The notes beneath the pieces are model-generated. The model was not told where the DNA came from, made no database searches, and was given only the letters and a program-made list of their open reading frames with translations. This document shows, piece after piece, positions 1 through 64,000 of a DNA stretch of 64,000 nt. Every line of letters begins with the position of its first letter. Within the stretch, counting starts at the first letter, position 1. A program made the translations under genes and the position numbers. The stretch is from positions 21,811 through 85,810 of the forward strand of contig CAUGSS010000004.1 of assembly GCA_959602365.1 (NCBI GenBank), written 5' to 3'. Source of the DNA: an uncultured Eubacteriales bacterium. GTDB taxonomy: Bacteria > Bacillota > Clostridia > Oscillospirales > Oscillospiraceae.

Positions 1-320
1 TCAATGGCAAGCCGGCGGGCCGTCCGGTCAGCGCAAATTTTAGTGCAAAGGGTATTCCCATTATAATAATGCAGAATCAGCAGGTCATGCCCCCGGTTGC
101 GGGCGTCGGACAGAAAATCAGCGTAGCCGGAAGGCGGAACGCGACGGATGGTAATGGCTTCACCGTCAAATTGCAGCAGCACCTCCCGGTCCCCTGCTGT
201 AATCCCAAGCTGCTTCATCCACACAGAGGGCAGCGCCACCCGATAATTCTTTGCCTCCGGACCTGCAGTCCCGCCCGCCTTGTTGATGAGAATGCTTGCC
301 TTGCGTTCTTCGATTGCCAT
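1..320 (-). CDS. AbrB/MazE (SpoVT-AbrB) family DNA-binding protein; C-terminus runs off the window edge
   Basis: Minus-strand ORF from the ATG near 320, reading MAIEERKASILINKAGGTAGPEAKNYRVALPSVWMKQLGITAGDREVLLQFDGEAITIRRV... This is a swapped-hairpin AbrB-type motif. It is not in the ORF track because it reaches the window boundary. Confidence 0.45.
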   Translation of the reverse strand, partial: MAIEERKASILINKAGGTAGPEAKNYRVALPSVWMKQLGITAGDREVLLQFDGEAITIRRVPPSGYADFLSDARNRGHDLLILHYYNGNTLCTKICADRTARRLAI

Positions 321-482
321 AGGGTTTCACCTCAAAATAATTATATATATTGGACACCAATAAAACAATACATTTTTGTCGAATAGCTGTTACAAAATGC
401 TGTTCTGATCCTTTCCCGAAGCCACTTGTAGGATGATTGAGTTACACTTCCGTATTGTATAACTCCTTATGTTATCTGAGTT

Positions 483-1238
483 TTAACCTTTGTCTGCTAA
501 TTTTGTCAGAACCCGAAAACCTGAAAGAAGATTGCACAGGCCTTGCTTCAGCCGTACAACAAAGGCAGAGAGCGGGCTTTGCTTCAAAGCTCCATTCTCT
601 GCCTCATGCTTTGTTGTGCGCTGCTTTGCGCCAGAAGGAGTGCATTCCCTTCCCGCGACAGAGATCACTCTGCAAATGTGATAGTTATTGGCTGCGAAAC
701 CTCCCCGTAAACGTCTGCAATGGGTCACAAGGAACTCTTTCAGCCGCCGGATCTGGTGCAGCGCCCGACAGACAGTCCGCTCGGCCACACCCACCGCTGC
801 GGCAATCTTGGAGATGCTGGGAAAGGCCCGCCGCTCCCGGTTGCTGGCGGCCATGTACAGGTACAGGCCAATGACAAAGGCAGATGGTGTAATATGAGTA
901 TTTTTGAGGTAGTCTCTCGGGATGTAAGTCCATCCTTTCTTAGGCAGCGGCTTGACGCTGTACTCCGTCGGGCCGTAGACCCGGCGGCCCAGTCTTATGC
1001 TCCACACATAGGTGCGCTTGGCAGTGATCCACCCGGCTTCCTCTAACTCTTGCATGGCTCTTCCTATTGTGCTGACGGAACAGCCTGAAAGCGCAGACAG
1101 CTTGTTCAGGGATTTGTGACAGTAGCCCAGCGGGGTGCAGTGGGCGTACAGCACCGTCGCCACGATCCGGGCCGTTAAGGTGAGCTGTACACCACAGATC
1201 AGCGCATTTGGCACTTTGAAAGTCTGTTGCTTTTTCAT
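483..1238 (-). CDS. helix-turn-helix domain protein (ICE regulatory or replication-associated wHTH)
   Basis: 251-aa ORF with two HTH-like segments (LSALSGCSVSTIGRAMQELEEAGWI and ISKIAAAVGVAERTVCRALHQI). It sits at the end of the transfer operon. Confidence 0.5.
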   Translation of the reverse strand: MKKQQTFKVPNALICGVQLTLTARIVATVLYAHCTPLGYCHKSLNKLSALSGCSVSTIGRAMQELEEAGWITAKRTYVWSIRLGRRVYGPTEYSVKPLPKKGWTYIPRDYLKNTHITPSAFVIGLYLYMAASNRERRAFPSISKIAAAVGVAERTVCRALHQIRRLKEFLVTHCRRLRGGFAANNYHICRVISVAGRECTPSGAKQRTTKHEAENGALKQSPLSAFVVRLKQGLCNLLSGFRVLTKLADKG

Positions 1239-1307
1239 GCTCCTTCTACCTTTCTGAACCCCAGCGCAGCCGCCCTTTGTGGGCGGCTCCGCTAGTTCTT
1301 AACAGGA

Positions 1308-2555
1308 TCACTTACGGTACGGCGATGCCTTGCGCTTGCTCCGATTTAGCTTCCGCAGCTGTTCCAGCGTCTCCGCGACAAAGGGGATGCGCAGTTCCTT
1401 CAGCTTCTGCACGGCTGCCGCAAAACGCCTGGAATTAGAATAAGCCACGGTGGCCCCCACCGCCCCGTTGTCCTCCAAATAGTGAATTCTGCCGTAAGTT
1501 GGCCCTTCCGGCCCATCTGTCTCTGTGGTTGGAAGCTCCGAATGCCGCCGGACCACCGCCCGCCAGCATTGCAGATACTCGTTCCAGTCCTTCCCATACG
1601 GTACGGAAAGAACATTGAGACAGTTTTCCGGCACACCGGCCTCCTTCAGCGCAGACAAATAGGCCGCACACTGTTTCTGACCGGCATCATCGTTGTCCAG
1701 GCAGAATGCGATCTTATGGATGCCGGGATGTTCCTTCAGAATCCGCTGAATCGGCGCAATCGTGTTATTTCCACTCATGGCCACCCGGAAGCACCTGTCC
1801 CAGGGCGCTCCCACCAGCTTCTGGAGGGTGGCATGGCTCATGGCGTCAATGGCGGATTCAAAGACATATAGCCAATCTGCGCCCGGCGTCCCAGGGATCA
1901 GAAAGGGAATCTCTTTATTGCTTCCCGGCACCTCTCCTTTGTAGGTGGAAGATGCCGCACAGCCCCGCAGCGAGATGGAGCGAATCACGCCGTGTTCATC
2001 CACCCCGGCAAAGGCTGCGTTATGATAGATCTTGCCATCTGGCTGTTCCCGAACCGACTCAAAAATTCTGCCCTGCTTCACCAGCTCCCGAATGATCTGG
2101 TAGTCAATCCCCCGGGTCACCGCCAGGTAGCGGAAGGTGCGCCGCATATCCGGAGCCCTGGTGGGGATCTCCAACGTTTTGGGAGCAGCGTCCTGCTGCT
2201 GCGGCGTGTAATCCGGGTGCGGCATGGAGAACGCAGGCGCACCAAGATCCACGCCGTTCAAAATGAGCACCGCCTCGGGCAGCGTTTTCTCTTCATAGTA
2301 CATGATAAATTCAATGGCCCGCCCGGAATACCCCCGGCTGTTCCAGTACCAACGGCCATCCGCCAGGAATACCATGCTGTCGTGCTCCGCCAGCGTCCAG
2401 CGCCTGCCGCCGCCCTTCAGGTTGTATCCCCGGCTCCTGGCATATTCCAGGGCGCTGGCGGCCTTGGCGACGGCCAGCTGCTCCTGGTTATAGTGCAGCT
2501 TGCCGCTGCGGGTCACATTGGACCAGCGGCGGTTTTGTTCGCTCATGTTTCTCAT
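1308..2555 (-). CDS. DUF3991/Toprim domain protein (conjugative primase-like)
   Basis: 415-aa ORF. The Toprim-like acidic motif KIAFCLDNDDAGQ and the N-terminal architecture match Tn1549-like ICE primases. Confidence 0.7.
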   Translation of the reverse strand: MRNMSEQNRRWSNVTRSGKLHYNQEQLAVAKAASALEYARSRGYNLKGGGRRWTLAEHDSMVFLADGRWYWNSRGYSGRAIEFIMYYEEKTLPEAVLILNGVDLGAPAFSMPHPDYTPQQQDAAPKTLEIPTRAPDMRRTFRYLAVTRGIDYQIIRELVKQGRIFESVREQPDGKIYHNAAFAGVDEHGVIRSISLRGCAASSTYKGEVPGSNKEIPFLIPGTPGADWLYVFESAIDAMSHATLQKLVGAPWDRCFRVAMSGNNTIAPIQRILKEHPGIHKIAFCLDNDDAGQKQCAAYLSALKEAGVPENCLNVLSVPYGKDWNEYLQCWRAVVRRHSELPTTETDGPEGPTYGRIHYLEDNGAVGATVAYSNSRRFAAAVQKLKELRIPFVAETLEQLRKLNRSKRKASPYRK

Positions 2556-2607
2556 TCCCCTTTAAAAAGATCAGGGGCGGCATCGCTGCCGCCCCTGTTG
2601 CTGTGTT

Positions 2608-4845
2608 CTATTGTCCCGGCGTCACATAGTCCAATGGGTTCTGGGGCACCCCGTCCACCTCCACCCGGAAATCCAGATGGGGGCCGGTGGAGTGGCCGGT
2701 GCTGCCCACGGCGGCGATGATGTCCCCCTGATTCACCACTTGTCCCCGGGTCACATAGAGCTCGGAGCAGTGCATGTAGGTGGTGCATATGCCGTTGCCG
2801 TGGTCAATGCGAATCCAGTTGCCGGCGGAATCGCTGTAGGATGCCAGGGTCACGGTGCCGCCGGCGGCGGCATAGATGGGCGCGCCGGTGTCTGCGGCGA
2901 TGTCGATCCCCTTGTGGTCTGTGGAGCCGACACCTCCCGGGGACTCCCGGGGGCCGAAGTAGGATGTAATGGTGGTACTGTCCACCGGCCAAATCAGGGA
3001 GATCGCAGAGGTGGTCATCAGCTGGTCGTAATACTCGTAGGCGTAGGCCAGCCGCCGGTCCAGATGGGAGCCGGCGCCGTTGGCGCAGCCCTCATAGAAG
3101 GCCATCCAGGAGTAGGCGGCATAGGCCACATTGGTCTCCGCCATAAATGCTTCTGGCGTGGTATTCCGGTGCTCATAGAGGTCCTCGCTGAACCCTGGTG
3201 CGTTGTCATAGTAGCGCCCCCGTTCCATCCAGCGGCCCGTCCAGTGGCTTGTCCCCGGCTCCCCGCTGAAAGCCCAGCGCAGCTGGGTGTCCAGGTCTCC
3301 GTAAAACAGCCCGTTGGCCTCGCACCAGTTCATGAACCGCCAGTATTCGTCGCCGCTGCTGGGGTCTGGGGATGTGGTGGTAAACTGGAAGATGCCGATG
3401 TTGCGCTCGTAGGGGTGGTAGATTCCGTCCAGCACCCCGATGGTGGAGTAGTTCCAACCGCACTCCGCCTTGATGTTGCCCAGAATGGCCGCCGTGGCCT
3501 CGGTGGTGAAGCCCAGCCCCAGCAGATAGGAGGCCACCTGGGCCGCGTCCTCCTCCAGGGCGCCCACGGAGCCGTTCCAGGAGCTGCCCAACAGCTCCGC
3601 CCACAGCGCGTCATTCTCTGAACTTAACAGCTCCTCCAGCTGGGCTTGCATATCATTGGTCATAACGTTCAGATCCGCCGCCATCTGTTCTGCCGTCTTG
3701 CCGGAGACATTGATCTGGAGGATGGTGGTTGTCACCTCCTGATACACCGTCTCCGTCTCCCCGGTGGGCTGGCCGGTCTCCTCGTCAATGACTTCCACCT
3801 CCACTTCCTCCGTATGGGTGGACTGACTCTTGGCGGCGGTGACTGAGGTCATCTGCCAAAAGACACTGGACAGGCGCTCCAGATGATCTTCGTCCATGGT
3901 GGCCACATCCATGGGATTTTCTGCGTCATTGGTGGTCAGCACCGCGTAGACCGCCAGCACATCCCGCCAGGCCGGCTTGGAGCCATAGACCACCACACTG
4001 TCATAGGCCTGCTGTTCCGACTGGATCTCATCCAGCCGCTGTACATACTCCTGGTTGATGGCCGCCATGGCCGCCTGAATGGTCATGGAGCTGCCCGACT
4101 CGTTGGCGAAGAACAGCCCAAAACCAGAGGCCAGCAGAATGGCGATCAGGGCGGCCACCAGGATGATGCAGAGCAGTCCCGCCCCGCCCGCGGCGATGAG
4201 GGCGCCAATCGCTTTTCCGGTCACGGCTGCCGCTTTCAAACTGGTGCGCACCGCCTTGCCCGTCAGCCTAACTCCTTGCTTTCCGGCCTTGGCCGCCGCC
4301 TTCTGCTGCCGCCGGAAGGCGGCGGCTTTGCGCGTCCGGTTGAGCGCGGCCTGCACCTGCTTTGTCAGCCTGCGCTGTTGCCGGACACTTCTCCGGCGGA
4401 ACAAGCGGGGCGCAGGGTGCTGCACCGGCTGCCGGACCTGTGCCTGCCGCCCCGGCGGACGGTTGCCCATCCGGATTCTGTCGGTCTGCCTGGTGCGCCG
4501 AAAGGCCATGTCCGTCTTTTCCACGGCTGCATTGCGGGTATGTTCCGGCGCAGCCGATACAGCTCCACTGGCATTGACCGTTCCGGGATCCGCCTGAACC
4601 CGACGCCTCTTTTCATCGCTTACCCGTCTGCGCCGGAACAGCTTCTCTTTGGCCCGGCGCAGCCCCCAACCGGCTGCCTGCTCCGCAACATCCTGCACCT
4701 GCCGGCTGCTCTGGCTCTCCGGAGTCTGGGCGGTGGAGGAGCCGTCAGGGGCTCGGCGGTCTGGCAGGTTTGATTTGACTTGCTCCCGCAAATACCGCAC
4801 CCGGAAAAACTCCGTCAGGCGCTTTTTGTTGTCCGATTTGCCCAT
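2608..4845 (-). CDS. conjugation cell-wall hydrolase: lysozyme-like domain plus C-terminal M23 peptidase
   Basis: 745-aa ORF with a long basic N-terminal region and one TM segment. The C-terminus carries M23 motifs (HKGIDIAA...HGNG...TGHSTGPHLDFRV). Confidence 0.7.
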   Translation of the reverse strand: MGKSDNKKRLTEFFRVRYLREQVKSNLPDRRAPDGSSTAQTPESQSSRQVQDVAEQAAGWGLRRAKEKLFRRRRVSDEKRRRVQADPGTVNASGAVSAAPEHTRNAAVEKTDMAFRRTRQTDRIRMGNRPPGRQAQVRQPVQHPAPRLFRRRSVRQQRRLTKQVQAALNRTRKAAAFRRQQKAAAKAGKQGVRLTGKAVRTSLKAAAVTGKAIGALIAAGGAGLLCIILVAALIAILLASGFGLFFANESGSSMTIQAAMAAINQEYVQRLDEIQSEQQAYDSVVVYGSKPAWRDVLAVYAVLTTNDAENPMDVATMDEDHLERLSSVFWQMTSVTAAKSQSTHTEEVEVEVIDEETGQPTGETETVYQEVTTTILQINVSGKTAEQMAADLNVMTNDMQAQLEELLSSENDALWAELLGSSWNGSVGALEEDAAQVASYLLGLGFTTEATAAILGNIKAECGWNYSTIGVLDGIYHPYERNIGIFQFTTTSPDPSSGDEYWRFMNWCEANGLFYGDLDTQLRWAFSGEPGTSHWTGRWMERGRYYDNAPGFSEDLYEHRNTTPEAFMAETNVAYAAYSWMAFYEGCANGAGSHLDRRLAYAYEYYDQLMTTSAISLIWPVDSTTITSYFGPRESPGGVGSTDHKGIDIAADTGAPIYAAAGGTVTLASYSDSAGNWIRIDHGNGICTTYMHCSELYVTRGQVVNQGDIIAAVGSTGHSTGPHLDFRVEVDGVPQNPLDYVTPGQ

Positions 4846-4850
4846 AGGGA

Positions 4851-7274
4851 TCAGTACGAGACGGAGAGGTGTGTTCCGTCGGCTGTCGGTGTCTGCAGCA
4901 CCCGTCCCGCCTCTTCTCCGAATTTGGTCGTCATGAGGCGATAGAGCTTGGTATCTTTGGGCAGCTCATTGCGGAAGGGGATCAGGGACTCCCCGTATTT
5001 CAGCAGCCCGCAGCCAGAGGACACGTTTTTGACATACTGGAGCTGGGTGTCCGTGATGTGGAGCAGCTCGCTGAGGCGCTGCCGGTCCGTATCACTCTGG
5101 CTCAGCATGACCACAAACTCGCTGTTGGAGATCATGGCCCGGGAGCGCGCGTGCTCCAGGATGGAGTCCACGTTCTGGGTGATGGCTGTGGGATAGGCTC
5201 CACGCTTGCGGAAGCGCCGCCAGGAGGAGTCGAAGAAGGCAGCGGAGTGCTCGTTCTCCATCATCACATGGAACTCATCGATGAACACATGGGTCTTGAT
5301 CCCCAGCCGCCAGTTCCGGGACACCTGGTTGACCATGGCGTCGGACACGATGGTCTCACCGACTTCCTTCTGGGCCTCACCCAAGTCCTTGATGTCGATC
5401 ACGATGAACCGGTTCTTCATGTCCACGTTGGTCTCATGGGAGAACACCCCCTGGGTGCCCACAGTGAAGCGCTCCAGATAGAGGGCCAGATCTTTGGCCT
5501 CCTGTTCCGGCTGCTCCAGCAATTTCTCCCGCACCCTGCCCAGGGTGGGGACTGTCCCTTTCCGGTTTTTCTCCGCGTAGACCTCCCAGCAGCACCGGGC
5601 GATGATGGATTGGGCCTTGGCCCAGTCGATCCCCCCGCCGCCCTGCCGGGCCAGAGCTGCAAAGAAGGAAAGGACGAACTCCGTCTTGTCATCCAGGGAT
5701 CCCCGCACGTCGCCGTAGTCATCGTCCATGTCCATGGGGTTGTAATGCTGATCTGAGTCGGCGGCCAGCCGGATGACCTCGCCGCCGAATGCCTCCGCCA
5801 GCGTGGTATACTCCCGTTCCGGGTCGCAGACAATCACATGGTCGTCGGTGAGCAGCAGGATGGAGGCGATCATCATCTTGGCCATCATGCTCTTGCCGGA
5901 GCCGGGGACGCCGAAGATCATGCCGCCGCCGTTCTTCAGGTTGGCCCGGTTGGCCAGAATCAGATTCCCAGAGATGGCATTGATCCCCATGTAGACGCCT
6001 CCCAGTTCCTGCACCTCCTGGACGCGGAAGGGGGCGAAGATGGCCACGTCCCGGGTCACCCGGGCGGACATCAGATCCACCCGGCGCACCCCAATGGGGA
6101 GCGCAGTTTTCAGCACGTCCATCTGCTGATACTCCGCCACACCCAGGGTAAAGCCGCGCTCCAGCGCCCGGGCGGTCAGGGCCTGGGTGTCGATTTCCAG
6201 CTGTTCCAGGCTGTCCGCAATCTGCACAAACAGGATCTCCATCATAAAAAGCCGCTGATCCTGACGCTCCATGGCGTCCAATGTAGCAGACACTTCTTCC
6301 CGCTGCTTCTCCAGTTCATACGGTGCCATTGTCGTGATATTGCCGTTGTCTATCTGCCGGCGGCTCCAGCGGGCGATGTTGGTATCCACGCCCAGCGACT
6401 TGTTCCGCACCGTGCGCAGCGCGGTGCCATTGGGCACCGGCACCACGTCAATGCTCACCAGCATCTTTCTGTCCAGCTCGCTGGTCAGCTCATAGAGGAT
6501 GCTGTCCCACGCCTGGGTGGCGAATTTCTTCACCCAGAGCATCCTGGCGTACTGGCGGCCCAGCATCAGATAGTCCGGCTTCTGCAAAACGCTGTCCGGG
6601 CAGATGTAGTCCCGGAAGTCGTACCCACGGCTGCGCATTTCAGCCAGGTCGAACCGAAAGCTGCTCTCCTCGTCCTTACGGTAGAAGTCGTGGAGCAGCC
6701 GCACCCGCTCGGTGGCATCCAGCTCAGTGCACAGGCTGCCCATCGCGCCGAACTGCTGGAACAGGGAGTTGCCGATCCGGCGCAGCGCCGCCCGGGCCTC
6801 CTGAACGGTGCGCCGGTCCACCGTGACGGTGATGTACCGGTCCTGAAGGATACCGCAGCCCCCGTCCGTCCGGTCCAGCAGCAGCTCATTCATTTCCGTC
6901 CGGTACCCATCCAGGGCGTCCCCCTTCATGGGGTAGAGCACCTCCTGCTCGAAGCGCGCCCGGTTCATCCGGCGGTTCATCAGGGTGATCTTGGCGGCGG
7001 AGCCGTCCTCCAGGCTGTTCAGCAGGGCCTGATAGTCCCGCTGAAGCACCTCCCTTTCCTCCAGGGAGGCGATCTGATAGTTGATGTCGGAGCATTTCCA
7101 GGTCTTGCTGTACCGTGTCCGCCCCACCTGGAACACCCCGTCCTCCCAGATCGTCCTGATGGGGATGATGTCCTGTACCCTGCGGGGCGGCACATATCGG
7201 TCTTTATCAGGCTTCGCAATCAGATCCAGTGACTTCATCCGCATTCTCCTCCTTTCCCACAACATTGACTTCAT
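4851..7274 (-). CDS. VirB4/TraE-family conjugal transfer ATPase
   Basis: 807-aa ORF with Walker A GVPGSGKS, conserved to VirB4/TcpF along its length. The true start is probably an internal Met near 7238. Confidence 0.85.
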   Translation of the reverse strand: MKSMLWERRRMRMKSLDLIAKPDKDRYVPPRRVQDIIPIRTIWEDGVFQVGRTRYSKTWKCSDINYQIASLEEREVLQRDYQALLNSLEDGSAAKITLMNRRMNRARFEQEVLYPMKGDALDGYRTEMNELLLDRTDGGCGILQDRYITVTVDRRTVQEARAALRRIGNSLFQQFGAMGSLCTELDATERVRLLHDFYRKDEESSFRFDLAEMRSRGYDFRDYICPDSVLQKPDYLMLGRQYARMLWVKKFATQAWDSILYELTSELDRKMLVSIDVVPVPNGTALRTVRNKSLGVDTNIARWSRRQIDNGNITTMAPYELEKQREEVSATLDAMERQDQRLFMMEILFVQIADSLEQLEIDTQALTARALERGFTLGVAEYQQMDVLKTALPIGVRRVDLMSARVTRDVAIFAPFRVQEVQELGGVYMGINAISGNLILANRANLKNGGGMIFGVPGSGKSMMAKMMIASILLLTDDHVIVCDPEREYTTLAEAFGGEVIRLAADSDQHYNPMDMDDDYGDVRGSLDDKTEFVLSFFAALARQGGGGIDWAKAQSIIARCCWEVYAEKNRKGTVPTLGRVREKLLEQPEQEAKDLALYLERFTVGTQGVFSHETNVDMKNRFIVIDIKDLGEAQKEVGETIVSDAMVNQVSRNWRLGIKTHVFIDEFHVMMENEHSAAFFDSSWRRFRKRGAYPTAITQNVDSILEHARSRAMISNSEFVVMLSQSDTDRQRLSELLHITDTQLQYVKNVSSGCGLLKYGESLIPFRNELPKDTKLYRLMTTKFGEEAGRVLQTPTADGTHLSVSY

Positions 7275-7593
7275 CCCAGAGCAGATTGACCAGCAGGTCG
7301 CCGGTCCTGAATTTTAAAACCTTTGGCTCCAGGAAGGTGAATTTGAACCAGGCCAGGGCAAAGCGCTCAAAGCGCTGGCCGTTGATCTTGACGAAACCCA
7401 CCGCCGCGAAGGGGACTACCCCGATGCAGCAGAGCCAGCTGGCCAGCTCCGCCCCGACGCGCGGGCTCAGCACCATCCACAGGGCCACAGCGACAATGAT
7501 GCCCAAGACGCTGCAAATAAACTGCCGCATGTTCAAGCCGAAGAAAATGGTCTCCTGGTATTCCCGGATGTCCTGTCCTATCTCAGTGTGCAT
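7207..7593 (-). CDS. PrgI-family (VirB3-like) small membrane protein
   Basis: 128-aa ORF with two TM segments, immediately upstream of the VirB4 gene as in Gram-positive T4SS operons. Confidence 0.55.
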   Translation of the reverse strand: MHTEIGQDIREYQETIFFGLNMRQFICSVLGIIVAVALWMVLSPRVGAELASWLCCIGVVPFAAVGFVKINGQRFERFALAWFKFTFLEPKVLKFRTGDLLVNLLWDEVNVVGKEENADEVTGSDCEA

Positions 7594-7608
7594 ACCAATT
7601 CTCCTCTC

Positions 7609-8442
7609 TCAGATACCGATCATTTTTTGTACCAGTGTGTCCGCCAGCCGGATGGTACCCACCAGCACCAGCATGTTGAAGATGAGCTGGCCCATATAGG
7701 TGAAGATCATGGACTGGGCGCTGGCGCTGGGGTCTATCGCCGGTGCCGAAGAGGCATAGGCGGAGTAGATCACACAGGCCAGTACGATCACCGCCCCCTC
7801 CAGCAGCACCGCCGCATAAGAGCGCACGAAGGACACGCCCATACTGGTGGTGGGCTGGCCGGCAAAGCCCGCCAGTGGGATAGGAGCCAGGGCGGTCATG
7901 ATGTAAATTTTGAAGAACCGGGCATAGACGGTCAGCAGCATAAAAAAGCTGAGCACCGTCACCACCAGCAGGCACACGAAGCTCAGCAGCCAGGCCCCCA
8001 GCCCGGCAATGATCCCGATCCCCTCCGCCGCCGCAGAGATCTCCTCCGGAAGCACCAACGCCTCCGCCGCCGCAAAGCCGCTGGCCGACATGATGGAGGT
8101 CACTAACCCGCTGCCAATCCCAATGAACTGCTGCATCAGGCCCAGAGCATTGGTCACAACCACCTTGGCCAGTACAAAACGGATCAAAAGCTGAAACGCG
8201 ATCTCAGGACGGCGAATCTCTGCAAAGGAGCCATAGGTTTTTACGATACCGGCGAAAAAGAAGAGCACCAGTAGCGCGATCCCGATGCCCCGCATCGCCT
8301 GATAGACACCGACAATCACCGTCCAAATGCCGCCGCCCCGGAAATCTTCCGGGGCGGTGACGATCAGGGTATAAATTTCCGAGAACTTCTCATTCCACAT
8401 GGATAGGGCGTTGTTCAGGGAATTGATGATCTGTTGTCCCAT
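7609..8442 (-). CDS. polytopic membrane protein (VirB6/TrbL-like channel component)
   Basis: 277-aa ORF with five or more hydrophobic segments, placed between the Maff2-like gene and PrgI/VirB4. Confidence 0.4.
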   Translation of the reverse strand: MGQQIINSLNNALSMWNEKFSEIYTLIVTAPEDFRGGGIWTVIVGVYQAMRGIGIALLVLFFFAGIVKTYGSFAEIRRPEIAFQLLIRFVLAKVVVTNALGLMQQFIGIGSGLVTSIMSASGFAAAEALVLPEEISAAAEGIGIIAGLGAWLLSFVCLLVVTVLSFFMLLTVYARFFKIYIMTALAPIPLAGFAGQPTTSMGVSFVRSYAAVLLEGAVIVLACVIYSAYASSAPAIDPSASAQSMIFTYMGQLIFNMLVLVGTIRLADTLVQKMIGI

Positions 8443-8470
8443 TGACTACACCATCCGCCTTTCTCAACAA

Positions 8471-8824
8471 TTACATGGCTCCAATGGCCTGCAAGATCTC
8501 CTTGGAGAAGATGATAATCAGGCTGCCCACCAGGGTCAGGACGCCCTGGAGCCGCTGGCTGGGATCATGGCCGGAGATGGACATGCCCAGCTGTACAATA
8601 CCCCAAATTGCGCCGGCAATGCCCACCAACCGCACGATACTGAAGATAAAATCATTCAAGTTAGTGAGTATGGTAATTGCATCCCCCTCGGCAAAAGCGG
8701 GAACGGCAAATGCCACAGCCAAAACCAAGGTCAGCACAGCGCCGAGATAGATCTTTCTGACCTTCCTGATTCCGCTTTTCGGCGCGTGAGAGACACCCGG
8801 ATAATTTGTTTTCTTGTGATTCAT
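8471..8824 (-). CDS. Maff2-family small membrane protein (putative pilin-like)
   Basis: About 117 aa from the Met of MNHKKTNYPG. It has a signal-like segment (AVAFAVPAFA) and two TM helices, upstream of the coupling protein. Confidence 0.4.
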   Translation of the reverse strand: MNHKKTNYPGVSHAPKSGIRKVRKIYLGAVLTLVLAVAFAVPAFAEGDAITILTNLNDFIFSIVRLVGIAGAIWGIVQLGMSISGHDPSQRLQGVLTLVGSLIIIFSKEILQAIGAM

Positions 8825-8831
8825 GATAAAT

Positions 8832-10667
8832 CTACTCCTCTTCTGTAAGATATCGTTTTGCTGCGTCCTCTTCAGACAGCAGCTCATATTGCGGCCCCCC
8901 GGTTTCGGAACGCTCAGATTCTTTTCTCCCGGAGGATTCCACCCGTGTCTGTTGGATGGCTACAGTGGCCACCGAATGGTTTACCACCCCGTGCTGATAG
9001 GGGTCGGCCCCACCCTGGACAATTTGGGTGGCGTTGGGATGCTTCTTCAAATCGTATTTCAGATCAATCACGGGAGGTTCGCCCCGAATAAAAAGAAGTG
9101 CGCAGCGGTTGTCCAGCCTGCGCACTTCATCCGGGGTCATCAGCTCCCGGCCCCCAATTTGATAATTTGTCGAATAGCTGCCGTTGCGGCCCCGGCTGCG
9201 ACCATAGGTGTTCGAGTCGATGGTCTCCTTGCCCAGCAGCTCCGAGATGTACTTGTGGGTGCTCTGCTCATTGCCGCCGAGATAGGCCAACTCGTCCAAG
9301 TTGCCCACGATGCTCTCCCAGTTATCTTTGAACAAGGCCTTCAACTGGGCCAGGTTTTGCAGGATGATGGAGACGAAGACGTTCCGTGAGCGCATGACCG
9401 ACAGGATCTTGTCGAAGTCATCGGGCAGAGCGATATTCGCAAACTCGTCCATCAGGAAGTGGACCGGCACCGGCAGAGCTCCGCCGTACTCGTCATCCGC
9501 CACCCGAAAGAGCTTCTGGAACAGCTGGGTGTAGAGCATGGAGACCAGAAAATTAAAGGACGTGTCGTTGTCCGGGATCAGGGCAAAGATGGCCGTCTTC
9601 TCCCGGCCCAGCCGGTCCAGCTCCAGCTCGTCAGTCCGGGTCAGAGCCGCCACCTCTGTCAAGTTGAACTTGTCCAGGTGGGCGATCAGCGTAATCTGTA
9701 TGGATTTCAGAGTTTTGCCCGCAGCGGCCCGGAAGTTTTTGTAGTATTTCACGGCCATACTGTCCGGGTCCTGCTGCTCCAGCTGATAGAACAGCGCCTC
9801 TACCGGAGAGGGCATGGCCTCGCCGGTGTTCTCCTCCTCGATCTTGTCGTACCGGATCAGCTCCAGCACTGTAGCGAAGTTCCGCTCCTCCGGCGGGGCC
9901 TGCTCCAGCAGGAAGAAGATCAGGGCCAGCAGGTAGATCTGGGCCGCGTTCTCCCAGAAGGGGTCCTGGGAGCCGGTGGATTTCTTGGGGGTGGTGGCCT
10001 TGAACAGGTTGGTCACCAGCTGCTGGACGTCGCTCTCCCGCTCCAGATAGACAAAGGGGTTGTAGCAGTGGGAGCGCCCCATGTGGAGCAAATCGAGCAC
10101 CTTGAGGTTGTACCCCCGCCCCACCAGGAAGTTGCCGCAGTCCCGCAAAATCTCTCCTTTGGGATCGGTCACGACAAATGAAGTGTTGCCCTGGATCAGG
10201 TTGGGCTTGACATAGCTGTAGGTTTTGCCCGCGCCAGAGCCGCCGATGACTCCGGTGTTCAGGTTGCGCCGGTGGACGCCGGTGTTCAGGGAAATGCTGA
10301 TATGGCGGGTCAAAATTTTGTTTTGCTCCCGGGGCCGGCGGCTGTACTTCCGGTTGACCTCCCCGACCTCGCCCCAATCCGCCGAGCCGTACTCCTCCCC
10401 CCGTCGGTAGTTCCGCCGGGAGGCGGAATAGACCACCATGCCCAACCCGAAGGCTGTCTCACATACCAGCACCGTCCGCAGGCTGTCCGGGCAGAGGGTG
10501 ATGCGCAGCGGGTACTGGATGGCCCGCCCAAATCCTTGCAGCATCCCCGGTATGCCGGAGGAGACATAGGGGGCGATCAGGAGGGCCAGCCACAGGACGA
10601 TAATTCCCAAGATCACCGACGGGAGCAGCAGCTGGCGTTTCTTTCTCTTATGGGACACGGTGCTCAC
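8832..10667 (-). CDS. type IV coupling protein VirD4/TraG family
   Basis: 611-aa ORF with N-terminal TM helices, Walker A GGSGAGKT and a Walker B region; full-length TraG/VirD4 similarity. Confidence 0.85.
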   Translation of the reverse strand: MSTVSHKRKKRQLLLPSVILGIIVLWLALLIAPYVSSGIPGMLQGFGRAIQYPLRITLCPDSLRTVLVCETAFGLGMVVYSASRRNYRRGEEYGSADWGEVGEVNRKYSRRPREQNKILTRHISISLNTGVHRRNLNTGVIGGSGAGKTYSYVKPNLIQGNTSFVVTDPKGEILRDCGNFLVGRGYNLKVLDLLHMGRSHCYNPFVYLERESDVQQLVTNLFKATTPKKSTGSQDPFWENAAQIYLLALIFFLLEQAPPEERNFATVLELIRYDKIEEENTGEAMPSPVEALFYQLEQQDPDSMAVKYYKNFRAAAGKTLKSIQITLIAHLDKFNLTEVAALTRTDELELDRLGREKTAIFALIPDNDTSFNFLVSMLYTQLFQKLFRVADDEYGGALPVPVHFLMDEFANIALPDDFDKILSVMRSRNVFVSIILQNLAQLKALFKDNWESIVGNLDELAYLGGNEQSTHKYISELLGKETIDSNTYGRSRGRNGSYSTNYQIGGRELMTPDEVRRLDNRCALLFIRGEPPVIDLKYDLKKHPNATQIVQGGADPYQHGVVNHSVATVAIQQTRVESSGRKESERSETGGPQYELLSEEDAAKRYLTEEE

Positions 10668-11382
10668 CTGCCCTTCGGGGTGGAAGCGTCCCTGCCGATG
10701 TCCAGGGACTGGGGCGTATAACCGGTCTCCCGGGCGATGCGGTGCAGCTGCCGTACCACGGAGGGCCGGGCCGGCATCTCGTGGACAGAAGTGGACTGGC
10801 GGTTAGGAGCCGAACTGGCGAAGCCAGGCTGTGACCGACTCTTTTTCCCGATGCCGGCCCGGCCCTTCCTCTTCTGATTTTGGGACGGATCCTGACGCTT
10901 GTTCTCCTCGGTCCGCCCCGGGGTAGGGTTTCCCTTCTGTTTTTTTCCAGCGGTTCCCGGCCTGGGTCGCTGTGGCCCTTCGCCGCCACCCGAGCGTCCA
11001 CAGGGAGCATGTTATAGCGCTCCACAATGCGGTTGATCTTGGGTGCGTCCTCTGAGCGCACCAGCAGGTCTATGACGCCGTCCTTGACCCGCTTGTCCCG
11101 GAGGGCACAGTAGGTGATGCCGTAGCGCCTGGCCTCCCTGGTAAAATCCCTCATGGACTGCTCCGGGACGGAAAATACCGTCAGCTCCTTACCCGACCGG
11201 AGCATACTGCCCAGCCGCATGGCCCCCCGGGACTTCTCATGCTGCCCGGCCCACTTGGCCATGGCCAGCAGCAGAGCGGCAATCCGCACCGCCGCCTTGC
11301 CGGAGAGCACCAGGGCGTACTCCATGCCTCTCAGGCTGATGGTAATGACCTGATCGGCTGCTTGGGTTTCCATCAAAAACAC
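10648..11382 (-). CDS. PcfB-family conjugation protein with a low-complexity basic tail
   Basis: The N-terminal 130 aa (ITISLRGMEYALVLSGKAAVRIAALLLAMAK...YGITYCALRD...VIDLLVRSEDAPKINRIVERYNML) match PcfB. The Pro/Arg/Gly-rich C-terminal 100 aa is of doubtful frame, because an A7 tract lies at about 10960. Confidence 0.5.
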   Translation of the reverse strand: MFLMETQAADQVITISLRGMEYALVLSGKAAVRIAALLLAMAKWAGQHEKSRGAMRLGSMLRSGKELTVFSVPEQSMRDFTREARRYGITYCALRDKRVKDGVIDLLVRSEDAPKINRIVERYNMLPVDARVAAKGHSDPGREPLEKNRRETLPRGGPRRTSVRIRPKIRRGRAGPASGKRVGHSLASPVRLLTASPLLSTRCRPGPPWYGSCTASPGRPVIRPSPWTSAGTLPPRRAGEHRVP

Positions 11383-11409
11383 CTCCTATTTTTATGATGT
11401 TCCAAAATG

Positions 11410-11479
11410 ACAGCCTGCCGCTGCCGGGGAATAGAAAACCCGCAGGCTCTGGCGATCTCGTCGCCCAGCCTACGGGTTA
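11410..11479. repeat. 70-nt direct repeat copy A (about 91% identical to 13718..13787)
   Basis: acagcctgccgctgccggggaatagaaaacccgcaggctctggcgatctcgtcgcccagcctacgggtta. It lies between the AAA copy 1 gene and pcfB. Confidence 0.8.
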
Positions 11480-11504
11480 TTTTTCGGTGTAGAAAGATAA
11501 ATGG

Positions 11505-12782
11505 TCATGCTCTCAGCGCTGTGATCGGGACGACAAACACTCCATCAGGCCGCTGATAGGCCGCATTTGCCATGCCGCACAGCACACACAGCACAGCAGG
11601 CGGCTTTCCATCGGGGTCTGCCTCAATCTGCCTCTGGATGGCCAACAAATTGTCCACCGCGGCATCGATCTGATTGGCCCCCAGCTTGATCTCGAAGGCA
11701 CACCACTGGCCGTCGGGCAGTTCGATCACCGCGTCGATCTCCTGATTTTTATAGTCCTGATAGTGGTAGAGATGAGCCCCAAAGGACTCGGCATAGATTC
11801 GCAGGTCCCGTTCACACAGGGCCTCAAAGAGGAACCCCAGGGTCTCCAAATTTCCCAACAGTCCAGCAGGGGTGGCCTTCAACAGGGCGCAGACCAGAGA
11901 GGGGTCGGCAAAATGCCGCTTCTCCGCCTGTTTCACCCGCACCGAGGAGCGGATACTGGAGGAAAACGGCGGCTGATTTTCCGTGAGAAACAGCCGTTGA
12001 AAGATATCCAGGTAGGCTGCCACCGTGTTGGCGTCGATGTCCTCGTCGTCCACCGCCTTGATGTCTCGCATCAGCGTCTTGTTGGTGGCAGTGGTGCTCT
12101 CGTTCCGGGCCAGGGAGCGCAGCAGCAGCCGCATCTTCTGGGTATCCCGCTTAATTCCATCGATCCGGTACACATCATCGTCGATGACGGCATCCAGATA
12201 TTGCGCTGGAAGCAAGGCCGCCTGTTCCGGCGGCAGGCCCAGGCTCCCTGGCCAGCCGCCCCGGACGATCAGTCCAATCAGCTTCTTCAAGTCCACCTCA
12301 CCGGTCATGGCGGGCGTCAGCGCTCCGTGGCACAGCTGCTCCAGCGACACCTTGCCGCTGGAGTCCCCGGACTCCCACAAGGACATCGTCCGCATCCGCA
12401 GCCGGGCAATGCGCCCCGCACCGCTGTGCAAAATGCCCTTGTGGTTGGGGGTGGCGGAACCGGTGAGGATAAACTGTCCCTTCCGGGCCGTCTGGTCCAC
12501 CTGGTAGCGCACGGCATCCCAGAGAGGCGGCACCTCCTGCCACTCGTCAATGAGGCGGGGCGTCTCCCCCTCCAGCACCAAGGCAGGGGACAGCTCTGCC
12601 AGCTGGCGGTTCTGGAAGTTGCCAGCTGGGTCGCCGAGGTAGATCTCGCTTTTGCTGTGGTAAGAGGAAGTCCAGGTCTTGCCGCACCATTTTGGCCCCT
12701 CAATGCACACGGCTCCAAAAGCGGAGAGGTATTCCTCCACCTGCCGGTCGATGATGCGGGGCCTGTAGTTTTGTCTGTCCAT
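11505..12782 (-). CDS. AAA+ ATPase with DUF4143 (COG1373 family), copy 1
   Basis: 425-aa ORF. P-loop GPKWCGKT, the domain order and length are typical of DUF4143 ATP-binding proteins. It has its own sigmaA-like promoter and an RBS (GGAGG). Confidence 0.75.
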   Translation of the reverse strand: MDRQNYRPRIIDRQVEEYLSAFGAVCIEGPKWCGKTWTSSYHSKSEIYLGDPAGNFQNRQLAELSPALVLEGETPRLIDEWQEVPPLWDAVRYQVDQTARKGQFILTGSATPNHKGILHSGAGRIARLRMRTMSLWESGDSSGKVSLEQLCHGALTPAMTGEVDLKKLIGLIVRGGWPGSLGLPPEQAALLPAQYLDAVIDDDVYRIDGIKRDTQKMRLLLRSLARNESTTATNKTLMRDIKAVDDEDIDANTVAAYLDIFQRLFLTENQPPFSSSIRSSVRVKQAEKRHFADPSLVCALLKATPAGLLGNLETLGFLFEALCERDLRIYAESFGAHLYHYQDYKNQEIDAVIELPDGQWCAFEIKLGANQIDAAVDNLLAIQRQIEADPDGKPPAVLCVLCGMANAAYQRPDGVFVVPITALRA

Positions 12783-12821
12783 GGTGTTTGCCTCCAGTCA
12801 CCGCTGTGATTCAGTGCAATT

Positions 12822-12850
12822 ATTATATTCTATTCATACGATTTTTACAA
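12822..12850 (-). promoter_or_regulatory. sigmaA-type promoter TTGTAA-N17-TATAAT driving AAA copy 1
   Basis: On the minus strand, ttgtaa + 17 nt + tataat. The RBS GGAGG lies 8 nt before the ATG at 12782. Confidence 0.5.
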
Positions 12851-12946
12851 CTCCATTCAGTTGCATTTTTTATTTCTGCTCAGTCCAATTTCGATCAAGC
12901 AGAAAATTTTTTTGTAAAGGAGCTTGATATGCTCTGAACGCAAAAA

Positions 12947-12975
12947 GGGACAGCGACTCTGCTGTTCCTTTTTTG
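12947..12975. terminator. hairpin with flanking T/A runs (bidirectional terminator after relBE)
   Basis: gggacagcgactctgctgttcc followed by tttttt on plus, and preceded by aaaaa, which is a U-run on the minus strand. It lies immediately 3-prime of the relE stop. Confidence 0.5.
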
Positions 12976-12979
12976 CGGG

Positions 12980-13312
12980 TTATTTACGTTCTGCCTGAAC
13001 GATGCCCTCGACATCCCTACCGCCGTAGAAAATTCGGATCACGGTCACTGTGCGTTTTTGGGTGTCTATTGCATAATAAACGACAAAATTGTCTACTGGC
13101 ACTCGGTGCATTTCCATGCTTCTCCACGGTTCCCAATCCACAATGGCATAGCGCGCCGGCATAAAGTCCAGAGATCGGATTTCCTTTCGGATACGGTTGA
13201 CCTGCCCTTCGGCGGTATCCGGCGCTTTGAGATCGAAGGCAATGTAGGAGTAAATCTCCCTCAGATCGTCTTTGGCTTCCGGGGAATAGATAACGGAATA
13301 GGTATCGCTCAT
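12980..13312 (-). CDS. RelE/ParE-family type II toxin
   Basis: 110-aa ORF (MSDTYSVIYSPEAKDDLREIYSYIAFDLKAP...). It overlaps the upstream antitoxin gene by 4 nt. Confidence 0.75.
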   Translation of the reverse strand: MSDTYSVIYSPEAKDDLREIYSYIAFDLKAPDTAEGQVNRIRKEIRSLDFMPARYAIVDWEPWRSMEMHRVPVDNFVVYYAIDTQKRTVTVIRIFYGGRDVEGIVQAERK

Positions 13313-13623
13313 ATACCGAACTCCCGATTTAATTCGGCATCCACCTCATCTGCCGTATAGGTTTTGCCGGATTTCATGGATTCCACGCCTTTCATAAGCT
13401 CTGCGTCCAGCTGTTCACGGCTCATTCCGCCGACTGCGGTAGGTTTTGTGGAGGGCAGGCGCAGTTCAAAGGGCATCCCCTTTTTCAGTACAATCTGGCT
13501 GTAAAGCATCTGGATTGCGCTGGATGGGGAAATTCCAAGTTGAGAAAGGATTCCTTCTGCGTTTTCTTTTAGCTCTGTATCAATACGGGCATAAACTGCG
13601 GACGTATTTGCCATATCTATCAC
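13309..13623 (-). CDS. RelB/DinJ-family antitoxin
   Basis: 104-aa ORF (ANTSAVYARIDTELKENAEGILSQLGISPSSAIQMLYSQIV) with an RHH/DinJ-like N-terminus. Confidence 0.65.
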   Translation of the reverse strand: MIDMANTSAVYARIDTELKENAEGILSQLGISPSSAIQMLYSQIVLKKGMPFELRLPSTKPTAVGGMSREQLDAELMKGVESMKSGKTYTADEVDAELNREFGI

Positions 13624-13704
13624 ACTCCTTTGGCTATATTATATCCATTTTCTCTTGCAAACGCAAGCGATTGCAAGCAATATTTAAAATTTGCTTGCTC
13701 ATCC

Positions 13705-14247
13705 CTATTCTAACGCGACATCCTGCCGCTGCCGGGGAATGGAAAACCCGTAGACTCTGGCGATCTTATCGCCCAGCCTACGGGTTACCCTTGTAATGTC
13801 GGCGCGGGTCGCCGCGCCTCGGTATAGTCTGTCCTTCAGCCACTCCCGCTGGGAAAACCCCGCGCCATCTTTATAAACACGGTATAAATAGTGGTTGGTG
13901 CCGTCGTGGTGGATGGCGTCACACCGCAGGTCGCCCAGCCGGTCTACATACCAGGTGGTGTAATCCGTATCCCCATAGAGGCAGTCCCGGATGTTGCCGC
14001 TCTGGATCTCCTTATACCCCATGTGCCTGCCATCCCAAAGGCCCAGGTCGGCAATGACCAGGATGGGCTGGTTTAGCCGCACGTTGAGGTTGACGCGCAC
14101 ATCCTCCAAATAGCAGTCGTTGAGTTCATACATGAGGGCGATCCGTTCCGACTCGGGCAGGTCCGGGTAGTCCGCCTCCAGGTCGGCCCGACAATCCTCA
14201 TAGTCCAGGTAATAGTTGCTCCAAATGATGTGTTTTTCTTCTTTCAT
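13705..14247 (-). CDS. hypothetical ICE protein (180 aa)
   Basis: Intact ORF with no recognisable motif. The last 70 nt of the gene are duplicated at 11410..11479. Confidence 0.4.
   Translation of the reverse strand: MKEEKHIIWSNYYLDYEDCRADLEADYPDLPESERIALMYELNDCYLEDVRVNLNVRLNQPILVIADLGLWDGRHMGYKEIQSGNIRDCLYGDTDYTTWYVDRLGDLRCDAIHHDGTNHYLYRVYKDGAGFSQREWLKDRLYRGAATRADITRVTRRLGDKIARVYGFSIPRQRQDVALE
13718..13787. repeat. 70-nt direct repeat copy B (3-prime coding end of the 180-aa hypothetical gene)
   Basis: acatcctgccgctgccggggaatggaaaacccgtagactctggcgatcttatcgcccagcctacgggtta. Confidence 0.8.
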
Positions 14248-14372
14248 TTTGCTTCACCTCGCTGTTTTGCCTTGGCATCTTGTATGACACCTTACTTTCA
14301 TGCAAATCTAAAATCGCACTTTAGATCTGCATAAAACTTCAGGCTCCCTATGGTGGAATGGACGCTGTGTAT

Positions 14373-15803
14373 TTATCTCAGGAATTCTCTTTGCTCGTGC
14401 TGCCGACGCAGTGCTGCCCGCACCTGTTCATTGCCCACGCCCTCCACTTTTTCCGCCACCGCCTGGTATTGATCTGCAATGCTGTCGCACAGGCGGATCT
14501 CCTTGCAGAGCTGGCGGCACTGCTGAGAGATAACACTGATCTGCTCCCGGTTGGCCTGATAGGCCTCCGGGTCTCCGCGGACGGAGGCCAAACGCTGCCG
14601 ACGGTTCAGTTCCTTCCGTCGGTCTTTTAAAGCGGCCAGCTGTATCTCGACAGCGGCCCGATAGTCCCGCAGTTCCGCCAAGGTGCCGATCTGGTGCCGG
14701 CACAACAGCCGGGCCTGCTCGGAAATCTGCCGCAGCCGCGTCAGGTCTTGTTTTAATGCCGGGCTGACCCGAGTGCTGGGCCGCTTCCGCCTGGCCGGGA
14801 GAATCCCCAGCAGGAAGCAGTAGCGGATATAGAGGGCCTGGAGTCCGTAGAGTCTCTGTTTGCCCCGTTTCCAAGGACGGAACGGGCCGCCCCGGTAGTG
14901 CATGCGGCGGGGCTTTCTCTTCAGGGGTTTCACCTGCCACTGCTCCGCGATCCTGCGCCGGATGGCCGCCCGGGTATAGTTCGCGCCGAAGTTGCGCTCC
15001 AGCCGGAGGAACCGCTGGGCTTCCGGCGCGCGCACGGACAGGTCCTTGCCCTGTTTGATCTCATAGCCCTTGGAGCGCAGGATCGTGAGGAAATGGCTGT
15101 CCGTCCTGGCCTGGCGGATGGCCGCATCCACGTCGGCCTGGACAATCTTCCGCCAGGACATCCGGCCCGGGGTGTAGTCTCGGACTTTGGACGGTTGGGG
15201 CTGGGCGATGGTGCGAAAGCCGTACTGGAGCGCCAGCTCGTCTGACACCCGCCGGAACTCGGCGTAGTCACTGGCGCTGCGGTAATACTTTTTCCCATCC
15301 ACGAAAGAGACTGTGCATACCACAAAATGATTATGGATATGGTTGGGGTGATCCACATGGGTGGCCACCAGCACTTGATACCGGTCCCCCCAGAGTTTCT
15401 GGGCCGTCTCCACGCCGATCCGGTGGATCAGGTCGGGCGGCCCCTCCCCCTGGGCGAAGGACTGGTAGCCGTGGTAGGCCGCGGTGCCGCCGGTCTTCTG
15501 GAACCTGCGCTTCGTCCAGCGCATCTCCTCCACCGCCGTGTCAGGATCGCAGTTGATCCCGGAGACCAGCTGGTGGACGATCCCGCTGCCGTCCTTCCAG
15601 GTGGTGGCGCTGTCCCGGGCGGCGTAGTCCGCCACGGCGTGCAGGTCGTAGACAGAGAACTCGCCCTCGGTGCCGCCCTGCTGCTCCATGGTCTCTGAGA
15701 CCGTCTTTTGATCCTGGGCGTACCGGGTCTTTTGGGCGTTGCCGGCGTAGCGCACCACCGCCGCCACATCCCCCTTTACCCGCCACAGGCTGGTTACTGG
15801 CAT
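14373..15803 (-). CDS. MobA/VirD2-type relaxase (relaxase/mobilization nuclease domain)
   Basis: His-triad motif HVDHPNHIHNHFVV and a long coiled-coil C-terminus. The start is taken at Met99 of the track ORF (MPVTSLW), preceded by the RBS AAAGGGAGGA. The upstream extension overlapping the AAA gene is rejected. Confidence 0.8.
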   Translation of the reverse strand: MPVTSLWRVKGDVAAVVRYAGNAQKTRYAQDQKTVSETMEQQGGTEGEFSVYDLHAVADYAARDSATTWKDGSGIVHQLVSGINCDPDTAVEEMRWTKRRFQKTGGTAAYHGYQSFAQGEGPPDLIHRIGVETAQKLWGDRYQVLVATHVDHPNHIHNHFVVCTVSFVDGKKYYRSASDYAEFRRVSDELALQYGFRTIAQPQPSKVRDYTPGRMSWRKIVQADVDAAIRQARTDSHFLTILRSKGYEIKQGKDLSVRAPEAQRFLRLERNFGANYTRAAIRRRIAEQWQVKPLKRKPRRMHYRGGPFRPWKRGKQRLYGLQALYIRYCFLLGILPARRKRPSTRVSPALKQDLTRLRQISEQARLLCRHQIGTLAELRDYRAAVEIQLAALKDRRKELNRRQRLASVRGDPEAYQANREQISVISQQCRQLCKEIRLCDSIADQYQAVAEKVEGVGNEQVRAALRRQHEQREFLR

Positions 15804-15820
15804 AGTAGGATCCTCCCTTT

Positions 15821-15857
15821 GCAAGAAAAAGCAGAGCGGTTTGAACCACTCTGCTTT
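15821..15857 (-). terminator. rho-independent terminator after AAA copy 2
   Basis: 9-bp stem aaagcagag/ctctgcttt with a 12-nt loop, then a U-rich tract on the minus strand. It is followed by the relaxase RBS. Confidence 0.5.
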
Positions 15858-15897
15858 CGATTGACAATTCAGTTGGTGTGAGAGAATATCAGCGCAT

Positions 15898-17190
15898 TCA
15901 CAGAAGCTCTTTCGTTTTCCGGGCCAGATAGAGCGGAAGATTGGTAATATCTCCATCCTTCCGATAGCCCCGCTTTGAAAACCGCAGCGCGTGCTCAGGA
16001 TGGTGCGCGGCGATATACCGCTTAAAGGACGGCGCCGACTTGTTTTCTCCGCCCTTGGCTTCCACAGGGATGATCTCCATCCCGTTTTGCAGCACAAAGT
16101 CTATTTCCATCTGCTTATCTGAATAATAGCGCGGCGCAACTTCAAACTGTCCCAGCAGCTGCTGCAGAACGAAGTTTTCCGTCAGAGGGCCTTTGAATTG
16201 AAAGTCGGCTTTCAACAATATCGCGCTGTTATCCACGCCGGCCATATGCTTCAGCAGACCTGTATCAAACAGGAGTAACTTGAACTGATCCAGCTTGTCA
16301 AAGGCCGCCAGAGGATGCTCCATTTTAGAGACGTTGTAGACCCGGTTCAGCATTCCGGCGGAGACCAGCCACTCGATCGCCTCTTCAAAATCTCTGGCCC
16401 TGCCCCCTTCCCGGACTGCTCCGTACATAAATTTTTCATTCGGCTTGGCGAGCTGTGAGACAATGCTGCGAAATACCATCAGGATGCGCCCGCTGTTCAC
16501 CTTGCCGTTGTGCTTGGAAAAGTCATTCTCATAGACTTCCACCAGCTCTTGCTGAATCTGAGAAATCTTCGCCGGATCCTTGTGCTTGATCCAGGATGCG
16601 ACGCACTCGGGCATGCCGCCGATGATGAGATAGTAGTCATAGGCCTCCAGCAGCCGCTTGTGAAAAATCTCCTCTATTGGCTGCTGCTTCTGAATCTCCT
16701 CGTAGTACAGGTAGAGGGAGGGATCAATGGCCTCCAAAAATTCGTCAAAGGTCAGCGGTGTGATCTCCAGCAGGTTGACCATTCCCACGGGGTAGGACTT
16801 CGGCTGTGCCAGCAGGGTACCCAGCAGGCTGCCGGCCGAAATAACATGATACTCATTGGCCCTCTCTTTGAAATATTTCAGGGCGTTCAACGCCTCCGGG
16901 CACTCCTGGATCTCATCAAAAATGATCAGGGTCTTGCCCGGAAGAATTTTTTGGCCGGAGATCAGCGAAAGCAATTCGATGATCCGATGGGGATTTTTAT
17001 TCGCCTGGAAAATCGAATTCAGCTCGTCCTCTTCGTCGAAGTTGAAATAGGCATAGCTGTCATAGAAATTCTGCCCGAACTCCTTCATGAGCCAGGTCTT
17101 CCCGACCTGCCGGGCGCCCTTCAGCACCATGGGCTTGCGATCCTCGCTGTTCTTCCAGGCAATCAGGTCCTGTATTGCGTTACGCTTCAT
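15898..17190 (-). CDS. AAA+ ATPase with DUF4143, copy 2
   Basis: 430-aa ORF with P-loop GARQVGKTW and Walker B IIFDEIQ. Its GC content is lower than the flanks, and it sits between mobC and the relaxase. Confidence 0.75.
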   Translation of the reverse strand: MKRNAIQDLIAWKNSEDRKPMVLKGARQVGKTWLMKEFGQNFYDSYAYFNFDEEDELNSIFQANKNPHRIIELLSLISGQKILPGKTLIIFDEIQECPEALNALKYFKERANEYHVISAGSLLGTLLAQPKSYPVGMVNLLEITPLTFDEFLEAIDPSLYLYYEEIQKQQPIEEIFHKRLLEAYDYYLIIGGMPECVASWIKHKDPAKISQIQQELVEVYENDFSKHNGKVNSGRILMVFRSIVSQLAKPNEKFMYGAVREGGRARDFEEAIEWLVSAGMLNRVYNVSKMEHPLAAFDKLDQFKLLLFDTGLLKHMAGVDNSAILLKADFQFKGPLTENFVLQQLLGQFEVAPRYYSDKQMEIDFVLQNGMEIIPVEAKGGENKSAPSFKRYIAAHHPEHALRFSKRGYRKDGDITNLPLYLARKTKELL

Positions 17191-17446
17191 GTGAACGCCT
17201 CCTGCTTTGGTGTCGCAACAAGTGTATCACATTTTTCCGGCTTTTTAAAGCTATTGCTCTCACATTTTTCTTTGAAAATATAGACTAAAAATCACATTTT
17301 TTCAAACTATTCTCTCTCGCCCCACCGATTGCTCTGTCGCACACAATAACAAAATGGATTTCATTCCATCTTTAAATCGAATTTGCACTCTGATGGGAAT
17401 CGATTCCCATTGACACAAATGAAACTGTGGTCGGTAGATGGCGGCT

Positions 17447-17836
17447 CTAGACCTTACCATCGGAGCTTTTGTGGCGCTTTTTTCCTGGTGGCGCATCTGC
17501 ATTTGTGCGCAGGGGCGCATCCCTCATGACTGCGGCTATGATTGCCTTCATCTGGCGGATAATCTCCTGCCGCAGCGTCTCCAGCCGTGCGGCGCGGGGA
17601 AGCTCGTCCCGCTGGATCAGAGCGTCGCGCAGCAGCGTCACCTCAGCCTTCAGCCGGGAGATCTCGGCCATCATGGCCTGATATTCCGCCGGCGGAAGCG
17701 GCTGCGGCATTTTGCCGGAGATCAGTACTCGGAGATAAGCGGAGCGGCTTAAGCCGCTTTTTACGACCTCTCTATCCAGTTGGATAAGCTCGTCAGCACT
17801 CAGGTAGCATTGCACTTTTACCTGCCGTTTTCTCAA
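17447..17836 (-). CDS. MobC-like relaxosome accessory protein (ribbon-helix-helix)
   Basis: 129-aa ORF (KVQCYLSADELIQLDREVVKSGLSRSAYLRVLISGKMP...) matching the MobC pattern. Confidence 0.65.
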   Translation of the reverse strand: MRKRQVKVQCYLSADELIQLDREVVKSGLSRSAYLRVLISGKMPQPLPPAEYQAMMAEISRLKAEVTLLRDALIQRDELPRAARLETLRQEIIRQMKAIIAAVMRDAPLRTNADAPPGKKRHKSSDGKV

Positions 17837-17896
17837 ATCCGTTCACCTCTTTTATTCGTCCTATACGGGGGTTAGGGGGTGTCCCCTTAACACGTT

Positions 17897-17932
17897 GTGG
17901 ATGTACTCATCCTAAAATGGGAGTACATCCAC
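17897..17932. promoter_or_regulatory. candidate oriT inverted repeat upstream of mobC
   Basis: Perfect 12-bp arms gtggatgtactc / gagtacatccac with a 12-nt spacer, plus the nearby palindrome ggggtgtcccc. It lies in the 240-bp gap next to the mobC start. Confidence 0.35.
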
Positions 17933-18078
17933 GATGCTTGCTCAGAATATTGCATAGCAGGATCTGCATACAGATACTAACACATAATAACTGTTTTAGA
18001 AGACCTTTAATAGTTTTACTTGATACGAGCTTCTCGCCATGCTATGATTTTCTTCCAGAAGGGAGGTCTCGTTCTCGT

Positions 18079-18333
18079 ATGAATCTGGAAGAACGCTATG
18101 CCATTGACCGTTTAGCTGCCGAGGCAGGCGGTTACTTCACCCCACCCACACAGGATGATATCGCTTATACCAATCTCCTGTTCGACGTCTGCCGTCAATT
18201 CAACATCCGCTACTATTCCGCAACCGCCAAAGAGAAAAATTTTGTAGAGGAAGTCACCCGTTTGACATGGGCAAGAATGCAAGAGAAAAAGACCGGCATC
18301 AAACAGGATGTGCGCCCGGCTTTCTCAGCTTGA
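18079..18333 (+). CDS. hypothetical small protein (84 aa)
   Basis: Starts at the internal Met (MNLEERYAIDRL) of track ORF 17917..18333, with a GGGAGG RBS 12 nt upstream. No known motif. Confidence 0.3.
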   Translation: MNLEERYAIDRLAAEAGGYFTPPTQDDIAYTNLLFDVCRQFNIRYYSATAKEKNFVEEVTRLTWARMQEKKTGIKQDVRPAFSA

Positions 18334-18449
18334 GGCCGGTATTGCGTTTCATATGCTGAGTCGGAAACCTCTATTTATAGTTGTTTCATTTGAAATATCC
18401 GCCGGATCAAATTGATTCCGGCGGATTTTCTTATCCATCCATTTTTCGC

Positions 18450-18854
18450 CTATCTCTCCTGCCGCTCTGGCTCTCCGGGAGTGTAGGGCAGGGCAATGAT
18501 TTCATCCCCCCACCGAAAGAACTTTTCCGGGCGGAGGAACTGATACCTGTACCGGGTGATCTGTTCCTCGGACAGGCTTCCGAAGTCCTCACCGCTGCAA
18601 TCGCAGAGAAAGCACGGCCCGGCGATGATGTCCCAGATCTTGCCCCTCTCATCCCGCAGCGCCCGGTTCAGCGGCATCCCGTTGAGCTTGCCCTCCTCAT
18701 TGCAGATGAGACAGACCGCCTCTTCAAAGGGATAACAGGCTTCAATACTGCCGCCCACCACCTCCTGCATCCCCTCCAGGGATGCGTCGATTTCCGTCGC
18801 CCGGACCTGCCTGCCCGGCTCCAACAGCACGACCTTCATGGTCTGTTCCGCCAC
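18450..18854 (-). CDS. DUF3846 domain protein
   Basis: 134-aa ORF (MKVVLLEPGRQVRATEIDASLEGMQEVVGGSIEA...) with the family pattern seen next to ardC in ICEs. Confidence 0.6.
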   Translation of the reverse strand: MAEQTMKVVLLEPGRQVRATEIDASLEGMQEVVGGSIEACYPFEEAVCLICNEEGKLNGMPLNRALRDERGKIWDIIAGPCFLCDCSGEDFGSLSEEQITRYRYQFLRPEKFFRWGDEIIALPYTPGEPERQER

Positions 18855-18883
18855 ATCGAAACCCTCCTCTTTGCCTCATACCG

Positions 18884-20221
18884 TTATCGCTCCCTCGCTT
18901 TTGGCGTGGGGCCGCGCTGCCCGTCCGCTGTCCCCGCCCTGGCCCGCTGCCGGGCCACCGCAATCCGTTCCCCCATCGTCCGGGGCGGATAGGGCAGCTG
19001 GTAGTGCTCCTTGATGTCCCGGATCAGCGCCATGCACTGCCTTTCTGGCACGCTCCGCAGCTTGTCCATCACCCCCTGCGCCGTCTGCCGCTGTTCCGGG
19101 CTCTGGTTGTATTGGGCCGTCCAATCCAACCAGTCAAACACATCTGCTTTGCTCTTTCCAAACGAACGAAACAGGCACTGCTTTTCCTCTTCGATCAGCG
19201 CGATGGAACTTTCCTCCATCCCCGGACCAGGAGATACCGTAAGGACAGCATCCAGCCTCTGTTCATACTCCTGCTGTGGCATCAACGCGGCGCACATCTC
19301 CATATAGTCGGCGGCACCCTGGGCGTCCTTGATGGCATGGATCAGCAGATTGGGCTGATCCCGGATGCCCTGAATCCAGCCCTGTACATACGCCTTGTGG
19401 TTGTCGATGTGCTGTTGGGACATCTCCGTGGAAAGGGAAACGCCCATGAAGCAGGAGGCCATCTCAGCCACCAATTCTTCATAGGCGTATGTGTCGCTCC
19501 CAAAGCCGCCGCTCTGGTTTCGGTTCAGCCGGCTAGGATGCCCCGTGGCGTGGGCCAGCTCGTGGAGCGCTGTCGCATTATAGGCATACTCACTTTCAAA
19601 GGCCGACGGCTCCGGCAGGTGGATTTCATCTTGTTTGGGCCGGTAGAATGCCTGATCCCCGCCATGGATAATGGGCACACCCATGTTCCTGGACAGACTG
19701 CTCACCAACACATCGGCCTCAATGGTTGTCTCCGGCTGCTGCGGCTGTTCCAGCGCTGGGACTCCCTCCACCAGGCTGGCATTGAAAACCGGTGTGTAGC
19801 GGGTGGAAAGGCGGAATTCGTTCTGATCTCTACCCTCTGTAGAGAGTGCTTTCCGGTATTCCTCCCAGGTCACAGCCTTCTGGTTGACTGTATCATAGGG
19901 ATACCAGTATTCCACCCAGACCGCCTTGGAGCCGGCCTGGAGGTGCCACTTCTGCCCCGGATGGTACTTTCCCTTTTTGTCCATGATCTGCACCATGGTC
20001 ATCCAGCGGGGATCGTGATACCCGTTGACCAAGGCCACCAGCGACAGGTAAAACGAATTGCTGCCCCGGTATTTGGCCCCGGTGACAATGTTGTAGGGGG
20101 CTCCATTCCGGCCCGACTGGGTCCACTCCTGGCGCCACTCCAAGCCCTTTTCCTCCAGCACATGGGCGAACATATCCGCCAGCTGCTGCCGGTACTCCTC
20201 TTTATTTTTCGGTTTGCTCAC
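18884..20221 (-). CDS. ardC: ArdC-like antirestriction protein with C-terminal zincin metalloprotease domain
   Basis: 445-aa ORF with an ArdC-N ssDNA-binding N-terminus and the HExxH motif LHELAHATGH. It uses a GTG start. Confidence 0.75.
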   Translation of the reverse strand: MSKPKNKEEYRQQLADMFAHVLEEKGLEWRQEWTQSGRNGAPYNIVTGAKYRGSNSFYLSLVALVNGYHDPRWMTMVQIMDKKGKYHPGQKWHLQAGSKAVWVEYWYPYDTVNQKAVTWEEYRKALSTEGRDQNEFRLSTRYTPVFNASLVEGVPALEQPQQPETTIEADVLVSSLSRNMGVPIIHGGDQAFYRPKQDEIHLPEPSAFESEYAYNATALHELAHATGHPSRLNRNQSGGFGSDTYAYEELVAEMASCFMGVSLSTEMSQQHIDNHKAYVQGWIQGIRDQPNLLIHAIKDAQGAADYMEMCAALMPQQEYEQRLDAVLTVSPGPGMEESSIALIEEEKQCLFRSFGKSKADVFDWLDWTAQYNQSPEQRQTAQGVMDKLRSVPERQCMALIRDIKEHYQLPYPPRTMGERIAVARQRARAGTADGQRGPTPKARER

Positions 20222-20363
20222 GCATCATCGCCTCCCATTCCTCCGCCGTCAGCGTCTCCTCGTCGATAAAGATAATCTCTTTGTTGTCTGTCATAGCAGA
20301 TTTTCCTCCCGGTGTTAAATATAAGAAAAGCGCCTGTCAGTTAGACAGACGCTTTTACTGTAA

Positions 20364-20972
20364 CTATGAAATTAGAGATTCATGGATTCGGTCAAAGGTG
20401 TCATACTCAATGTTCTCAAAAATGAGTTCCCGATAACTCTCACGCTCCTGCATCCGGTCCCGTCCCATCCCGTCCGAACCCCTAGGGGCTTTGGGGGAGG
20501 ATAGGACAGGATTTGATCCTTCCGTACTTGGTGAATCCGTATTTTGTTCTTCAGGATTTCTTTTCTCTTTACTTAATTGCGGCCGGTTTTCCAGACATGG
20601 GTTATCCATATCCGGGTTTTCCGTATCTGGACAAGCCGTATCCGGCTCGTTCTCACACGGCTGGCCCGTGTCTGGGGAATGGGGTGTCTCGTAGATGACA
20701 TACTCCACATCCACGATCTTGCCCTTGCTGTCTCGCAGCCGATTGCGGACTATGTACCCGGCTCGCTCCAGCTCCTTCAGGGCGAAGCCTATGCTGTCTG
20801 TGCCCTCCTTGCAGATCTTCGCAAGGCCCCTGGTGGTGTAGTTCCAGTCCTCCGGCAAGGACAGCATCATGGAGAGCAGCCCTTTGGATTTCAGGGACAG
20901 CCCCGCGTTGCGCAGATGGTGGTTGGACATCACCGTGTAATCGCGGGTTTTCTCAATGCGGAATACCGCCAT
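20364..20972 (-). CDS. winged-helix DNA-binding protein (replication-initiator/DnaD-like N-terminus)
   Basis: 202-aa ORF with an N-terminal wHTH (LSLPEDWNYTTRGLAKICKEGTDSIGFALKELERAGYIV) and an acidic low-complexity C-terminus. Confidence 0.5.
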   Translation of the reverse strand: MAVFRIEKTRDYTVMSNHHLRNAGLSLKSKGLLSMMLSLPEDWNYTTRGLAKICKEGTDSIGFALKELERAGYIVRNRLRDSKGKIVDVEYVIYETPHSPDTGQPCENEPDTACPDTENPDMDNPCLENRPQLSKEKRNPEEQNTDSPSTEGSNPVLSSPKAPRGSDGMGRDRMQERESYRELIFENIEYDTFDRIHESLIS

Positions 20973-21144
20973 AGTATCACCTCCTTTCGGCGGTCTAAAA
21001 AGTGTTGATTTTATAATAAAAGGTGGCCTCTATGCCGCCCGGCTACCTCGGAGGGGAAAACCTATGGGCGTTGACCTTTCGACCGACTGTGGATGAAAAA
21101 CATGGAATTTTCGACTCCTTTTGGGTCAGTTTCGAGTATGAAAA

Positions 21145-21172
21145 CACACCATAGGGTTGAACCTATGGTGTG
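21145..21172. promoter_or_regulatory. 11-bp perfect inverted repeat (cacaccatagg N6 cctatggtgtg), operator-like
   Basis: It lies in the divergent intergenic region between the wHTH gene (20972) and the Cys-protein/dual-NTPase operon (21309). A half-site copy cctatggg is at 21061. Confidence 0.4.
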
Positions 21173-21308
21173 CAAGGATTGTGTTATAGACCATTTTTAT
21201 TTATGTTTTGCAATTGTTTTTTGCCTATTAATCAGCTATAATTTTCCTACAGACTAATTGTGACAATTTTTTCGTAGACTATCTCTTACATTTAAGGTGG
21301 AGTGTTCT

Positions 21309-21734
21309 ATGGCTCTTCGAGCGGATCAGCGAGATTATAAGAACGCATTTCAAAAGCATCTGCATGCCTATACTAACTGGAAGGCTACTGGTAGTAGTGC
21401 AAGTAAACGGCTTATTTTAGCATATTGCGTGGAATGTGGGCTAAAATATGTAATTATGAAACAAGAAAACATATTTCGAACATCCGAAGCCCAAGATGAT
21501 ATAGCAAAAGAACTAAGTTCACATGACTATCGTAAGTTGTTAAGGCGATTAAAGCAAGCCGGAATATATGAATTTCCCACGATAAAAACTAATCACTGCG
21601 AAAATGTCCACCCAGAAACTTATCATGAATTTTGCAGATATTGTATTAAGCCGGAAGATAAGTACGTAGGAACTATCCAACAATACGACAAGACATTTGA
21701 AGAAATTGTTGAATGGATTGAGGAGCACATATGA
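21309..21734 (+). CDS. small Cys-containing protein (two CxxC pairs, putative Zn-ribbon); partner of the downstream dual-NTPase gene
   Basis: Start at the ATG 6 nt after the RBS AAGGTGGAG; the GTG start in the track lies inside that RBS. It contains CVEC and CRYC. The region is AT-rich, and its stop overlaps the next start (ATGA). Confidence 0.5.
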   Translation: MALRADQRDYKNAFQKHLHAYTNWKATGSSASKRLILAYCVECGLKYVIMKQENIFRTSEAQDDIAKELSSHDYRKLLRRLKQAGIYEFPTIKTNHCENVHPETYHEFCRYCIKPEDKYVGTIQQYDKTFEEIVEWIEEHI

Positions 21735-24355
21735 AAATGAAGTTTTACACTTGGAAAGATATTGAACGATATTTTTTATTATACCGTGCTTCATGGGAAG
21801 ATACGATCGGCTCTATTGACGTATACCCTACTGATATAACAGTATATGCAAGACAAGGTACATGTGAAAAGGCATGGGAAACCATTCAAACGATGTTTGG
21901 TGCAAACTATAATCCTCAAAAAAAAGAAATCAAATTGGACATTGGAAATTATGCATTGCCTATCGATGTTCAAGAAAGCGAAAGTGTGCCAAAAGGCAAG
22001 AAAGTATTGCCTCTATTTGAAAATGTTCTGTATCAAACATCATCATATCCGACTCAAAAGCCTGAGCCATTAAGTCATCAAATAATCGCTTTTCATTCAT
22101 ACAAAGGCGGCGTGGGTAGAACATTGTCCCTTTTGGCGTTTGCTAAGGCTTGGTCAGCAGTTTTTGGTAATAGCGACACTAAAAGGCTCTTAATTATAGA
22201 TTCTGATATAGAAGCTCCAGGCATGACTTGGCTTCAAGAAAATCGTTCCGATGACACATTTAGCTATTTAGATTTGTTAGCACTGATTCAAGATAAAAAA
22301 GATGTTGATGAAATAGTTGATTTAGCTTGTTCAAAGTTGAAATTGTCTACGATAACTGTTGAAACAACTTCTCGAAAGATTGAGCATGTGTTTATTCCCA
22401 CTTATCGTTATGAGGAACAGCTAATTGATCTATACGCAACGCCGGAGAGCATTGTAAATAGTAAGGGAAAAGAATATATTCTTGCTACAGTTATATCTAA
22501 AATCTGTGAGCGTTTGGGTTTATGTGCTGCTTTAGTCGATTTGCGTGCAGGAATCAGTGAATACTCGTCTACGCTTTTGTTAGATTCTCGTGTTAAAAAG
22601 TACTTGGTAACATCTACTTCAACACAATCAATTCTCGGTACTCAAATGCTTTTAAAGTATTTGTTAAAGGGACTTAATATAGGAGAATATACTGTACTGC
22701 CTGAAATTTTCCTGAATATGATTCCAGATGCACTGTCAGAAAATGATAAAAGTGATATAATTGGAGAATTGCTTCAGTGCTATGAGCAAGGGGGGGGCGT
22801 AGACTCCGATCTGCAGCTTACTGATAATGTTATTACTGAATTGCCTTTTGCAAGTGAACTAATCCATCTAACCTCTATGCATCAGATCTTCCAGAACTTA
22901 AATGGGAGAGGACTTTATCTTAATCTTGAGGAGTTGATAAAACAGAATTATATCGATGAAAAGCCTCTTGATGAAAGTAGTATCAAGGAAGAAAGCCGAG
23001 ATACTATTCTAAAAAAAATAAATGAATTGGCCTCTTCCCAGTTAACTGCAGAGGGAAATGCAGATTTTGATGTTCTCATGACAGAAGCTCTAAAGTATCT
23101 TTCCAGAAAATATAATGATTCAGTCCCAGCAACTGTTGTAATGGGGGCTAAAGGATCAGGAAAGACCTTTTTGTATCGGAAGATGAGTGAATCTAGAGAG
23201 TGGACAGCCTTTTGTAAAAGCATAGGTGAGCCTGTAAACGATACTGCTACTGGGTTCTTTCTGCCGGTTATTGCTTCAAGAAATTCCACTCAATTTATGA
23301 AGACATTAAAATCGTGTATTAATAATTTAAACAATCACATTTCTGGCTGTAGCGTAAGCGAAAGTATATTTTGGGATAATTCCACAAAATTAGAGCGCGA
23401 AAAAAATCAGACTACGGATTGGCTCTATTTTTGGGAATTATTGCTTGTAAAATCTATATACCCTCAGTACTCTAGTTTACAAGAAGTCAACAGTGAACTG
23501 GAAGCCAAAAAGAAAAAAGTGATTTTTTTGATTGATGGGCTTGAAGATATATTTGCACATATTTCCGCTGACGAAAACGAGCAAACTGCAGTAAAGGCTT
23601 TGTGCCAAGACATTGTTGCACAATTGATAGCTAAATACTCCAACATTGGAATAATTGTATTTTTGCGGCGTGATATGGCACAATCATCTATTACAGTTAA
23701 CTTTAAACAGTTTATGCAAGCCAATGGACAGGCAGAGTTAAAATGGTCGTCAAGCGATGCACTAAGACTTGTAGTTTGGCTTGTTTCAAAAGCTGTGCCT
23801 CGATTCTACGAAGATGTAGAAGAGATAGAACAAGCATCTCAAAAAGTCATTGATGATGCCCTTGTACGTTTGTGGGGAACTAAACTCGGAAAATCTTCAT
23901 CTAATGAAGCATATTCATCTAGGTGGATTTTAGCAGCATTATCTGATTTTAACGGGCAGTTGCAAGCAAGAGATATTATTCGATTTTTACAACATGCGAC
24001 AGCATCTCCAAAGAAAGCAATTTATAATGATCGCATTATTATGCCAACAGAAATCAGGGAGGCAGTTTCTACTTGCTCAACGGAAAAAATTGAAGAGGTA
24101 AAGCAGGAATATGCGACGCTTAAGCCGATTTTTGAAAGACTTCAAGATTTACCAGAGGAGCATAGAACTCTCCCGCTATTGCCTGAGTATGCAAAACTAA
24201 CTAGTGACGAGGAACGATATATGATCCGAGAGGGATATTTAAAAAGGGAAGGAGATAAGTTTTATCTGCCGGAAATCATTCGCCACGCACTGAGATTCAA
24301 ATATGGGAAAGGAGCTCGTCCAAAAGTTTTAGCACTCACATTAAAGAAATCATAA
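21731..24355 (+). CDS. 874-aa multidomain NTPase: unknown N-terminal domain + KGGVGR-variant ParA/MinD-like ATPase + NACHT-like STAND NTPase + helical C-terminus
   Basis: Deviant Walker A SYKGGVGRT at nt 22103..22120 and a ParA-like Walker B LLIIDSD. A second P-loop, GAKGSGKT, lies at nt 23144..23167, with a NACHT-type Walker B VIFLIDGLED at 23519..23545. The coding sequence is about 38% GC. Confidence 0.65.
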   Translation: MKMKFYTWKDIERYFLLYRASWEDTIGSIDVYPTDITVYARQGTCEKAWETIQTMFGANYNPQKKEIKLDIGNYALPIDVQESESVPKGKKVLPLFENVLYQTSSYPTQKPEPLSHQIIAFHSYKGGVGRTLSLLAFAKAWSAVFGNSDTKRLLIIDSDIEAPGMTWLQENRSDDTFSYLDLLALIQDKKDVDEIVDLACSKLKLSTITVETTSRKIEHVFIPTYRYEEQLIDLYATPESIVNSKGKEYILATVISKICERLGLCAALVDLRAGISEYSSTLLLDSRVKKYLVTSTSTQSILGTQMLLKYLLKGLNIGEYTVLPEIFLNMIPDALSENDKSDIIGELLQCYEQGGGVDSDLQLTDNVITELPFASELIHLTSMHQIFQNLNGRGLYLNLEELIKQNYIDEKPLDESSIKEESRDTILKKINELASSQLTAEGNADFDVLMTEALKYLSRKYNDSVPATVVMGAKGSGKTFLYRKMSESREWTAFCKSIGEPVNDTATGFFLPVIASRNSTQFMKTLKSCINNLNNHISGCSVSESIFWDNSTKLEREKNQTTDWLYFWELLLVKSIYPQYSSLQEVNSELEAKKKKVIFLIDGLEDIFAHISADENEQTAVKALCQDIVAQLIAKYSNIGIIVFLRRDMAQSSITVNFKQFMQANGQAELKWSSSDALRLVVWLVSKAVPRFYEDVEEIEQASQKVIDDALVRLWGTKLGKSSSNEAYSSRWILAALSDFNGQLQARDIIRFLQHATASPKKAIYNDRIIMPTEIREAVSTCSTEKIEEVKQEYATLKPIFERLQDLPEEHRTLPLLPEYAKLTSDEERYMIREGYLKREGDKFYLPEIIRHALRFKYGKGARPKVLALTLKKS

Positions 24356-24437
24356 TCATTCGGACTATAGATAGCATAATAAAATTTTGTGATGGAGCGC
24401 CATAGCTATAGCTTTTATGCTTATGGCGCTCCACTAT

Positions 24438-24656
24438 TTATTCACTTTCCTCGTCCAGCCCCTCCGCCCTCAGCCAGTCCTCAAAGGACTTTCTGGAGAT
24501 GCGGATCATATTGCCGATGCGGATCGTCTTGAACAATCCGAAGTTGGCGAGTTTATAGGCCGAGGCGCGGCCGATACCGAGAATGGCTGCGATGTCATTC
24601 ACGGTGTATGTCCTGCTTTGGGGCGTCCCTTTTTCGTTGGTCGTGTCAGTGCTCAT
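24438..24656 (-). CDS. excisionase-family / MerR-like HTH DNA-binding protein
   Basis: 72-aa ORF (YTVNDIAAILGIGRASAYKLANFGLFKTIRIGNMIRISRKSFEDWL) matching the Xis-type HTH pattern. Confidence 0.55.
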   Translation of the reverse strand: MSTDTTNEKGTPQSRTYTVNDIAAILGIGRASAYKLANFGLFKTIRIGNMIRISRKSFEDWLRAEGLDEESE

Positions 24657-25169
24657 AAGATTAACCTCCCTATTCTAATATCATTTTGAAATGGTCCCTG
24701 GAAGCCCTCTGTCACAAGGGGTTCCTGCTAATACCTTGCTAATACGACATTTGAAAAGCCATTGTAAGGCAGCATATTTCAGGGGAATTTGTGCAAATTG
24801 ACTTGCTTCCAGGCAGCACAATTTACGAAGAAACAATATGGGAAGATATGATATGAACCATTTACGAAATGGTGCGCCATACTCCTAACGGCTTCGAACT
24901 ATTAACGACCTCGCTACATAAGGTATTTTTTCTCTTTTATGCGTTTACAGTACTGTATCGCGTCATTTTCTCTCAAAATATTGAAAAAAATATCACAAAA
25001 TCCATATGGGAGACTATTTCCAAGCCTCATACTCATTTTTAAGGGGAATCGTTCGAATCCATTATTCGCCCTCTCACTTATAGAGGTAGCACAAATATAG
25101 CGGAAACTTATGAAGCAAGCAGGAGAGCGTGGCGCTCATGCACCACGCTCTCCTGCTTATACTCTATCG

Positions 25170-26618
25170 TTATTCCATACCACGGTAGCCGTGCTTTTCT
25201 GCATGGCCAAGCAGATAAAGAAACGCGAAGGCCGGGATACGGATCAAATCTTTGCCGCTTTTCGTATTGTGGACGCCAAAGTCATCGGCAGTTTTGGTCA
25301 CCACGATGGAGGCTGCGGCTTCTCCGCTCAACTCTACGATCGCAGAATCATCCGGGATAGGGGCGCCCTCCCGGTATTTCACTTCGATGAGGATGTTCTT
25401 GGAATTGGCATATTCCACCACAACATCGACTTCTTTTCCTCGTTTGCCGCCGCGATAATATCCTACCGACGCAGCCTGCTGATAATAAAATGCAGCTACA
25501 TGCTTGTAAACTGCGGTTTCCACCACCTTCCCCATCTCGACCGGATCGCTCAGCATAGAGTCGTCCATTAAAACCGCATTGCGGATCGCCGCATCAGCAA
25601 TATAGATTTTAGGACTCGCTTTCAGGACCTTTTTTCCCCCCATATTGACGGGCCAGCTCTGATAAATTAAGTTAGCACTTTCCAGATATTCAATATAATT
25701 TTCTACGGTAGGTCTGGAAACACCATTCAGTTCCTTCGCAATCGCTTCGATAGAGACGATCTCAGAAGAAACATTGCACAGATAAAGAAAGATTCGCTCC
25801 AACTCTGTCGCATTGCGGATCTTATAAAGGGAGGGCAGATCCCGCTTGAGTACTTTGTCTACCACATCTTCCCGCATAATCTGCTGGGCCAGAATGTCGT
25901 TATCAGCCAGAGCCAGTTCGGGAAACCCGCCCACTTGCAGATAGCGGTTAAAGTGATTCTGCACCTTGGAGAGCTGCAGCATGATCTGGGTGCGTTCCTG
26001 CTGGGTCTTATATACCAGCGGTGTGATCTTTAAATTGTCCGGCAGGTCGGGACGATCCACATTCAGCAGTTCACAGTACTCATAGAAGGACAGCGTGGGA
26101 ACCTGGATCGCCGACCATCGACCAGCGCCGCTCTCCTGGCTCCCTTTGATCAAAACCGGACTGGCCGAGCCGGTAGCCACCATTTTGGTGTCCGGCTGCA
26201 TATCGTAGATCGTCTTCAGCCATTTGTCCCAATCCTGCGCATACTGGATCTCGTCAAAAAAGTAGTAGACATCCTGCTCCGGATAGATATTTTCGTGATA
26301 GCACTCCAGAATCTCATTCATGGCGCTTAACTTCAGCATGGGATGATCCATGGAAATAAAGACGATCTTCTGAGGCGGCACGCCGTTTTGGAGCAGAGCC
26401 TCGATCATCTGGTACTGTATGGTGGTCTTTCCAACTCGTCTGGTTCCTGTTAAAACCACTGTGCGCCGGATGTCGGTCTGATTCAGGCGCTTCATGGCCT
26501 CGTAATAGGCAAAGCGCTTATAAGTTTTGGACAGTTTGGGGTTTACGACTCCGGTTTTCCACCAGGGGTTGTAGGAAACCAGTACTTTCAGCAATCCTTC
26601 CTTGCTGATGATGGCCAT
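25170..26618 (-). CDS. AAA+ ATPase with DUF4143, copy 3
   Basis: 482-aa ORF with P-loop GTRRVGKTT and Walker B YFFDEIQ. It lies in the low-GC island and is followed by a hairpin at 25119..25155. Confidence 0.75.
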   Translation of the reverse strand: MAIISKEGLLKVLVSYNPWWKTGVVNPKLSKTYKRFAYYEAMKRLNQTDIRRTVVLTGTRRVGKTTIQYQMIEALLQNGVPPQKIVFISMDHPMLKLSAMNEILECYHENIYPEQDVYYFFDEIQYAQDWDKWLKTIYDMQPDTKMVATGSASPVLIKGSQESGAGRWSAIQVPTLSFYEYCELLNVDRPDLPDNLKITPLVYKTQQERTQIMLQLSKVQNHFNRYLQVGGFPELALADNDILAQQIMREDVVDKVLKRDLPSLYKIRNATELERIFLYLCNVSSEIVSIEAIAKELNGVSRPTVENYIEYLESANLIYQSWPVNMGGKKVLKASPKIYIADAAIRNAVLMDDSMLSDPVEMGKVVETAVYKHVAAFYYQQAASVGYYRGGKRGKEVDVVVEYANSKNILIEVKYREGAPIPDDSAIVELSGEAAASIVVTKTADDFGVHNTKSGKDLIRIPAFAFLYLLGHAEKHGYRGME

Positions 26619-26761
26619 ACAACCACCTCCTCCAGTAATATAGTAGCGCTAATTTTCATCTTTGTCAACAATTATTTAAACTATACCTTAAATAATTGTT
26701 GACAAGTATTGATAAATGCATCACTATTCTATCCAACTTAGAAGGTGAGTATACCTTTGCT

Positions 26762-28156
26762 TTACCACCGGTGTCTCTTGTGCTGAGGCCCTTTACTCTC
26801 TTGATTCTTTTCGTGTTCCCGCTTGCCCAGAAGCTCGTCCTCTTTTGCGATCGTAGGGTCGTACCAGTCTGCTTTTGCTCGAGCCCAAGACGCCCATGCA
26901 GAAAGGTCCTGCTCTGCATGGGCTTTTTCCATGGCAGAAACATAGGAACGGATTCTGCACGCAATATCATAGTCGGATGCGCAGTTGACAAGGGCCAGCG
27001 TTCGATCAACTTCTGCATTATACCGTTGACGCTGCTCCTCCCGCTTTCTTTCCTGCTCCTGGCGCTGCCGCTCTGCCTCCTCCCGGGCCAGGCGTGCTTG
27101 CTTCACCTGCTCCGCCTCACCATAGATGGAGAGCATCATATCTCCCAAACGGTCTTCCAGGACATAGGATCGGCAATCCCGAAATGTTTTTGCGCCATTG
27201 ACACATAGACTCAAGCGGCCATTGTAAACGGAATCATATTTACGAATTTGTGGCTTTGTTGCCCAAGAGTATTTTTTGCGCTTTTCTTCATATTCTAATA
27301 GTTTGAGATTTTCTTCTTTTGTTGGGGTATGTAGAATCTGGTCAGTCGACTCAGAAAATGTGAGCGTGACTGTATCTTGTTCCCTTGCAAATTGCAGATC
27401 ATTCGTCAAACGCCATCCCAGAGGTATCATAGCTTTGGCCAGCGCATCGATCAATCGAAAGATCCTCGGTTGCTGCTCTTCTGAAACCCCTTCGGCGAAT
27501 GGAGGCGGAACTTCCCGCCTCCCGCGATTCCAGTTTGCGCCGAATTTCCGCTCCTGCTGGCGCTTCCTCTTGTTCCATTCTGCGATCCGTTTTCGGTGCG
27601 CCACGATTTCCGGCCGCATACGGGCGTGTTCCTGCGGCAGCAAGATCTGTGCCGCCACATTCAGCACCACTTGCCGCTCTTCTTCAGGCAGAAATTCCAG
27701 AGAAGCCATGTCCTTGGCGGGATTGGCCCGGCGGCTGATCCCGGTTTGTATCCCCAGTTTTGTCTGTTCTTTTCCGGGCGGGAAGGATGTATCCACTGGA
27801 GAAGATACACTGGAAGGCTCGGAGGCAGTTTCCTCTTGGAGGGGGAGAACTTGCTCTGTTTTCTTTGCATCTGCAGTACTGGGCAATGTCTCCTGTAGCA
27901 GTTCAACGACGGCATCCCCATCCCCAGAGAGAGGCGTCTGTTCCACGGATTTTCCGAAGTTGAGTTTGGTCCAATATCCAGAGGGAGGGACAGGGATTTG
28001 GGCCGCCTTGATTTCTGCCAGACATTTGGCATATGGGATACCATATTTTCTGGATACACCTGCCACAGATATTTTCCAAATCTCTTCATAAAGTTCCTTT
28101 CGCGTCAGACGAACCGTAGCGGACGACATCACTGTTCTCACCTCCCGTTTATCCAA
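26762..28156 (-). CDS. hypothetical protein (464 aa) with a charged coiled-coil segment
   Basis: Intact ORF. The N-terminus is HTH-like (LTRKELYEEIWKISVAGVSRKYGIPYAKCLAEIKAAQIPVP), and there is a strongly charged coiled-coil (REEAERQRQEQERKREEQRQRYNAEVDRT). No family assigned. Confidence 0.4.
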   Translation of the reverse strand: MDKREVRTVMSSATVRLTRKELYEEIWKISVAGVSRKYGIPYAKCLAEIKAAQIPVPPSGYWTKLNFGKSVEQTPLSGDGDAVVELLQETLPSTADAKKTEQVLPLQEETASEPSSVSSPVDTSFPPGKEQTKLGIQTGISRRANPAKDMASLEFLPEEERQVVLNVAAQILLPQEHARMRPEIVAHRKRIAEWNKRKRQQERKFGANWNRGRREVPPPFAEGVSEEQQPRIFRLIDALAKAMIPLGWRLTNDLQFAREQDTVTLTFSESTDQILHTPTKEENLKLLEYEEKRKKYSWATKPQIRKYDSVYNGRLSLCVNGAKTFRDCRSYVLEDRLGDMMLSIYGEAEQVKQARLAREEAERQRQEQERKREEQRQRYNAEVDRTLALVNCASDYDIACRIRSYVSAMEKAHAEQDLSAWASWARAKADWYDPTIAKEDELLGKREHEKNQESKGPQHKRHRW

Positions 28157-28236
28157 AACCGGTGCTTTTCTCTCTTCGCTCTGAAAAGGCTGTGTTTCTG
28201 GTGATTCAGTATCTGCAAGGATCGCTAAAAACTGTT

Positions 28237-28581
28237 TTATCCCTCCAATTCCTCGTTTTCTTTTAATAAAAAAACCAAATCGCGTTTCATCTCTTCAAAT
28301 TGACTGATGATAGTATTCAGGTTCTTTTCAATATTCTGGACCTGCACCTCATTGATCCTGCCATGGTTATAGGCGATCAACCGCTCCGGAATGATGTTGT
28401 AACTCCAGCTCTCGCTGTATCCATCTTCCTTTTTGATGGCGAAACCGATTGGAAGAACATTGTTTCTCATACCCAAGGTCACCATCATGGGGGATATACC
28501 AAGATAGTCTGCGGCAATCTTGGCTGTAATTTTCGGCATTGCCCGGATCTCATCGTCCGTATACTTTCCCATACACTTCAC
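28237..28581 (-). CDS. hypothetical protein (114 aa)
   Basis: AT-rich ORF directly upstream of the 464-aa gene on the same strand. Confidence 0.3.
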   Translation of the reverse strand: MKCMGKYTDDEIRAMPKITAKIAADYLGISPMMVTLGMRNNVLPIGFAIKKEDGYSESWSYNIIPERLIAYNHGRINEVQVQNIEKNLNTIISQFEEMKRDLVFLLKENEELEG

Positions 28582-28787
28582 TTCCTCTCTCTTGGGGGAA
28601 TAGCAGTTTCACTTATATTGTGATTATATCATAGAGAGAGGTTATATGACGGAAAAGATTTGAATTTAACGAAATTTTCACAGATACATTCAGCGCCTTG
28701 ATACCATAATCTGCACGGCAGCGGCCCCGGAATCAGAGAACCGGGGCCGCTGCTTCTTGTGGCCGAGCAAGCTAAGTCATTCGTGTT

Positions 28788-31700
28788 TTACTGCTCGGAA
28801 CTGCTCCCTTTGCGGTGCTCCTTGCACGCCAACAAGACGGCCATACAACCACAGGCGGCCAACAGGATAGCAACACAGATCAGGATCGGAGCGGCATCCC
28901 CGGTCTCGGGTGCGGCCGGCGGAACTATAATTTCCACTGTCTGACCCTCATCGTTCCAGTCTTGATGCACCGCCACAGGCTGGACTTCCACATCCTCGCC
29001 CTGGTATAGCGCCTCAAATACCACCAGCTGGTGCCCGGCCAGGCTGCTGGCATCGAAGGTGAAGGAGACCTCCACGCTACCCTCCGCGGCTTCCGCCACA
29101 AAGGCAGTCACAGTGGTGATGGGCTGCCCCTGGGCGTCGGTCACCGCCAGGCCGGTCGTCTTGTCCATCAGAGTACCCACCAGCGTATAGGTCTGACCTG
29201 CCCGGAGATTGGTGTAGGTCACGGTGTCCAGGATAGTCACGCTGGAACCAGCGGTGGCCCTGTGGGTGCCGCTGGCCTGATCCACCGCGTTGGTGTGGAT
29301 GCCGGGGAAACTCACGCTCTGATCTGCATCATTTATATCCGCATGGGTGCCGACTTCGATGCCCTTGTAACGCAGGGACTCAAATGCTACTACAGTTTCA
29401 CCAGCCAGCAGGGAACCATCAAAGCTGAAGGTCAGCGTCACGCTGCCCTCGCTCTTTTCAGTGGTGAAGGTAGTGGAGGCAGCCACAGGATTGCCCTGGG
29501 CATCCACCAACAGCTCGCCGGTGGACCGGACGTACAGGACGCCATTGACCGTGTACTGCTCTCCCACGATCAGGTTGGAGTAGAACACCTTGTCCAGGAT
29601 AGTGACCGTCTCATCCGCAATGGAGGTGTGGTCACCGGACTCAGCGTCAATGGCGGTGGTGGCAATTTCAGGAATGTGCACCGTCTGATCCGGGTCGGCA
29701 AGGTCGGTGTGGGTGGCATACACGGTATCGTGCATGCTTAGAAACTCATAGATCACCAGCGTTTTGCCCCCGTGAATGGATCCGTCGAACACAAAGGTGT
29801 TGTCTACGGTGCCATCCGCCGTATCTGCCCGGAAGGAAGTTGTGGCGGTAATGGGATTGCCGTTGGCGTCATACACCGGCAGCCCTGTGTCAGCATCCAT
29901 CAAGGTACCAGTGAGCTGATAATTTCGCCCGGGCTGGAGATTAGTATAGGACACGGCATCCACAATGGTGACCGGGTTCTGGGCATATGCAACATGATCG
30001 CCGGTTTCCACATTGCTGGCATGAGTGTCAATGGCAGGGAAGTGCACCGTCTGCTCCTGGTCCGCCAAATCGGCGTGAACAAGAACCGGTTCATCGCTCA
30101 TTTCCTCACCATGGCCCGTATACAAGGTCTGACAGATGACCACAGACTGGCCTGCCAAGGCGCTGCCGTCCAGTACGAACTCCATGCGCAGGGAACCGCT
30201 GCGGGAGGTGGGCGTGAACTCCCGGGTAACAGAGATGGGGTTGCCCTCGGCATCCGTCAGCACCGCGCCGGTGGCCTGATCGACCAGGGTGCCCACCAAG
30301 GTGTAGTCAGTATTGGCCTGCAGGTTTTCATAGCGCACAGTGTCAATGACCACGGTACCGCTTTCAGCAGGTCCCCACCGAGAGTTGGTGGACTCCAACA
30401 CAGCGCTGGTACTCATGCGCATCTGGAAATTCTCAATGTTATTGAAGTCCACAGTATAGCCGTCTCTGGAGATTGTCAGAGTACCAGTCCACAGGATATA
30501 ATCCTCATTTGCCTCACATGGCTGCTCCTCCAGGGTGTAAGTGCCGTAGGGCAGGGCACCGACAGAATCATCGGGTTCACCAGCGCCGAACCAAAGGCCA
30601 CTGCCCACCGTACCGCCGTTGGTGTCCTGGGTGTGGGGAATCCAGGAGGCGGCGGAGCTGTAATAGCCGTTTTCATCGGTCACAAAGTAGTGGGTCTCGC
30701 CGGTGGCGTCATTGGTGATTTGAAAGGGCACGCCTGCCAGAGCAGTCTGTGTATCCCCGTCCACCTTGCGCAGCTCGAAATCGCCTCGGATGATGCGGTT
30801 GGAGATGGAGTGGTCAAAGTCGGCCAGATCCACCACCACGCCGTCTTCCACGATGTCAAACGCCTGGGAGGTAATGCCGTCAGAGGTGTAACCGGAGGGC
30901 GGGACGGCCTCCCGCACCTCATAGTGGCCGTAGGGGAGTAAATCAGCGGCAGTCTCAAACAGGCCGTTCTCATCGGTATACCCGGTATAGATCACCTGGC
31001 CATCGGTATAGGTGATGCCATTGACCACCACGTTACCTCCGGTGCGGTTGACGATCTCAAACTTCGCACCAGCCACAGTAGCCTCGCCCTGGCCCACATG
31101 TTCCTGGCTCTCAATGTCATACTTGTACAGCTTGACTCCGCCACGAATGACCTCATTAGAGATGGCGTGCTCGAAGTCAGTCAGATCCACAATCACACCA
31201 TTTTGCTCAATGGAGAAAATCTGAGAAGTGGTGCCGTCTCCGGTGTAGCCGGTGGGAGGGGTGACCTCGCGTACTTCATAGGTGCCGTATGGGAGCAGAT
31301 CTGCTGCCGTTTGGAACAGGCCGCTGTCGTCTGTCTTGGCGGCGTACACAACCTCGCCAGAAGCATAGCTCACACCATTGACCAGCACCGCATTGGCGCT
31401 GCGGTTGATAATCTCAAATACAGCACCCTGGACAGTTGCACCGCCCTGGGGCGTATGCGACTCCGTCTCAACGTCGTACTTGTACAGCTTGACGCCGCCC
31501 CGGATGACCTCGTTGGAAATGGAGTTTTCAGGGGCGGTTAGATCCACGATGACGCCGTGCTCGGAGATGTCAAATACCCGGGAGATGGTGCCGCCAATGG
31601 TGTAGCCTGTGGGCGGGGTCTGCTCCCGCAGCTCATAATGGCCTGCGGACAGCAGGTCGGAAGTGGTCTGGAACAGGCCGGAGGCATCTGTGCCGCCGGT

Positions 31701-33569
31701 ATAGACCACTGCGCCGTCGGCATAGCTGCCGCCATTGACGGAGATGGTCCGGCCCGTGCGGTTGACAATTTCAAACTGGGCGCTGGCCAGCGTGGCGCCG
31801 CCCTGGGGGGTGTTGGCGCCGGTCTCAGCGTCGCGCTTGCAGATCTTCACGCCGCCCCGGATCTCCGTGTCCTGCTTGGTGTAGGCGTTGCCGCCCCGCA
31901 GATAGCCGGTGCCGCCCGCCCCGTCCTGGGTGACGTTCAGCAGCACCACGCCATTGCTGTCGGAGACGGTCTGTCCGGTGGCATCATTGATATAGCTGCC
32001 CTCCAGGGTGTAGCCCTCCGGGGGCTTGGTCTCCTGGACGGTGACCGTGCCCAGCGGAAGCACCACTGAAGTGCCGGAGGGGTTGTGATAAAAATCGTCG
32101 CCGGAAACCTTGTAGTTGTCTGCGAGGATGGCCAAATACATCCCCGTGGCCTGATTGTATTTGGTCTCCACCACCCAGGTCCGGGTGGGCACGGCGGGCA
32201 GCTGTTCCACAGCGCTGTACTGTCCGTCATAGTAACACACGGTGAACTGGGCCCCTGCCAGTGAGGGGACGTCCCCGTCGGAATCAGCGGCAATCTTGGT
32301 CAGAGTGAGGCCCACCGGGTCGTTGGCGGGCTCCTCCGTCACCGTGACGCTGACCTGGGTGGTGTCCGCCGTCACGGGGTACACCGTGGCGTCCAGCTGA
32401 TAGCCCGGGCTGGCCGTGATCTCCTTCAGCCAGTAGCTGCCCTGTTCCAGCTCCCCGGTCGCGCCCTCCCCGTTGGCGCCGGTGGTGATGGTGGTCACCA
32501 GCTGGGTGCAGCCGGCGTCGGAGTAGACGCCGTAGACCGCCCCCTCCAGGGAGTAACAGCCGTTGCCGCCGGTGATGCCCGGGTTGGCGGAGCGTTTGAC
32601 CAGGCGAATTTGGGTGTACTCCACCGGCGGCTTCTCGTTGGTGGGGATCAGCATGACCTGATATCCGGATTCGCCGGTTTCATAGAGGCCATACAGGGAG
32701 TCAGAGCCCTGGTCCGCGATGGAGACCAGATATTGAGCCGCCGCCAGGGCCTCCTCCGTCCCGGCGCGCCCGGTGGTGCGCAGGTCGTCAATGGAGATGT
32801 CGCCGCTCTTGTTATAGGGGGACACACACCAGAGTGCTGCCTGGGTGGCCTGCCGGGCCTGATTGGCATCCAGCGCCACGCCTCCGATGGTGGTCTGGTT
32901 GGGATAGCCCGCATCCAGTATGGCGGCGGCCCGCTCATCAGCATACCCCAGGAACGTATACACCTGTGATTCACTCGGGGTGGCGCGCCCCTGGGCAAAA
33001 CAGTAGGCTGTATTCCCGTTCTGATCGGTGTGGATCGTCCCGGCGTTGACCCCCAGGCCGCCCTTGTCGGTGATCAGATTGGTGCCCGTGATCCGGGTGG
33101 TGGTAAAGGTGAAGGTGTCCCCGGCTCCCAGGGTGGAGACGCCGGGGCCCTCCAGGGAGACCAGCATCCGGGGCAGGTCCTCCCACCGGTAGCCCTCCGC
33201 CAGCGTGCAGCCCTCGGTCAGCGTCAACACAAAGGTCAGCAGGGAGACGCCGGCGGGGTCTGTCTCATAGGCCCGTTGATCCGCCGGGTCGCAGCTCCAG
33301 GTGATGGGGATCCTGGTCACAGTCCCGTCCGTCAGCGTCACCTGGGCCTCGGTGGGCAGCAGCCCAATCATGTCCTGGACTGTGGTGCCTCTCTCCCCGT
33401 AGACCACGCCTCTCTCCATGACATCATAGGAAATGTCGGCCACTTGTACACTGTCCGCAGATGCCGCCCCGATGTCCGATGCCTGGGCGGCGCCGGGAAG
33501 GGCCAGGCTGGCGCAGAGTGCCAGAGACAGGAGCAGGGATATGGCCCGTTTCAATTGGATGGACTTCAA
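28788..33569 (-). CDS. cell-wall-anchored thioester-forming adhesin with Cna-B/SpaA-type and VaFE repeats
   Basis: 1593-aa ORF with a signal peptide and a TQxA motif (ARQATQAALW). About 130-aa units recur (GGVKLYKYD...REVTPPTGYT), as do VaFE-like repeats (HTDLADPDQTVHIPEIAT...). The C-terminus is APETG + hydrophobic stretch + KEHRK, a sortase sorting signal. Start codon is TTG. Confidence 0.8.
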   Translation of the reverse strand: MKSIQLKRAISLLLSLALCASLALPGAAQASDIGAASADSVQVADISYDVMERGVVYGERGTTVQDMIGLLPTEAQVTLTDGTVTRIPITWSCDPADQRAYETDPAGVSLLTFVLTLTEGCTLAEGYRWEDLPRMLVSLEGPGVSTLGAGDTFTFTTTRITGTNLITDKGGLGVNAGTIHTDQNGNTAYCFAQGRATPSESQVYTFLGYADERAAAILDAGYPNQTTIGGVALDANQARQATQAALWCVSPYNKSGDISIDDLRTTGRAGTEEALAAAQYLVSIADQGSDSLYGLYETGESGYQVMLIPTNEKPPVEYTQIRLVKRSANPGITGGNGCYSLEGAVYGVYSDAGCTQLVTTITTGANGEGATGELEQGSYWLKEITASPGYQLDATVYPVTADTTQVSVTVTEEPANDPVGLTLTKIAADSDGDVPSLAGAQFTVCYYDGQYSAVEQLPAVPTRTWVVETKYNQATGMYLAILADNYKVSGDDFYHNPSGTSVVLPLGTVTVQETKPPEGYTLEGSYINDATGQTVSDSNGVVLLNVTQDGAGGTGYLRGGNAYTKQDTEIRGGVKICKRDAETGANTPQGGATLASAQFEIVNRTGRTISVNGGSYADGAVVYTGGTDASGLFQTTSDLLSAGHYELREQTPPTGYTIGGTISRVFDISEHGVIVDLTAPENSISNEVIRGGVKLYKYDVETESHTPQGGATVQGAVFEIINRSANAVLVNGVSYASGEVVYAAKTDDSGLFQTAADLLPYGTYEVREVTPPTGYTGDGTTSQIFSIEQNGVIVDLTDFEHAISNEVIRGGVKLYKYDIESQEHVGQGEATVAGAKFEIVNRTGGNVVVNGITYTDGQVIYTGYTDENGLFETAADLLPYGHYEVREAVPPSGYTSDGITSQAFDIVEDGVVVDLADFDHSISNRIIRGDFELRKVDGDTQTALAGVPFQITNDATGETHYFVTDENGYYSSAASWIPHTQDTNGGTVGSGLWFGAGEPDDSVGALPYGTYTLEEQPCEANEDYILWTGTLTISRDGYTVDFNNIENFQMRMSTSAVLESTNSRWGPAESGTVVIDTVRYENLQANTDYTLVGTLVDQATGAVLTDAEGNPISVTREFTPTSRSGSLRMEFVLDGSALAGQSVVICQTLYTGHGEEMSDEPVLVHADLADQEQTVHFPAIDTHASNVETGDHVAYAQNPVTIVDAVSYTNLQPGRNYQLTGTLMDADTGLPVYDANGNPITATTSFRADTADGTVDNTFVFDGSIHGGKTLVIYEFLSMHDTVYATHTDLADPDQTVHIPEIATTAIDAESGDHTSIADETVTILDKVFYSNLIVGEQYTVNGVLYVRSTGELLVDAQGNPVAASTTFTTEKSEGSVTLTFSFDGSLLAGETVVAFESLRYKGIEVGTHADINDADQSVSFPGIHTNAVDQASGTHRATAGSSVTILDTVTYTNLRAGQTYTLVGTLMDKTTGLAVTDAQGQPITTVTAFVAEAAEGSVEVSFTFDASSLAGHQLVVFEALYQGEDVEVQPVAVHQDWNDEGQTVEIIVPPAAPETGDAAPILICVAILLAACGCMAVLLACKEHRKGSSSEQ

Positions 33570-33640
33570 AAATGATCTCTCCTTTCGTGGTGGTATCTAT
33601 ATCAAAACATCCCGGACGCGCCGGGATGGAGTTTCCAGCA

Positions 33641-33683
33641 GGGAAAAGAAAAAGGACGGTAGATCCCGCAAGATCTATCGTCC
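33641..33683 (-). terminator. rho-independent terminator after the lipoprotein gene
   Basis: 12-bp stem ggacgatagatc/gatctaccgtcc (11/12 paired) with loop ttgcgg, then uuuuucuuuu on the minus strand. Confidence 0.6.
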
Positions 33684-33707
33684 CATTTCGGTTTGCTATG
33701 TTCTTTT

Positions 33708-34442
33708 TTACTGGGTGGCTCCGCAGGCGCAGCGGCAGCCAGTCACCACCTGTTCCTCCCAGGCCGCCGCATCCACGACCCAGACCTGCTCTGTCACAGG
33801 GTCGTGATGGATTGTACCTGTCTGCACCCTCTGATTGCTGTAGGAGGCCATGCCTTGGTGCTCCAACAGGATATGGACGCTGACCTCCTCCTCGGATACA
33901 AAGGATGCCCCGCAGGCGCCGCAGATGTTTCGGTACTCATAGACCGGCTCGTCGCAGGCTTCCGCCACGGTGCGGGTCTCGTAGTGGCCCACCTCGTCGT
34001 GGTACACCGTGGCATAGACCGGCTGCCAGTCGTGGGTGTGCCCGTCCTGCTCGTCCATGTCGCCGGCGTCCGCCGCGCTGGGCTGTTCCGTTTCCGGTGC
34101 CGCCCCATTGGCGCCGCCGGCGCTTCCGCCGTCCTGGTCCGCCCCGGCAGGTTCCGGCCGCCCGGTTTCGGCGGAGAAGCTCGCCTCCCGCTTGTCCGTC
34201 TCTGCCAAGCTCACGTCCTGACTGTCCTCCGGTGCCGGGGGCTCCACAGCCCCGGTTTCATCTGACGTCTGAATCGTCTCTCCTTGGTCCGCGGTCTCCA
34301 CAGCCTGCTCCAGGACGGGCCGCGCCAGCCCTGGGGCGCTCTCCGCCGCGGCCTTGCCCACGGCTCTGGCCCCGCAGCCCGCCAGCAGGCCCAGACAGAT
34401 CCCTCCGGCCAGCACTGCCGTCCAAACTCTGCTCCGCCTCAT
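33708..34442 (-). CDS. lipoprotein with acidic central region and Cys-rich C-terminus
   Basis: Signal peptide with lipobox LLAGC. The C-terminus has CGACG and CRCACG pairs. A strong terminator follows. Confidence 0.5.
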   Translation of the reverse strand: MRRSRVWTAVLAGGICLGLLAGCGARAVGKAAAESAPGLARPVLEQAVETADQGETIQTSDETGAVEPPAPEDSQDVSLAETDKREASFSAETGRPEPAGADQDGGSAGGANGAAPETEQPSAADAGDMDEQDGHTHDWQPVYATVYHDEVGHYETRTVAEACDEPVYEYRNICGACGASFVSEEEVSVHILLEHQGMASYSNQRVQTGTIHHDPVTEQVWVVDAAAWEEQVVTGCRCACGATQ

Positions 34443-34576
34443 CCGGCCCCCTCCTCTCTGGCATCCAAATCGGGCTCTGCAAGGCCAGTATAGTTGACCG
34501 CCGCCGCTCTGGCAAGGATACGGGGCCTCTGGCGCACTCTATAAGGCATAACTTTTGAGCGCATCCGCCTCAAATC

Positions 34577-34864
34577 CTATAATAACTGCTCTACCTCGCT
34601 CAATTTGGCGAGCAACGACTGCTTGCGCTCGTCGCTCAGGTCTGCCGACTCCTGCACCGCGGCATACATATGGGCATAGGCGGTGCTGATGCCGGCCCCC
34701 GGTTCGCAGAGCTGGACGGAGACCCCATTGAGCGCGGGCACCAGCTCCACATAGCCGCCGGGCTCCAGATGGTACGCCCTCCTCATGTCGATGGGGATGA
34801 CGATCCGTCCCAGCAGGTCAATTTTCCGTACCGTTTTCATCGGCGATTCTTTTTTGTGTCTCAT
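34577..34864 (-). CDS. AbrB/MazE-family DNA-binding protein
   Basis: 95-aa ORF (KIDLLGRIVIPIDMRRAYHLEPGGYVEL) with the swapped-hairpin domain. Confidence 0.6.
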   Translation of the reverse strand: MRHKKESPMKTVRKIDLLGRIVIPIDMRRAYHLEPGGYVELVPALNGVSVQLCEPGAGISTAYAHMYAAVQESADLSDERKQSLLAKLSEVEQLL

Positions 34865-35101
34865 GGCAATTCCTCACTTTCACGATTGTTCAGGTTTCCG
34901 GTCACTTCTTATCCTCTGTGCCGCAGTGCAGGAGGCTGAAAACTACGCCCCCAAAGGCCGCGCCAAGGGCAAAACCGATCAGCAGCAGCAATAGGTCCAT
35001 CTGGCATACACCCCCCTTCTTGTACATTCCAAGCAAAAAAGCATGGCCGCCGTGAAGCGCCATACTTTTTCCCGTCTTTATCATTACATTGAACTTTTCT
35101 C

Positions 35102-36031
35102 TTATCGCTCCTGTCCCCGCTCCCTTCTGCGCTGCCACTGTTCCAACAGATGGATGATGGTCTCCTGCATCTTTTGAGGCGTGTAACCTCTGGGGAAATA
35201 CCTGCGCAGGGTGTCGCCAGTCAGGGTGATTTTCTCCTGTTCGCTTTTCTTTTCCTCCCCCAGGATGGCCCGCATCACATCGGCGGACAGGCGTCCCTCC
35301 TGGCTGAACCTCTTCAGGCGCTGGGCCTGGGAGAGGGACGGCGTGGACTGTTCGCTGGACATCACATCCAAGAGCTGCTCCTGTTCCTCTTTCGTGAGGA
35401 AAGACAGCTCATAGGCCGGATTCAGGGCGATTTTCTTCTCGTCCACCATATCCAGCAGGGTGGGGACCAGCTCGGTCAGGCGGATATAGCGTTGTACTTG
35501 TCGCTGGCTTTCATTAGCCTGACTTGCTACCAAAGAAATAGATGTCTTTAACTTCTCGCCAAGTTGGCGAGAAGTTAAATCAGAACGTTCTCCCTGATGC
35601 TTCAAAGCCTCCAACTTCATCTTATAGGCGAAGGCCCGCTCACTGGGCAGCAGGCTCTCCCGCTGCAAATTGCTGTCCACCATGATGATGGTGGCCTGGT
35701 CGTCGTCCAGGTCCCGGACAATGACCGGCATAGTCTCCCGTCCCGCCAGCTCGCTGGCCCGACGCCGCCGGTGGCCAGCGATCAGCTCATAACCGCCATT
35801 GGGATCTGGTCGGGCGATGGCCGGCACCAGCACACCGTACTGCCGGACACTCTCCGCCGTCTCCAGCATGGCCTCGTCATCCCTAACCCGGAAGGGGTGG
35901 TTCTTGAACGGGTGCAGCTCCGACAGCGGAACCTCCAGCACCTTCTCCCGCCGGGCGTCAGCGCGGCTCGCCTCGGTGGAAAACAGGTCATCGACTGACG
36001 CAAGCTCTATTTTTCTCCCGTTGCTTTTCAA
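35102..36031 (-). CDS. parB: ParB/Spo0J-family partition protein
   Basis: ParB N-terminal domain motifs (LVPAIARPDPNGGYELIAGHRRRRA) and an HTH middle domain. Confidence 0.8.
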   Translation of the reverse strand: MKSNGRKIELASVDDLFSTEASRADARREKVLEVPLSELHPFKNHPFRVRDDEAMLETAESVRQYGVLVPAIARPDPNGGYELIAGHRRRRASELAGRETMPVIVRDLDDDQATIIMVDSNLQRESLLPSERAFAYKMKLEALKHQGERSDLTSRQLGEKLKTSISLVASQANESQRQVQRYIRLTELVPTLLDMVDEKKIALNPAYELSFLTKEEQEQLLDVMSSEQSTPSLSQAQRLKRFSQEGRLSADVMRAILGEEKKSEQEKITLTGDTLRRYFPRGYTPQKMQETIIHLLEQWQRRRERGQER

Positions 36032-36809
36032 GATGTAACACCTCCTTGGTCAGATTTTCATAGCTCTGGGCCACCTTGCCTCTGGGATCATAGGCGAAAA
36101 TACTCTTCCCCTCGGCGCTGGTCTCCTTGGCCCGGACGGAATGAGGGATTTCTGTGTTGAACACCTTGATCTTGCTACCGTAGGTCTCCCGCAGCAGGGC
36201 GGAAATCTCCTTGGCAAAATTGGTGCGGCTGTCCACCAGGGTCAGCAGAATGCCGTCGATCTGTAATTTGGGATTCAGCTGCCGCCGCACTCTCCCAATG
36301 GTGGACATCAGCTGCTCCAGCCCTTTGGCAGGCAGATACTCTGCCTGGACCGGGATAATAATCCGGTTGGCGGCGGCCAAGGCATTGACGGTGAGCATCC
36401 CCAGGGAGGGCTGACAGTCGATCAGGATGTGGGAATACTGGCCCCGTACCGTGTCCAGGTACTGCCGCAGGATGGTCTCCCGGCTCATGGCGTTGACCAG
36501 CGAGACCTCCATACCGGAGAGCTGGATGTCGGCGGGCATCAGGTCAACGCCCTCGCTGTGATGCAGGATGCCCTCGCCGGGTTGGATGGGCTCGTCCATA
36601 AGGATGCGGCCCATGGCGTTGGCCAGGGTGAACGGCAGCTTGTCCGGCTGAGGCCAGCCCAGGCTGACGGTCAGGCTGGCCTGGGGGTCTGCGTCCACCA
36701 GCAGCACCTTCTTTCCCGCCCGGGCAAGCCCGATCCCCAAATTGGCGCAGGTGGTCGTCTTGCCGACGCCGCCCTTCTGGTTGGCCACTGCAATGATTTG
36801 TGTATTCAT
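35988..36809 (-). CDS. parA: ParA/Soj-family partition ATPase
   Basis: Deviant Walker A KGGVGKTTT and the ParA pattern throughout; the last gene before the ICE boundary. Confidence 0.85.
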   Translation of the reverse strand: MNTQIIAVANQKGGVGKTTTCANLGIGLARAGKKVLLVDADPQASLTVSLGWPQPDKLPFTLANAMGRILMDEPIQPGEGILHHSEGVDLMPADIQLSGMEVSLVNAMSRETILRQYLDTVRGQYSHILIDCQPSLGMLTVNALAAANRIIIPVQAEYLPAKGLEQLMSTIGRVRRQLNPKLQIDGILLTLVDSRTNFAKEISALLRETYGSKIKVFNTEIPHSVRAKETSAEGKSIFAYDPRGKVAQSYENLTKEVLHLEKQREKNRACVSR

Positions 36810-37130
36810 CCTCTCTAGTCCCTCCTATTGCGGCATCTCCACGTTTTTGTTTTATGTAGCAAAACAGACGTCCATTTCTGAACGCCTGTCGTTATCGCAA
36901 TTTTTACTTTGACCGGAACGCACAATCGTTGATTCAGAAAACGAACGGATGGTATGATAGGAAAATGGAGATCTTGCTGAGGGATACTGCGGAAATGCTC
37001 AATTGAAAGTCGGTGATGAGTGGCCGCTTGTAATTTTTTGTAAATCGCTTACAATAAGCGCGGCGCTACCCCCTCAAGCATCAAAATCCGGCATCCATTG
37101 CGCCCCAATGCTTTCCTGGCTTCACTTACA

Positions 37131-37808
37131 TTAGTGGCGGCGCGATACATAGGAGCGGCTGATGCCGCACTGGGCTGCAATTTCCCGCTGGGTTCTGGGG
37201 GGCTTGCCGTCCAGGCCGTAGCGGCCCACAATGACCTGCCGCTCCCGCTCCTCCAGCACCTGTTCCACGCAGACCCGCACTTTCCTGCAGGCATCCCGGG
37301 TATCCAGCTCCTCCAGCATGTCATCCTCCACCCGGATCAGATCCAGTATGGACAGATTGCTGCCGTCCCCGTCAGTGTCCAGGGTCTCAGACAGAGAAAC
37401 CTCCCCCGCCAGCTTCCGCGTCTTGCGCAGATACATCAGGATCTCATTTTCGATACATCGGGCCGCATAGGTGGTCAATTTGATCTTTTTGTCCGCCCGG
37501 TAGGTGTTTACCGCCTTGATCAGGCCGATGGTGCCAATGCTGATCAGGTCATCCACGTCTCCGGTCTGGGTGTAATACTTTTTAACAATGTGAGCCACCA
37601 GCCGCAGGTTGTGCTCGATCAGCTTGTTGCGGGCGGCCATATCTCCCTGGGCCGCCTGTTCCAAAAACACCCGCTCCTCCTCCGGTTTCAGCGGCCGCGG
37701 GAAGGAACCGGTGCCGGTATTCATCCGCAGTGTAAAAAAGTTCCCCTGGAAGAGCAGCAGGGCCAAAACAGATAGCATATGCGTCAGCTCCTTTTTCATG
37801 AGTGACAT
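37131..37808 (-). CDS. sigK: sporulation sigma factor sigma-K, N-terminal 225 aa (pro-sequence through region 4.2); ORF stops after ...GISRSYVSRRH
   Basis: Near-identity to SigK/SpoIVCB motifs (ARNKLIEHNLRLVAHIVKKY...DLISIGTIGLIKAV...KLTTYAARCIENEILMYLRK...QREIAAQCGISRSYVSR). The canonical IEKRAL... C-terminus is missing. Confidence 0.7.
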   Translation of the reverse strand: MSLMKKELTHMLSVLALLLFQGNFFTLRMNTGTGSFPRPLKPEEERVFLEQAAQGDMAARNKLIEHNLRLVAHIVKKYYTQTGDVDDLISIGTIGLIKAVNTYRADKKIKLTTYAARCIENEILMYLRKTRKLAGEVSLSETLDTDGDGSNLSILDLIRVEDDMLEELDTRDACRKVRVCVEQVLEERERQVIVGRYGLDGKPPRTQREIAAQCGISRSYVSRRH

Positions 37809-37975
37809 ATCTTATTCCCCGACCGTATGTCCAAATTCCTCCCCCAGACAAAGCCCAGGCCGCCGAAAACCGGTACAAAAGTGCGGGCTCACCTTCCGGC
37901 GGCCACGCTCATGCGGCGCGCCTCCTGCTTCGTTGGATATTTTGCCAGCCGACCAGCAGCCTGCATAGAAAGCGG

Positions 37976-38415
37976 TCAGCCCCTGGCGTTGGCCTTCAGG
38001 TATCCCTGGATGCCGTCGGCGGTGGACAGTCCCTTGGCCGCCTGGGCGGTCTCCTCGGCCCACCACTTGTAGATCCTGGCGCGGGTGGGCAGCACCGCCG
38101 AGACACACACGGAGAACTCATCCAGCCCCCAGCACATCAGCATGGGGATCAGACATTGGTCGGCGGCAGCCTCGCCGCACATGCCCACGGGAATATAGGC
38201 GGCGTGGGCGGCCTGGATGACATTGCGGATGGAGCGCAGCACTGCCAGATGGAAGGTTATGTACAGCTTCTCCACCTTGGCGTTGCCCCGGTCCACCGCC
38301 ACGATGTACTGGGTCAGGTCGTTAGTGTCGATAAAAAACAGTTGCTCTCTTGGGCCAGCAAGTCGGCAATCAGGGCGGCGGGAGGCTACACCATGATGCC
38401 TAGGGCGATGTCCCT
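37976..38415 (-). pseudogene. ptsI: ptsI (PTS enzyme I) remnant: C-terminal ~150 codons only, with an in-frame TAG and a frameshift
   Basis: It carries the EI C-terminal motifs FFIDTNDLTQYIVAVDRGNAKV...GMCGEAAADQ...GLDEFS. GIMV is followed by TAG where GAG (Glu) is expected. The N-terminal 380 codons are absent. Confidence 0.6.
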
Positions 38416-38416
38416 G

Positions 38417-38790
38417 TCATAGGGCAGTCCCTCGGCCTCTAGTTCCCCCTTGCACCGCTCCAGCATCGCCTAGGGCGGACACGACTAGGTCCACTGCGGC
38501 CTTCAGTACATCCTGCTCCTGATCGCCTGAGCATCGGATCTTGATCTCTCTGCCCTGCTTGATGCAGGCGGCCATCAGGTGTATTATTCTCTTGTCGTTG
38601 AGGGACTTACCGTTGAAAACGATGGTGACGTCGCAGGGGTATGCCGCCATGGTACTGACAAACAGCCGGGTGGGACGCATGTGCATACCTTGAGGGTTAC
38701 AAGTTTAGTCTTTGCAGATACTATAATAAAAATTCCTTTCTGTCCATCATTTCGTTTTGACACAGTTGGAAACGGCTCAAGTCGATGCAT
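38417..38790 (-). pseudogene. ptsH: ptsH (HPr) with N-terminal frameshift
   Basis: An HPr-like stretch GMHMRPTRLFVSTMAAYPCDVTIVFNGKSLNDKRIIHLMAA (active-site His context), but the first ~12 codons lie in another frame. Confidence 0.5.
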
Positions 38791-38804
38791 TCAGTCCTTC
38801 TTTT

Positions 38805-40509
38805 TTAGCAGGACACAACCGAAGACCATAAACAGGGCATCGACCACAGCGGAGCCGACCACGCAGGCGGGCAGTACGTGTAGCGAATCGGCCGCGGCGC
38901 AGGGGATGGCGCCTCGGTAATAGCGCACAGGCCCATGATATAGTTGACTAGGCCAGACTTGCACTCGTCAGGGGTGAAGCGGTTTTTGAAGAAGGTGGTG
39001 CCCAAGGCGATGGCGACAGAAAGCACCATGCTGCCTACTATGACGGCGGCCATAACGTCTGAGTCCTGTCATGGTGGCCAGAGTGAGAGTGCAGAATACA
39101 TAGGCCACCTTGTTGAAGGGGCCGCCTATGTCTATGGTCATTATTCCAGCCAGCACAATACCCAGCATGATTTTACTGCCCTCGCCCATAGCCTCCAGGC
39201 CGGACCGGAGTACAGGGCGGTGTTGATGGCGCCCACGATGGGATTGATCAGGCATATGAACAGGCAGATGACCAACAAGACTATCGCCGGGTAGATCAAA
39301 ATTGGGTTCAGCCCCTCCAGAGATCAGGGCAGTTTGTCGCACAGCTTGCACACGCCCAACATCAGGTAGTCCGCGGCGAAACCGGCGATCAGGGCTCCCA
39401 AGAAGCCAGCGGACACGAAGCTGCCGGCGAGGCTCAGGAAGGTGGCTCTGGGCACGGCCAGGGAACCGCCCAAAACCCACCATTAGGCCCGGACAGTCGG
39501 CAATGGCCATGGCGATATAGCCCACCAGGCTGGGCAGCATCACGTTGAATGCCACGTTGCCGATGTTCCGGAACTAGGCGGTCACCTGGGTGTTGATGGC
39601 GAAGTTTGCGTAGTCGATGGAGGGAGCATCCAGCAGGAAGACTAGGGCGATCAGGATGCCGCCGCCGATGACGAAGGGCAGCATGTGGGACACGCCGTTC
39701 ACCAGCTGCTTGTACAGCTTGCAGCCGAAGCTCTCGTTGTTCACCTCAGCCACAGTTTCGCCGGTGTGGTGATAGTCGGACACCGGCGCCCGCAGCACTG
39801 GTTTGCCGTCAAACCGGGCCAGATCTACCTCTTTATCGGCGACAATGATGATGCCGTCGCAGTCGGCGATCTCCTGCCGGGTCAGCACGTTCTTGGCGCC
39901 GCCGGGGCCCTGGGTCTCCACCTTGACGGAGATGCCGATCTCAGTGCCCTTCTTCTCCAGGGCCTCGGCGGCCATGTAGGTGTGGACAATGCCAGTGGGG
40001 CAGGCGGTGATGGTCAGAATTTGGGGGCCGGCCTGGGCGGAAACAGAAGTTTCTTGGGGCTTCTCCTCCGCCGCCTCCTGGACCGGGCTGTACTTGGCGG
40101 TCTCAAACTTGTCGATGACGGCCATGAAGGCGTCGGCATCCTGAGCCTGCCGCAGCTGAGCGGAGAAGTTCGGGTCCATCAGCAGCACCATCAGGTGGGA
40201 CAGGATCTCCATATGCAGATTCCCGTCCATGGAGACGGCAATTATAAAGAGCAGGTTGGAGGGCTGGCCGTCCATGGCGCCGTAGTCCACACCCTCCTTC
40301 AGGATGCAGGCCGCCAGACTAGGGGCGCTGACACAGTCGCTCTTGGCGTGGGGCACCGCGATGCCCGCCTCGATGACGGTGCTGGTCTGGGCCTCCCGGG
40401 CCATAATGACCTTCTTGTAGGCCTCCCGATCCGTCAGGCAGCCGCCCTTGACCTGGAGATCCACCAGCAGGTCAATGGCGGATTCCTTATCCTGAGCGGT
40501 GGTGCCTAG
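38805..40509 (-). pseudogene. fruA: fruA PTS fructose IIABC: IIA-IIB intact, IIC broken by in-frame TAG (39574) and frameshifts
   Basis: IIA/IIB motifs (MRIVDLLSRDKIAL..., ITACPTGIVHTYMAAEALE). The IIC reading continues as FRNIGNVAFNVMLPSLVGYIAMAIADCPG in another ORF after TAG, then switches frame twice more. Confidence 0.65.
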
Positions 40510-40574
40510 GGCGATCTTGTCTCGGCTGAGCAGATCAACGATTCGCATAAAACCAATCTCCTTTTTGTAGTGTA

Positions 40575-41460
40575 TTAAAAGGTATTTAACAAAGCCATAA
40601 TCTGATCTCCGGTGGCCAGGCCGTCGGAGAAGGCGGTGGCGTTGCCGGCGGCGGTGCCCAGACGCTGGACATAGGCGTAATCCCCGGTCTTGAGCAAACC
40701 GACCACGAAGCCGGCCACTATGGAGTCCCCGGTGCCTACGGAGTTGCGCACCTGGCCCTTGGGCACTCCCAGCCGATGACAACCGCCGGTCTCATCCACC
40801 AGCAGGGAGCCGTCCCCGGCCATGGACACTAGTACGTTCCGGACTCCCCGCTGCTGCAACTGGGCGGCGCAGTCCCGGATCTCCTCATCGGTATTCAGGG
40901 TGCGGCCGAAAATCTCCCCCAGCTCCAGATTGTTGGGCTTGATTAGGAAGGGATAGTAGGGCAGCACATTGCACAGCAGATCCCGGGTAGCGTCCACCAC
41001 GAAATGGATGCCCCGGCCCTCCAGCCGGGCCAGAATCCGTTCGTAGATGTCCCCGGGCAGGGTGGAGGGCACGGAGCCGGAGACGATGAGCACGTCATCC
41101 CGCTCCAGCTTGTCTAGCTTCTGGAACAGCCGGTCCAGGACGGCGGCGTCAATATTGAGATCCTGGCCGTTGATCTCGGACTCCTGGTCCGCCTTGATCT
41201 TCACGTTGATCCGGGTCAGCCCCTGATCCATCCAGATGAAATCTGTCCGGATGCCCTCCCGGCAAGCCCTTCCTCTAGGGCCTGTCCGGTAAAGCCCGCC
41301 AGGAAACCCAGGGCCACGTTGTCCACCCCCAGATGGCTCAAAACGGCGGAAACGTTGAGGCCCTTGCCTCCCAGCTGGATCTCCTCCCGGCTGGTGCGGT
41401 TCACTTCCCCCACTTGGAAGCCACATAGTCCAGGGCAGGATTGAATGTGACGGTGTAAAA
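40575..41460 (-). pseudogene. fruK: fruK 1-phosphofructokinase with two 1-nt frameshifts in the first ~80 codons
   Basis: The N-terminus MFYTVTFNPALDYVAS, the middle segment GGKGLNVSAVLSHLG...GFLAGFTGQALEE and the remainder GIRTDFIWMDQGLTRINVKIK... lie in three different frames. The shifts are at G-runs. Confidence 0.6.
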
Positions 41461-41467
41461 CATAGGA

Positions 41468-42226
41468 TTATAAAACCTCCTTGACGATGGTATGCTCCAG
41501 ATATGCCCGATCCGGCAAATGGTCGGTGATGATACTGGCCTTTTCCAGGGGCAGCACCGAGGCGGCGCTCACCGTCTCAAACTTGCTGCTGTCGGCCAGG
41601 CTGTAAGTGAGATAGGCCCGCTGGGACGCCTTCCGCTTCACCGCCGCCTCCGGGTCCGGGGTAGTGAACCCCTGGCGCAGGGTAATGCCGTTGATTCTCA
41701 AAAAGGCCTTGGTGAAGTTGTAGCCCTCCAGGTCGGTCAGGGCCTGGGCCCCCACCACAGCGCCAGTGCCCGGCTTCAGCGCGCCTCCCAGCACATAGCC
41801 TTGGAATCCCAGCTCCGGCAATCGCAGGGCGCAGGCCACTCCGTTGGTGACAAAGGTGGCCTTGGAATGCTTCTGATGCTCCACCATCCGGACGGTGGTG
41901 GTGCCCGCATCCAGATACACCACATCCTCGTCGCTGATGAGCTCCGCGGCATAGCGGGCGATGCGCTCCTTTTCCGGCTGGTGCATCCGATCCTTGGTGC
42001 CCACGTCGGGCTCCTCCCTCAGGAACTCGCCGCCGCAGGCCACTGCACCGCCGTGGACCTTGCTGAGTTTGCCCCGCCGGGCCAGGGCGTTCAGATCCCG
42101 GCGGATAGTGGCCTCCAAGGCCCCCGTCAGCTCGCACAGCCGGGGCACTCTCGCCGCCCGGTGCTCCTCCAGCTCCTGAAGAATTATCTCAAATCTCTGT
42201 TCCGCCAACATGTCTGGCCCCTCCAT
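41468..42226 (-). CDS. fruR: DeoR-family transcriptional regulator (fructose operon repressor)
   Basis: An N-terminal DeoR HTH and a C-terminal sugar-binding domain; the reading frame is intact. Confidence 0.75.
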   Translation of the reverse strand: MEGPDMLAEQRFEIILQELEEHRAARVPRLCELTGALEATIRRDLNALARRGKLSKVHGGAVACGGEFLREEPDVGTKDRMHQPEKERIARYAAELISDEDVVYLDAGTTTVRMVEHQKHSKATFVTNGVACALRLPELGFQGYVLGGALKPGTGAVVGAQALTDLEGYNFTKAFLRINGITLRQGFTTPDPEAAVKRKASQRAYLTYSLADSSKFETVSAASVLPLEKASIITDHLPDRAYLEHTIVKEVL

Positions 42227-42385
42227 TCCGCGCAGATTTGATTCTCTTTATTTTGTTCTCTCACCATAACACCGTATTCAATCAATTTTAATCACAAAAA
42301 ATCACCCGGTTTTTTGTGCATTTTGAATAGTGCTCTCCCGCAGACCCCCCAAGCCTTTCCAGCACCCCTGAAACAGCAGTCATAA

Positions 42386-42404
42386 CCACCGGCTAAGCCG
42401 GTGG
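42386..42404. repeat. 19-nt palindrome ccaccggctaagccggtgg (copy 1 of 2)
   Basis: Perfect 7-bp stem with a 5-nt loop. A second copy, with one loop difference, is at 42602..42620. Confidence 0.7.
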
Positions 42405-42601
42405 CTTGAGTAGGCCCTATAAGGGCCTATTACCGGCATGCGTCTCAAGACGCACTGAATTTTATTTCACTCGCATCATTTGCCCTGCAGCCCGTAAACG
42501 GGCAACCGCTGTTCTAACGAAAGTCTTTCTTCACTGATAATTTGCTGTTAGCAGCTCGCTTCGCTCGATGCTTGAAGCTAAAGCTTTTTTACGGGGCTCC
42601 T

Positions 42602-42620
42602 CCACCGGCTGAGCCGGTGG
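42602..42620. repeat. 19-nt palindrome ccaccggctgagccggtgg (copy 2 of 2)
   Basis: As above. It is flanked by aagcttttttacggggctcc and tttccc. Confidence 0.7.
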
Positions 42621-42629
42621 TTTCCCTAT

Positions 42630-42668
42630 CCAATAAAAACACGTCCTGGGAGTGGTCAGCCTCCCAGG
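42630..42668 (-). terminator. rho-independent terminator after the DUF124 gene
   Basis: ccugggag-gcugaccac-ucccagg then acguguuuuuauu on the minus strand. Confidence 0.6.
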
Positions 42669-42698
42669 GCGTGGATTCAATCAAATTCAATCAAGTTG

Positions 42699-43379
42699 TC
42701 AGTTTTTATTAGGCAGCACCGCGGCGATGGCGGCAGCCAGGGCGTTGATGGGCATGGTCTGAAGAATAATGTTGCCGGGGCCGGTGACCACGGTGTGGAA
42801 TACGCCTTCCCCGCCGAAGAACATGTTTTTCACGCCCTTCACCGTCTGAATATCCAGGGAGCAGGAGGCGTCCATCATGGCCAGATTGCCGGTGTCCACG
42901 ATCATCTGCTGGCCGGGAGCCAGAGAATACTCCTCCCCGTGGCCGTCAATCTCGATGAAGGCCATACCGTTGCCGGAGAGTTTCTGCATAATGAAGCCCT
43001 CGCCTCCGAAGAAGCCGGCCCCCACTTTATTCTGGAAGAACACCGACAGCTCCACCCCGGGCTCCGCCGCCAGGAAGGCGGATTTCTGCACCACCACCGG
43101 CCGGTCCGGCGTGATGCGCACCGCCCGGACGACGCCGGGAAAGCTGGAGGCAAAAGCGATCATGCCGGGGCCTCCTCGGGCGGTATAAATGTTCTGGAAA
43201 ATGCTCTCTCCGGAGAACAGGCGGCCGAACACCTTGCCCACGCTGCCGCCGGCGGAGGTCTGCATCTCCATATTGGGGGTCATCCAAACCATGGAGCCCC
43301 GTTCTGTGATCATGGCCTCTCCGTTTTCCAGTTCGCAAATGACAACCGGAGTGGGCTCGCCTTTAATCGAATACCTCAT
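42699..43379 (-). CDS. TIGR00266/DUF124 (AIM24-like) family protein
   Basis: 226-aa ORF with the characteristic Gly-rich beta-sandwich pattern. It is followed by a rho-independent terminator. Confidence 0.6.
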   Translation of the reverse strand: MRYSIKGEPTPVVICELENGEAMITERGSMVWMTPNMEMQTSAGGSVGKVFGRLFSGESIFQNIYTARGGPGMIAFASSFPGVVRAVRITPDRPVVVQKSAFLAAEPGVELSVFFQNKVGAGFFGGEGFIMQKLSGNGMAFIEIDGHGEEYSLAPGQQMIVDTGNLAMMDASCSLDIQTVKGVKNMFFGGEGVFHTVVTGPGNIILQTMPINALAAAIAAVLPNKN

Positions 43380-43556
43380 ACTGTAACCCTCACCTTTCTA
43401 GTTTCATTTGTATGCTGTCAACCGGGGATATAGCATGGTTCGATTATACTAAATATTTTTACGCCCTACAAGCCGAAGCGGCGAAAAAAGGCGAATTTTC
43501 CGCCCTCATAGCTGCGGTTGCCCCGGCATAGTCTGATGAAAAAAGGGGGGCTTGCC

Positions 43557-43703
43557 ATGACGGAACTGGAATGGGAGATCGGGCTGTGCCTGCTGGAGGG
43601 GCTGCGGCGGCAGGAACTGTTGACAGAGGCCCTATGGGCCGAAGCCCAGCGAAGCTGGGCCCGGCGGCGGCCGGCGCCCATCCGGGAGGATTGCGCCCCA
43701 TGA
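43557..43703 (+). CDS. small ORF (48 aa) translationally coupled to the serine recombinase
   Basis: MTELEWEIGLCLLEGLRRQELLTEALWAEAQRSWARRRP... Its TGA stop overlaps the recombinase ATG (ATGA). Confidence 0.3.
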   Translation: MTELEWEIGLCLLEGLRRQELLTEALWAEAQRSWARRRPAPIREDCAP

Positions 43704-45331
43704 CCCTGCGGGAGCTGCGGGAACAGCTGTGCCAGGGGCGTTCCCTCTATGAGCTGCCCCTGCGGGTCACCTTTTACGCCCGGGTGTCCACCGACAAGGA
43801 GGAGCAGCGCAACAGCCTGGAAAACCAGGTTCAGTACTACACCGACTTCATCCGGAAAAATCCCAGCTGGACCTATGTGCCCGGCTATGTGGACGAGGGC
43901 ATCAGCGGCGCCACCACCTGGAAGCGGGAGCAATTCCTGCGGATGATCCAGGACGCCCGCCGGGGGCTGTTTGACTACATCATCACCAAGGAGATCTCCC
44001 GGTTCTCCCGCTCCACCCTGGACAGCATCCGATACACCCAGGAGCTGCTGGAGCACGGGGTGGGGGTGTTGTTCCAAAACGACAACATCAACACCCTGGA
44101 CACCGACAGCGAGTTTCGGCTGGTGGTCATGGCGGGGGTGGCCCAGGACGAGGTGCGCAAGCTGTCGGAGCGGCTGAAGTTCGGCTTCCGCCAGTCCATC
44201 AAAAACGGCCATGTGCTGGGCAACGACCGGCTCTGGGGCTACGACAAGAGGGACTGCAAGCTCACCATCAACCCGGAGCAGGCCCGGGCGGTGCGGCTCA
44301 TTTTTGAACTGTACGCCACCGGACGATACGGGGTGCGCTCCCTGTCCCGGGAGCTGACGGCCCGGGGTTACAGCAGCCTGGAGGGCAACCCCTTCAACCA
44401 GACCACCATCCGCCATGTGCTCACCAACCCCAAATACAAGGGCTGGTACTGCGGCAACAAGACCCGGTCTCTGGACTACCGCACCAAGAAGCAGGTTTCC
44501 CTGCCCCGGGAGGAGTGGGTAATGTATCGGGATCCGGAGATTCCCGCCATTGTCTCCGAGGAGCTGTGGGATCGGGCCAACGCCATCTTTCATGCCCGCA
44601 GCGCCCGCTCCAGGGCCCACGGCCAGGGGGGCGGGGTCAAATACCCTTACAGCGGCAAGATTTTCTGCGGCATTCACGGGGACTGCTTTCACCGCCAGTG
44701 TCTGCGCACCCGGGAGGGTGTGAGCGAGTACTGGCGGTGCAAGCGCTACCGGGACCTGGGAAAGGCGGGCTGCCCCCTGCCGGCCCTCCGGAGCCGGGAG
44801 CTGGATGCGGTGCTGGCCGCCCTGTTTCCCCGGCTGGTCCCCCATCCGGAGCGCATCCTGGCCCAGGTGCTCCAGTGCATCCGGGAGACCCAAGGGCGCC
44901 AGGAGTCGTCGGAGACCCTGGACCGGCTCCAATCCCAGCTCCGTCAGCTGGAGCAAAAAAAGGACGCCCTGCTGGAGCTTTACGGCGCCGGGGCGGTGAC
45001 CGCCCGGGAATTCCAGCAGCGAAACGACAGGTTCAACCGCCAGATGGCGGAGCTGGAGGAGCGCGTCACCGCCCGGAGGGCGGAACTGGCCCCGTCGGAG
45101 CCGGACCGGGCCGACCCGGCCCGGCTGGAGGAAGTTCTGGGGCGGGAGCTGAAGTTCCAGGGCCCCATGGCCTCTTTTTTGGCCGCCACCCTGCTGGACC
45201 GGGCGGTGGTGCTGGAGGGCAGCCACCAGCGAGAATTGGATGTGGTACTCTACCTGAAGTCGGGCCAGGAGGTGCCGGTCCATTTCAGCCGCCGTCCCTT
45301 TTCTTTTTCTATCGATTTTTCAGAACCTTAG
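43700..45331 (+). CDS. large serine recombinase (resolvase/invertase N-domain + recombinase + zinc-ribbon + coiled-coil)
   Basis: Catalytic N-terminus (YARVSTDKEEQRNSLENQ with the Ser nucleophile context), Cys pairs in the zinc-ribbon region and a C-terminal coiled-coil. Start taken at MTLRELREQ. Confidence 0.85.
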   Translation: MTLRELREQLCQGRSLYELPLRVTFYARVSTDKEEQRNSLENQVQYYTDFIRKNPSWTYVPGYVDEGISGATTWKREQFLRMIQDARRGLFDYIITKEISRFSRSTLDSIRYTQELLEHGVGVLFQNDNINTLDTDSEFRLVVMAGVAQDEVRKLSERLKFGFRQSIKNGHVLGNDRLWGYDKRDCKLTINPEQARAVRLIFELYATGRYGVRSLSRELTARGYSSLEGNPFNQTTIRHVLTNPKYKGWYCGNKTRSLDYRTKKQVSLPREEWVMYRDPEIPAIVSEELWDRANAIFHARSARSRAHGQGGGVKYPYSGKIFCGIHGDCFHRQCLRTREGVSEYWRCKRYRDLGKAGCPLPALRSRELDAVLAALFPRLVPHPERILAQVLQCIRETQGRQESSETLDRLQSQLRQLEQKKDALLELYGAGAVTAREFQQRNDRFNRQMAELEERVTARRAELAPSEPDRADPARLEEVLGRELKFQGPMASFLAATLLDRAVVLEGSHQRELDVVLYLKSGQEVPVHFSRRPFSFSIDFSEP

Positions 45332-46047
45332 GATGGTCCCGCTTTTCTGATAGCAAATTACTAGTTGGCAGTTTCCAATATTTCTCCCGTATAAATTACT
45401 TCCAATTGACAAGTACATTCTTTGTTGAAGAACCAATAATTTCCGGCAATTAGGTCTGCCAAAGCCAGCTTGTTACTGCAATAACAGGAAACACAATTTT
45501 AATTGATTGCTTGTAGGAATGGTTGCAATACGTAGTCGAATCATGTATAATTGCAAATAAATAAAACCTATTTTCGGCCCAGCTGTACCCCCACCCCCGA
45601 CGGATATCTTTTCTTTCACACACAAGTCTTACGAATCATTCCGATCCTTTGTTTGTATTTTCCCTTTGACGGCTTTCGGCAACAATGATTGAAATTGTGT
45701 CTTTTTATAATGTATAATTATTTTTTTGTCGTATACTAAAACTATCTATTAATATTACAAGGATGACCAGAGACAACGAAAAACACTAAGCTTTTGTCAC
45801 ACTGGAGCCTAAACTTAAATCTTGCCTTGATCCGTCAGCTTTCCCAGGATATCATCGGCCGGCTAATTGTACCGGCATGAAACTGGACACTAAACTAGGT
45901 TTATGGTGCAATAATTGGTCCAGTATCAATGAGGCTCTGATTGCCACCTTCTTGATATTAGTCTGTCTGTTGGATCAATTGAAGCCAACTTGTACAAATT
46001 ACAACTTGGCTCTACCAATGACTTTAAGTGCAGGAGAACTTGATTGC

Positions 46048-47892
46048 ATGAATTTAAAAGCATGGATCAAATCAGCGGAAAACGCCAGAATCCGGCGCGC
46101 AATAGACCAGGGAGACCACCTATGCCGGCAAGACTGGGTGCTGTTTGGCGTGCTAGCGCTGTTTTGTTATGTCAGTTTTACCCAAAATGATCTCTTCATT
46201 ACGGGCAATCGCAGCTGGATGCTGTACGAAAGTTCATTTTTTGATTATTACGATGTGCTACATGCCTGGACCGGAGATTACGGTGCCAACTACATGCTCA
46301 GCACCTTTTTGCTGTATGCGGTCTGGATCCTCCCGTTAAAGCTGCTGGGATTTCAGCCACCACCGAATGTCATGCAGGACCGGCTCATTTATACCATGTG
46401 GTATAAGCTGCTGCCCGTCTTGTTTTACCTGGCCAGCGCGTATCTGCTGTATCGGATTGCGCTGGAGATGGGGCTGAACGGAAGACGGGCCAAAGTCTGC
46501 ATGTTCGCCTTTTTGACCATGCCGGTGGCGCTGTTCAGCCAGTTTATCTTTTCCCAGTACGACAGTTTCTGCGTTTTCTTTGTGTTGCTGGGAGTCTATT
46601 TCTATTTTCGTGGAAACCCCAAGGACAGGTGGCGGTTCTGCCTTTGCTTCGGTATTGCGGTCACTTTTAAGTACTTTGCGCTGCTGATTTTCTTCGTGTT
46701 GCTGCTGCTGGAAGAGAAGCGGGTTCGGATGATTCTGGCCCAGAGCGCCTGTATGGCGGTCCCCTTTGTCCTTGAGTTGCTTCCGTTTGTCCATTCCCAA
46801 GTCTTCCTTCAGAGCGTGTTCGGCTTTAACGCTCTGGACTATGCCACCCATGCTGATTTCTCCACAGCCCGTGGGTCTGTCAGTTTCTTTCAGGCGGCCT
46901 GCTGCTTTTTTGTGCTCTGGGCCTATTTTGTCCACCCCAAGGATCGGGAGGATCGCATTCGCTGGGGGCTGTATCTCAGTTGCGGCATGTGCTTCGCACT
47001 GTTTGGGCTGGCAGCGTGGCATCCCCAATGGCTGCTGTTTGCGGTGCCCTTTTGGGTGCTCAGCGCCTTTATCAGCCGGCATTTGGAAAAATTCCTCTGG
47101 CTGGAATTTGGGTTCTTACTCGTGTTCTACCCCTTTGTGGTGACCCACTGGCAGGGAAATGTGGACGAGGAGCTGCTCCGTCATGGGATTTGGAAGTATT
47201 TGTTGGTGGAGCGGACCGAATACCTGTCCATGGCGGATCTGATTTCCAAAATAGACCCCAATATTCTGTATACTGTTCTTCTGGTACTGATATTGGTTTT
47301 CTTTGTGTTCAAGCACCCCAAATATACACTGGAAAAATTAAACGAGGACAATGGCAGGGACTACATGTGGCTGATCCGTCTGCGTTTGGTGGCTGCTGTA
47401 CTGTTGTTCGCTGTCCCCGCTTTTATCTGTATGTATGATACAGTAACACACACCTATATCACTCCGACGGCCGCCGCCCCCACCCAATGGGTGGACGTCT
47501 ATGAGGGAGATACCTGCCGGCAGTATTTTTCCGGTGCGGATGGCTCCCTTCAGTATGTGGATATCCGCATCGCCACCTATGGCAGGGAAAATACCTGTGA
47601 TCTTGCGCTGACGCTGAGGGATGAGACCACCGGCGAGGTGTTGGCTACCGTTTTTGCTGATCAGGAGGAAATGAGAGACAGTGAGATGTATCGCTTCCAC
47701 TTCTCGGACGTGGAGCTGAGCCAGGACCACGATTACAGTGTGGCGCTGTCCTCGGATGGCGGTGCGGAAGGCAACTGCTTTGCGGTGGGGATTGCGCCGG
47801 ATCCAGATCCCACCGATGATCGGTACAGCTCAATTGATGGCATTGAAGATACCATGAATTTTTGTATGACGGCACAAGTGGCCAATCATTGA
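46048..47892 (+). CDS. polytopic membrane protein, GT-C-like glycosyltransferase candidate with C-terminal extracytoplasmic domain
   Basis: About 12 TM segments with an acidic loop, then a soluble C-terminal ~170 aa. It is the first gene of the glycan locus. The track start at 45877 is probably too early. Confidence 0.4.
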   Translation: MNLKAWIKSAENARIRRAIDQGDHLCRQDWVLFGVLALFCYVSFTQNDLFITGNRSWMLYESSFFDYYDVLHAWTGDYGANYMLSTFLLYAVWILPLKLLGFQPPPNVMQDRLIYTMWYKLLPVLFYLASAYLLYRIALEMGLNGRRAKVCMFAFLTMPVALFSQFIFSQYDSFCVFFVLLGVYFYFRGNPKDRWRFCLCFGIAVTFKYFALLIFFVLLLLEEKRVRMILAQSACMAVPFVLELLPFVHSQVFLQSVFGFNALDYATHADFSTARGSVSFFQAACCFFVLWAYFVHPKDREDRIRWGLYLSCGMCFALFGLAAWHPQWLLFAVPFWVLSAFISRHLEKFLWLEFGFLLVFYPFVVTHWQGNVDEELLRHGIWKYLLVERTEYLSMADLISKIDPNILYTVLLVLILVFFVFKHPKYTLEKLNEDNGRDYMWLIRLRLVAAVLLFAVPAFICMYDTVTHTYITPTAAAPTQWVDVYEGDTCRQYFSGADGSLQYVDIRIATYGRENTCDLALTLRDETTGEVLATVFADQEEMRDSEMYRFHFSDVELSQDHDYSVALSSDGGAEGNCFAVGIAPDPDPTDDRYSSIDGIEDTMNFCMTAQVANH

Positions 47893-47912
47893 TATACTTT
47901 TGGAGGAACAAT

Positions 47913-48686
47913 ATGAAAGTTGTGATTTTAGCCGGAGGGTTCGGCACCCGGATTTCAGAGGAGTCCCAATATAAGCCCAAGCCCATGGTGGAGATCGGCG
48001 GCATGCCCATTCTGTGGCATATTATGAAGGGTTATTCTCATTTTGGATTTAATGATTTTATCATTTGCGCCGGATACAAGCAGCATATGGTGAAGGAGTG
48101 GTTCTCCAATTATTTCCTCTACACCAGTGATGTGACCTTCGACTTTACATCCAACAATAAGACAGTCATCCATCATCGCCACGCAGAACCCTGGAAGGTC
48201 ACCGTGGTGGACACCGGTCTGCACACCATGACCGGCGGCCGGATCAAGCGGATTCAGCCCTATGTGGGGGACGAGCCCTTTCTGATGACCTACGGTGACG
48301 GGGTCTGCGACGTGGACATTTCCAAGCTGGTGGAGTTCCACAAGGGCCATGGTAAAATTGCCACACTGACCGCCGTGGTGCAGAAACAGGAAAAGGGTGT
48401 GCTGGATATTGGCGCAATGGGGGCTGTCAAAAGCTTCCGGGAGAAACAGGTCAATGACGGTGCCGCTATTAACGCTGGCTTTATGGTGCTGCAGCCGGAG
48501 ATCTTTGACTATCTGGAAGACGACCAAACAGTTTTTGAAACAAAACCCTTGGAGCGGCTGGTGGAGGAGGGGCAGCTGATGAGCTACCGCCATGACGGCT
48601 ATTGGCAGTGCATGGACTCCATGCGGGAAAAAATGATGCTGGAAGAGCTGTGGGAATCGGGGAAAGCGCCATGGAAAATTTGGTAA
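47913..48686 (+). CDS. rfbF: glucose-1-phosphate cytidylyltransferase
   Basis: MKVVILAGGFGTRISEESQYKPKPMVEIGGMPILWHIM is near-canonical RfbF. RBS TGGAGG. Confidence 0.9.
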   Translation: MKVVILAGGFGTRISEESQYKPKPMVEIGGMPILWHIMKGYSHFGFNDFIICAGYKQHMVKEWFSNYFLYTSDVTFDFTSNNKTVIHHRHAEPWKVTVVDTGLHTMTGGRIKRIQPYVGDEPFLMTYGDGVCDVDISKLVEFHKGHGKIATLTAVVQKQEKGVLDIGAMGAVKSFREKQVNDGAAINAGFMVLQPEIFDYLEDDQTVFETKPLERLVEEGQLMSYRHDGYWQCMDSMREKMMLEELWESGKAPWKIW

Positions 48687-49741
48687 GCGATATTTTGGAA
48701 TTTTATCGGGGCAAGCGGGTGTTTGTCACCGGACATACCGGGTTCAAAGGCAGCTGGTTGTGCCGTATCCTGGTAAACGCAGGGGCCCAGGTCACCGGCT
48801 ATTCTTTGGAGCCGCCCACCCAGCCCAATCTCTTTTCCCTGGCGGGGCTGGAGGGAAAGATGACCAGCGTAATTGGGGATATCCGGGATTTTGAAACCCT
48901 CAAGGCGGCTTTTGACGCGGCTGCGCCCCAGGTGGTGTTTCATTTGGCGGCTCAGCCCATTGTCCGGGACAGCTATAAGGACCCTCGCTACACTTATGAG
49001 ACCAACGTGATGGGCACCGTCAATCTGCTGGAATGCGTCAGATTGAGCCAGGGCGTGGAGAGCGTTTTAAACGTCACCACAGACAAGGTCTATTATAACA
49101 ATGAGTGGGCCTGGGGCTACCGGGAAAACGAGTTTCTGGATGGATTTGATCCCTACAGCAACTCCAAATCCTGCTCGGAATTGGCTACCCACAGCTATCA
49201 GCGGAGCTTTTTCTCCGACGGGACTGTGGCGATTTCCACCGCCCGGGCGGGCAATGTGATTGGCGGCGGAGATTTTGCCAATGACCGGATTATTCCGGAC
49301 TGTATTCGGGCGGTGAGCCAGGGAAAGACCATCGGCATTCGCAACCCCTATTCCACCCGGCCTTACCAGCATGTGCTGGAGCCGCTGTTCGCCTATCTGA
49401 TGATTGCCGCCATGCAGGCCAAGGATTTGAAATACGCCGGCAGCTACAATGTGGGCCCCGACGACTGCGATTGCGTCACCACCGGCGAACTGGCGGATTT
49501 GTTTTGCCGCAGCTGGGGCCAAGGAGTCCAGTGGGACAACCAGGCGGAAGCCAACGCTCCCCACGAGGCAAATTTCCTGAAGCTGGACTGCAGCAAATTG
49601 AAGGCCACCTTTGGGTGGCATCCCCGCTGGCACATCGGCGAAGCGGTGGATATGGTGTGTGCCTGGAGCCGGGTATGGCTGGCGGGCGAAAATATTCCCG
49701 ATGAAATGGATCGAGAGATCAGAGAATACATGGAGGTTTGA
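48671..49741 (+). CDS. rfbG: CDP-glucose 4,6-dehydratase
   Basis: VFVTGHTGFKGSWL Rossmann motif and YSNSK; start at the internal Met MENLVSD. Confidence 0.85.
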   Translation: MENLVSDILEFYRGKRVFVTGHTGFKGSWLCRILVNAGAQVTGYSLEPPTQPNLFSLAGLEGKMTSVIGDIRDFETLKAAFDAAAPQVVFHLAAQPIVRDSYKDPRYTYETNVMGTVNLLECVRLSQGVESVLNVTTDKVYYNNEWAWGYRENEFLDGFDPYSNSKSCSELATHSYQRSFFSDGTVAISTARAGNVIGGGDFANDRIIPDCIRAVSQGKTIGIRNPYSTRPYQHVLEPLFAYLMIAAMQAKDLKYAGSYNVGPDDCDCVTTGELADLFCRSWGQGVQWDNQAEANAPHEANFLKLDCSKLKATFGWHPRWHIGEAVDMVCAWSRVWLAGENIPDEMDREIREYMEV

Positions 49742-51090
49742 CTGAAATGGCACATTGGAGCAATGAGGCGGAAGCCCGCCAGCAGATTAAAGCGCTTGTA
49801 GCGGAGTATTATCACGATTTCAAGGAAAATAAGGCTCAGTTTCAGCCGGGTGACCGCATCTCCTATGCTTCCCGGGTTTTTGACGAAAAAGAGATGTGCG
49901 CCCTGACCGATGCTACGCTGGATTTCTGGCTGACCACCGGCCGGTTTGCCGATCAGTTTGAGAAGGAATTTGCCGAATGGATTGGAGTCAAGTATGCCCA
50001 TCTGGTCAACAGCGGCTCTTCCGCCAACCTGATCGCCTTTTCTGTTTTGACAGCCCCCGAACTGGGAGAGCGCCAGATCAAGCCCGGTGACGAGATCATC
50101 ACCGTGGCCTGCGGCTTCCCTACCACGGTGACCCCCGCCCTCCAGTATGGCGCGGTGCCGGTGTTTGTGGACGTGACGGTGCCTCAGTATAACATCGATG
50201 TCAGCAAACTGGAGGCAGCCCTGAGCCCCAGAACCAAGGCTGTCATGATCGCCCACACCCTGGGCAACCCCTTTGATCTGGCCACGGTCAAGGCCTTCTG
50301 CGATGAGCATAACCTCTGGCTGGTGGAGGACAACTGCGACGCTCTGGGTACCCAGTACACCATTGACGGCGAGACCCGGTTCACCGGCACCTGGGGCGAT
50401 ATCGGCACCTCCAGCTTCTATCCCCCTCACCACATGACCATGGGCGAGGGCGGCTGTGTTTATACCAACAATCCTCAGCTGCACCGGCTGATCCTGTCCT
50501 ACCGGGACTGGGGCCGGGATTGCATCTGCCCCTCCGGCCACGACAACTTCTGCGGCCACCGGTTCGACGGCCAGTATGGCGAGCTGCCCCGGGGTTATGA
50601 CCACAAGTATGTGTACAGCCATTTCGGCTACAACCTGAAGGTGACGGATCTGCAGGCGGCCATCGGCTGCGAGCAGCTGAAGAAGTTCCCCTCCTTCATT
50701 GAGCGCCGCCGCCACAACTGGGACCGGCTCCGCGCCGCCCTGGCTTCCGCGGAAGACAAGCTGATTCTGCCTGAGCCCGCCCCCAACAGCCGCCCCTCCT
50801 GGTTTGGTTTCCTGATCTCGGTGCGGCCTGAGAGCGGTCTGGACCGCAACAAGGTCACCCGCTATGTGGAGGATCACAATGTGCAGACCCGTCTGCTGTT
50901 CAGCGGCAACCTGATCAAGCATCCCTGCTTTGACCAGATCCGGGGCACCGATGCCTATCGGGTGGTGGGTGAGCTCACCGGCACTGATTTTATTCTCAAT
51001 AACACCTTCTGGGTGGGCGTATATCCCGGCATGACCGACGAGATGATCGATTATATGGCGAAAGTGATCAAAGAGGCAATCTATAATTAA
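49738..51090 (+). CDS. rfbH: CDP-6-deoxy-D-xylo-4-hexulose-3-dehydrase (RfbH/DdhC, DegT family PLP enzyme)
   Basis: DegT/DnrJ/EryC1 fold with the RfbH-specific Cys-rich insert (CICPSGHDNFCGHRF). Confidence 0.8.
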   Translation: MTEMAHWSNEAEARQQIKALVAEYYHDFKENKAQFQPGDRISYASRVFDEKEMCALTDATLDFWLTTGRFADQFEKEFAEWIGVKYAHLVNSGSSANLIAFSVLTAPELGERQIKPGDEIITVACGFPTTVTPALQYGAVPVFVDVTVPQYNIDVSKLEAALSPRTKAVMIAHTLGNPFDLATVKAFCDEHNLWLVEDNCDALGTQYTIDGETRFTGTWGDIGTSSFYPPHHMTMGEGGCVYTNNPQLHRLILSYRDWGRDCICPSGHDNFCGHRFDGQYGELPRGYDHKYVYSHFGYNLKVTDLQAAIGCEQLKKFPSFIERRRHNWDRLRAALASAEDKLILPEPAPNSRPSWFGFLISVRPESGLDRNKVTRYVEDHNVQTRLLFSGNLIKHPCFDQIRGTDAYRVVGELTGTDFILNNTFWVGVYPGMTDEMIDYMAKVIKEAIYN

Positions 51091-51143
51091 TTTGCATCTT
51101 TTGGGGACTATAGCACCATTCTTTTGCTTTTAAAAAGCACGGT

Positions 51144-52214
51144 TTGATCATCGTTTGTGCGTTTGCCGTACTCACTTTATACCGAAAGGCGGAGCATATT
51201 TTGTCCGAGAAAAGGATTGAATGGATTGATGTCTTAAAAGGAATTGGCATTATTCTGGTAATATTGGGGCATACTCACGTGCTGTTCCGAACGTATATTT
51301 TTTCTTTTCACATGCCATTGTTCTTTTTTATCTCCGGTTATCTATTTACCATTGACCGATACAAGAATTTTGCAGAATTTGCTTGTAAAAAAGTGAAATC
51401 TATATTAGTCCCCTATCTGTTTCTTTGTATTGTTTCATTGATTTTAGCATTTATTGTTTCCGGCTCTGAAACAAACCCGCTTGAATTTGTAAAACAAATT
51501 GTCATTTCAAAAAGAAACGCAATGCCGGTGAATCCAACCTTATGGTTTTTAACATGCCTGTTCGCTATTGAGCTGCTTTTTTATCTGCTCACAAGAGCAT
51601 TAAAAAATGATTTGATAAAAAGTGGATTCATTATCGTTCTCTCTCTTCTTGGATTCAACGTTTCATTGAATGCCACTTTACCATTTTCATTTAATCTTTC
51701 TTTGTATTATTTATTGTTCTACTTGATTGGAAATCTAACCAAGAAGGTCAAGGACAACCATGCTGTAAAATACATCGGTTTTGCTTGTCTTGGCATTTCA
51801 ATTGTTTTGCTCATCTATCCTTCTTACTTCGATGTTCTGCAATCTACGTTTGAAACAAAAGGCTATTATGTTTCATATGTATATTCTGTGCTGATTGCAA
51901 TGATTGGCATATTGGGGTGTATGTCTTTAAGCCGAATCCTAGTACACTCGCAGTATCTAAAAAGGCTGGGGCAAAACACCATACTAATTTTTGCAATACA
52001 TATTTTTATTTTGGATGGTGCCTACTATCTCTTGACATCTTTAGGTTTAACAGTAAACCAAGGATACAATATTTATGGGGTTACCATTACCATTGTTTGT
52101 TTAATCGTTCTAAAACCCATCATTCAATTTATTAACAATTACTTTGGGATGTTTTTGGGAAAACTTCCTTTCAAAGCTAAAAATGATGTTGATTGCCATC
52201 AAACTTTGCCCTAA
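51144..52214 (+). CDS. acyltransferase family 3 membrane protein (sugar O-acetyltransferase)
   Basis: RIEWIDVLKGIGIILVILGH N-terminal motif and about 10 TM segments. Confidence 0.7.
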   Translation: MIIVCAFAVLTLYRKAEHILSEKRIEWIDVLKGIGIILVILGHTHVLFRTYIFSFHMPLFFFISGYLFTIDRYKNFAEFACKKVKSILVPYLFLCIVSLILAFIVSGSETNPLEFVKQIVISKRNAMPVNPTLWFLTCLFAIELLFYLLTRALKNDLIKSGFIIVLSLLGFNVSLNATLPFSFNLSLYYLLFYLIGNLTKKVKDNHAVKYIGFACLGISIVLLIYPSYFDVLQSTFETKGYYVSYVYSVLIAMIGILGCMSLSRILVHSQYLKRLGQNTILIFAIHIFILDGAYYLLTSLGLTVNQGYNIYGVTITIVCLIVLKPIIQFINNYFGMFLGKLPFKAKNDVDCHQTLP

Positions 52215-52395
52215 ACCATGGCCGCGTATTATTACAGAAGCTATATCCCTTATTGCCTTGGAGCTTTATATTGAAACGGATCGTTTTTAACAGTTTGCTC
52301 CAACCTGCGTGTTGGGAAAAAGCTATCGGGTGACGCAAAATCTGCAATTTGGATCGCATTACCAAAATTACCCAAAACAATAGGAATTCACCAAA

Positions 52396-53631
52396 ATGTT
52401 AAAAAACACTCTTTTAAATTCAGGCAGTTCCATTCTCTATTTTTTCCTTCAATGGCTCACCACTGTCTTGTCCGTACGGTTTGCCAGCTTTGAAACAGCG
52501 GGCGTTTTTGCCCTTGCCATATCTTTTACTAATATTTTTTACTTCTTAGCTTTATTTGGAATCCGGAATTTTCAAGTCAGTGACGTGACCAATACGTATT
52601 CCAACGGCCAATATGCTGCAGCCCGTCTTGTGGCGGCTTTCATCGCATTGGTGGGCTTTCTGTCTGCTGCATTTCTGACTGATCTGTCTCCGTATGTCTT
52701 TGGATGCTATTTTATCTACATGATCTTTAAGCTATTTGAGGCATACACGGAAGGATATTTTGCTGTCCTGCAAAAGCACAACAGATATGGAATGCTGGCC
52801 GTTTCCTATTCGCTGAAAGGCATAGTTTCTACTGTAGCCTTTGCACTAGTGCTGTGGTTTACCCACGACTTGTTGGGTGCAATCGTGGTAATGACTGTCG
52901 GATATTTTGCCGTTATTTTAGTCGTCGATCTACCCATGATCATTCGAATGGGCCCCTGCAAAATACAACTACGCGGTTGCGCAAAAATCCTTTATCACTG
53001 CATCCCCCTGTTGTTAATCTCTCTATCCGTCCCCATTATGAATTATATAACGCGTTATGCCATTGGGCTGAAACTCAGCGAATATGATGTGGGACAATAC
53101 TCTTCGCTGTCCAGTGTCATCGTCGTCATGAGCACTCTGGCGGGAGCAATATTTGTTGTTTTTATTCCGGAAATAAGCCTCTGGCGAAACCAGGGCAAGT
53201 GGGGCAGAATACGCCGCCTGATCTTATGGGTATTGCTGTTCATGGCTTTAGCAGGCGTTGCGGCAGTCATTGTTGGTAAATTGCTTGGCGCATTTGTGTG
53301 TGTGCTGATTTTTGGCGAAGAAATCTTAGACAATATAGATCTGCTCATCCCTCTGCTGATTACAGCAACACTGCTGATGATTAAAAGCTTCTTTTCCGCT
53401 TTACTGGTGTCAATTCAGCAGAGGAAGCAATTATTAATCGGCGAGTGTTGTGGAACCTTAGCATGTGTACTGACTGCAATTCCTCTAACCTCCATCTATG
53501 GAATGCATGGCGCCAATTTTAGTTATGCATTGGGTGTGATATTGCAGATATTGACGCTCGGCGCATTTACGCTGATTTTTATACGGCAGTCTGAAAAAGG
53601 AAAGGAACACCATGAAGAAAACGTTGCGTAA
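52396..53631 (+). CDS. Wzx-type polysaccharide flippase (MOP superfamily)
   Basis: 411-aa ORF with 12 TM segments and the polysaccharide biosynthesis protein pattern. Confidence 0.65.
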   Translation: MLKNTLLNSGSSILYFFLQWLTTVLSVRFASFETAGVFALAISFTNIFYFLALFGIRNFQVSDVTNTYSNGQYAAARLVAAFIALVGFLSAAFLTDLSPYVFGCYFIYMIFKLFEAYTEGYFAVLQKHNRYGMLAVSYSLKGIVSTVAFALVLWFTHDLLGAIVVMTVGYFAVILVVDLPMIIRMGPCKIQLRGCAKILYHCIPLLLISLSVPIMNYITRYAIGLKLSEYDVGQYSSLSSVIVVMSTLAGAIFVVFIPEISLWRNQGKWGRIRRLILWVLLFMALAGVAAVIVGKLLGAFVCVLIFGEEILDNIDLLIPLLITATLLMIKSFFSALLVSIQQRKQLLIGECCGTLACVLTAIPLTSIYGMHGANFSYALGVILQILTLGAFTLIFIRQSEKGKEHHEENVA

Positions 53632-55846
53632 TCTCTCCAAAAGCAAACTTTTGCTGGTGCTCGTATTGATTGCAATTTTTTCACTTTATTGGGTGCGGGT
53701 GGTAAATTTGGACCAAGATCTGCCCGCATGGGGTGTGGTCAATTACCAGCCAAAAGACGAGGGGTGCTATTCCTTACTTGCAGTCTATGAATGGGAATAC
53801 GGCACCATTGCTCCCGAAAATCCCCTGGATTCCAGCGGCTCCACCATGTATACCCAGGAGCATATCAGAACGAATTTGCTGGGTAATATTCTGGGGATTG
53901 CTGGATTCCATATTTTCGGAGACAATTATTACGGTCTCAGAATGCCCATGGTGGTTCTCGGCTTCTTCAATCTTGCCGTGATGTTGGCCGTGTTGTTATT
54001 GCTTCGACGACAGTATGGAAAACACACCATGGCAGAATTGTGGGGAATTGCGGGACTTATTTTGTTGGTTTCCCTGCATTTTTATTTCTATGTCTCTTCA
54101 AGAACCGTGGAGCCTTCCACCCTCAGAATGTTTTTTGTGCAGCTGCTTGTCCTGATTTGGCTTTGTCTGCGAAACCATCCTAAACTCTGCTTTTTCCTGA
54201 TGGGGGCATGTATCACCACCTCTGTCTTTCTGGTTTATATCACAAACATCTTTCTATATCTGGCGGTGGGACTCCTCCTTCTGATGATATGGAAAATAGA
54301 GGGATTCCGGGCATTTATCCGCAATACGCTCTTCTTTGCATTGGGTTCCTTGCTCTTGTTGTTTGTCGCTGAAGCATATTACCGCCACTTCTGGGATTGC
54401 TCCACACTGGGTAATTTCTTTGGGGCAATCGGGCTGTTTACAGGGATCGATGGCTATCAATTAAGTACGGACGGCGGTTTGTCTGGCCTGATTGTCGGCG
54501 CAATTAAAGGTACGTTTCAGTACTTCAGTTCCTTTGTCTTGCTATATGCTCCTGCGCTGCTGGCTCTCTCTGTGGCGCTGCTGCCTGTATTCTTTTATCA
54601 GGTTGTTTCCCAGAAAGATAAAACGATGTTTTTCATGCTGGCTGTTCCCGCATGCTTCTTGCTCCAGACAATGGTTTCTCAAGATTATATCTGGAGAAAG
54701 TTTCTGGTGGTGGCTCCCTGCTTTATCTATTTGGTATTTTGGGGATTTTTGCAGAATGCGGAAATTTTTGAACTGTACCAGCGCTGGACGGCATTTTGCG
54801 ATCGTTTCTCCGGAAAATGGAGAAGCAAAAGTTTGAAGTGCCTGCCGTTCATCTATCTTGTTTTGTCCCTGTTGTTTACCCTGTTCATGGTTTATTATCA
54901 CTTGGTGCGCTGCACTGATCTGGGTAAATTGGATATGACCACCATTGATAAACTGGTGATCCTTTTGTTTGGTTGTATTCCGTTGATCGTATGGGCATTT
55001 TTGCTGGTACGCAAAACATACCGCAACCAGAAAATATCCATTTTAATGTCGGTCTGCCTGTTGGGTGGAGCTACCCTTGCGCTGAATCTTTGCATGTTGG
55101 GATACCATGTATGGATTCACCCCACGTTTGCAGAAAGAGATATGATGGTCAGCCTATCTGATGAGTATGATCTGGACAATGAATATGTGATTGGCGATTG
55201 CGTGATGGGCATTACTTTATATAATGACTTAAAACTTGTAATCGTTGATTATACCGATTATGCAAATCTAATGGTTGACAATCCTGGTTTAAAACTCTTT
55301 ATGTATTCCACCGACTCCGCTGGGATGAGAGAGTATCTTGACACGACGATTTTTTCCACTTTAAGTGATTATACTGCAAAACAGATTTGCGTTATTCCAG
55401 GTACTCTGCAGATACAAGGCAGCATAAGAGACTTTGCCCTGTATGAAGCCGCTCTGCGCAAGGACGTACAGAAGGAACTTCAGGAAGACGTAAACGACCG
55501 TATGCTGTATGTGCAGGAACAATACCGAATCTTAGAAGAAAATTCCGAAGGACTGTCTCTTGAAGAAATATCAGAGCGAAAAGAAAAATTACAACAACTG
55601 CTTGCGGAATATTCCTCTGCATACGGTGATCAATATGGGGATATTCACGGCGATATTACCACGCCCTTCTATGTAGATATCTATGGGGATATTTATGGCG
55701 ACATTTATGCCCCAATCTATGGAAGAATTTTTGGGGATGTCTATGGCTCAATTTATGCACCGGTAGAGGGAGATATTTACGGCGATGTCTATGGTTCATT
55801 TGACGATGAGACCGACGGCCAGGTGCATGGAACGGTATATGGATAA
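53612..55846 (+). CDS. large polytopic membrane protein (putative polymerase/GT-C) with C-terminal IYGD tandem repeats
   Basis: 744-aa ORF with about 14 TM segments. The C-terminal tail is YGDQYGDIHGDIT...IYGDIYGDIYAPIYGRIFGDVYGSIYAPVEGDIYGDVYG. Confidence 0.4.
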   Translation: MKKTLRNLSKSKLLLVLVLIAIFSLYWVRVVNLDQDLPAWGVVNYQPKDEGCYSLLAVYEWEYGTIAPENPLDSSGSTMYTQEHIRTNLLGNILGIAGFHIFGDNYYGLRMPMVVLGFFNLAVMLAVLLLLRRQYGKHTMAELWGIAGLILLVSLHFYFYVSSRTVEPSTLRMFFVQLLVLIWLCLRNHPKLCFFLMGACITTSVFLVYITNIFLYLAVGLLLLMIWKIEGFRAFIRNTLFFALGSLLLLFVAEAYYRHFWDCSTLGNFFGAIGLFTGIDGYQLSTDGGLSGLIVGAIKGTFQYFSSFVLLYAPALLALSVALLPVFFYQVVSQKDKTMFFMLAVPACFLLQTMVSQDYIWRKFLVVAPCFIYLVFWGFLQNAEIFELYQRWTAFCDRFSGKWRSKSLKCLPFIYLVLSLLFTLFMVYYHLVRCTDLGKLDMTTIDKLVILLFGCIPLIVWAFLLVRKTYRNQKISILMSVCLLGGATLALNLCMLGYHVWIHPTFAERDMMVSLSDEYDLDNEYVIGDCVMGITLYNDLKLVIVDYTDYANLMVDNPGLKLFMYSTDSAGMREYLDTTIFSTLSDYTAKQICVIPGTLQIQGSIRDFALYEAALRKDVQKELQEDVNDRMLYVQEQYRILEENSEGLSLEEISERKEKLQQLLAEYSSAYGDQYGDIHGDITTPFYVDIYGDIYGDIYAPIYGRIFGDVYGSIYAPVEGDIYGDVYGSFDDETDGQVHGTVYG

Positions 55847-55887
55847 CACCCCCAGACTGTTTTTCTAATGAAGTTCGAGGTTGATGA

Positions 55888-56850
55888 TTGATGAAAAAAC
55901 TGATTTCCATTGTGTCTGGCTGCTATAATGAGGAGGAAAATCTCCCGCTGTACTATGAAGCCATTTGCAAAATCATGGATTCCTTGCCGCAATATGATTT
56001 TGAATGCTTGCTGGCAGATAACTGCTCCACCGATGATTCCGCCCGGGTTTTAGAAGAGATTGCCTGTCGTGACCGTCGCTTTAAGGTAATCTTTAATTTA
56101 AAAAACTACGGTCCCGACCGCTCTGGCGCTAACTTATTTTTCCGGGCCAGCGGAGATGCAATCATTAACCTAGCAAGTGATCTACAGGATCCGCCAGAAC
56201 TCATCCCCGTTTTTCTGGAGAAGTGGGAAGCAGGCAACAAAATTGTCTGGGGTCAGCGGGAAAAAGCCGAGGGCAGCCAGATGATGGAATGGGTTCGCAA
56301 ACTTTATTATCGCATTATCTGTAACATTTCGGAAAACCAGGAAGTCGAACGTGCCAATGGGTTTGGATTATATGACCGGGAAGTAGTTGATTGGATTAAG
56401 AAGGTCGGAGATCCCGTGCCCTTTATTCGAAATTTAGTGACAGATTTTGGGTACACACCATGTTTGGTTCCCTATGAACGCCGGGCTCGTAAAAAAGGAA
56501 AGAGCAGTTATAACTTCTTTCGCTATGTAAATGATGCATTGGCGGGTATGGTGGCCACTTCCCGCGTCCCTCTGCGGCTGGCTACCTACCTGGGTTTTTT
56601 CACTGCTGCAATCAGTTTTGTGCTGGCGTTAATCTACCTCATTGCAAAGCTGACAAACTGGTATGGATTTGATGCAGGTATCGCGCCACTGATTATTGGG
56701 CTTTTCTTCCTTGGCTCAGTTCAGTTGATCTGTTTGGGCATTGTGGGAGAATATATCAGCGATATTTTAACGCGTGTTAAACACCGCCCCCTGGTAATCG
56801 AACGCAAAACACTAAATTTTGAAAAGAAAACGCAAGAAGAAAAATTGTAA
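55888..56850 (+). CDS. GT2 polyprenyl-phosphate glycosyltransferase (GtrB/ArnC-like)
   Basis: ISIVSGCYNEEEN and DxD GT-A motifs plus two C-terminal TM helices. Confidence 0.8.
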   Translation: MMKKLISIVSGCYNEEENLPLYYEAICKIMDSLPQYDFECLLADNCSTDDSARVLEEIACRDRRFKVIFNLKNYGPDRSGANLFFRASGDAIINLASDLQDPPELIPVFLEKWEAGNKIVWGQREKAEGSQMMEWVRKLYYRIICNISENQEVERANGFGLYDREVVDWIKKVGDPVPFIRNLVTDFGYTPCLVPYERRARKKGKSSYNFFRYVNDALAGMVATSRVPLRLATYLGFFTAAISFVLALIYLIAKLTNWYGFDAGIAPLIIGLFFLGSVQLICLGIVGEYISDILTRVKHRPLVIERKTLNFEKKTQEEKL

Positions 56851-56908
56851 TTTTTGCTTCACTGATTGGATTTGAGCTGTTTTGAAAACAAAAAAGGAGT
56901 GATTTTAT

Positions 56909-57886
56909 ATGAAAGTGTTAATTACTGGTGCCGACGGCTTTATTGGCAGCCATCTGGTTGAACTGATGCTTGAAAAGGGCTATGATGTGCGGGCCTTTGT
57001 TCAGTATAATTCCTTTGGTACCTGGGGCTGGATTGACAGTTTCCCCAAGGAAAAGCTGGACGCAATTGAGGTGTTCCCCGGCGACGTACGGGACCCGAAT
57101 GCCGTTCGGAAAAGTATGGAGGGTGTGGATGCTGTCATGCATCTGGCCGCTCTGATCGCCATCCCCTTCAGCTACTATGCCCCTGATACCTATGTCGATA
57201 CCAATATCAAGGGTACTTTGAACGTGTTGCAGGCCGCCAAGGATCTGCATCTGGAGCGCGTATTGGTGACTTCCACCTCTGAGGTCTACGGCACTGCCCA
57301 GTATGTCCCCATTGATGAAAAACACCCCTTCCAGGGTCAGAGCCCCTACTCTGCCACCAAAATCGGAGCAGACCGGTTGGCTGAGAGTTTTTACCGCAGC
57401 TTTAACTTGCCCGTCACCATTGTACGGCCCTTTAATACCTTCGGCCCCCGTCAGTCCGCCCGGGCGGTAATTCCTACCATCATTACCCAGCTTTTGTCCG
57501 GCAAGCAAGAGATCAAATTGGGTTCCCTGGCTCCCACCCGCGATTTCAACTACGTCAAAGACACTGCCCGAGGCTTTGAGGCCATACTGCGCAGCCCCAG
57601 CACCATTGGACAGGAGATCAATATCGCCACTTGCCGTGAGATTTCCATTGGTGAACTGGCGCAAGAGTTGATCCGCCAGATCAACCCCAACGCCACAATT
57701 GTCTGCGATGAGCAGCGGCTGCGGCCTGAGAAGAGTGAGGTCGAGCGGCTACTTGGCTCCAATGAGAAGATCAAAGCCCTGACGGACTGGACCCCCTCTT
57801 ATACCTTCGAAGAAGGCCTCTCCGAAACGATTGCTTGGCTTCGTGAACATTTGAGCCAATATAAGCCAGATATCTACAACATTTAA
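56909..57886 (+). CDS. SDR-family NAD-dependent sugar-nucleotide dehydratase/epimerase
   Basis: MKVLITGADGFIGSHL Rossmann motif and the YxxxK catalytic motif. It is the first gene of the nonulosonic acid block. Confidence 0.75.
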   Translation: MKVLITGADGFIGSHLVELMLEKGYDVRAFVQYNSFGTWGWIDSFPKEKLDAIEVFPGDVRDPNAVRKSMEGVDAVMHLAALIAIPFSYYAPDTYVDTNIKGTLNVLQAAKDLHLERVLVTSTSEVYGTAQYVPIDEKHPFQGQSPYSATKIGADRLAESFYRSFNLPVTIVRPFNTFGPRQSARAVIPTIITQLLSGKQEIKLGSLAPTRDFNYVKDTARGFEAILRSPSTIGQEINIATCREISIGELAQELIRQINPNATIVCDEQRLRPEKSEVERLLGSNEKIKALTDWTPSYTFEEGLSETIAWLREHLSQYKPDIYNI

Positions 57887-57926
57887 AAAGCGAACATTTT
57901 TGTTTGAATTTTGGAGTTGATCAATA

Positions 57927-59087
57927 ATGATTCCTTTGAGTGTACCTAATCTTAAGGGCAATGAGCTTACCTATGTAACCCACGCAGTGGAAACAGAATG
58001 GGTTTCCACTGCCGGGCCCTATGTGGAACAGTTTGAGGAGAAAACCGCCGAATATTGCGGTGCCGCTGGGGCTGTTTCCTGCCAAAACGGAACTTCCGGT
58101 CTGCATATCTCCCTCTTGCTCTGCGGTGTAAAGCCCGGAGAAGAAGTCATTGTCCCCACTCTTACCTTTATCGCTGCGGTCAACCCAGTTAAATATGTGG
58201 GGGCTGAACCGGTCTTTATGGATTGCGATGACGGGCTGTGCATGGATCCTGACAAACTGGAAGAATTTTGCGAAACGGAATGTGAACTACGGGACGGCGT
58301 TTTGACCGATCGCTCCAATGGCAAGACCATTCGAGCCCTGGTGGTGGTGCACGTATTTGGCAATATGGCTAAAATGCCCCGCCTTTTAGAGATTGCAAAA
58401 CGCTTTCATCTCAAGGTAATTGAAGATGCCACGGAAGCTTTGGGTACCTATTATACCAGCGGCCCTTTGTGCGGAAAGTATGCAGGCACCATGGGGGACA
58501 TCGGTGTGTACTCCTTTAACGGAAACAAGATCATTACCACCGGCGGAGGTGGCATGATCGTCTCCATGGATCGGGAACTTTTGCAAAGGGCAAAGCACCT
58601 CACTACCCAGGCCAAAGCAGACCAGTTGAATTTCATCCATGATGAAATCGGATACAACTATCGCATGACAAATTTACAGGCTGCACTGGGTTTGGCCCAG
58701 TTGGAGCAGTTAGATGGCTTTATCCGCACGAAGGAAGAGAATTATTTGCTCTACCAGGTGAAAATTGCCGAAATTCCCGGCCTGTCGTTCCTGCCCTTTG
58801 ACCAGGGCATCCGCTCCAATCACTGGTTCTATTCTGTCCTATGCGGGGACGATTTCCCCATGAAACGTAGTGATCTGATTGCCCAGCTCTCTCAGAATGG
58901 CATTCAGACCCGTCCTATTTGGGGGCTCATCCATCAGCAAAAGCCTTATCTGAACAGCAAAGCCTATCACATTGAGCGGGCAATTTACTATTGGGAAAAA
59001 GTTGTCAACGTTCCCTGCAGCACCAATTTAACAGCTGACCAAGTGGAACAGGTGGTTTCCCAGCTGAAAAAGTTGGCGGGCCTATGA
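57927..59087 (+). CDS. DegT/DnrJ/EryC1/StrS aminotransferase (LegC/PseC-like)
   Basis: The PLP-lysine region and fold pattern are conserved. Confidence 0.8.
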   Translation: MIPLSVPNLKGNELTYVTHAVETEWVSTAGPYVEQFEEKTAEYCGAAGAVSCQNGTSGLHISLLLCGVKPGEEVIVPTLTFIAAVNPVKYVGAEPVFMDCDDGLCMDPDKLEEFCETECELRDGVLTDRSNGKTIRALVVVHVFGNMAKMPRLLEIAKRFHLKVIEDATEALGTYYTSGPLCGKYAGTMGDIGVYSFNGNKIITTGGGGMIVSMDRELLQRAKHLTTQAKADQLNFIHDEIGYNYRMTNLQAALGLAQLEQLDGFIRTKEENYLLYQVKIAEIPGLSFLPFDQGIRSNHWFYSVLCGDDFPMKRSDLIAQLSQNGIQTRPIWGLIHQQKPYLNSKAYHIERAIYYWEKVVNVPCSTNLTADQVEQVVSQLKKLAGL

Positions 59088-60259
59088 AATCTGTTTGTAT
59101 TGTCACCTCCACAAGAGCGGATTACGGCATCCTGTCGGGCTTAATTCGGCTGTTTCATGCCTCTCCCGCGGTAGAGTTGAGGCTTGTTGTCACAGGAAGC
59201 CATCTGTCGAAACGCTTTGGCGACACCCAGCAGGAGATCTTGGGGGACGGCTTTCCCATTGATGCAAGCTTTCCCATCCTGGAAGATCAGGACACCCCAG
59301 CTGCCATGTCCCGTGCTATGGCCCGTTTGCTGGAACAGCTGTCCGTCTATTTGGAGCAAAGAAGACCCGACCTGGCCATTTTACTAGGAGACCGATATGA
59401 AATCTGTGCAGCCGCAGAAGCTTTTCTGAACGAGCAGATACCCATTGCGCATCTGCACGGGGGCGAGTTGACCGAAGGCGCTGTGGACGACTGCTATCGG
59501 CACAGCATTACCAAAATGTCTTATTTGCATTTTGCCAGCACGGAGATCTATCGCCAGAGGATTATCCGTATGGGCGAATCCCCGGAACGGGTTTTCAATT
59601 ACGGTGCACTGGGGGTGGAAAATGCGACCAAAATTCCGCCTATGTCCCGGGAAGAACTGTCTGAATCCATTGGGTTTGACTTCACTCAGCCGTATGCCCT
59701 AGTTACATTCCATCCCGTCACCCTGGAGCCCAATGATATGAAGCGGCAGGTGGAGGAAGTCTTTTTTGCGCTGGAGCAATATCCCGGCAAACTCAACTAT
59801 CTGATCACCAAGTCAAATGCAGATGCAGGTGGTCTATGGATTAACGATTGGCTGGATGCTTTCGCCGCTGACCGCTCCTCCAGATTCAAAGTAGTTTCCT
59901 CCTTGGGTATGCGTCGATACCTCAGCGCCGTACGCTATGCCTCTGCCGTGATTGGAAATTCTTCCAGCGGCATTATTGAAGTCCCCTCTTTCCATGTTCC
60001 AACCATCAACATAGGAGATCGTCAAAAAGGGCGGGTGCAGGCCCAGTCTGTCATCAACTGTCCTCCGGAAACAGAGGCCATCATAGGGGCTATTACCTTT
60101 TCTCAACAGGCAGAGACCCTTGCACGCTGCCAAGCAGCGAGAAATCCATACGAAGAAAACAATACCGCTTTATCCATATTCACCAAGATTCTGTCCGTAT
60201 TGGAATCAGACAACATCAACTTGAAAAAACAGTTTTATGAAGGAGATTACCGCACATGA
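59084..60259 (+). CDS. neuC: UDP-N-acetylglucosamine 2-epimerase (hydrolysing), NeuC/LegG family
   Basis: MKSVCIVTSTRADYGIL... and HLHGGE motifs. Confidence 0.8.
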   Translation: MKSVCIVTSTRADYGILSGLIRLFHASPAVELRLVVTGSHLSKRFGDTQQEILGDGFPIDASFPILEDQDTPAAMSRAMARLLEQLSVYLEQRRPDLAILLGDRYEICAAAEAFLNEQIPIAHLHGGELTEGAVDDCYRHSITKMSYLHFASTEIYRQRIIRMGESPERVFNYGALGVENATKIPPMSREELSESIGFDFTQPYALVTFHPVTLEPNDMKRQVEEVFFALEQYPGKLNYLITKSNADAGGLWINDWLDAFAADRSSRFKVVSSLGMRRYLSAVRYASAVIGNSSSGIIEVPSFHVPTINIGDRQKGRVQAQSVINCPPETEAIIGAITFSQQAETLARCQAARNPYEENNTALSIFTKILSVLESDNINLKKQFYEGDYRT

Positions 60260-60939
60260 ATGTGGAACACCAGGGACAAAAAACAAAAATCCTGGTTGTG
60301 GGCGGAGGAGGCCATGCAAAAGTCGTTTTAGATGCGTTGCGATGCAATTCCTACGAAATTGTCGGCATTTTAGAGGCAGATGTCCATCTGGTTGGTACCG
60401 ACGTTTGCGGCATTCCACTCATTGGAACGGATGCTGACGCCTGGCGTTTTTTTCAAGAAGGCGTCACTCACGCCGTTGTGGCCATTGGCCATCTGGGCAA
60501 TTATTCTGTACGAAAAAAATGTATTCAACGTCTACTGGAGATTGGTTTTGAACTGGATACCATTATTCACAAAAGCGCTGTTGTTTCTCCCTATGCCCAG
60601 CTTCAGCAAGGCACCGTGGTGCTGGCAGGTGCTATGATAAATGCAGGTGCTAGAGTGGGTGCCCACTGCATCATCAACACCGGTGCCATCGTTGAGCATG
60701 ATGTGGTTCTGGGCGAAAATGTTCATGTTGCTCCCAAAGCCGCCATTTCCGGCGGGTCAACGGTCGGAGATAACTGCCTGATTGGCATGGGAAGCAGTGT
60801 CATTCAGGGACGAACCATTGGAGACGACTGCGTCGTCGGCGCCGGAAGTGTGGTAATTCGCGATATTCCGGACCGCACAACAGTCGTGGGGGTCCCTGCA
60901 AAAGTAATTAGAGGAGGCGGCACATGTCGGTATATGTAA
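60256..60939 (+). CDS. hexapeptide-repeat sugar N/O-acetyltransferase (NeuD/PglD/LegH family)
   Basis: N-terminal Rossmann-like KILVVGGGGHAKVV and C-terminal left-handed beta-helix repeats. Confidence 0.75.
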   Translation: MNVEHQGQKTKILVVGGGGHAKVVLDALRCNSYEIVGILEADVHLVGTDVCGIPLIGTDADAWRFFQEGVTHAVVAIGHLGNYSVRKKCIQRLLEIGFELDTIIHKSAVVSPYAQLQQGTVVLAGAMINAGARVGAHCIINTGAIVEHDVVLGENVHVAPKAAISGGSTVGDNCLIGMGSSVIQGRTIGDDCVVGAGSVVIRDIPDRTTVVGVPAKVIRGGGTCRYM

Positions 60940-61931
60940 TTGCAGAGGCCGGAGTCAATCACAACGGCAACCTGGAAACAGCAAAGCGAATGATTGCCGC
61001 AGCAAAAGAAGCAGGCTGTGATTGTGTTAAGTTCCAGACGTTCCGTACCGAACTGCTTGTCACAAAGCAGGCAAGAAAAGCGGACTATCAGGTCAACAAC
61101 ACAGGAAATGAAAATTCTCAATACGAAATGCTGAAAGCATTGGAGTTATCGCAAAATGAATTTGAAATTTTGAAAGATTGCTGTTTGCAGGAGGGCATCG
61201 ACTTCTTATCCTCTCCGTTTGACAACGAATCAGCCACATTTTTGCACGATCTTGGCCTTTCTTGTTGGAAATTGCCTTCAGGCGAGATAACCAACGAGCC
61301 TTTGCTCCGCCAAATCGGCAGCTATGGTCAACGCGTCATTCTATCTACCGGCATGTCAACGCTGGAAGAAGTGGAGGCCGCCGTGGAATGGCTGCGGGAA
61401 AATGGCAGCTCTGATATTACCCTGCTCCACTGCACCAGCAACTATCCCACCGCTCCAAAGGATGTTAACATGCGGGCAATGCTCACCCTTCAGCAGCACT
61501 TTCATCTGCCGGTAGGATATTCCGACCACACAGAAGGTATTGAGATCCCGCTTATGGCTGTTGCTATGGGCGCTTGTGTGATTGAAAAGCATTTTACTCT
61601 GGACCGCAATATGCCCGGTCCTGACCACAAGGCATCTCTTGAGCCCGACACTCTGGAGCGCATGGTTGCAGGAATCCGGAGCATTGAATTGGCCTTTGGC
61701 TCGGGGGAAAAGGCCCCCACTCAGGCCGAGTTGTCCACTCGGACGGCAGCCCGGAAAAGCATTGTGCTCTCCCGGGATGTGCCTGCGGGCCGACCTCTGA
61801 CCCAGGCGGATATTCTGCTCAAACGGCCTGGAAACGGCCTGCCCCCCTCCTGTCTGCATCAGCTGCTGGGCCGCTCCTTGAAGCAGGCGATGCCCCGGGA
61901 TACGCTGCTGCGTTTTGAGGATTTGACTTGA
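60924..61931 (+). CDS. neuB: N-acetylneuraminate/legionaminate synthase family (NeuB/LegI)
   Basis: MSVYVIAEAGVNHNGNLETAKRMIAAAKEAGCDCVKFQTF, a TIM-barrel, and a C-terminal SAF/antifreeze-like domain. Confidence 0.85.
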   Translation: MSVYVIAEAGVNHNGNLETAKRMIAAAKEAGCDCVKFQTFRTELLVTKQARKADYQVNNTGNENSQYEMLKALELSQNEFEILKDCCLQEGIDFLSSPFDNESATFLHDLGLSCWKLPSGEITNEPLLRQIGSYGQRVILSTGMSTLEEVEAAVEWLRENGSSDITLLHCTSNYPTAPKDVNMRAMLTLQQHFHLPVGYSDHTEGIEIPLMAVAMGACVIEKHFTLDRNMPGPDHKASLEPDTLERMVAGIRSIELAFGSGEKAPTQAELSTRTAARKSIVLSRDVPAGRPLTQADILLKRPGNGLPPSCLHQLLGRSLKQAMPRDTLLRFEDLT

Positions 61932-61950
61932 GAAAGGCGGTGTTGCGGTC

Positions 61951-62820
61951 ATGAAAACCGCATTGCTTACCGGAAGCACAGGCTTTGTAGGGCATAATGT
62001 CATTGATATTTTGCGTCAGGATTACCAACTGCTTACCCCAAGAAGAGCAGAACTGGATCTGAGAAGCCTTAACAGCGTCCAGCACTATTTTGACACACAC
62101 CAGATCGACGTGGTGTTTCACTGTGCCAATCCTAATCCAGTGAAAAATGCTGCAGAGGACTCTGCCGACCGGATGACCGATGACAGCCTGCGTATTTTTC
62201 TGAATCTGTATGCCTGCCGTGAGAAGTATGAAAAAATGATCTATTTGGGCTCCGGCGCAGAGTACAACAAGCAGCTGGAAATCTGCAATATTCGGGAGGA
62301 GGACTGTTTTCGTTCCCCGCCTGGAGATTCCTACGGCTTAACCAAATACACCATGAATCTGTTGGCCAGCCAGAGTGAAAATATCTACAATCTCTGCCTG
62401 TTCGCCTGCTATGGGCCGGGAGATCATCCCTCAAAATTCATTACCCATTGCATCCGCTGCTGCCTGTCCGGACAGCCGGTTACCATTCGGCAAGACTGTA
62501 AATTTGACTATATTCACGTCTGGGACCTGGGTCGCATGATGTCCTGGATGGGAACGCACCCGCTCCAGCATCATATGTACAATGTGTCAGGCTGTGAACA
62601 CGCTATGTTGTCCGACATCGCAGGTGAGGTCTGTAAACAGATGCAGGTTCAATCTCCTGTGGAAATTCTGTCCCCAGGGCTTAATCGGGAATACACCGCA
62701 AATGGACAACGGTTTTGGACGGAGAGCCAATTGCCGCTGCCTATGTCGCTTCGCGCAGGGATTGCGCTTCAAATTCAATGGGAAAAGGAGCAAATGAAAC
62801 ATGAAACAGCGTGTGGCTGA
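61951..62820 (+). CDS. NAD-dependent epimerase/reductase (RmlD/Fcl-like SDR)
   Basis: MKTALLTGSTGFVGHNV Rossmann motif; 289 aa. Confidence 0.65.
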   Translation: MKTALLTGSTGFVGHNVIDILRQDYQLLTPRRAELDLRSLNSVQHYFDTHQIDVVFHCANPNPVKNAAEDSADRMTDDSLRIFLNLYACREKYEKMIYLGSGAEYNKQLEICNIREEDCFRSPPGDSYGLTKYTMNLLASQSENIYNLCLFACYGPGDHPSKFITHCIRCCLSGQPVTIRQDCKFDYIHVWDLGRMMSWMGTHPLQHHMYNVSGCEHAMLSDIAGEVCKQMQVQSPVEILSPGLNREYTANGQRFWTESQLPLPMSLRAGIALQIQWEKEQMKHETACG

Positions 62821-64000
62821 TATTATGATCCAGACCCTGGTGGATCGGGGCGTGACTGAGTGCTTCGCAGTGGTAGGCGGAGGTGCTATGCACCTGGATA
62901 ACGCCTTGGGCCTGAACACTAAGATCCACAAAACTTTTAACCATCACGAACAAGCCTGTGCCATGGCAGCGGAAGCCTATGCTCGTCTGACCGGAAAACT
63001 GGCCTCGGTCTGCGTAACCAGCGGCCCTGGCGCCACCAATGCCATCACCGGTGTCATGGGCGCATGGCAAGATAGTCTGCCCATGCTTGTCCTCTCCGGC
63101 CAGGTGCGCTATGCGATCTCCGTCCCCGCCTCCGGACTGCCGCTGCGTTTTCGGGGCATTCAGGAATTTGAAATCATCCCCTCTGTCCGGAATATGACCA
63201 AGTACGCTGTGATGCTCACCGATCCGCTGGCTGTCCGCCGGGAACTGAACAAGGCAATTGATATTGCCATGTCGGGTCGGCGGGGTCCTGTGTGGCTTGA
63301 TGTGCCCCTGGACATCCAGAGCGCCATTGTTGATACCGACGACCTCTATGAGGACGAGTCTCTGCCCCCCCTGCCTCAGGTAGAATTCAGCCAGGTGCAG
63401 CAGGTACTTGACCGGCTGAGCTGCGCCAAACGGCCGGTGATCCTGGCCGGCAACGGCATCGTCAATAGCGGAAACCTGGCCGCATTCCGCTCGTTTGCAA
63501 AGCGGACCAGACTGCCTGTTATCGGTGCTTGTATCGCGGCGGATGCCATGTACGCGGAATATGACCGCTACTACGGCCTGTCCGGCTCCATTGGCCCCCG
63601 CCCCGGCAACTTCATCCTGCAAAACGCAGACGTAATCCTGGCTTTGGGTACCAGTCTGGGCTTCAAAACCACCGGCTTTGCCCAGGAGGGCTTCGCTCCC
63701 AAGGCACACATCATCTCTGTGGATGTGGATCCCTATGAAGTGCAGAAGCCCGGTGTAAGGGTAGACCAGTTTTTGAACACCACTCTGGAGCAGTTCTTTG
63801 CCCAGACCGCTCAGGTCCAGGAGATCCCGGTACCGGCAGAATGGGTGGATTACTGCAACGCCTTAAAGGCCCGCTTCTCTCCCTACGAACCCGGCCTGGG
63901 ACTGCCTGATGACGAGCGGGTGTGCGCCTACTGGTTCTGGAAGAAGTTTGACGAAATGGCCCCGAAAGATGCGGTGTGCATTTTGGGGAATAATACGGCC
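62801..64000 (+). CDS. thiamine-pyrophosphate-dependent enzyme (acetolactate-synthase-like), 3-prime partial
   Basis: MKQRVADIMIQTLVDRGVTECFAVVGGGAMHLDNA...VTSGPGATNAITGV TPP/pyrimidine-domain motifs. It runs off the window and is not in the track. Confidence 0.75.
   Translation, partial: MKQRVADIMIQTLVDRGVTECFAVVGGGAMHLDNALGLNTKIHKTFNHHEQACAMAAEAYARLTGKLASVCVTSGPGATNAITGVMGAWQDSLPMLVLSGQVRYAISVPASGLPLRFRGIQEFEIIPSVRNMTKYAVMLTDPLAVRRELNKAIDIAMSGRRGPVWLDVPLDIQSAIVDTDDLYEDESLPPLPQVEFSQVQQVLDRLSCAKRPVILAGNGIVNSGNLAAFRSFAKRTRLPVIGACIAADAMYAEYDRYYGLSGSIGPRPGNFILQNADVILALGTSLGFKTTGFAQEGFAPKAHIISVDVDPYEVQKPGVRVDQFLNTTLEQFFAQTAQVQEIPVPAEWVDYCNALKARFSPYEPGLGLPDDERVCAYWFWKKFDEMAPKDAVCILGNNTA

Follow-up and report, generated by a model that had tools for sequence, protein, structure and literature searches.

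Genes and signals at the locus

The region described here lies within an ICE and was analysed in a window of 64 kb, by which we mean the whole stretch of DNA under study, to whose numbering all coordinates refer. The backbone genes for a relaxase, a protein of 180 aa, PcfB and a coupling protein are read from the same strand, and between the 180-aa gene and pcfB there is a 2.3-kb insert that codes for RelB, RelE and an ATPase-nuclease only (Table 1). Gene, repeat and profile searches of the insert revealed no recombinase, no transposase and no terminal inverted repeat.

Table 1. Features of the insertion and its flanks, in ascending order of position.
Feature	Position	Strand	Basis or remark
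Coupling protein	8832-10667	-	Profile match
pcfB (DUF3801)	10648..11373	-	Leads the pcfB/coupling-protein operon, which lies downstream of the insertion
Repeat copy A	11373..11479	-	Orphan 3' end, 34 codons and stop, of a 188-aa allele
Hairpin in copy A, same as in copy B	11437..11478		pcfB-side parent sequence starts at the first stem base (ACCCG, 11477)
3' flank of the ATPase module, 25 nt	11480..11504	-	Ends at the right junction of the insertion, 11479/11480
AAA_14 and DUF4143 ATPase fused to a PD-(D/E)XK-type nuclease domain, 425 aa	11505..12782	-	Profile matches
ATPase promoter TTGTAA-N17-TATAAT (12850-12822)	12822..12872	-	Sequence match
Terminator-like hairpin and T-run 3' of relE	about 12975-12940	-	Sequence match
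ParE/RelE-family toxin, 110 aa	12980..13312	-	Pfam ParE_toxin 9.9e-14
relB/dinJ-family antitoxin	ORF 13309-13623; 101 aa from ATG at 13614 (13309..13614)	-	Pfam RelB 3.4e-12
relB promoter-like site TTGCGT-N17-TATAAT and palindrome GCAAGCAA...TTGCTTGC	13624..13704	-	Read directly from the sequence
180-aa gene, without a Pfam family	13705..14247	-	Profile and homolog searches
Repeat copy B	13708..13787	-	Last 26 codons, in use as the 3' end of the 180-aa gene; this allele ends in ...KIARVYGFSIPRQRQDVALE and stop
Imperfect palindrome in copy B, hairpin of about 12+6 bp	13745..13786		Repeat boundary at hairpin base
Spacer between relaxase and 180-aa gene	14248..14372	-	Homology to cassette-free elements ends at about 14268
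Relaxase	14373-15803	-	Profile match

The left end of the inserted DNA, which holds the promoter-like site of relB, begins directly after the stop codon of the 180-aa gene. The start of relB was supported by the gene calls in two related contigs (L013 and L019), and its product scored above the cut-offs of both Pfam RelB (46.5 bits, cut-off 22.4) and TIGR02384 (60.7 bits, cut-off 45.65). The toxin exceeded the cut-off of ParE_toxin (52.1 bits against 23), and its score for TIGR02385 RelE_StbE was under the cut-off of that model. With the antitoxin first and a 4-nt overlap between the two genes, the pair has the gene order of type II toxin-antitoxin systems, and in this order and overlap, in its above-cut-off family matches and in the palindrome of its promoter region it resembles the RelB/DinJ - RelE/ParE systems, although in comparison with plasmid type II systems it is divergent, the closest homologs of its RelE in the plasmid collection being just 31-42% identical. 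relBE would act as an addiction or stabilisation module.

The ATPase matched PDLC04790, the model of the PADLOC candidate PDC-S01 (3.9e-62), as well as AAA_14 (1.6e-11) and DUF4143 (1.7e-31). The architecture of an AAA_14 ATPase with a DUF4143 PD-(D/E)XK nuclease has been described previously (PMC3424549, PMC12988326), and PDC-S01 is a candidate defence family whose anti-phage activity awaits experimental proof (PMC12988326). The match to the model, the two-domain architecture and the presence of a single gene with its own promoter are all as in PDC-S01, making the ATPase-nuclease a candidate defence gene. A point of difference is that this ICE holds three DUF4143 ATPases, all distant paralogs; there is no duplication flanking the second of them, which is only distantly paralogous to the ATPase of the cassette. 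That the ATPase gene would have a consensus promoter and a GGAGG before its ATG, and relBE a terminator of its own, had been proposed in a sequence-only reading of this DNA, and these signals are indeed present as sequence matches, beside genes whose families are matched by profiles.

The 180-aa gene belongs to a family of very abundant backbone genes in the conjugative elements of gut Firmicutes, for which approximately 2400 homologs were found. In species-representative genomes the 180-aa query had ten matches (56-72%), all in a different backbone, in which a 311-aa gene is followed by the homolog and then by a giant SNF2 protein, and which is uninformative on the junction; the sole match to the gene in the plasmid collection (79%) was a Subdoligranulum record with that same other backbone, and viral contigs yielded no relatives. 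The pcfB gene of the window is frameshifted after codon ~144. Exact look-ups of its product and of the ATPase returned no record, the relatives discussed below having come from homolog searches. Searches by sequence found no solved structure for the ATPase or the 180-aa protein, and no known RNA family was found in 10.5-18.5 kb.

Two gene tails from two alleles

A repeat search of the 64-kb window identified 11400-11479 and 13708-13787 as a direct repeat of 80 nt, 88% identical, that encloses relB, relE/parE and the DUF4143 ATPase. The sequence-only reading had given this repeat as 70 nt at about 91%, of which the identity holds for the core (11409-11479, 91.5% by BLAST), while the length was underestimated: the repeat runs for 78-80 nt and extends as far as the final sense codon of the 180-aa gene. 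Nor is it a common, dispersed repeat, as a whole-window scan found no further copies, and a 44-nt probe allowed up to 3 mismatches found 2 places only in 64 kb, where shuffled sequences are expected to give 0. Both copies are in the reading frame of the 180-aa gene tail, and their similarity stops at the same point in each (13708 and 11400). They are identical over the first 19 nt, which form the 5' arm of the hairpin, and differ at 10 of 80 positions scattered over positions 20-77, the last of the changes in copy B lying 3 nt short of the repeat end. The boundaries of the insertion, at 11479/11480 and about 13705-13708, are sharp. At the right junction microhomology is limited to 'TA', a chance identity, and a homologous anchor is present in the 180-aa gene.

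The nature of copy A became apparent from elements that lack the cassette. In five independent metagenome contigs (L018, L038-L041), all of them short (1.3-2.1 kb), a gene of the 180-aa family abuts pcfB directly, exactly the empty site that had been predicted for cassette-free relatives. Four of the five have a 188-aa allele there, and the peptide encoded by copy A matches its C-terminus exactly; over 98 nt copy A is identical at every position to the empty sites of L038 and L039. Its translation, TRRLGDEIARACGFSIPRQRQAVILEHHKNRRCF followed by the stop, is the C-terminus of the 188-aa allele P0266; the ribosome-binding site of pcfB (GGAGG) lies inside it, and its TGA stop overlaps the pcfB ATG. 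It follows that copy A is an intact tail, orphaned from a different allele. The earlier view that the pcfB-proximal copy preserves the tail of the gene from before the insertion was thus correct, whereas its description as decayed was not.

The body of the 180-aa gene in the window was 91%, 97% and 96% identical to the empty-site allele in its successive thirds, and its tail 87.5%. Copy B differs from copy A at 10/80 positions, as compared to 10/307 between the adjacent gene body and the empty-site allele (Fisher p = 0.0026), and tail A together with the 5' end of pcfB differs from the empty-site allele at 2/280 positions. The two copies are therefore of different ancestry. On the other side of the gene, cassette-free elements become homologous to the window no more than about 20 nt ahead of the 180-aa gene, upstream of which they have a DUF7007-like gene in place of the relaxase. 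As judged from these alignments, position ~14268 is a second mosaic boundary, and the 180-aa gene may therefore itself belong to the imported block. The observed insertion is real, and the cassette-free elements differ from the window by more than its absence.

Carriers of the cassette and other contexts of the ATPase

At least 19 contigs from other samples (L011-L016, L019-L028, L050-L052) carry the cassette at 94-100% nucleotide identity, all with the same junction, both tail copies and both modules. The sharing of one junction by all carriers indicates a single inherited event. Among the relatives listed there is one cargo type only at this position; L055 was considered as a second cargo at the site and rejected, being colinear with L053. 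Likewise, among the relatives found, none has relBE without the ATPase between the gene and pcfB, and no excised forms, independent insertions or hybrid-tail empty sites were seen.

The ATPase with its promoter also occurs alone, without relBE, in an unrelated context at 77% nucleotide identity. Its promoter is conserved across three different upstream contexts, with homology starting at about 12866-12872, so that the promoter region is also the left edge of the separately occurring module. The 3' flank of the ATPase can be partly aligned with an L029-type context past the stop, the similarity ending a few nt before the hairpin; in that context the sequence downstream of the ATPase is GAAATTTCATTGATA.... 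By contrast, relBE at the level of identity seen in the window was found in this ICE lineage only. It was thus not borne out that the cassette travels as a unit, and the cassette is composite.

A hairpin at the junction

The base of an imperfect palindrome coincides with the end of the repeat. Folded as DNA, the copy B hairpin has a dG of -15.5 to -18 kcal/mol and a z of -5.5 to -7.4, a stability reached by 0 of 200 shuffles, and the z of the junction hairpin is -4.6 to -7.4. The chance of a random break falling within 2 nt of either hairpin base is about 2%, for a coincidence that was noticed post hoc. Alleles with as little as 78% protein identity still have the hairpin, in which one stem pair varies as A-T, G.T and G-C. 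The idea that it is a by-product of the encoded peptide motif was rejected, as distant homologs have TRRLGD..VYG without the hairpin. That it might be a site travelling with the ATPase was also rejected, the hairpin and tail sequence being absent from the other contexts of the ATPase. Nor is it likely to be the main oriT of the ICE, for which a conventional candidate lies upstream of nikA. The hairpin may be a break-prone site. One contig, L017, begins exactly at the first stem base of the copy A hairpin.

Origin of the region

We consider it probable, at about 0.6, that two related conjugative elements, each with its own allele of the ~180-aa backbone gene, underwent a single illegitimate recombination and that the region is the scar of this event. 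The proposed order of events and type of recombination are as follows. In one parent, similar to L038, a DUF7007-like gene would have stood in series with the 188-aa allele and pcfB, tightly coupled through a stop/start overlap. From the other would have come a block in which a complete 180-aa allele was accompanied by relBE, together with the promoter/operator and terminator of that pair, and by the DUF4143 ATPase module and its promoter. A non-homologous join would have linked the position 25 nt past the ATPase stop to codon 155 of the resident 188-aa allele, at the hairpin base, and the upstream side would have been resolved by a homologous crossover, i.e., homology-facilitated illegitimate recombination, or by a simple exchange of arms. 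The last 34 codons of the resident allele would have been retained, most probably because the ribosome-binding site and start context of pcfB lie there, and the retention of the resident tail beside the incoming allele would account for two tail copies from two alleles. The donor arrangement (the 180-aa allele, relBE and the ATPase followed by sequence other than the orphan tail) was not found among the relatives examined.

The composite make-up of the cassette, each module having its own promoter and boundaries, is also what would be expected of a stepwise build-up at a preferred site, in which relBE would have arrived first behind the 180-aa gene, duplicating its tail, and the ATPase module afterwards, into the interval from the relE terminator to the orphan tail, the hairpin base being a weak spot used twice. 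The solitary ATPase modules elsewhere fit such a history, as does the coincidence of the right edge of the module with the start of the orphan tail. It is nevertheless unlikely given that no intermediate with relBE alone is among the relatives found, that both modules are present in all of the at least 19 carriers, and that in L050 homology is lost inside the ATPase gene and not at the module edge. The hairpin raises an alternative of another kind, namely that the insert was a circular cassette that bore its own gene tail as an att-like site centred on the hairpin. Such a circle would have entered the resident tail by a crossover within the 19 nt that are identical at the start of both copies, with the ICE relaxase, or some other recombinase acting on single-strand hairpins, as the catalyst in trans. 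An identical core that is the 5' arm of the hairpin, a boundary at the hairpin base and the conservation of the hairpin to 78% protein identity with a varying stem pair, together with its absence from distant homologs with the same motif, are all in keeping with this. The greater divergence of tail B than of the adjoining gene body is as well. Identity to the empty-site allele varies along the 180-aa gene, and this might mean that nothing but the tail came in with the cassette, which is what a site-specific model predicts. Such a capture is, however, quite improbable for a cassette without a recombinase whose ATPase has no adjoining hairpin or tail sequence in its other contexts, which among the relatives found has a single junction type, no excised or hybrid-tail forms and no second cargo at its site, and which resides in an ICE with a conventional oriT candidate elsewhere. 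The stronger claim, that the hairpin in the last 40 codons of the gene is a true recombination site at which cargo is captured or exchanged by single-strand, hairpin-directed strand transfer, e.g., by the relaxase of the element in trans, with the tail copies as attL and attR, is a little more doubtful still; if true, it would provide a recombinase-free analogue of the integron attC site.

The allele comparisons bear on two further explanations. Formally the layout is target-insert-target and the two copies cease to be similar at one and the same point, as would result if an 80-nt staggered break in one molecule had been repaired by fill-in at either side of the inserted DNA and the copies, identical at first, had diverged later. 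A target-site duplication of this length is hardly credible: copy A is 100% identical to living empty-site alleles and copy B 12.5% different, an asymmetry unexpected from decay after duplication, and a transposase and terminal repeats are absent. It is just as difficult to credit that the cassette-bearing form is ancestral and the cassette-free contigs are secondary deletions by recombination between the repeats. Direct repeats of 80 nt with 19-nt identical runs could support rare deletion, but the empty sites have a DUF7007-like gene upstream and not the relaxase, a gene body that differs from that of the window, and tails that are purely of the A type or of a third type, with no B/A hybrids seen.

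Comparison with known systems

The closest precedents for a single illegitimate recombination of this kind are the T6SS effector-immunity arrays of Vibrio cholerae and the Rhs/CDI loci, in which displaced modules leave orphan 3' ends that are explained by homology-facilitated illegitimate recombination (PMC5361080), a process also observed after conjugation (PMC3240628). As in those systems, a complete incoming allele is accompanied by new genes, the resident 3' end is displaced downstream as a stub, the alleles differ and there is no dedicated recombinase. In contrast to them, the shared gene here is a conjugative backbone gene without an assigned function and not a toxin, and a single round of displacement is seen; the next operon also has its ribosome-binding site and start overlap inside the stub, which most probably explains why the stub persists.

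Integrative elements that target the 3' ends of genes bring a replacement 3' end, so that their attL and attR are imperfect direct repeats. The locus shares with these elements imperfect direct repeats that correspond to a gene 3' end, an intact upstream gene and a 19-nt identity at one end of the repeat, but its insert has no integrase, excision has not been seen and there is one junction lineage. It also differs from a transposon insertion, as no transposase, terminal inverted repeats or short identical duplications were found and the 80-nt copies derive from different alleles.

In SXT/R391 ICEs, hot spots between conserved backbone genes carry variable toxin-antitoxin and defence cargo. Similarly, a toxin-antitoxin pair and a defence candidate are present or absent here between conserved transfer genes with sharp boundaries (5 empty and at least 19 occupied sites), and variable cargo regions are a general theme of ICEs (PMC8791490). 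The differences are that this element of gut Firmicutes is unrelated to SXT, that a duplicated gene tail marks the site and that a single cargo type was seen among the relatives listed. Of the suggested hot-spot exchange between ICE variants, the exchange agrees with the derivation of the copies from different alleles; repeated use of the site was not seen among these relatives.

The locus is an ordinary, well-documented kind of mosaic evolution in mobile elements and leaves current understanding unchanged. It offers a natural example of how conjugative elements of gut Firmicutes gain stabilising and candidate defence genes with their coupled transfer operons unbroken, and a defined test case for illegitimate recombination at hairpins. 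With both alleles, the precise junction and the site in its occupied and empty states all recovered, it can also serve as a marker by which to follow this ICE lineage through metagenomes. Since the ATPase-promoter module recurs in unrelated contexts and three paralogs are found within one element, this ICE is a reasonable setting in which to test PDC-S01 for defence against phage or mobile DNA.

Gene context of the insertion

The insertion sits among the transfer genes of a conjugative element, as is evident from the relaxase, PcfB, coupling-protein and type IV secretion genes that flank it; the last of these, beyond the coupling-protein gene, encode a VirB4-like ATPase, a lysozyme/M23 peptidase and a Toprim protein, and were annotated also from Pfam on L019, a 96.7% identical related contig. 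The putative regulatory signals pointed out in the sequence-only reading (an ATPase promoter, a GGAGG preceding the start of the cassette ATPase, and a hairpin with a T-run after relE) were recovered as sequence matches, as was a candidate relB promoter with a palindrome directly after the stop codon of the 180-aa gene.

Features around the insertion
Feature	Position	Strand	Basis
NikA-like	17447-17836	minus	
AAA_14+DUF4143 ATPase, second paralog	15898-17190	minus	
MobA/VirD2-type relaxase	14373-15803	minus	
180-aa gene, no Pfam family	13705-14247	minus	
RelB/DinJ antitoxin	13309-13614	minus	
ParE/RelE toxin	12980-13312	minus	
Hairpin + T-run after relE	~12975-12940	minus	sequence match
ATPase promoter-like TTGTAA-N17-TATAAT	12850-12822	minus	sequence match
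AAA_14+DUF4143 ATPase of cassette	11505-12782	minus	
Orphan tail (copy A)	11373-11479	minus	
PcfB/DUF3801	10648-11373	minus	
Coupling protein	8832-10667	minus	

The ATPase stop codon shares the reading frame of the orphan tail (11480-11510), one stop dividing both reading frames, which is probably a coincidence. The pcfB gene (10940-10950, minus strand) is one G short, with CTGGA-AAAAAAC against CTGGAGAAAAAAC in L019, L021, L024 and L038, and its last ~95 codons are consequently out of frame and yield an Arg/Pro/Ser-rich tail; the missing G is either a genuine mutation beside a stretch of A or an error in sequencing.

The two repeat copies and their origin

The cassette is bracketed by a two-copy direct repeat (11400-11479 and 13708-13787; 80 nt, 88% identity in a repeat search) with a core of 71 nt at 91.5% identity (11409-11479, BLAST). 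A 44-nt probe allowing up to 3 mismatches found both copies and no further site in the 64-kb window, where shuffles gave an expectation of 0, and a whole-window scan likewise found no dispersed copies, so the proposed bracketing repeat is real and not a common dispersed one. Both copies read in the frame in which the 180-aa gene ends: copy B, its working end, translates to TRRLGDKIARVYGFSIPRQRQDVALE and a stop, and copy A putatively to TRRLGDEIARACGFSIPRQRQAVILEHHKNRRCF and a stop. The two tails differ at 10/80 positions, spread over positions 20-77, and identity is complete only over the first 19 nt.

Cassette-free relatives were sought using PcfB as an anchor, and then among the proteins that cluster with the 180-aa protein at 90%. 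On L018, a contig from a human-gut metagenome, a 93%-identical copy of the gene has pcfB directly downstream of it, and there is no cassette. Two members of the cluster are 188 aa long, with a C-terminus, ...TRRLGDEIARACGFSIPRQRQAVILEHHKNRRCF, identical to the copy A translation, and this allele abuts pcfB on four more independent contigs (L038-L041), its stop codon overlapping the pcfB ATG; the cassette-free arrangement that had been predicted thus exists on five contigs. From 11477 to 11380 the window matches L038 and L039 at 98/98 nt, which, with the identical C-terminus, identifies copy A as the intact tail of a living allele rather than the decayed remnant it was taken for. A simple reason for its retention is that the GGAGG and start context of pcfB lie inside it. 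The pcfB of L038 itself has a 93-nt in-frame deletion (~1190) relative to other relatives.

Compared with L038, identity is 99.5% over the first 200 nt of the pcfB region, 98.8% in tail A, and 96%, 97% and 91% in the last, second and first thirds of the 180-aa gene body, and there is none upstream of ~14268. Tail B is more diverged than the adjacent gene body (10/80 versus 10/307 positions; Fisher p = 0.0026). The ICE is mosaic on both sides of the 180-aa gene.

At least 19 contigs of other samples (L011-L016, L019-L028 and L050-L052) have the same gene order, both repeat copies and the same junction, at 94-100% nucleotide identity, and a junction common to so many carriers indicates one event, later inherited and spread with the element. 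The coupling-protein gene is interrupted in L021 (8647-11339), L022 and L023 by an ORF of group II intron type (RVT_1 + HNH, 608 aa). The same three contigs have two nonsense mutations in the 180-aa gene (TGG to TGA at codon 9, CAG to TAG at about codon 60; L021 4540-5079), so part of this ICE lineage seems able to do without the gene. L050 is 99.9% identical to 17098-12721 and from its position 4378, 20 codons into the ATPase (12721), continues into unrelated DNA (deaminase, large helicase, GreA), so that either the element is truncated or the assembly is chimeric.

A composite cassette

Homolog searches returned thousands of close relatives of the cassette ATPase. Those at 97-100% identity are located in this ICE; those at 89-90% lie in an unrelated setting, with an SLH-domain protein upstream and, beyond, a 70-aa gene, DUF960, a GATase-like gene, HTH_17 and a serine recombinase, and with neither relBE nor ICE genes. 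DNA similarity to the separately placed ATPase is 77% over 12872-11518; the putative promoter is kept across three different upstream contexts, and ~20-25 nt past the stop codon still align, similarity stopping a few nucleotides short of the repeat's hairpin. High-identity relBE was found only in this ICE lineage, plasmid homologs reaching at most 42%. These distributions do not bear out joint travel of the cassette as a unit; by sequence comparison it is composite. The sequence-only reading of an insertion scar was largely right, the corrections being the intact copy, the composite cassette and the differing upstream DNA.

The junction and how it arose

Within the repeat is a strong imperfect palindrome (~12+6 bp) which, folded as DNA in alleles A, B, L018 and L038, has a dG of -15 to -18 kcal/mol (z -4.6 to -7.4), with 0/200 shuffles equally stable. 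The part that comes from the pcfB-side parent starts with the stem itself (ACCCG, first base 11477), at the very base where contig L017 also begins, and tail A departs from L038 solely at the base directly outside the stem. The hairpin is mostly retained in the 78% family, one stem pair varying as A-T, G.T and G-C between alleles, and homologs of no more than 72% identity lack it although their peptide motif is unchanged, which rules out that protein sequence forces it. Nor does it travel with the ATPase, whose other contexts have no such sequence. Since palindromes tend to be unstable, the hairpin is a plausible break-prone site; that it serves as a genuine site of recombination, for which the junction position is the only positive evidence, is highly improbable.

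No recombinase, transposase or terminal inverted repeats occur in the 2.3 kb insertion, and this, with copies from different alleles and a single junction lineage, fits a single illegitimate join of two related elements. The block would have been joined illegitimately to the resident element, and the upstream side resolved either through homologous crossover, as in homology-facilitated illegitimate recombination, or through a plain exchange of arms. The former occurs at low frequency after conjugation (PMC3240628), and the same logic has been put forward for the orphan 3' ends of T6SS effector-immunity arrays and of Rhs loci (PMC5361080). That the cassette was assembled stepwise at one spot we consider unlikely, and site-specific capture at the hairpin, given an insertion free of recombinase genes, very unlikely. 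A long target-site duplication, set against tails of two different alleles, is scarcely credible. Equally so is the origin of empty sites by secondary deletion: such sites do lack the cassette, but have a DUF7007-like gene upstream of the 180-aa-family gene with no counterpart anywhere in the window, and are thus not simple deletion derivatives of this ICE. The event is clearly of a known kind: a conjugative element gains cargo through mosaic recombination and is left with an orphan gene end.

A conventional oriT candidate, a perfect 12-bp inverted repeat (17897-17932), lies upstream of nikA, near an ATCCTG motif that we take to be the MOBP-type nick core. A 17-nt inverted repeat (14296-14336), located in the spacer between the relaxase and 180-aa genes, has the 10-mer TATGCAGATC in common with the oriT candidate region (17897-17970).

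Cargo and its possible functions

By analogy with type II TA systems on mobile elements, for which stabilization by post-segregational killing is established, relBE most likely stabilizes the element in this way. The cassette ATPase belongs to PADLOC PDC-S01, in which a PD-(D/E)XK nuclease is fused to an ATPase (PMC3424549), a family among the most abundant defence candidates and without experimental validation (PMC12988326). As there is no terminator between the ATPase and pcfB, transcription that starts at the ATPase promoter may now run on across the orphan tail into pcfB and the coupling-protein gene; the RNA of this tail has the hairpin and then UUUUCUAUU, which might attenuate transcription.

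Including the ATPase between nikA and the relaxase, conserved in all relatives, and another at 25170-26618 (minus), the element has three distant AAA_14+DUF4143 (PDC-S01-type) paralogs within 15 kb. A low-GC island (21000-24400; 37% versus ~58% GC) with an 874-aa ORF giving weak STAND/NACHT NTPase matches is probably more defence-type cargo. Finally, a 71-nt segment occurs three times at 357 nt spacing (31078-31862) inside a 1593-aa ORF (28788-33569), a pattern that would fit a surface protein with repeated domains.

What the first reader, a model, noticed from the sequence alone, without database searches (positions are those of the whole stretch)
21309..24355. AT-rich two-gene cargo operon: Cys-rich small protein + 874-aa protein fusing a KGGVGR-variant ParA-like ATPase to a NACHT-like STAND NTPase (candidate novel defence/conflict system)
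Seen in sequence. Two overlapping (ATGA) co-directional genes sit in a segment of about 38% GC, embedded in a 60% GC ICE. The large protein has two separate P-loop domains. The first has the deviant Walker A SYKGGVGRT, a ParA/MinD fold with Lys replaced by Arg, and the Walker B LLIIDSD. The second has GAKGSGKT with the NACHT-signature Walker B VIFLIDGLED, followed by an alpha-helical C-terminal region. An unassigned N-terminal domain of about 100 aa precedes both. From established knowledge, NACHT/STAND NTPases (AVAST/bNACHT) with variable N-terminal modules are anti-phage sensors, and KGGxGKT ATPases are partition/positioning ATPases. I do not recognise a described system that fuses the two or pairs them with a CxxC...CxxC mini-protein, so this is a candidate uncharacterised ICE-borne immunity or exclusion module.
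Basis: partly seen in the sequence, partly recalled or inferred. Interest (0 to 1): 0.85.

Follow-up and report, generated by a model that had tools for sequence, protein, structure and literature searches.

The report
HEPN plus double-ATPase cassette on ICE
This is a real, mobile two-gene cassette that pairs a small HEPN-type (RNA-nuclease family) protein with a large protein carrying two ATP-binding modules; it belongs to a family already listed as an untested candidate anti-phage system (PADLOC PDC-M28), so it is not an undescribed kind of system.

Summary
The two genes exist exactly as described: 21309-21734 and 21731-24355, with an ATGA overlap, at 34-39% GC inside a conjugative element. 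The interpretation needs correcting in three places.

2. The large protein has an N-terminal domain, a KGGVGR ParA/MinD-fold module (NCBIfam NF047398, above cutoff) and an Sll1717-family P-loop module (NF047389, above cutoff). The second module's fold is closest to BrxC, Cdc6/ORC and RdrA. The Pfam NACHT and nSTAND1 thresholds are not met.
3. The combination is already catalogued. The large protein matches PADLOC PDC-M28B and PDC-M28C, and the small one matches PDC-M28A weakly here but clearly in a Nostoc relative.

The fused ~870-aa form is a large, old family (324 representative clusters at E<=1e-30). The HEPN gene lies upstream in every intact locus examined, across Bacillota, Ralstonia and Nostoc, and defence genes are often nearby.

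Most likely function: an NTPase-controlled HEPN conflict module (abortive defence or toxin-antitoxin-like). This is inferred and has not been shown experimentally. It is a new member of a known but uncharacterised kind. Interest is moderate.

The parts
21213..21308 (+). Conserved 5' leader of the cassette (presumed promoter region), including the RBS AAGGTGGAG at 21294-21302
   Evidence: DNA homology to the same cassette in unrelated contexts (L033/L034/L035 and L006) starts at 21213-21217. The RBS was read from the sequence. No promoter was called with confidence.
21309..21734 (+). Gene 1: a 141-aa divergent HEPN-domain protein (PDC-M28A-like)
21423..21446 (+). HEPN signature motif 1, YCVECGLK (aa 39-46; Y39, E42, L45, K46 invariant)
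   Evidence: Family alignment across phyla. Aligns to YAVECALK of PF05168-type HEPNs.
21522..21527 (+). HEPN signature motif 2, H72-D73 (H invariant; D or N)
21636..21641 (+). HEPN signature motif 3, R110-Y111 (invariant). No conserved His or Asp 4-6 residues downstream
21731..24355 (+). Gene 2: an 874-aa three-module protein, equivalent to PDC-M28B and PDC-M28C fused
   Evidence: ORF. PADLOC M28B 9.8e-11 (aa 95-317) and M28C 1.9e-16 (aa 466-807). AF2 model with pLDDT 79.5.
21731..22015 (+). N-terminal alpha/beta domain (aa 1-95), unassigned
   Evidence: No Pfam hit. pLDDT 82-91. W8, D10 and R13 are invariant among relatives of at least 49% identity.
22079..22663 (+). KGGVGR-variant ParA/MinD-fold NTPase module (aa 117-311)
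22103..22123 (+). Deviant Walker A, KGGVGRT (aa 125-131), with Arg in place of the P-loop Lys
   Evidence: K125 in 133/133 sequences, R130 in 132/133, T131 in 131/133.
22187..22222 (+). A'/switch I motif, LLIIDSDIEAPG (aa 153-164)
   Evidence: D157, D159, E161, A162, P163 and G164 are present in 133/133 sequences.
22526..22561 (+). Walker B/switch II of the ParA-like module, AALVDLRAGISE (aa 266-277)
   Evidence: D270 and G274 in 133/133, R272 in 132/133.
22664..23095 (+). Helical linker region (aa 312-455), with low-confidence segments at aa 354-366 and 410-420
   Evidence: Conservation is lowest here.
23096..24160 (+). Sll1717-family P-loop ATPase module of the ORC/Cdc6-BrxC-STAND type (aa 456-810)
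23144..23167 (+). Walker A of module 2, GAKGSGKT (aa 472-479)
   Evidence: G472 in 132/133, K474 in 130/133, G477 and K478 in 133/133, T479 in 131/133.
23519..23548 (+). Walker B of module 2, VIFLIDGLED (aa 597-606)
   Evidence: D602 in 132/133, G603 in 133/133, E605 in 129/133. R646 and D648 downstream are also near-invariant.
24161..24352 (+). C-terminal small alpha/beta tail (aa 811-874)
   Evidence: P815 and G835 are at least 97% conserved.
24394..24432 (.). Strong hairpin between the convergent gene 2 and the HTH_17 gene; a likely bidirectional terminator. It belongs to the ICE backbone, not to the cassette
   Evidence: Sequence. RNA fold of 24356-24445 (the surrounding stretch) gives -29.4 kcal/mol, z -5.3. 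Cassette homology to other contexts ends at about 24361.

Best explanation
**What it is.** Window 21213-24361 is a self-contained, horizontally mobile two-gene cassette. It is a fused-type member of the family that PADLOC lists as candidate defence system PDC-M28.

- Gene 1 encodes a small, divergent classical HEPN-domain protein.
- Gene 2 encodes one polypeptide with three parts: an unassigned N-terminal domain, a ParA/MinD-fold module with the selected Walker A variant KGGVGR, and an Sll1717-family P-loop ATPase of the ORC/Cdc6-BrxC-STAND assemblage.

**Proposed mechanism (inferred).**
1. The two proteins are made in a fixed ratio through translational coupling and form a complex.
2. The large protein acts as a nucleotide-driven sensor or switch that keeps the HEPN partner inactive.
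3. A trigger from an invading phage or plasmid changes the nucleotide state or the oligomerisation of the ATPase modules.
4. This frees or activates HEPN dimers, which bind or cleave RNA and arrest the cell (abortive defence or dormancy).
5. As ICE cargo, the cassette would benefit both the element and its host.

**Shown.** Gene structure, co-inheritance of the pair, domain identities, strict conservation of both nucleotide sites, mobility of the cassette, frequent defence-gene neighbours, and matches to the PDC-M28 models.

**Inferred.** The complex, the switch, RNA targeting and the phenotype.
For: **Family assignment.**
- The large protein matches PADLOC PDC-M28B (9.8e-11) and PDC-M28C (1.9e-16). 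The small protein matches PDC-M28A weakly (0.0057).
- In the homologous fused pair on a Nostoc plasmid the scores are A 2.4e-10, B 2.3e-41 and C 3.6e-27.
- NCBIfam AAA_KGGVGR and ATPase_Sll1717 both score above their cutoffs.

**The small protein is HEPN.**
- Pfam PF05168 scores 25.2 and 22.1 bits (cutoff 22) on the L029 small protein (a cross-matching HEPN from a different, ATPase-less dyad) and the Nostoc family member respectively.
- hhalign gives 89% probability with the three signature motifs aligned.

**The pair is obligate.**
- All 27 loci carrying a recognisable small-gene homologue were checked. The large gene follows the small gene directly in 25 of them, including one frameshifted copy.
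- The two exceptions are one locus cut short by its contig end and L029, a HEPN paired with a different partner.
- The pair is also intact in every locus reached through the large protein: L001-L005, L031-L035 and L043. In the Ralstonia locus L030 an IS element separates the two genes.

**The cassette is mobile.**
- The same 3.15-kb unit occurs in two conjugative elements, in chromosomal sites and on plasmids.

**Both nucleotide sites are under strong selection**.

**Defence neighbours.**
- hsdR lies next to the Nostoc pair.
- An Eco57I-type methyltransferase lies near the L036 remnant.
- An AAA_15/21 ATPase lies in L043.
- Among the 87 nearest-neighbour ORFs of 24 loci there are PADLOC hits to AriA/AbiL-type ATPases, AbiLii, MADS components, type I and type IV restriction enzymes, SspH, PbeA and several PDC candidates.

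**Precedents.**
- HEPN + ParA/Soj dyads, proposed as toxin/antitoxin pairs (PMC3710099).
- HEPN fused to BrxC-like DUF499 ATPases, proposed as a suicide effector (PMC12839542).
Against: - No experiment on PDC-M28 or on these NCBIfam families was found.
- The HEPN family lacks the canonical Rx4-6H histidine. RNase activity is therefore uncertain, and the protein could be a nucleotide- or RNA-binding subunit instead.
- The window's own small protein matches PDC-M28A only weakly and does not hit Pfam HEPN itself.
- Defence-neighbour enrichment was not compared with a background. The count of distinct defence neighbours is only an estimate, about 8-13 of 87.
- Some loci are in non-defence contexts, for example a capsule locus in L001-L003.
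- No relatives were found in viral contigs, although that scan has limited sensitivity.
- No model of the complex could be built.
Confidence: 0.5

Rival explanations
1. Toxin-antitoxin or addiction module. Its main role would be to stabilise the ICE or plasmid. HEPN is the toxin and the large ATPase is its antitoxin, as Anantharaman et al. proposed for HEPN + ParA/Soj dyads. There would be no dedicated phage sensing.
For: - The cassette sits on two conjugative elements (window and L032) and on plasmids (a Nostoc plasmid and Ralstonia megaplasmids).
- The genes are translationally coupled.
- Classical HEPN proteins are toxins of MNT-HEPN pairs.
- There is a literature precedent (PMC3710099).
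Against: - An 874-aa, three-module antitoxin with two strictly conserved NTP sites would be far more elaborate than known antitoxins.
- The pair also occurs at chromosomal sites with no mobile-element genes nearby.
- The HEPN lacks the canonical catalytic His.
- This reading is not exclusive of abortive defence.
Confidence: 0.2
2. The HEPN protein is a non-catalytic nucleotide- or RNA-binding adaptor, like the nucleotide-binding sacsin HEPN (as recalled from the literature). The real effector activity would lie in the large protein, for example DNA binding or occlusion by the ParA-like module, action of the N-terminal domain, or NTP consumption.
For: - No conserved His or Asp lies 4-6 residues after the invariant R110.
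- The N-terminal domain is conserved and unassigned.
- ParA-fold proteins bind DNA (5u1j is among the top hits).
Against: - E42, K46, H72, R110 and Y111 are invariant across phyla. That fits an active or ligand site but does not tell catalysis from binding.
- No effector-type domain is recognisable in the large protein.
Confidence: 0.15
3. One reading: a previously undescribed Avs/bNACHT-type STAND pattern-recognition receptor fused to a partition-type ATPase, working with a zinc-binding CxxC mini-protein.
For: - The Walker B motif hhhhDGLE[DE] resembles the NACHT signature.
- There are sub-threshold Pfam NACHT and nSTAND1 hits, and faint precomputed hits in relatives.
- Foldseek gives weak hits to RPP1 and CED-4.
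Against: - The Pfam thresholds are not met.
- The best structural matches are BrxC, Cdc6/ORC and RdrA.
- There is no C-terminal repeat sensor and no fused effector.
- The cysteines are not conserved and the small protein is HEPN.
- The combination is already catalogued as PDC-M28.
Confidence: 0.08
4. A ParA-type partition or positioning system for the ICE or for a cellular cargo.
For: - The cassette is located on a conjugative element.
Against: - The ICE has its own canonical ParA (AAA_31, 186 bits) and ParB at 35102-36809.
- The P-loop Lys is replaced by Arg in 132/133 family members.
- The NCBIfam ParA_partition model scores 15.9 against a cutoff of 180.
- There is no ParB-like partner or centromere repeat in the cassette.
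- The obligate partner is a HEPN protein.
Confidence: 0.04

Closest known systems
PADLOC-DB candidate system PDC-M28 (genes A, B, C; a 'phage defence candidate', not experimentally validated as far as I could find)
   Same: All three component models match. B matches the N-terminal domain plus the KGGVGR module. C matches the Sll1717 module. A matches the small HEPN protein. The Nostoc relative of the same fused architecture matches all three clearly.
   Different: B and C are one polypeptide here and in essentially the whole family sampled. The window's A protein is very divergent from the A model (E 0.0057). PADLOC's rule expects three genes, so the tool may not call this locus.
HEPN (MAE_18760 family) + ParA/Soj-like ATPase gene dyad, proposed as a toxin-antitoxin pair (Anantharaman et al. 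2013, PMC3710099)
   Same: An operon of a HEPN gene and a ParA/Soj-fold ATPase gene, with the ATPase proposed to control the HEPN protein.
   Different: The HEPN here is of the PF05168 type without Rx4-6H, whereas MAE_18760 is listed with the motif conserved. The ATPase here also carries an N-terminal domain and a second ORC/STAND-like ATPase module. Whether MAE_18760 dyads are homologous to this family was not tested.
HepT/MntA (HEPN-MNT) type VII toxin-antitoxin systems
   Different: There is no MNT partner. The one apparent MNT fusion (P0063) is a stop-loss read-through into a neighbouring MNT-HEPN pair. The catalytic His is absent.
BrxC (BREX), DUF499/HmaC-type ATPases and RdrA (RADAR): ORC/Cdc6-like defence ATPases, some with N-terminal HEPN
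   Different: There is no methyltransferase, PglZ, helicase or deaminase partner. HEPN is a separate gene. There is an extra ParA-like module. No sequence-level membership was shown.
Avs / bNACHT STAND immune receptors
   Same: A P-loop NTPase with a hhhhDGLE[DE] Walker B, and a conflict-system context.
   Different: Pfam NACHT and nSTAND1 thresholds are not met. There are no C-terminal TPR, WD40 or LRR-type sensor repeats and no fused effector. NLRs are not among the top structural matches.
Variant 'inactive' MinD/ParA-like domains in NTP-dependent conflict systems (vWA-MoxR/VMAP effectors; AP-ATPase + MinD/ParA fusions in actinobacterial peptide-processing systems; Kaur et al. 2020, PMC7159879)
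   Same: A MinD/ParA-fold domain with a non-canonical active site, fused to or operating with a STAND-type ATPase in a conflict system.
   Different: The partners differ (no vWA-MoxR and no FxSxx peptide system). Here the KGGVGR site is strictly conserved, which argues for a working nucleotide site rather than a dead one. Homology between the two sets was not tested.

Membership tests
PADLOC PDC-M28 (candidate defence system) | A protein matching the PDC-M28B model | tested here: met
   PDLC04559 E 9.8e-11, aa 95-317.
PADLOC PDC-M28 (candidate defence system) | A protein matching the PDC-M28C model | tested here: met
   PDLC04561 E 1.9e-16, aa 466-807.
PADLOC PDC-M28 (candidate defence system) | A protein matching the PDC-M28A model, adjacent to B and C | tested here: inconclusive
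   The window's small protein scores only E 0.0057 over aa 7-67. Family relatives in the same position score 2.4e-10 (Nostoc) and 6.4e-4 (L012). The Nostoc small protein matches the HMM of the window's family at 1.4e-5.
PADLOC PDC-M28 (candidate defence system) | Three separate genes A, B and C | tested here: not met
   B and C are one 874-aa ORF. The only 'split' copies seen are a frameshift (L024) and a truncated remnant (L036).
PADLOC PDC-M28 (candidate defence system) | Anti-phage activity | not testable with these tools
   No paper reports a test of PDC-M28.
NCBIfam NF047398 KGGVGR-motif variant AAA ATPase | Score above the curated cutoff, and the KGGVGR motif | tested here: met
   128.6 bits against a cutoff of 90. 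KGGVGRT lies at aa 125-131.
NCBIfam NF047389 P-loop ATPase, Sll1717 family | Score above the curated cutoff | tested here: met
   80.5 bits against a cutoff of 75, with the best stretch at aa 581-810.
ParA/MinD partition or positioning ATPases | SIMIBI ParA/MinD fold | tested here: met
   [not shown]
ParA/MinD partition or positioning ATPases | Deviant Walker A KGGxxK[ST] with the P-loop lysine | tested here: not met
   Arg is at that position in 132 of 133 family sequences.
ParA/MinD partition or positioning ATPases | A ParB-type or adaptor partner and a centromere, or a score on partition models | tested here: not met
   ParA_partition scores 15.9 against 180 and VirC1 scores 16.4 against 313. 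The only conserved partner is the HEPN gene. No repeats were found in the cassette.
NACHT / STAND NTPases (Avs, bNACHT) | Pfam NACHT or nSTAND model at the gathering threshold | tested here: not met
   NACHT scores 20.7 against 26.7 and nSTAND1 scores 22.4 against 27.1.
NACHT / STAND NTPases (Avs, bNACHT) | Walker B hhhhDG[LF][DE]E-type signature | tested here: met
   VIFLIDGLED. D602, G603 and E605 are at least 97% conserved.
NACHT / STAND NTPases (Avs, bNACHT) | C-terminal repeat sensor (TPR, WD40 or LRR) or another large sensor domain | tested here: not met
   After the Walker B there are only about 270 residues of helical and small alpha/beta structure. No repeat families are hit.
NACHT / STAND NTPases (Avs, bNACHT) | Closest structures are NLR, Apaf or Avs NODs | tested here: inconclusive
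   The top matches for module 2 are BrxC, Cdc6/ORC and RdrA. RPP1 and CED-4 appear only weakly. The Nostoc relative reaches the Pfam ORC-CDC6-like cutoff.
HEPN superfamily (classical HEPN, PF05168) | Four-helix up-down HEPN fold | tested here: met
   [not shown]
HEPN superfamily (classical HEPN, PF05168) | Sequence or profile membership | tested here: met
   The window protein itself has no Pfam hit. The Nostoc family member scores 22.1 bits and the cross-matching L029 HEPN scores 25.2 bits, against a cutoff of 22. hhalign of the window's family against PF05168-positive HEPNs gives 89%, E 2.3e-6, over 101 columns.
HEPN superfamily (classical HEPN, PF05168) | Catalytic Rx4-6H motif | tested here: not met
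   R110 is invariant but no His or Asp is conserved 4-6 residues downstream. Anantharaman et al. note that the H is replaced in several HEPN-T members.
HepT/MntA type VII toxin-antitoxin | An adjacent minimal nucleotidyltransferase (MNT) antitoxin | tested here: not met
   There is no MNT in the cassette. The P0063 'fusion' is a read-through into a separate MNT-HEPN pair.

The most novel reading that the evidence does not exclude
The cassette is a working immune or exclusion system of a mechanistic type not yet studied. In this reading, a ParA-fold module with an Arg-substituted P-loop (KGGVGR) is coupled in one chain to an ORC/BrxC-like ATPase. The ParA-fold module might scan DNA or the nucleoid as ParA proteins do. 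Together the two modules sense foreign DNA or proteins and switch on a HEPN partner that lacks the canonical catalytic histidine. That would make it a new sensor logic and possibly a new HEPN chemistry, carried between gut Clostridia on conjugative elements.
Probability: 0.2. Interest if true: 0.75.

Novelty: new member of a known kind. Interest (0 to 1): 0.4.

Why it matters
The family is large: hundreds of 50%-identity clusters across Bacillota, Pseudomonadota and Cyanobacteriota. It is mobile and is already flagged as a defence candidate, yet nobody appears to have tested it.

This analysis adds three usable facts.
1. The 'A' component is a HEPN domain that lacks the canonical catalytic His.
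2. The dominant natural form has B and C fused into one protein, so a three-gene detection rule may miss it.
3. The KGGVGR site is strictly selected rather than decayed.

If the system is shown to work, it would add a ParA-fold module to the set of immune sensors or switches. It would also give a compact 3.15-kb cassette for study.

Tried and rejected
- **Zinc-finger reading of the small protein.** Rejected. C40 and C43 are lost in Ralstonia and Nostoc, C109 varies across the family, and C97 and C112 vary even among close relatives.
- **P0063 (987 aa, C-terminal nucleotidyltransferase) as evidence for a HEPN-MNT link.** Rejected. It is a stop-codon-loss read-through into an adjacent MNT-HEPN pair, whose HEPN gene follows.
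- **Natural split B + C forms.** L024 (469 + 393 aa) breaks just after Walker A2 at a poly-A run, so it is a frameshift. P0224 (422 aa) is a truncated remnant with nothing downstream. No true split form was found.
- **L029 (Acidobacteria) small ORF as a bridge to PDC-M28.** It matches PDC-M28A (1e-10). However, it and its roughly 480 relatives pair with a different overlapping 123-145-aa gene and not with ATPases. They show only that the A model is a HEPN model.
- **Exact look-up of the window's large protein and of P0001.** Nothing on record.
- **Promoter and terminator consensus scans.** Uninformative.
- **Rfam over the whole window.** No hits.
- **Direct or inverted repeats flanking the cassette.** None convincing.
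- **Viral contig scan.** No relatives, though the scan is pattern-limited. The phage collection gave only a partial hit in Microcystis phage Mic1. PHROGs gave only a weak ParA-like hit.
- **PDB sequence searches.** The large protein gave no hits and the small-protein family gave only chance-level matches.
- **Literature searches** for PDC-M28, KGGVGR, Sll1717 and HEPN + ParA-like + anti-phage. Nothing relevant.

Full report
**1. Observation**

- The small ORF runs 21309-21734 (141 aa). The RBS AAGGTGGAG lies 6 nt upstream, so the alternative GTG at 21297 falls inside the RBS.
- The large ORF runs 21731-24355 (874 aa). GAGGAG lies 5 nt upstream, and the stop and start overlap as ATGA.
- GC is 0.34-0.39 across 21000-24250. 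The flanks are 0.48-0.63.

The surroundings are a conjugative element. They include:
- relaxase (14373-16097)
- coupling protein (8832-10667)
- VirB4-like ATPase (4851-7274)
- lysozyme/M23 protein (2608-4845)
- ArdC (18884-20221)
- canonical ParA and ParB (35102-36809)
- a TQ-ester/thioester adhesin (28788-33569)

Three AAA_14+DUF4143 genes lie among them.

These are real genes under selection.
- At least 699 homologues were found, and the best 120 are nearly all full length (one 492-aa fragment).
- In an exhaustive search of 50%-identity representatives, 895 score E<=1e-3 and 324 score E<=1e-30. Nearly all of the top 150 are 850-950-aa full-length matches, down to 28% identity.

**2. The small protein is HEPN, not a Cys-finger**

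- Among close relatives, C40, C43 and C109 are conserved.
- Across phyla, only Y39, E42, L45, K46, H72, R110 and Y111 are invariant. The cysteines are replaced in Ralstonia and Nostoc.
- An AF2 model (pLDDT 77.8) is all-helical.
- Pfam HEPN (PF05168) is reached by the Nostoc family member (22.1 bits, cutoff 22, covering profile positions 8-114 of 117). It is also reached by the L029 protein (25.2 bits), a cross-matching HEPN from a different, ATPase-less dyad.
- hhalign of the window's own Clostridial family against 30 PF05168-positive HEPN proteins gives 89% probability, E 2.3e-6, over 101 columns. The signature motifs align: YCVECGLK with YAVECALK, sHD..LL with THDL..LL, and CRY with SRY.
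- No His or Asp is conserved 4-6 residues after R110, so the canonical Rx4-6H RNase motif is absent. The HEPN census notes that the H is replaced in several HEPN-T (PF05168) members.

**3. The large protein**

NCBIfam places two regions above their curated cutoffs:
- aa 117-311 in NF047398, 'KGGVGR-motif variant AAA ATPase' (128.6 bits against 90)
- aa 581-810 in NF047389, 'P-loop ATPase, Sll1717 family' (80.5 bits against 75)

Pfam gives only sub-threshold hits: nSTAND1 22.4 against 27.1, NACHT 20.7 against 26.7, and AAA_31 20.5 against 27.

An AF2 model (pLDDT 79.5) shows five parts:
- an N-terminal alpha/beta domain (aa 1-95)
- the ParA-like module
- a poorly ordered helical linker, with low confidence at aa 354-366 and 410-420
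- the second P-loop module
- a small C-terminal tail

Structural matches are as follows.
- Foldseek agrees. BrxC scores 2.8e-4. RPP1, ORC and CED-4 appear only at about 1e-3.
- The Nostoc relative just reaches Pfam ORC-CDC6-like (27.3 against 27).

Module 2 therefore belongs to the ORC/Cdc6-BrxC-STAND assemblage. NACHT membership is not met.

In 133 full-length sequences down to about 28% identity, both nucleotide sites are nearly invariant:
- K125-G-G-V-G-R130-T131, with R in 132/133
- D157, D159 and E161-A-P-G164
- D270-L-R272-A-G274
- G472, K474, G477-K478-T479
- D602-G603-x-E605
- R646 and D648

Two points follow. The Arg variant is selected rather than decayed. Kaur et al. predicted that the variant MinD/ParA domains in their systems are inactive. 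That label should not be assumed for this family.

**4. The pair is one unit and it moves**

All 27 loci carrying a recognisable small-gene homologue were checked.
- In 25 the large gene starts at or overlaps the end of the small gene. One of these (L024) is frameshifted.
- The two exceptions are L007, where the contig ends, and L029, a HEPN that belongs to a different dyad (see below).

Conversely, every locus with an intact large gene that was reached through the large protein has the small gene upstream. These are L001-L005, L031-L035 and L043. In Ralstonia (L030) an IS5-like transposase has inserted between the two genes.

The hosts span several groups:
- Lachnospiraceae, Oscillospiraceae and Ruminococcaceae
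- Selenomonas
- Ralstonia megaplasmids
- a Nostoc plasmid

DNA homology between the window and other contexts runs only from about 21213 to about 24361. That defines a 3.15-kb cassette. The same cassette is found in three kinds of place:
- a related conjugative element (L032, 91% nt identity)
- a chromosomal site between BipA and an HTH/MatE region (L033 and L034)
- a capsule locus (L001-L003)

**5. Relation to known things**

PADLOC-DB holds a candidate system, PDC-M28, with genes A, B and C.
- The window's large protein matches B (9.8e-11, aa 95-317) and C (1.9e-16, aa 466-807).
- The window's small protein matches A weakly (0.0057).
- The Nostoc pair has the same fused architecture and lies next to hsdR. 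It matches A 2.4e-10, B 2.3e-41 and C 3.6e-27.
- The Ralstonia and L026 large proteins also match B and C.

The window's cassette is therefore a divergent, fused-type member of that catalogued candidate family.

No paper mentioning PDC-M28, KGGVGR (in this sense) or Sll1717 was found. The one study that tested PDC candidates did not include M28.

Three conceptual precedents exist.
- HEPN (MAE_18760 family) + ParA/Soj-like ATPase dyads, proposed as toxin-antitoxin pairs with the ATPase as antitoxin (PMC3710099).
- Variant MinD/ParA-like domains, predicted inactive by the authors, in NTP-dependent conflict systems. These include fusions to AP-ATPases (PMC7159879).
- HEPN fused to BrxC-like DUF499 ATPases, proposed as a back-up suicide effector (PMC12839542).

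**6. Context evidence for a conflict role**

- hsdR flanks the Nostoc pair.
- An Eco57I-type methyltransferase lies near the L036 remnant.
- An AAA_15/21 ATPase with DUF3226 lies in L043.
- A PADLOC scan was run on the two nearest ORFs on each side in 24 loci (87 ORFs). It hit AriA/AbiLi-type ATPases (3), AbiLii, MADS components, type I and type IV restriction enzymes, SspH, PbeA and the candidates PDC-S03, PDC-S33, PDC-M16A and PDC-M12A.
- I estimate about 8-13 distinct defence-type neighbours out of 87. No background control was run, so this is suggestive only.
- Some contexts are plainly not defence islands.

**7. Mechanism**

Shown:
- translational coupling
- obligate co-inheritance of the pair
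- a HEPN fold with an invariant polar cluster
- two strictly conserved nucleotide sites
- cassette mobility
- membership of a candidate defence family

Inferred:
- The large protein is an NTP-driven sensor or switch that binds HEPN and holds it inactive.
- An invader-derived trigger changes its nucleotide state or assembly.
- HEPN dimers are then released or activated, act on RNA and stop growth.

I put about 0.9 on the family and domain assignments. I put about 0.6 on a conflict role, whether defence or toxin-antitoxin-like. I put about 0.35 on HEPN being the catalytic RNA-cleaving effector. The overall confidence in the stated explanation is 0.5.

Rivals:
- a pure addiction module for the element
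- HEPN as a non-catalytic adaptor, with the effector located in the large protein
- a partition function

Their weights and tests are given in the Rival explanations section.

**8. Leads that failed**

- The P0063 'MNT fusion' is a stop-loss read-through into a neighbouring MNT-HEPN pair.
- The apparent split forms are a frameshift (L024) and a truncated remnant (L036).
- The L029-type HEPNs match PDC-M28A, but they belong to a different HEPN + small-partner dyad.
- Promoter scans, Rfam, the repeat search, the viral contig scan, PHROGs and PDB sequence searches gave nothing decisive.

**9. Verdict**

- Right: it is a candidate conflict system carried as ICE cargo.
- Wrong: that it is undescribed, that it is NACHT, and what the small protein is.

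It is a new member of a known but experimentally uncharacterised kind. Interest is moderate (0.4). The main value is a cleaner anatomy of PDC-M28-type systems and a compact cassette that is ready for testing.

Noticed in passing
window 11505-12782 (-), 15898-17190 (-), 25170-26618 (-): Three paralogous AAA_14 + DUF4143 ATPase genes are scattered through the conjugative element. One lies directly beside the cassette, and each sits in a stretch of lower GC than the backbone. They look like repeated cargo insertions of one gene type.
   Followed up: no
window 24394-24432: A strong hairpin (GGAGCGCCATA...TATGGCGCTCC) lies between the end of the large gene and the convergent HTH_17 (excisionase-type) gene. 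Folding the surrounding stretch 24356-24445 gives -29.4 kcal/mol, z -5.3. It is probably a bidirectional terminator and it belongs to the ICE backbone, not to the cassette.
   Followed up: partly
window 21143-21171: A second perfect hairpin (CACACCATAGG-TTGAA-CCTATGGTGTG) lies in the intergenic region just upstream of the cassette's left border at about 21213. Its function is unknown.
   Followed up: no
L030 6193-10535 (Ralstonia pseudosolanacearum megaplasmid NZ_CP069246.1): An IS5-like transposase ORF (6725-7681) is inserted between the HEPN gene (6193-6681) and the large ATPase gene. This separates the pair and may inactivate or deregulate it.
   Followed up: partly
L043 4256-7389: The large protein has lost its stop codon and reads through into the nucleotidyltransferase of an adjacent classical MNT-HEPN pair. 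The result is a 987-aa product (P0063). The next ORF begins a PF05168-like HEPN (AQQIAEKMLKS).
   Followed up: yes
L029 7938-8336; L037-L042 about 6001-6830: A large family of 136-138-aa HEPN proteins from Acidobacteria, Planctomycetes and related groups matches the PADLOC PDC-M28A model at about 1e-10. These proteins are always followed by an overlapping 123-145-aa gene with no Pfam hit, and not by ATPases. This appears to be a separate HEPN dyad that the A model cross-detects.
   Followed up: partly
L001 3239-10604 (also L002 and L003): In one Clostridial chromosome the cassette sits inside a capsule/EPS locus (Wzz, a BY-kinase-type ParA ATPase, LytR-Cps2A). Two unannotated ORFs of 258 and 287 aa lie just upstream of it.
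   Followed up: no
Microcystis phage Mic1 MN013189.1 8141-8761 (hit H5): A phage gene annotated 'ParA family protein' matches aa 447-661 of the large protein. That region is the second (Sll1717/ORC-like) P-loop module, not the ParA-like one.
   Followed up: no
window 26762-28156 (-), 33708-34442 (-), 43466-45283 (-), 7609-8442 (-): Four sizeable ORFs (464, 244, 605 and 277 aa) have no Pfam match at E<=1e-5; at least three lie among the ICE genes. L032 carries a 488-aa ORF with no Pfam hit in a position comparable to the 464-aa one.
   Followed up: no
[not shown]
   Followed up: no

Follow-up and report, generated by a model that had tools for sequence, protein, structure and literature searches.

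A conjugative element truncates sigK inside region 4.2 in an uncultured Oscillospiraceae bacterium: a candidate skin-like intervening element

We analysed a stretch of 64,000 nucleotides (hereafter the window) from contig CAUGSS010000004.1 of an uncultured Eubacteriales bacterium of the Oscillospiraceae, in which the 5' fragment of sigK is directly abutted by the ParA/ParB end of an integrative conjugative element (ICE). The features of this locus are collected in Table 1.

Table 1. Features of the sigK locus and of the conjugative element inside the window (positions counted from the first letter of the window).
Feature	Position	Strand	Evidence or remark
sigK leader	37809..37840	-	contains CATACGGT; DNA comparison with other strains
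sigK 5' fragment (spoIVCB-like)	37147..37808	-	NCBIfam SigK NF004471; protein and DNA identity to intact allele
attL common core TATGT	37147..37151	-	comparison of attB (L001), attL (window, L003, L009) and attR (L009, L128)
P' half-site of attP, ATCGCGCCGCCACTAATGTAAGTG	37123..37146	-	matches to L009 and L128 arms
Second P'-like half-site, GTAGCGCCGCGCTTATTGTAAGCG	37046..37069	-	direct repeat, ~77 nt inside the element
ICE, right-hand 37.1 kb	1..37146	-	Pfam/NCBIfam component genes; continues past the left window edge
ParA-family partition ATPase, first gene inside the ICE	35988..36809	-	NCBIfam ParA_partition 3.6e-35
ParB/Spo0J-family protein	35102..36031	-	TIGR00180 parB_part 93.1 bits, cutoff 58.45
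VaFE-repeat surface-anchored adhesin, 1593 aa	28788..33569	-	NF033903 VaFE_rpt 7.9e-138 and TQXA domain
ArdC-like anti-restriction protein / zincin metallopeptidase	18884..20221	-	PF18818 4.7e-37, PF08401 3.1e-16
MobA/VirD2-type relaxase	14373..16097	-	PF03432 Relaxase 7.3e-35
Type IV coupling protein (VirD4/TraG)	8832..10667	-	PF02534 2.2e-63, PF12696 4.7e-35
TrbL/VirB6-like channel protein	7609..8442	-	PF19597, weak; L136 counterpart annotated PF19478 TrbL_2
VirB4-type conjugation ATPase	4851..7274	-	PF19044 P-loop_TraG, PF12846 AAA_10, DUF87
Mating-apparatus cell-wall hydrolase (lysozyme and M23 peptidase)	2608..4845	-	PF01551 1.6e-32, PF18013 2e-19
DUF3991/Toprim primase-like protein	1308..2555	-	PF13155, PF13154
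HTH_36 protein (replication-initiator-like), last complete ICE gene in the window	483..1238	-	PF13730 8.2e-17

The inserted DNA carries a relaxase, a coupling protein (T4CP), a VirB4-type ATPase and T4SS parts, a gene content that identifies it as an ICE of the Firmicutes MPF type (MPF-FA-like), its integrase and far att site being inferred from related contigs and its transfer likewise inferred. Proteins of this ICE were matched in the short contigs L011, L136 and L137; PrgI was found in the related contig L136, and the HTH_36 gene is contiguous with AbrB-like and HipA-like genes in L011 and L138. The VaFE-repeat protein may be either ICE cargo or a mating adhesin. Profile matches to component genes thus upheld the original prediction, made without database searches, that the inserted DNA is a conjugative element. 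The parA end had been placed about 320 bp from sigK, and this also held: 321 nt separate the parA start (36809) from the sigK stop.

The sigK open reading frame (37131..37808, reverse strand) encodes 225 aa ending in ...GISRSYVSRRH-stop, the database start call being 37778 (MLSVL...). In the NCBIfam profile search it scored 257.7 bits against SigK NF004471 (cutoff 252); the match covers profile positions 8-215 of 235, so that nothing but the C-terminal end is absent. The fragment encodes the pro-sequence, regions 2, 3 and 4.1, and region 4.2 up to the start of its recognition helix. The intact same-species allele P0006, whose C-terminus reads ...SRIEKKALKKLEEAMEG, shows 100 % protein identity to the window SigK as far as ...SYVSR, and DNA identity to L001, which has the uninterrupted attB, is 99.3 %. 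Native sequence ends with the T at 37147, within the TATGT core; from there the reading frame extends into element DNA, which still specifies the codons SR across the junction and contributes RH and the stop (37131-37133). The predicted truncation within region 4.2 at the ICE end was confirmed by the profile and by P0006, the native tail that is lacking being 15 residues long (IEKKALKKLEEAMEG) and not ~25 as had been proposed. No further lesion was found in the 213 codons of the window sigK, and a motif search and low-stringency tblastn detected no IEK[KR]AL-type fragment in any of the six frames of the window. A nearby stretch reading ...NVSEARKAL..., formerly taken for an echo of sigK, proved to be the attP P' arm and a hairpin, both found in the unrelated 8-kb element L009. 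Upstream of sigK, only the leader is common to other strains, homology with an alternative upstream haplotype ending at 37840.

Assemblies obtained independently from other samples (L003-L008, L009/L010) show the same break point, and of the 120 nearest SigK clusters from gut Oscillospirales, 41 (about a third) are truncated at this junction, without internal stops in any of the 41. Samples ERZ28635910 and ERZ27295291 are among those with carriers. This recurrence is far beyond chance.

Comparison with sigK of relatives, which had been suggested as a way of defining attB, placed this site at TATGT on the basis of the intact same-species P0006/L001, in the context ...TCC TAT GT/C TCC CGC ATC GAG... 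within the recognition helix of region 4.2 (the slash marks the junction). TATGT, the right boundary of the ICE, is all that attB, attL and attR have in common, and its GT (37148-37147) is presumed, from sequence alone, to be the central crossover dinucleotide. The P' half-site, which supplies the codons S-R-R-H-stop, is identical to the P' arm of L009 at 20 of 24 positions and to the reverse complement of the P arm on the recombinase side of L128 at 19 of 24. Around GT, the two arms of the element make up an imperfect palindrome (TTTACATTAG-N10-AT GT AT-N10-CTAATGTAAA), which fits the expectation for the attP of a large serine recombinase (LSR); as inverted repeats, P and P' agree at 19-21 of 24 positions, and neither B nor B' shows a relationship to them (6-10 of 24). 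The second P'-like half-site matches the first at 17 of 24 positions and the reverse complement of the L128 P arm at 20 of 24; it is also present in L009, L170 and L174, the DNA between the two half-sites being different. Short attB and attP sites, the quasi-palindrome of attP, a common core of only a few bp and the lack of long direct repeats are the properties of an LSR att system. sigK is split by LSR integration at an attB inside the recognition helix of region 4.2, and the gene is not decaying but interrupted at a precise recombinase junction with the ICE.

Joining attL and attR in silico, using the 5' part from the window and same-species attR tails, gave exactly the intact 228-aa SigK P0006, which shows, in silico only, that precise excision would restore an in-frame sigK. 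The predicted form of attR is ...TTACATTAG-N10-ATGT/CTCCCGCATCGAGAAAAAGGCGCTGAAGAAG... (15 codons), and the reconstituted junctions would read ...CGCTCCTATGTCTCCCGCATC... for attB and ...TTACATTAGGCGCGGCGCTATGTATCGCGCCGCCACTAATGTAA... for attP. No excision junction or attP was detected, and viral contigs scanned for patterns of attR, attP and attL, with a narrow P-arm pattern (ACATTAG), returned no match.

The leftward continuation of the ICE was reconstructed from six overlapping contigs (L011, L046, L138, L139, L145 and L150) of elements that are 95-99.9 % identical. On this indirect basis, the ICE would run ~18 kb beyond the left window edge and reach a total size of at least 55 kb. Past the edge, AbrB-like and HipA-like genes would be followed by XRE regulators and a duplicated cargo (DUF5050 lipoproteins, SBP_bac_5 proteins and an ABC transporter), then by a two-gene operon of a 44-48-aa ORF and a 525-aa LSR, the 3' end of which would abut attR, the 15-codon sigK tail and bioY; this end of the window's own copy was not seen. 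L011 is 99.985 % identical to the window, L139 and L145 (same sample as L011) are collinear with L150, and the ICE backbone is joined to the cargo in L138 and L150, which are single contigs from independent samples. The same cargo leads to a 47-aa ORF, the LSR, attR, the sigK 3' tail and bioY in L128, L129, L147, L148 and L149. The LSR bears Resolvase, Recombinase and Zn_ribbon_recom domains, and it adjoins attR in L009, L128, L129, L134 and L147-L149. As the ABC ATPase P0262, the 391-aa P0450 and the 800-aa SBP P0405 are recorded on a contig of 111,891 nt, the same size as that of the truncated SigK P0001, cargo genes that adjoin the LSR elsewhere map to the source contig of the window. The records of the 47-aa ORF cluster include no contig of 111,891 nt, and a leftward walk with the HipA-like protein in metagenome contigs yielded 80 loci, none with attR, the closest (L046 and L047) diverging or ending in a repeat. 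The recombinase and distal sigK piece predicted beyond the left edge are supported in near-identical elements: in same-species contigs, the sigK 3' fragment lies with the LSR and attR upstream of bioY, none of these being proven to be the window's copy. L150, the full-length relative closest to the window's element, extends no further than the start of the LSR operon, its tail bearing the operon terminator and promoter; an IS110-like transposase lies between promoter and small ORF, where the contig ends. It is conceivable from L150 that the window's copy is unable to excise, or that its contig stops at the IS. A second LSR present in the window (43571-45331) was considered as the recombinase of the sigK element and rejected, being 23 % identical to the region-4.2 LSRs and located on the other side of sigK.

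Loci combining attR with an in-frame sigK tail were identified in at least 34 species-representative genomes, all 34 tails being in frame. This count is a lower bound because the P-arm pattern ACATTAG is too narrow and misses ACAATAG, ACAATAA and ACATTTG. An LSR 60-93 % identical to that of L009 was present in the fetched stretch of 19 of the 34 attR loci, mostly right beside attR. Cultured strains with the same attR include Anaerotruncus colihominis JM4-15, Butyricicoccus pullicaecorum ET57 and Oscillibacter valericigenes An907. The smallest element occupying the region-4.2 site measures 8 kb and the largest at least 55 kb, and even those of 8 kb keep the LSR/small-ORF operon, the promoter-like motif described below and both att arms, as a selected excision function predicts. 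The ICE genes of the window, when sought in the 34 attR loci, gave only a spurious VirB4-like fragment in the degenerate L026, and a second species harbours a related ICE remnant at the same sigK site (L174, backbone 65-71 % nucleotide identity), which is the sole, and indirect, sign of transfer. We infer that most strains of the window's species have lost the conjugation module by deletion and carry a non-conjugative intervening element of ~21 kb with the same ends. This family of sigK-splitting elements is widespread and, as far as the literature searched allows us to say, apparently undescribed.

The 44-48-aa ORF, for which no family was found in Pfam or PHROGs, may, given its position beside the LSR, be a recombination directionality factor. 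Upstream of this ORF, GCAAA-N15-17-CATAnnnT is conserved in 8 of 12 diverse loci, and the 64-kb window contains no occurrence (0.43 expected). We take this motif to resemble sigma-E/K mother-cell promoters, relying on the Bacillus consensus and on no data from this clade; inferred from sequence alone, it is only a hint that recombinase expression could be developmentally regulated.

The reading that we favour, with moderate confidence, is that sigK is split by an LSR-carrying ICE that excises in the sporulating mother cell and restores sigK, bearing in mind that sporulation-timed excision is inferred and that the recombinase end of the window's element was not seen. In vegetative cells, the insertion would do no harm, sigma-K being required only at a late stage and in the mother cell. 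As the cell sporulates, the mother cell would switch on the small-ORF/LSR operon via the promoter-like motif, and attL x attR recombination at the central GT would yield an element circle and an in-frame sigK, the forespore chromosome retaining the element. The same LSR would also be used in the horizontal life of the element, through attP x attB integration after conjugation. Counting against sporulation-timed excision, some relatives (such as Flavonifractor plautii and Oscillibacter valericigenes) have been described as non-spore-forming (bioRxiv 10.1101/2022.02.25.481979). As regards the skin-like excision originally proposed, the truncation of sigK at the ICE and its in silico restoration hold, the 3' piece at the far end is inferred from same-species contigs, and developmental excision remains an inference.

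A bolder reading, which we regard as unlikely as a whole, would make this a natural ICE acting as a skin element, with its LSR operon wired to the mother-cell sporulation programme. Sporulation would then both rebuild sigK and free a transfer-competent ICE circle in a cell about to lyse, coupling endospore formation to horizontal transfer, and the 8-21-kb elements would represent successive stages in the domestication of an ICE into a pure developmental switch.

Among the rival explanations, a dead-end insertion survives best and remains possible: a site-specific ICE would have entered sigK without regulated excision, carriers being asporogenous or sigK dispensable, and the split gene would be heading for loss. 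This is supported by reports of several non-spore-forming Oscillospiraceae (same preprint), by decayed derivatives (parA remnants in the L003 type, shortened T4CP and VirB4 genes in L174, only fragments in L026) and by the IS110-like insertion that parts the promoter from the LSR operon in L150. Furthermore, interrupted sigK alleles are more numerous than intact ones in this species, and none of the ten longest contigs with bioY contains an uninterrupted sigK. Against it, both halves of sigK are conserved in frame across many species (34 of 34 tails; 41 truncated clusters devoid of internal stops), and variable codons among same-species sigK 5' fragments are synonymous in nine cases and non-synonymous in one. 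The LSR, small ORF, motif and att arms are kept even in 8-kb elements, and intact and interrupted alleles with identical protein coexist within the species (P0006 with P0001, P0068 with P0060).

A composite or accretion artefact, in which the conjugation and LSR/cargo modules would be two tandem elements or a misassembly, the conjugative part not using the sigK recombinase, is very unlikely. In its favour, the hipA-like gene of related ICE backbones (L053, L055-L058; HipA-like protein 72-76 % identical) is immediately followed by an unrelated LSR, the cargo is internally duplicated, with a 419-nt repeat that breaks assemblies, and the second P'-like half-site lies 77 nt inside attL. However, the P' arm is just 314 nt from the parA start, no internal full site of attP, attL or attR type was found between backbone and cargo in L138 and L150, both of which span the two modules as single contigs, and the L003-type derivative retains the parA-side end together with the LSR end.

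Ordinary pseudogenisation, i.e. decay of sigK by frameshift or nonsense mutation with the ICE nearby by coincidence, could point to the fragmented fructose-PTS genes next door (a 108-aa Enzyme I remnant and a split EIIC) and had been kept as an alternative in the original prediction, but it is all but excluded, as homology to the intact allele stops abruptly at TATGT where an attP arm common to other elements takes over, no other lesion affects the 213 codons, the identical break recurs across species, the missing tail adjoins the LSR upstream of bioY in the same species, and the sigK tail that decay would require directly downstream of 37147 is nowhere in the window.

Returning to the favoured reading of an excisable ICE, split sigK is a textbook case of developmentally programmed DNA rearrangement, so far tied to prophage remnants that cut the gene in its middle, and a conjugative carrier with deletion derivatives would provide a stepwise picture of the passage from mobile element to host developmental switch. 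Truncated sigK genes of this kind are probably mis-annotated as pseudogenes or as complete 215-aa proteins, and deductions from MAGs could underestimate sporulation capacity. The LSR, with its 50-bp sites, also represents a ready-made, naturally orthogonal integration system.

The closest known systems are skin of Bacillus subtilis (SpoIVCA and Skr) and skinCd of Clostridioides difficile (SpoIVCA and CD1234), which split sigK into pieces of the same orientation, as is inferred here from same-species contigs (PMC6957869, PMC5025042, bioRxiv 10.1101/2022.02.25.481979). As in skin, precise excision would rebuild the reading frame, and the small ORF just upstream of the recombinase in region-4.2 elements is analogous to Skr. 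In the table of Galperin et al., each of the 15 split sigK genes is interrupted mid-gene, which leaves 114-152 aa in the 5' piece and 89-138 aa in the 3' piece, whereas attB here lies 15 codons before the stop, in the helix of region 4.2. The carrier is conjugative and estimated at 55 kb or more, instead of a prophage remnant of 2.6-48 kb, deposited phages encode no close relative of the LSR (35 % identity or less), and, unlike in skin, developmental excision is inferred. In Clostridium perfringens, the functional phage PhiS63 serves as a sigK intervening element (PMC3442830); it is a fully mobile element and not a remnant, as the region-4.2 ICE is inferred to be, but it is a phage, from a different host clade.

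LSR-driven conjugative transposons of Clostridia (Tn5397/TndX and the CTn elements of C. difficile) combine a conjugation module with an LSR at one end and integrate, like the sigK ICE, at a short core with a central dinucleotide. None of them is known to target sigK or to be tied to sporulation, whereas the sigK ICE targets a developmental gene and its inferred recombinase operon has a promoter-like motif that recalls mother-cell promoters. SPbeta in spsM and the gin element in gerE also rely on a unit of LSR and directionality factor to restore a mother-cell gene (PMC5595907, PMC6957869). Experiments by Suzuki et al. established that units of this type are interchangeable between phages and ICEs; their ICE was engineered (ICEBs1 with the SPbeta unit, in spsM), and the present case would be a natural ICE with a sigK-specific unit. 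Neither a natural ICE in sigK nor a region 4.2 attB was found in the literature searched, which is absence of evidence only. Relative to the skin paradigm, the likely novelties are an attB in region 4.2, a recombinase clade with a companion ORF, and a conjugative carrier, the recombinase end of the window's own element being inferred.

The ORF adjoining the ICE was assigned to SigK by NCBIfam NF004471 (257.7 bits, cutoff 252) and covers positions 3-213 of the 227 of the TIGR02846 profile, so that only the extreme C-terminus of the protein is absent. Its stop codon lies 321 nt from the parA start codon (36809). The original prediction of a sigK truncated at the right-hand end of the ICE, about 320 bp from parA, thus held. 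No IEK[KR]AL-type peptide was found in any frame of the whole window. A protein search retrieved an intact 228-aa SigK allele (P0006), 100 % identical over the part in common and ending in ...SRSYVSRIEKKALKKLEEAMEG; the contigs encoding it (L001 and L002) share 99 % DNA identity with the window, limited to positions 37840..37140. The suggested comparison with sigK of relatives was carried out, and attB was defined from L001.

The pentamer TATGT is the sole sequence common to attB, attL and attR. The two element arms are mutual inverted repeats (19-21 of 24 positions identical) and do not resemble the host arms, with which they share just 6-10 of 24 positions. Such an arrangement, with a central GT, is that of the attP/attB pair of a large serine recombinase (LSR). 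In-silico fusion of the window's 5' part with the attR tails found in six contigs of the same species reproduced the P0006 protein exactly. The sigK break is an insertion junction rather than decay, and the ICE was very likely placed there through an LSR-type event. A stretch reading ...NVSEARKAL..., previously regarded as an echo of sigK, proved to be the P' arm plus a hairpin, also present in the unrelated 8-kb element L009. A second P'-like half-site was seen near attL in four different elements and species (the window ICE, L009, L170 and L174), and the hairpin-containing DNA separating the two half-sites differs among them; it may serve as an accessory binding site or be left over from accretion.

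The DNA inserted in sigK is a conjugative element, its transfer being inferred from gene content. From 37146 leftward on the minus strand, ParA and ParB are followed by a 1593-aa VaFE-repeat adhesin and an ArdC-like protein, then by a MobA/VirD2 relaxase, DUF3801, a VirD4-type coupling protein, TrbL-like and VirB4, and lastly by a lysozyme/M23 hydrolase, a DUF3991-Toprim primase and an HTH_36 protein; a PrgI-like gene is annotated in a contig near-identical to the ICE (L136). No LSR of the sigK-targeting clade was found in the window. The low-GC island within the ICE is possibly a defence or other accessory insertion, and one of the AAA_14/DUF4143 genes shares ~200 nt with the 5' end of the longest relaxase ORF.

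The continuation of the ICE past the left window edge was pieced together from other assemblies. L011, a near-identical ICE contig (99.985 % identity to window 1-6735), extends it with AbrB-like and HipA-like genes; L138 and L150 (95-99.6 % identity to this region) continue via XRE regulators into duplicated cargo, i.e. DUF5050 lipoproteins, SBP_bac_5 proteins, a 783-aa protein and an ABC ATPase, and two contigs from the same sample as L011 (L139 and L145) are collinear with L150 at 95-97 %. In L128, L129, L147, L148 and L149, this same cargo precedes a 47-aa ORF and a 525-aa LSR (Resolvase, Recombinase and Zn_ribbon_recom domains), after which come attR, a 15-codon sigK tail, and then bioY, tetR and SIR2, the genes that also lie downstream of the intact sigK in L001. 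A recombinase and the distal sigK piece had been predicted beyond the left window edge, with a search there as the check; run on related assemblies, this search found the LSR, attR and the tail, and the claim held in these contigs, the end of the present copy not having been observed. Three cargo proteins (P0262, P0450 and P0405) are recorded on a 111,891-nt contig, and the contig with the window's truncated SigK (P0001) is also 111,891 nt long. We infer that LSR, attR and sigK tail are likely to stand at the far end of the window's own copy.

The last 950 nt of L150 include the terminator and promoter region found before the 47-aa ORF in L128, directly followed by an IS110-like transposase gene within which the contig ends. 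In L150, the closest full-length relative of the ICE, this gene separates the conserved promoter-like motif on one side from the ribosome-binding site of the small ORF/LSR operon on the other and, if a real insertion, would cut the recombinase off from its promoter. No member of the 47-aa ORF cluster is recorded on a 111,891-nt contig, so the window's source contig may likewise end at an IS. A 419-nt repeat, a copy of an XRE-regulator gene (96 % identical), follows both the hipA-like gene and the 800-aa SBP_bac_5 gene, and is also found at the ends of L011, L046 and L145, which accounts for assembly breaks after these two genes; the cargo between copies consists of paralogous DUF5050/SBP_bac_5 units. 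With 37.1 kb in the window, ~17.9 kb to the operon promoter and ~1.9 kb beyond, the ICE is estimated at roughly 57 kb.

Features of the interrupted sigK locus, its element and related elements (window coordinates unless a contig is named)
Feature	Location	Strand	Description
sigK 5' ORF	37131..37808	-	225 aa, ends ...AAQCGISRSYVSRRH then stop
attB	L001		CGCTCCTATGT / CTCCCGCATCGAG
attL	window (TATGT at 37151-37147)		CGCTCCTATGT / ATCGCGCCGCCACTAATGTAAGTG
attR	L128 (same species)		CGTTTACATTAGGCGCGGCGCTATGT / CTCCCGCATCGAG, adjoins serine recombinase
Second P'-like half-site	37046-37069		..GCGCTTATTGTAAGCG, direct repeat ~75-80 nt inside attL
Low-GC island in ICE	21000-24500		37 % GC vs ~58 %
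874-aa protein of island	21731-24355	+ (opposite to ICE)	KGGVGR-motif AAA ATPase domain, Sll1717-type P-loop domain
AAA_14/DUF4143 ATPase genes	11505-12782, 15898-17190, 25170-26618	- (all)	three paralogues, scattered in ICE
IS110-like transposase gene	L150:17630-18125
419-nt repeat	L150:977-1394 and 16753-17171
586-aa LSR	43571-45331	+	intact, 5.8 kb upstream of sigK, 55 % identical to region-2-targeting LSRs
Polysaccharide-biosynthesis cluster	47800-60300		nucleotidyl transferase, dehydratases or epimerases, acyltransferase, flippase-like protein, GT2, DegT aminotransferase
~8-kb elements at sigK site	L009, L170		kinase, Fic or TIR cargo
~21-kb derivative of window ICE	L003-L008 joined to L148, L149		attL, 330 nt of ICE end, parA remnants, cargo, LSR and attR kept
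Shortened relative of ICE conjugation backbone, same sigK site	L174 (other species, SigK 82 % identical)		65-71 % nt identity
Predicted proviral contigs, same sigK site			LSRs 70-87 % identical

Elements splitting sigK at the region-4.2 site form a family and not a single case. Truncation at exactly this codon (...SYVSR-R[HRGNAC] or ...SYV before the stop) was seen in 41 of the 120 SigK clusters closest to the query, down to 66 % SigK identity. The attR plus tail pattern was matched in at least 34 species-representative genomes, a lower bound because P-arm variants escape it; all 34 tails are in frame. Carriers include Oscillospiraceae MAGs, Candidatus Flavonifractor intestinigallinarum, Oscillibacter valericigenes An907, Anaerotruncus colihominis JM4-15, Butyricicoccus pullicaecorum ET57, Agathobaculum, Anaerotignum and a Lachnospiraceae MAG. 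Considering only the stretch fetched, an LSR with 60-93 % identity to the L009 enzyme was present at 19 of the 34 attR loci, mostly directly beside attR. The ~21-kb derivative, with LysR, OYE and MFS genes in place of the window's ICE backbone, is the commonest allele of the species (P0003, on at least 20 contigs). In related ICE backbones found elsewhere, the hipA-like gene is immediately followed by an unrelated LSR, so the integration module looks exchangeable; such exchange has been shown experimentally by Suzuki et al. (PMC6957869). The LSR is in opposite orientation in some relatives (L153 and L154 from IMG/VR, L023 and L027). L153 and L154 have the P arm fused to a sigma-factor 5' fragment (...GISRSYV) in reverse complement, the central dinucleotide being read as AC, an arrangement that suggests inverted integration set by a flipped central dinucleotide.

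Regarding excision during sporulation, the same-species sigK 5' fragments, most of them from interrupted alleles, differ at 9 synonymous versus 1 non-synonymous variable codons. Every element has kept the LSR and a small ORF (44-48 aa, motif ..VV.C......L.ELLEESFRLYL.R.L) without family match in Pfam or PHROGs. Upstream of this ORF, in 8 of 12 loci, GCAAA-N15-17-CATAnnnT occurs ~25-35 nt before the start codon within otherwise divergent DNA; it is absent from the 64-kb window (0 observed vs 0.43 expected). The Bacillus sigma-E consensus is kmATATT-N14-CATACAhT, to which we take this motif to be a match, and the adjoining GGACAGG is taken to be SpoIIID-box-like; both are inferred, without promoter or binding data. 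Because of the synonymous bias, the retained small ORF and LSR and the conserved motif, selected, sporulation-linked excision is favoured, not proven, and we lean, by inference, towards a regulated, skin-like excision of the ICE.

Among rival explanations, it is still possible that the insertion is a dead end and that the lineage is losing sporulation: asporogenous relatives have been reported (bioRxiv 10.1101/2022.02.25.481979) and the L150 IS110 insertion would uncouple the LSR operon from its promoter, but the codon, gene-retention and motif evidence weighs against it. A tandem composite of two elements is unlikely, since backbone and cargo both occur within single contigs and no full internal att site was found when looked for. 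Plain pseudogenisation of sigK, the original prediction's alternative, failed and is all but excluded, as the attB/attL/attR comparison shows an insertion junction and an intact allele (P0006) exists.

A second attB in sigK, in region 2 between ...LVAHIV and KKYY..., was observed in the same species (L126, L127 and L130-L133; around L126:9300-9400). This site is used by another LSR clade, whose members (555-556 aa, with a 60-aa ORF overlapping their start) are ~23 % identical to region-4.2 LSRs, and the cargo comprises polysaccharide or poly-gamma-glutamate-type genes. Of the species' ten longest bioY contigs, 6 have this insertion; strains thus differ in which of two sigK positions is split. 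The 586-aa LSR of the window is flanked by decayed fructose-PTS genes on one side, and by an AT-rich gap and the polysaccharide cluster on the other; this cluster, with its markedly low-GC core (36-45 % at 51-57 kb), would by analogy be typical of a variable surface-glycan locus. Two unrelated sequences lie upstream of sigK in the species, independently of the interrupting element: DeoR, PfkB, PTS fragments, HPr and an Enzyme-I remnant (window, L003, L009), or PNP and a 159-aa gene (L001, L004, L006-L008). The breakpoint between them is at window 37840, ~32 nt before the ATG (37808); it lies just 5' of a CATACGGT motif and within what is probably the sigK promoter.

Besides B. subtilis, C. difficile, C. 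tetani and C. perfringens, 12 further genomes are known to have a split sigK; in the tabulation of Galperin et al., all 15 are cut mid-gene (5' pieces of 114-152 aa, 3' pieces of 89-138 aa) by elements of 2.6-48 kb, judged (pro)phage in origin, with the recombinase at the element edge adjoining the 3' piece (bioRxiv 10.1101/2022.02.25.481979). A functional phage residing in sigK is also known (PMC3442830). In the literature searched, we found neither a natural conjugative element in sigK nor an attB in region 4.2. The ICE follows the logic of skin, which is itself already known, but differs from it and from the other known sigK elements in its attB site, its recombinase clade and its conjugative carrier.
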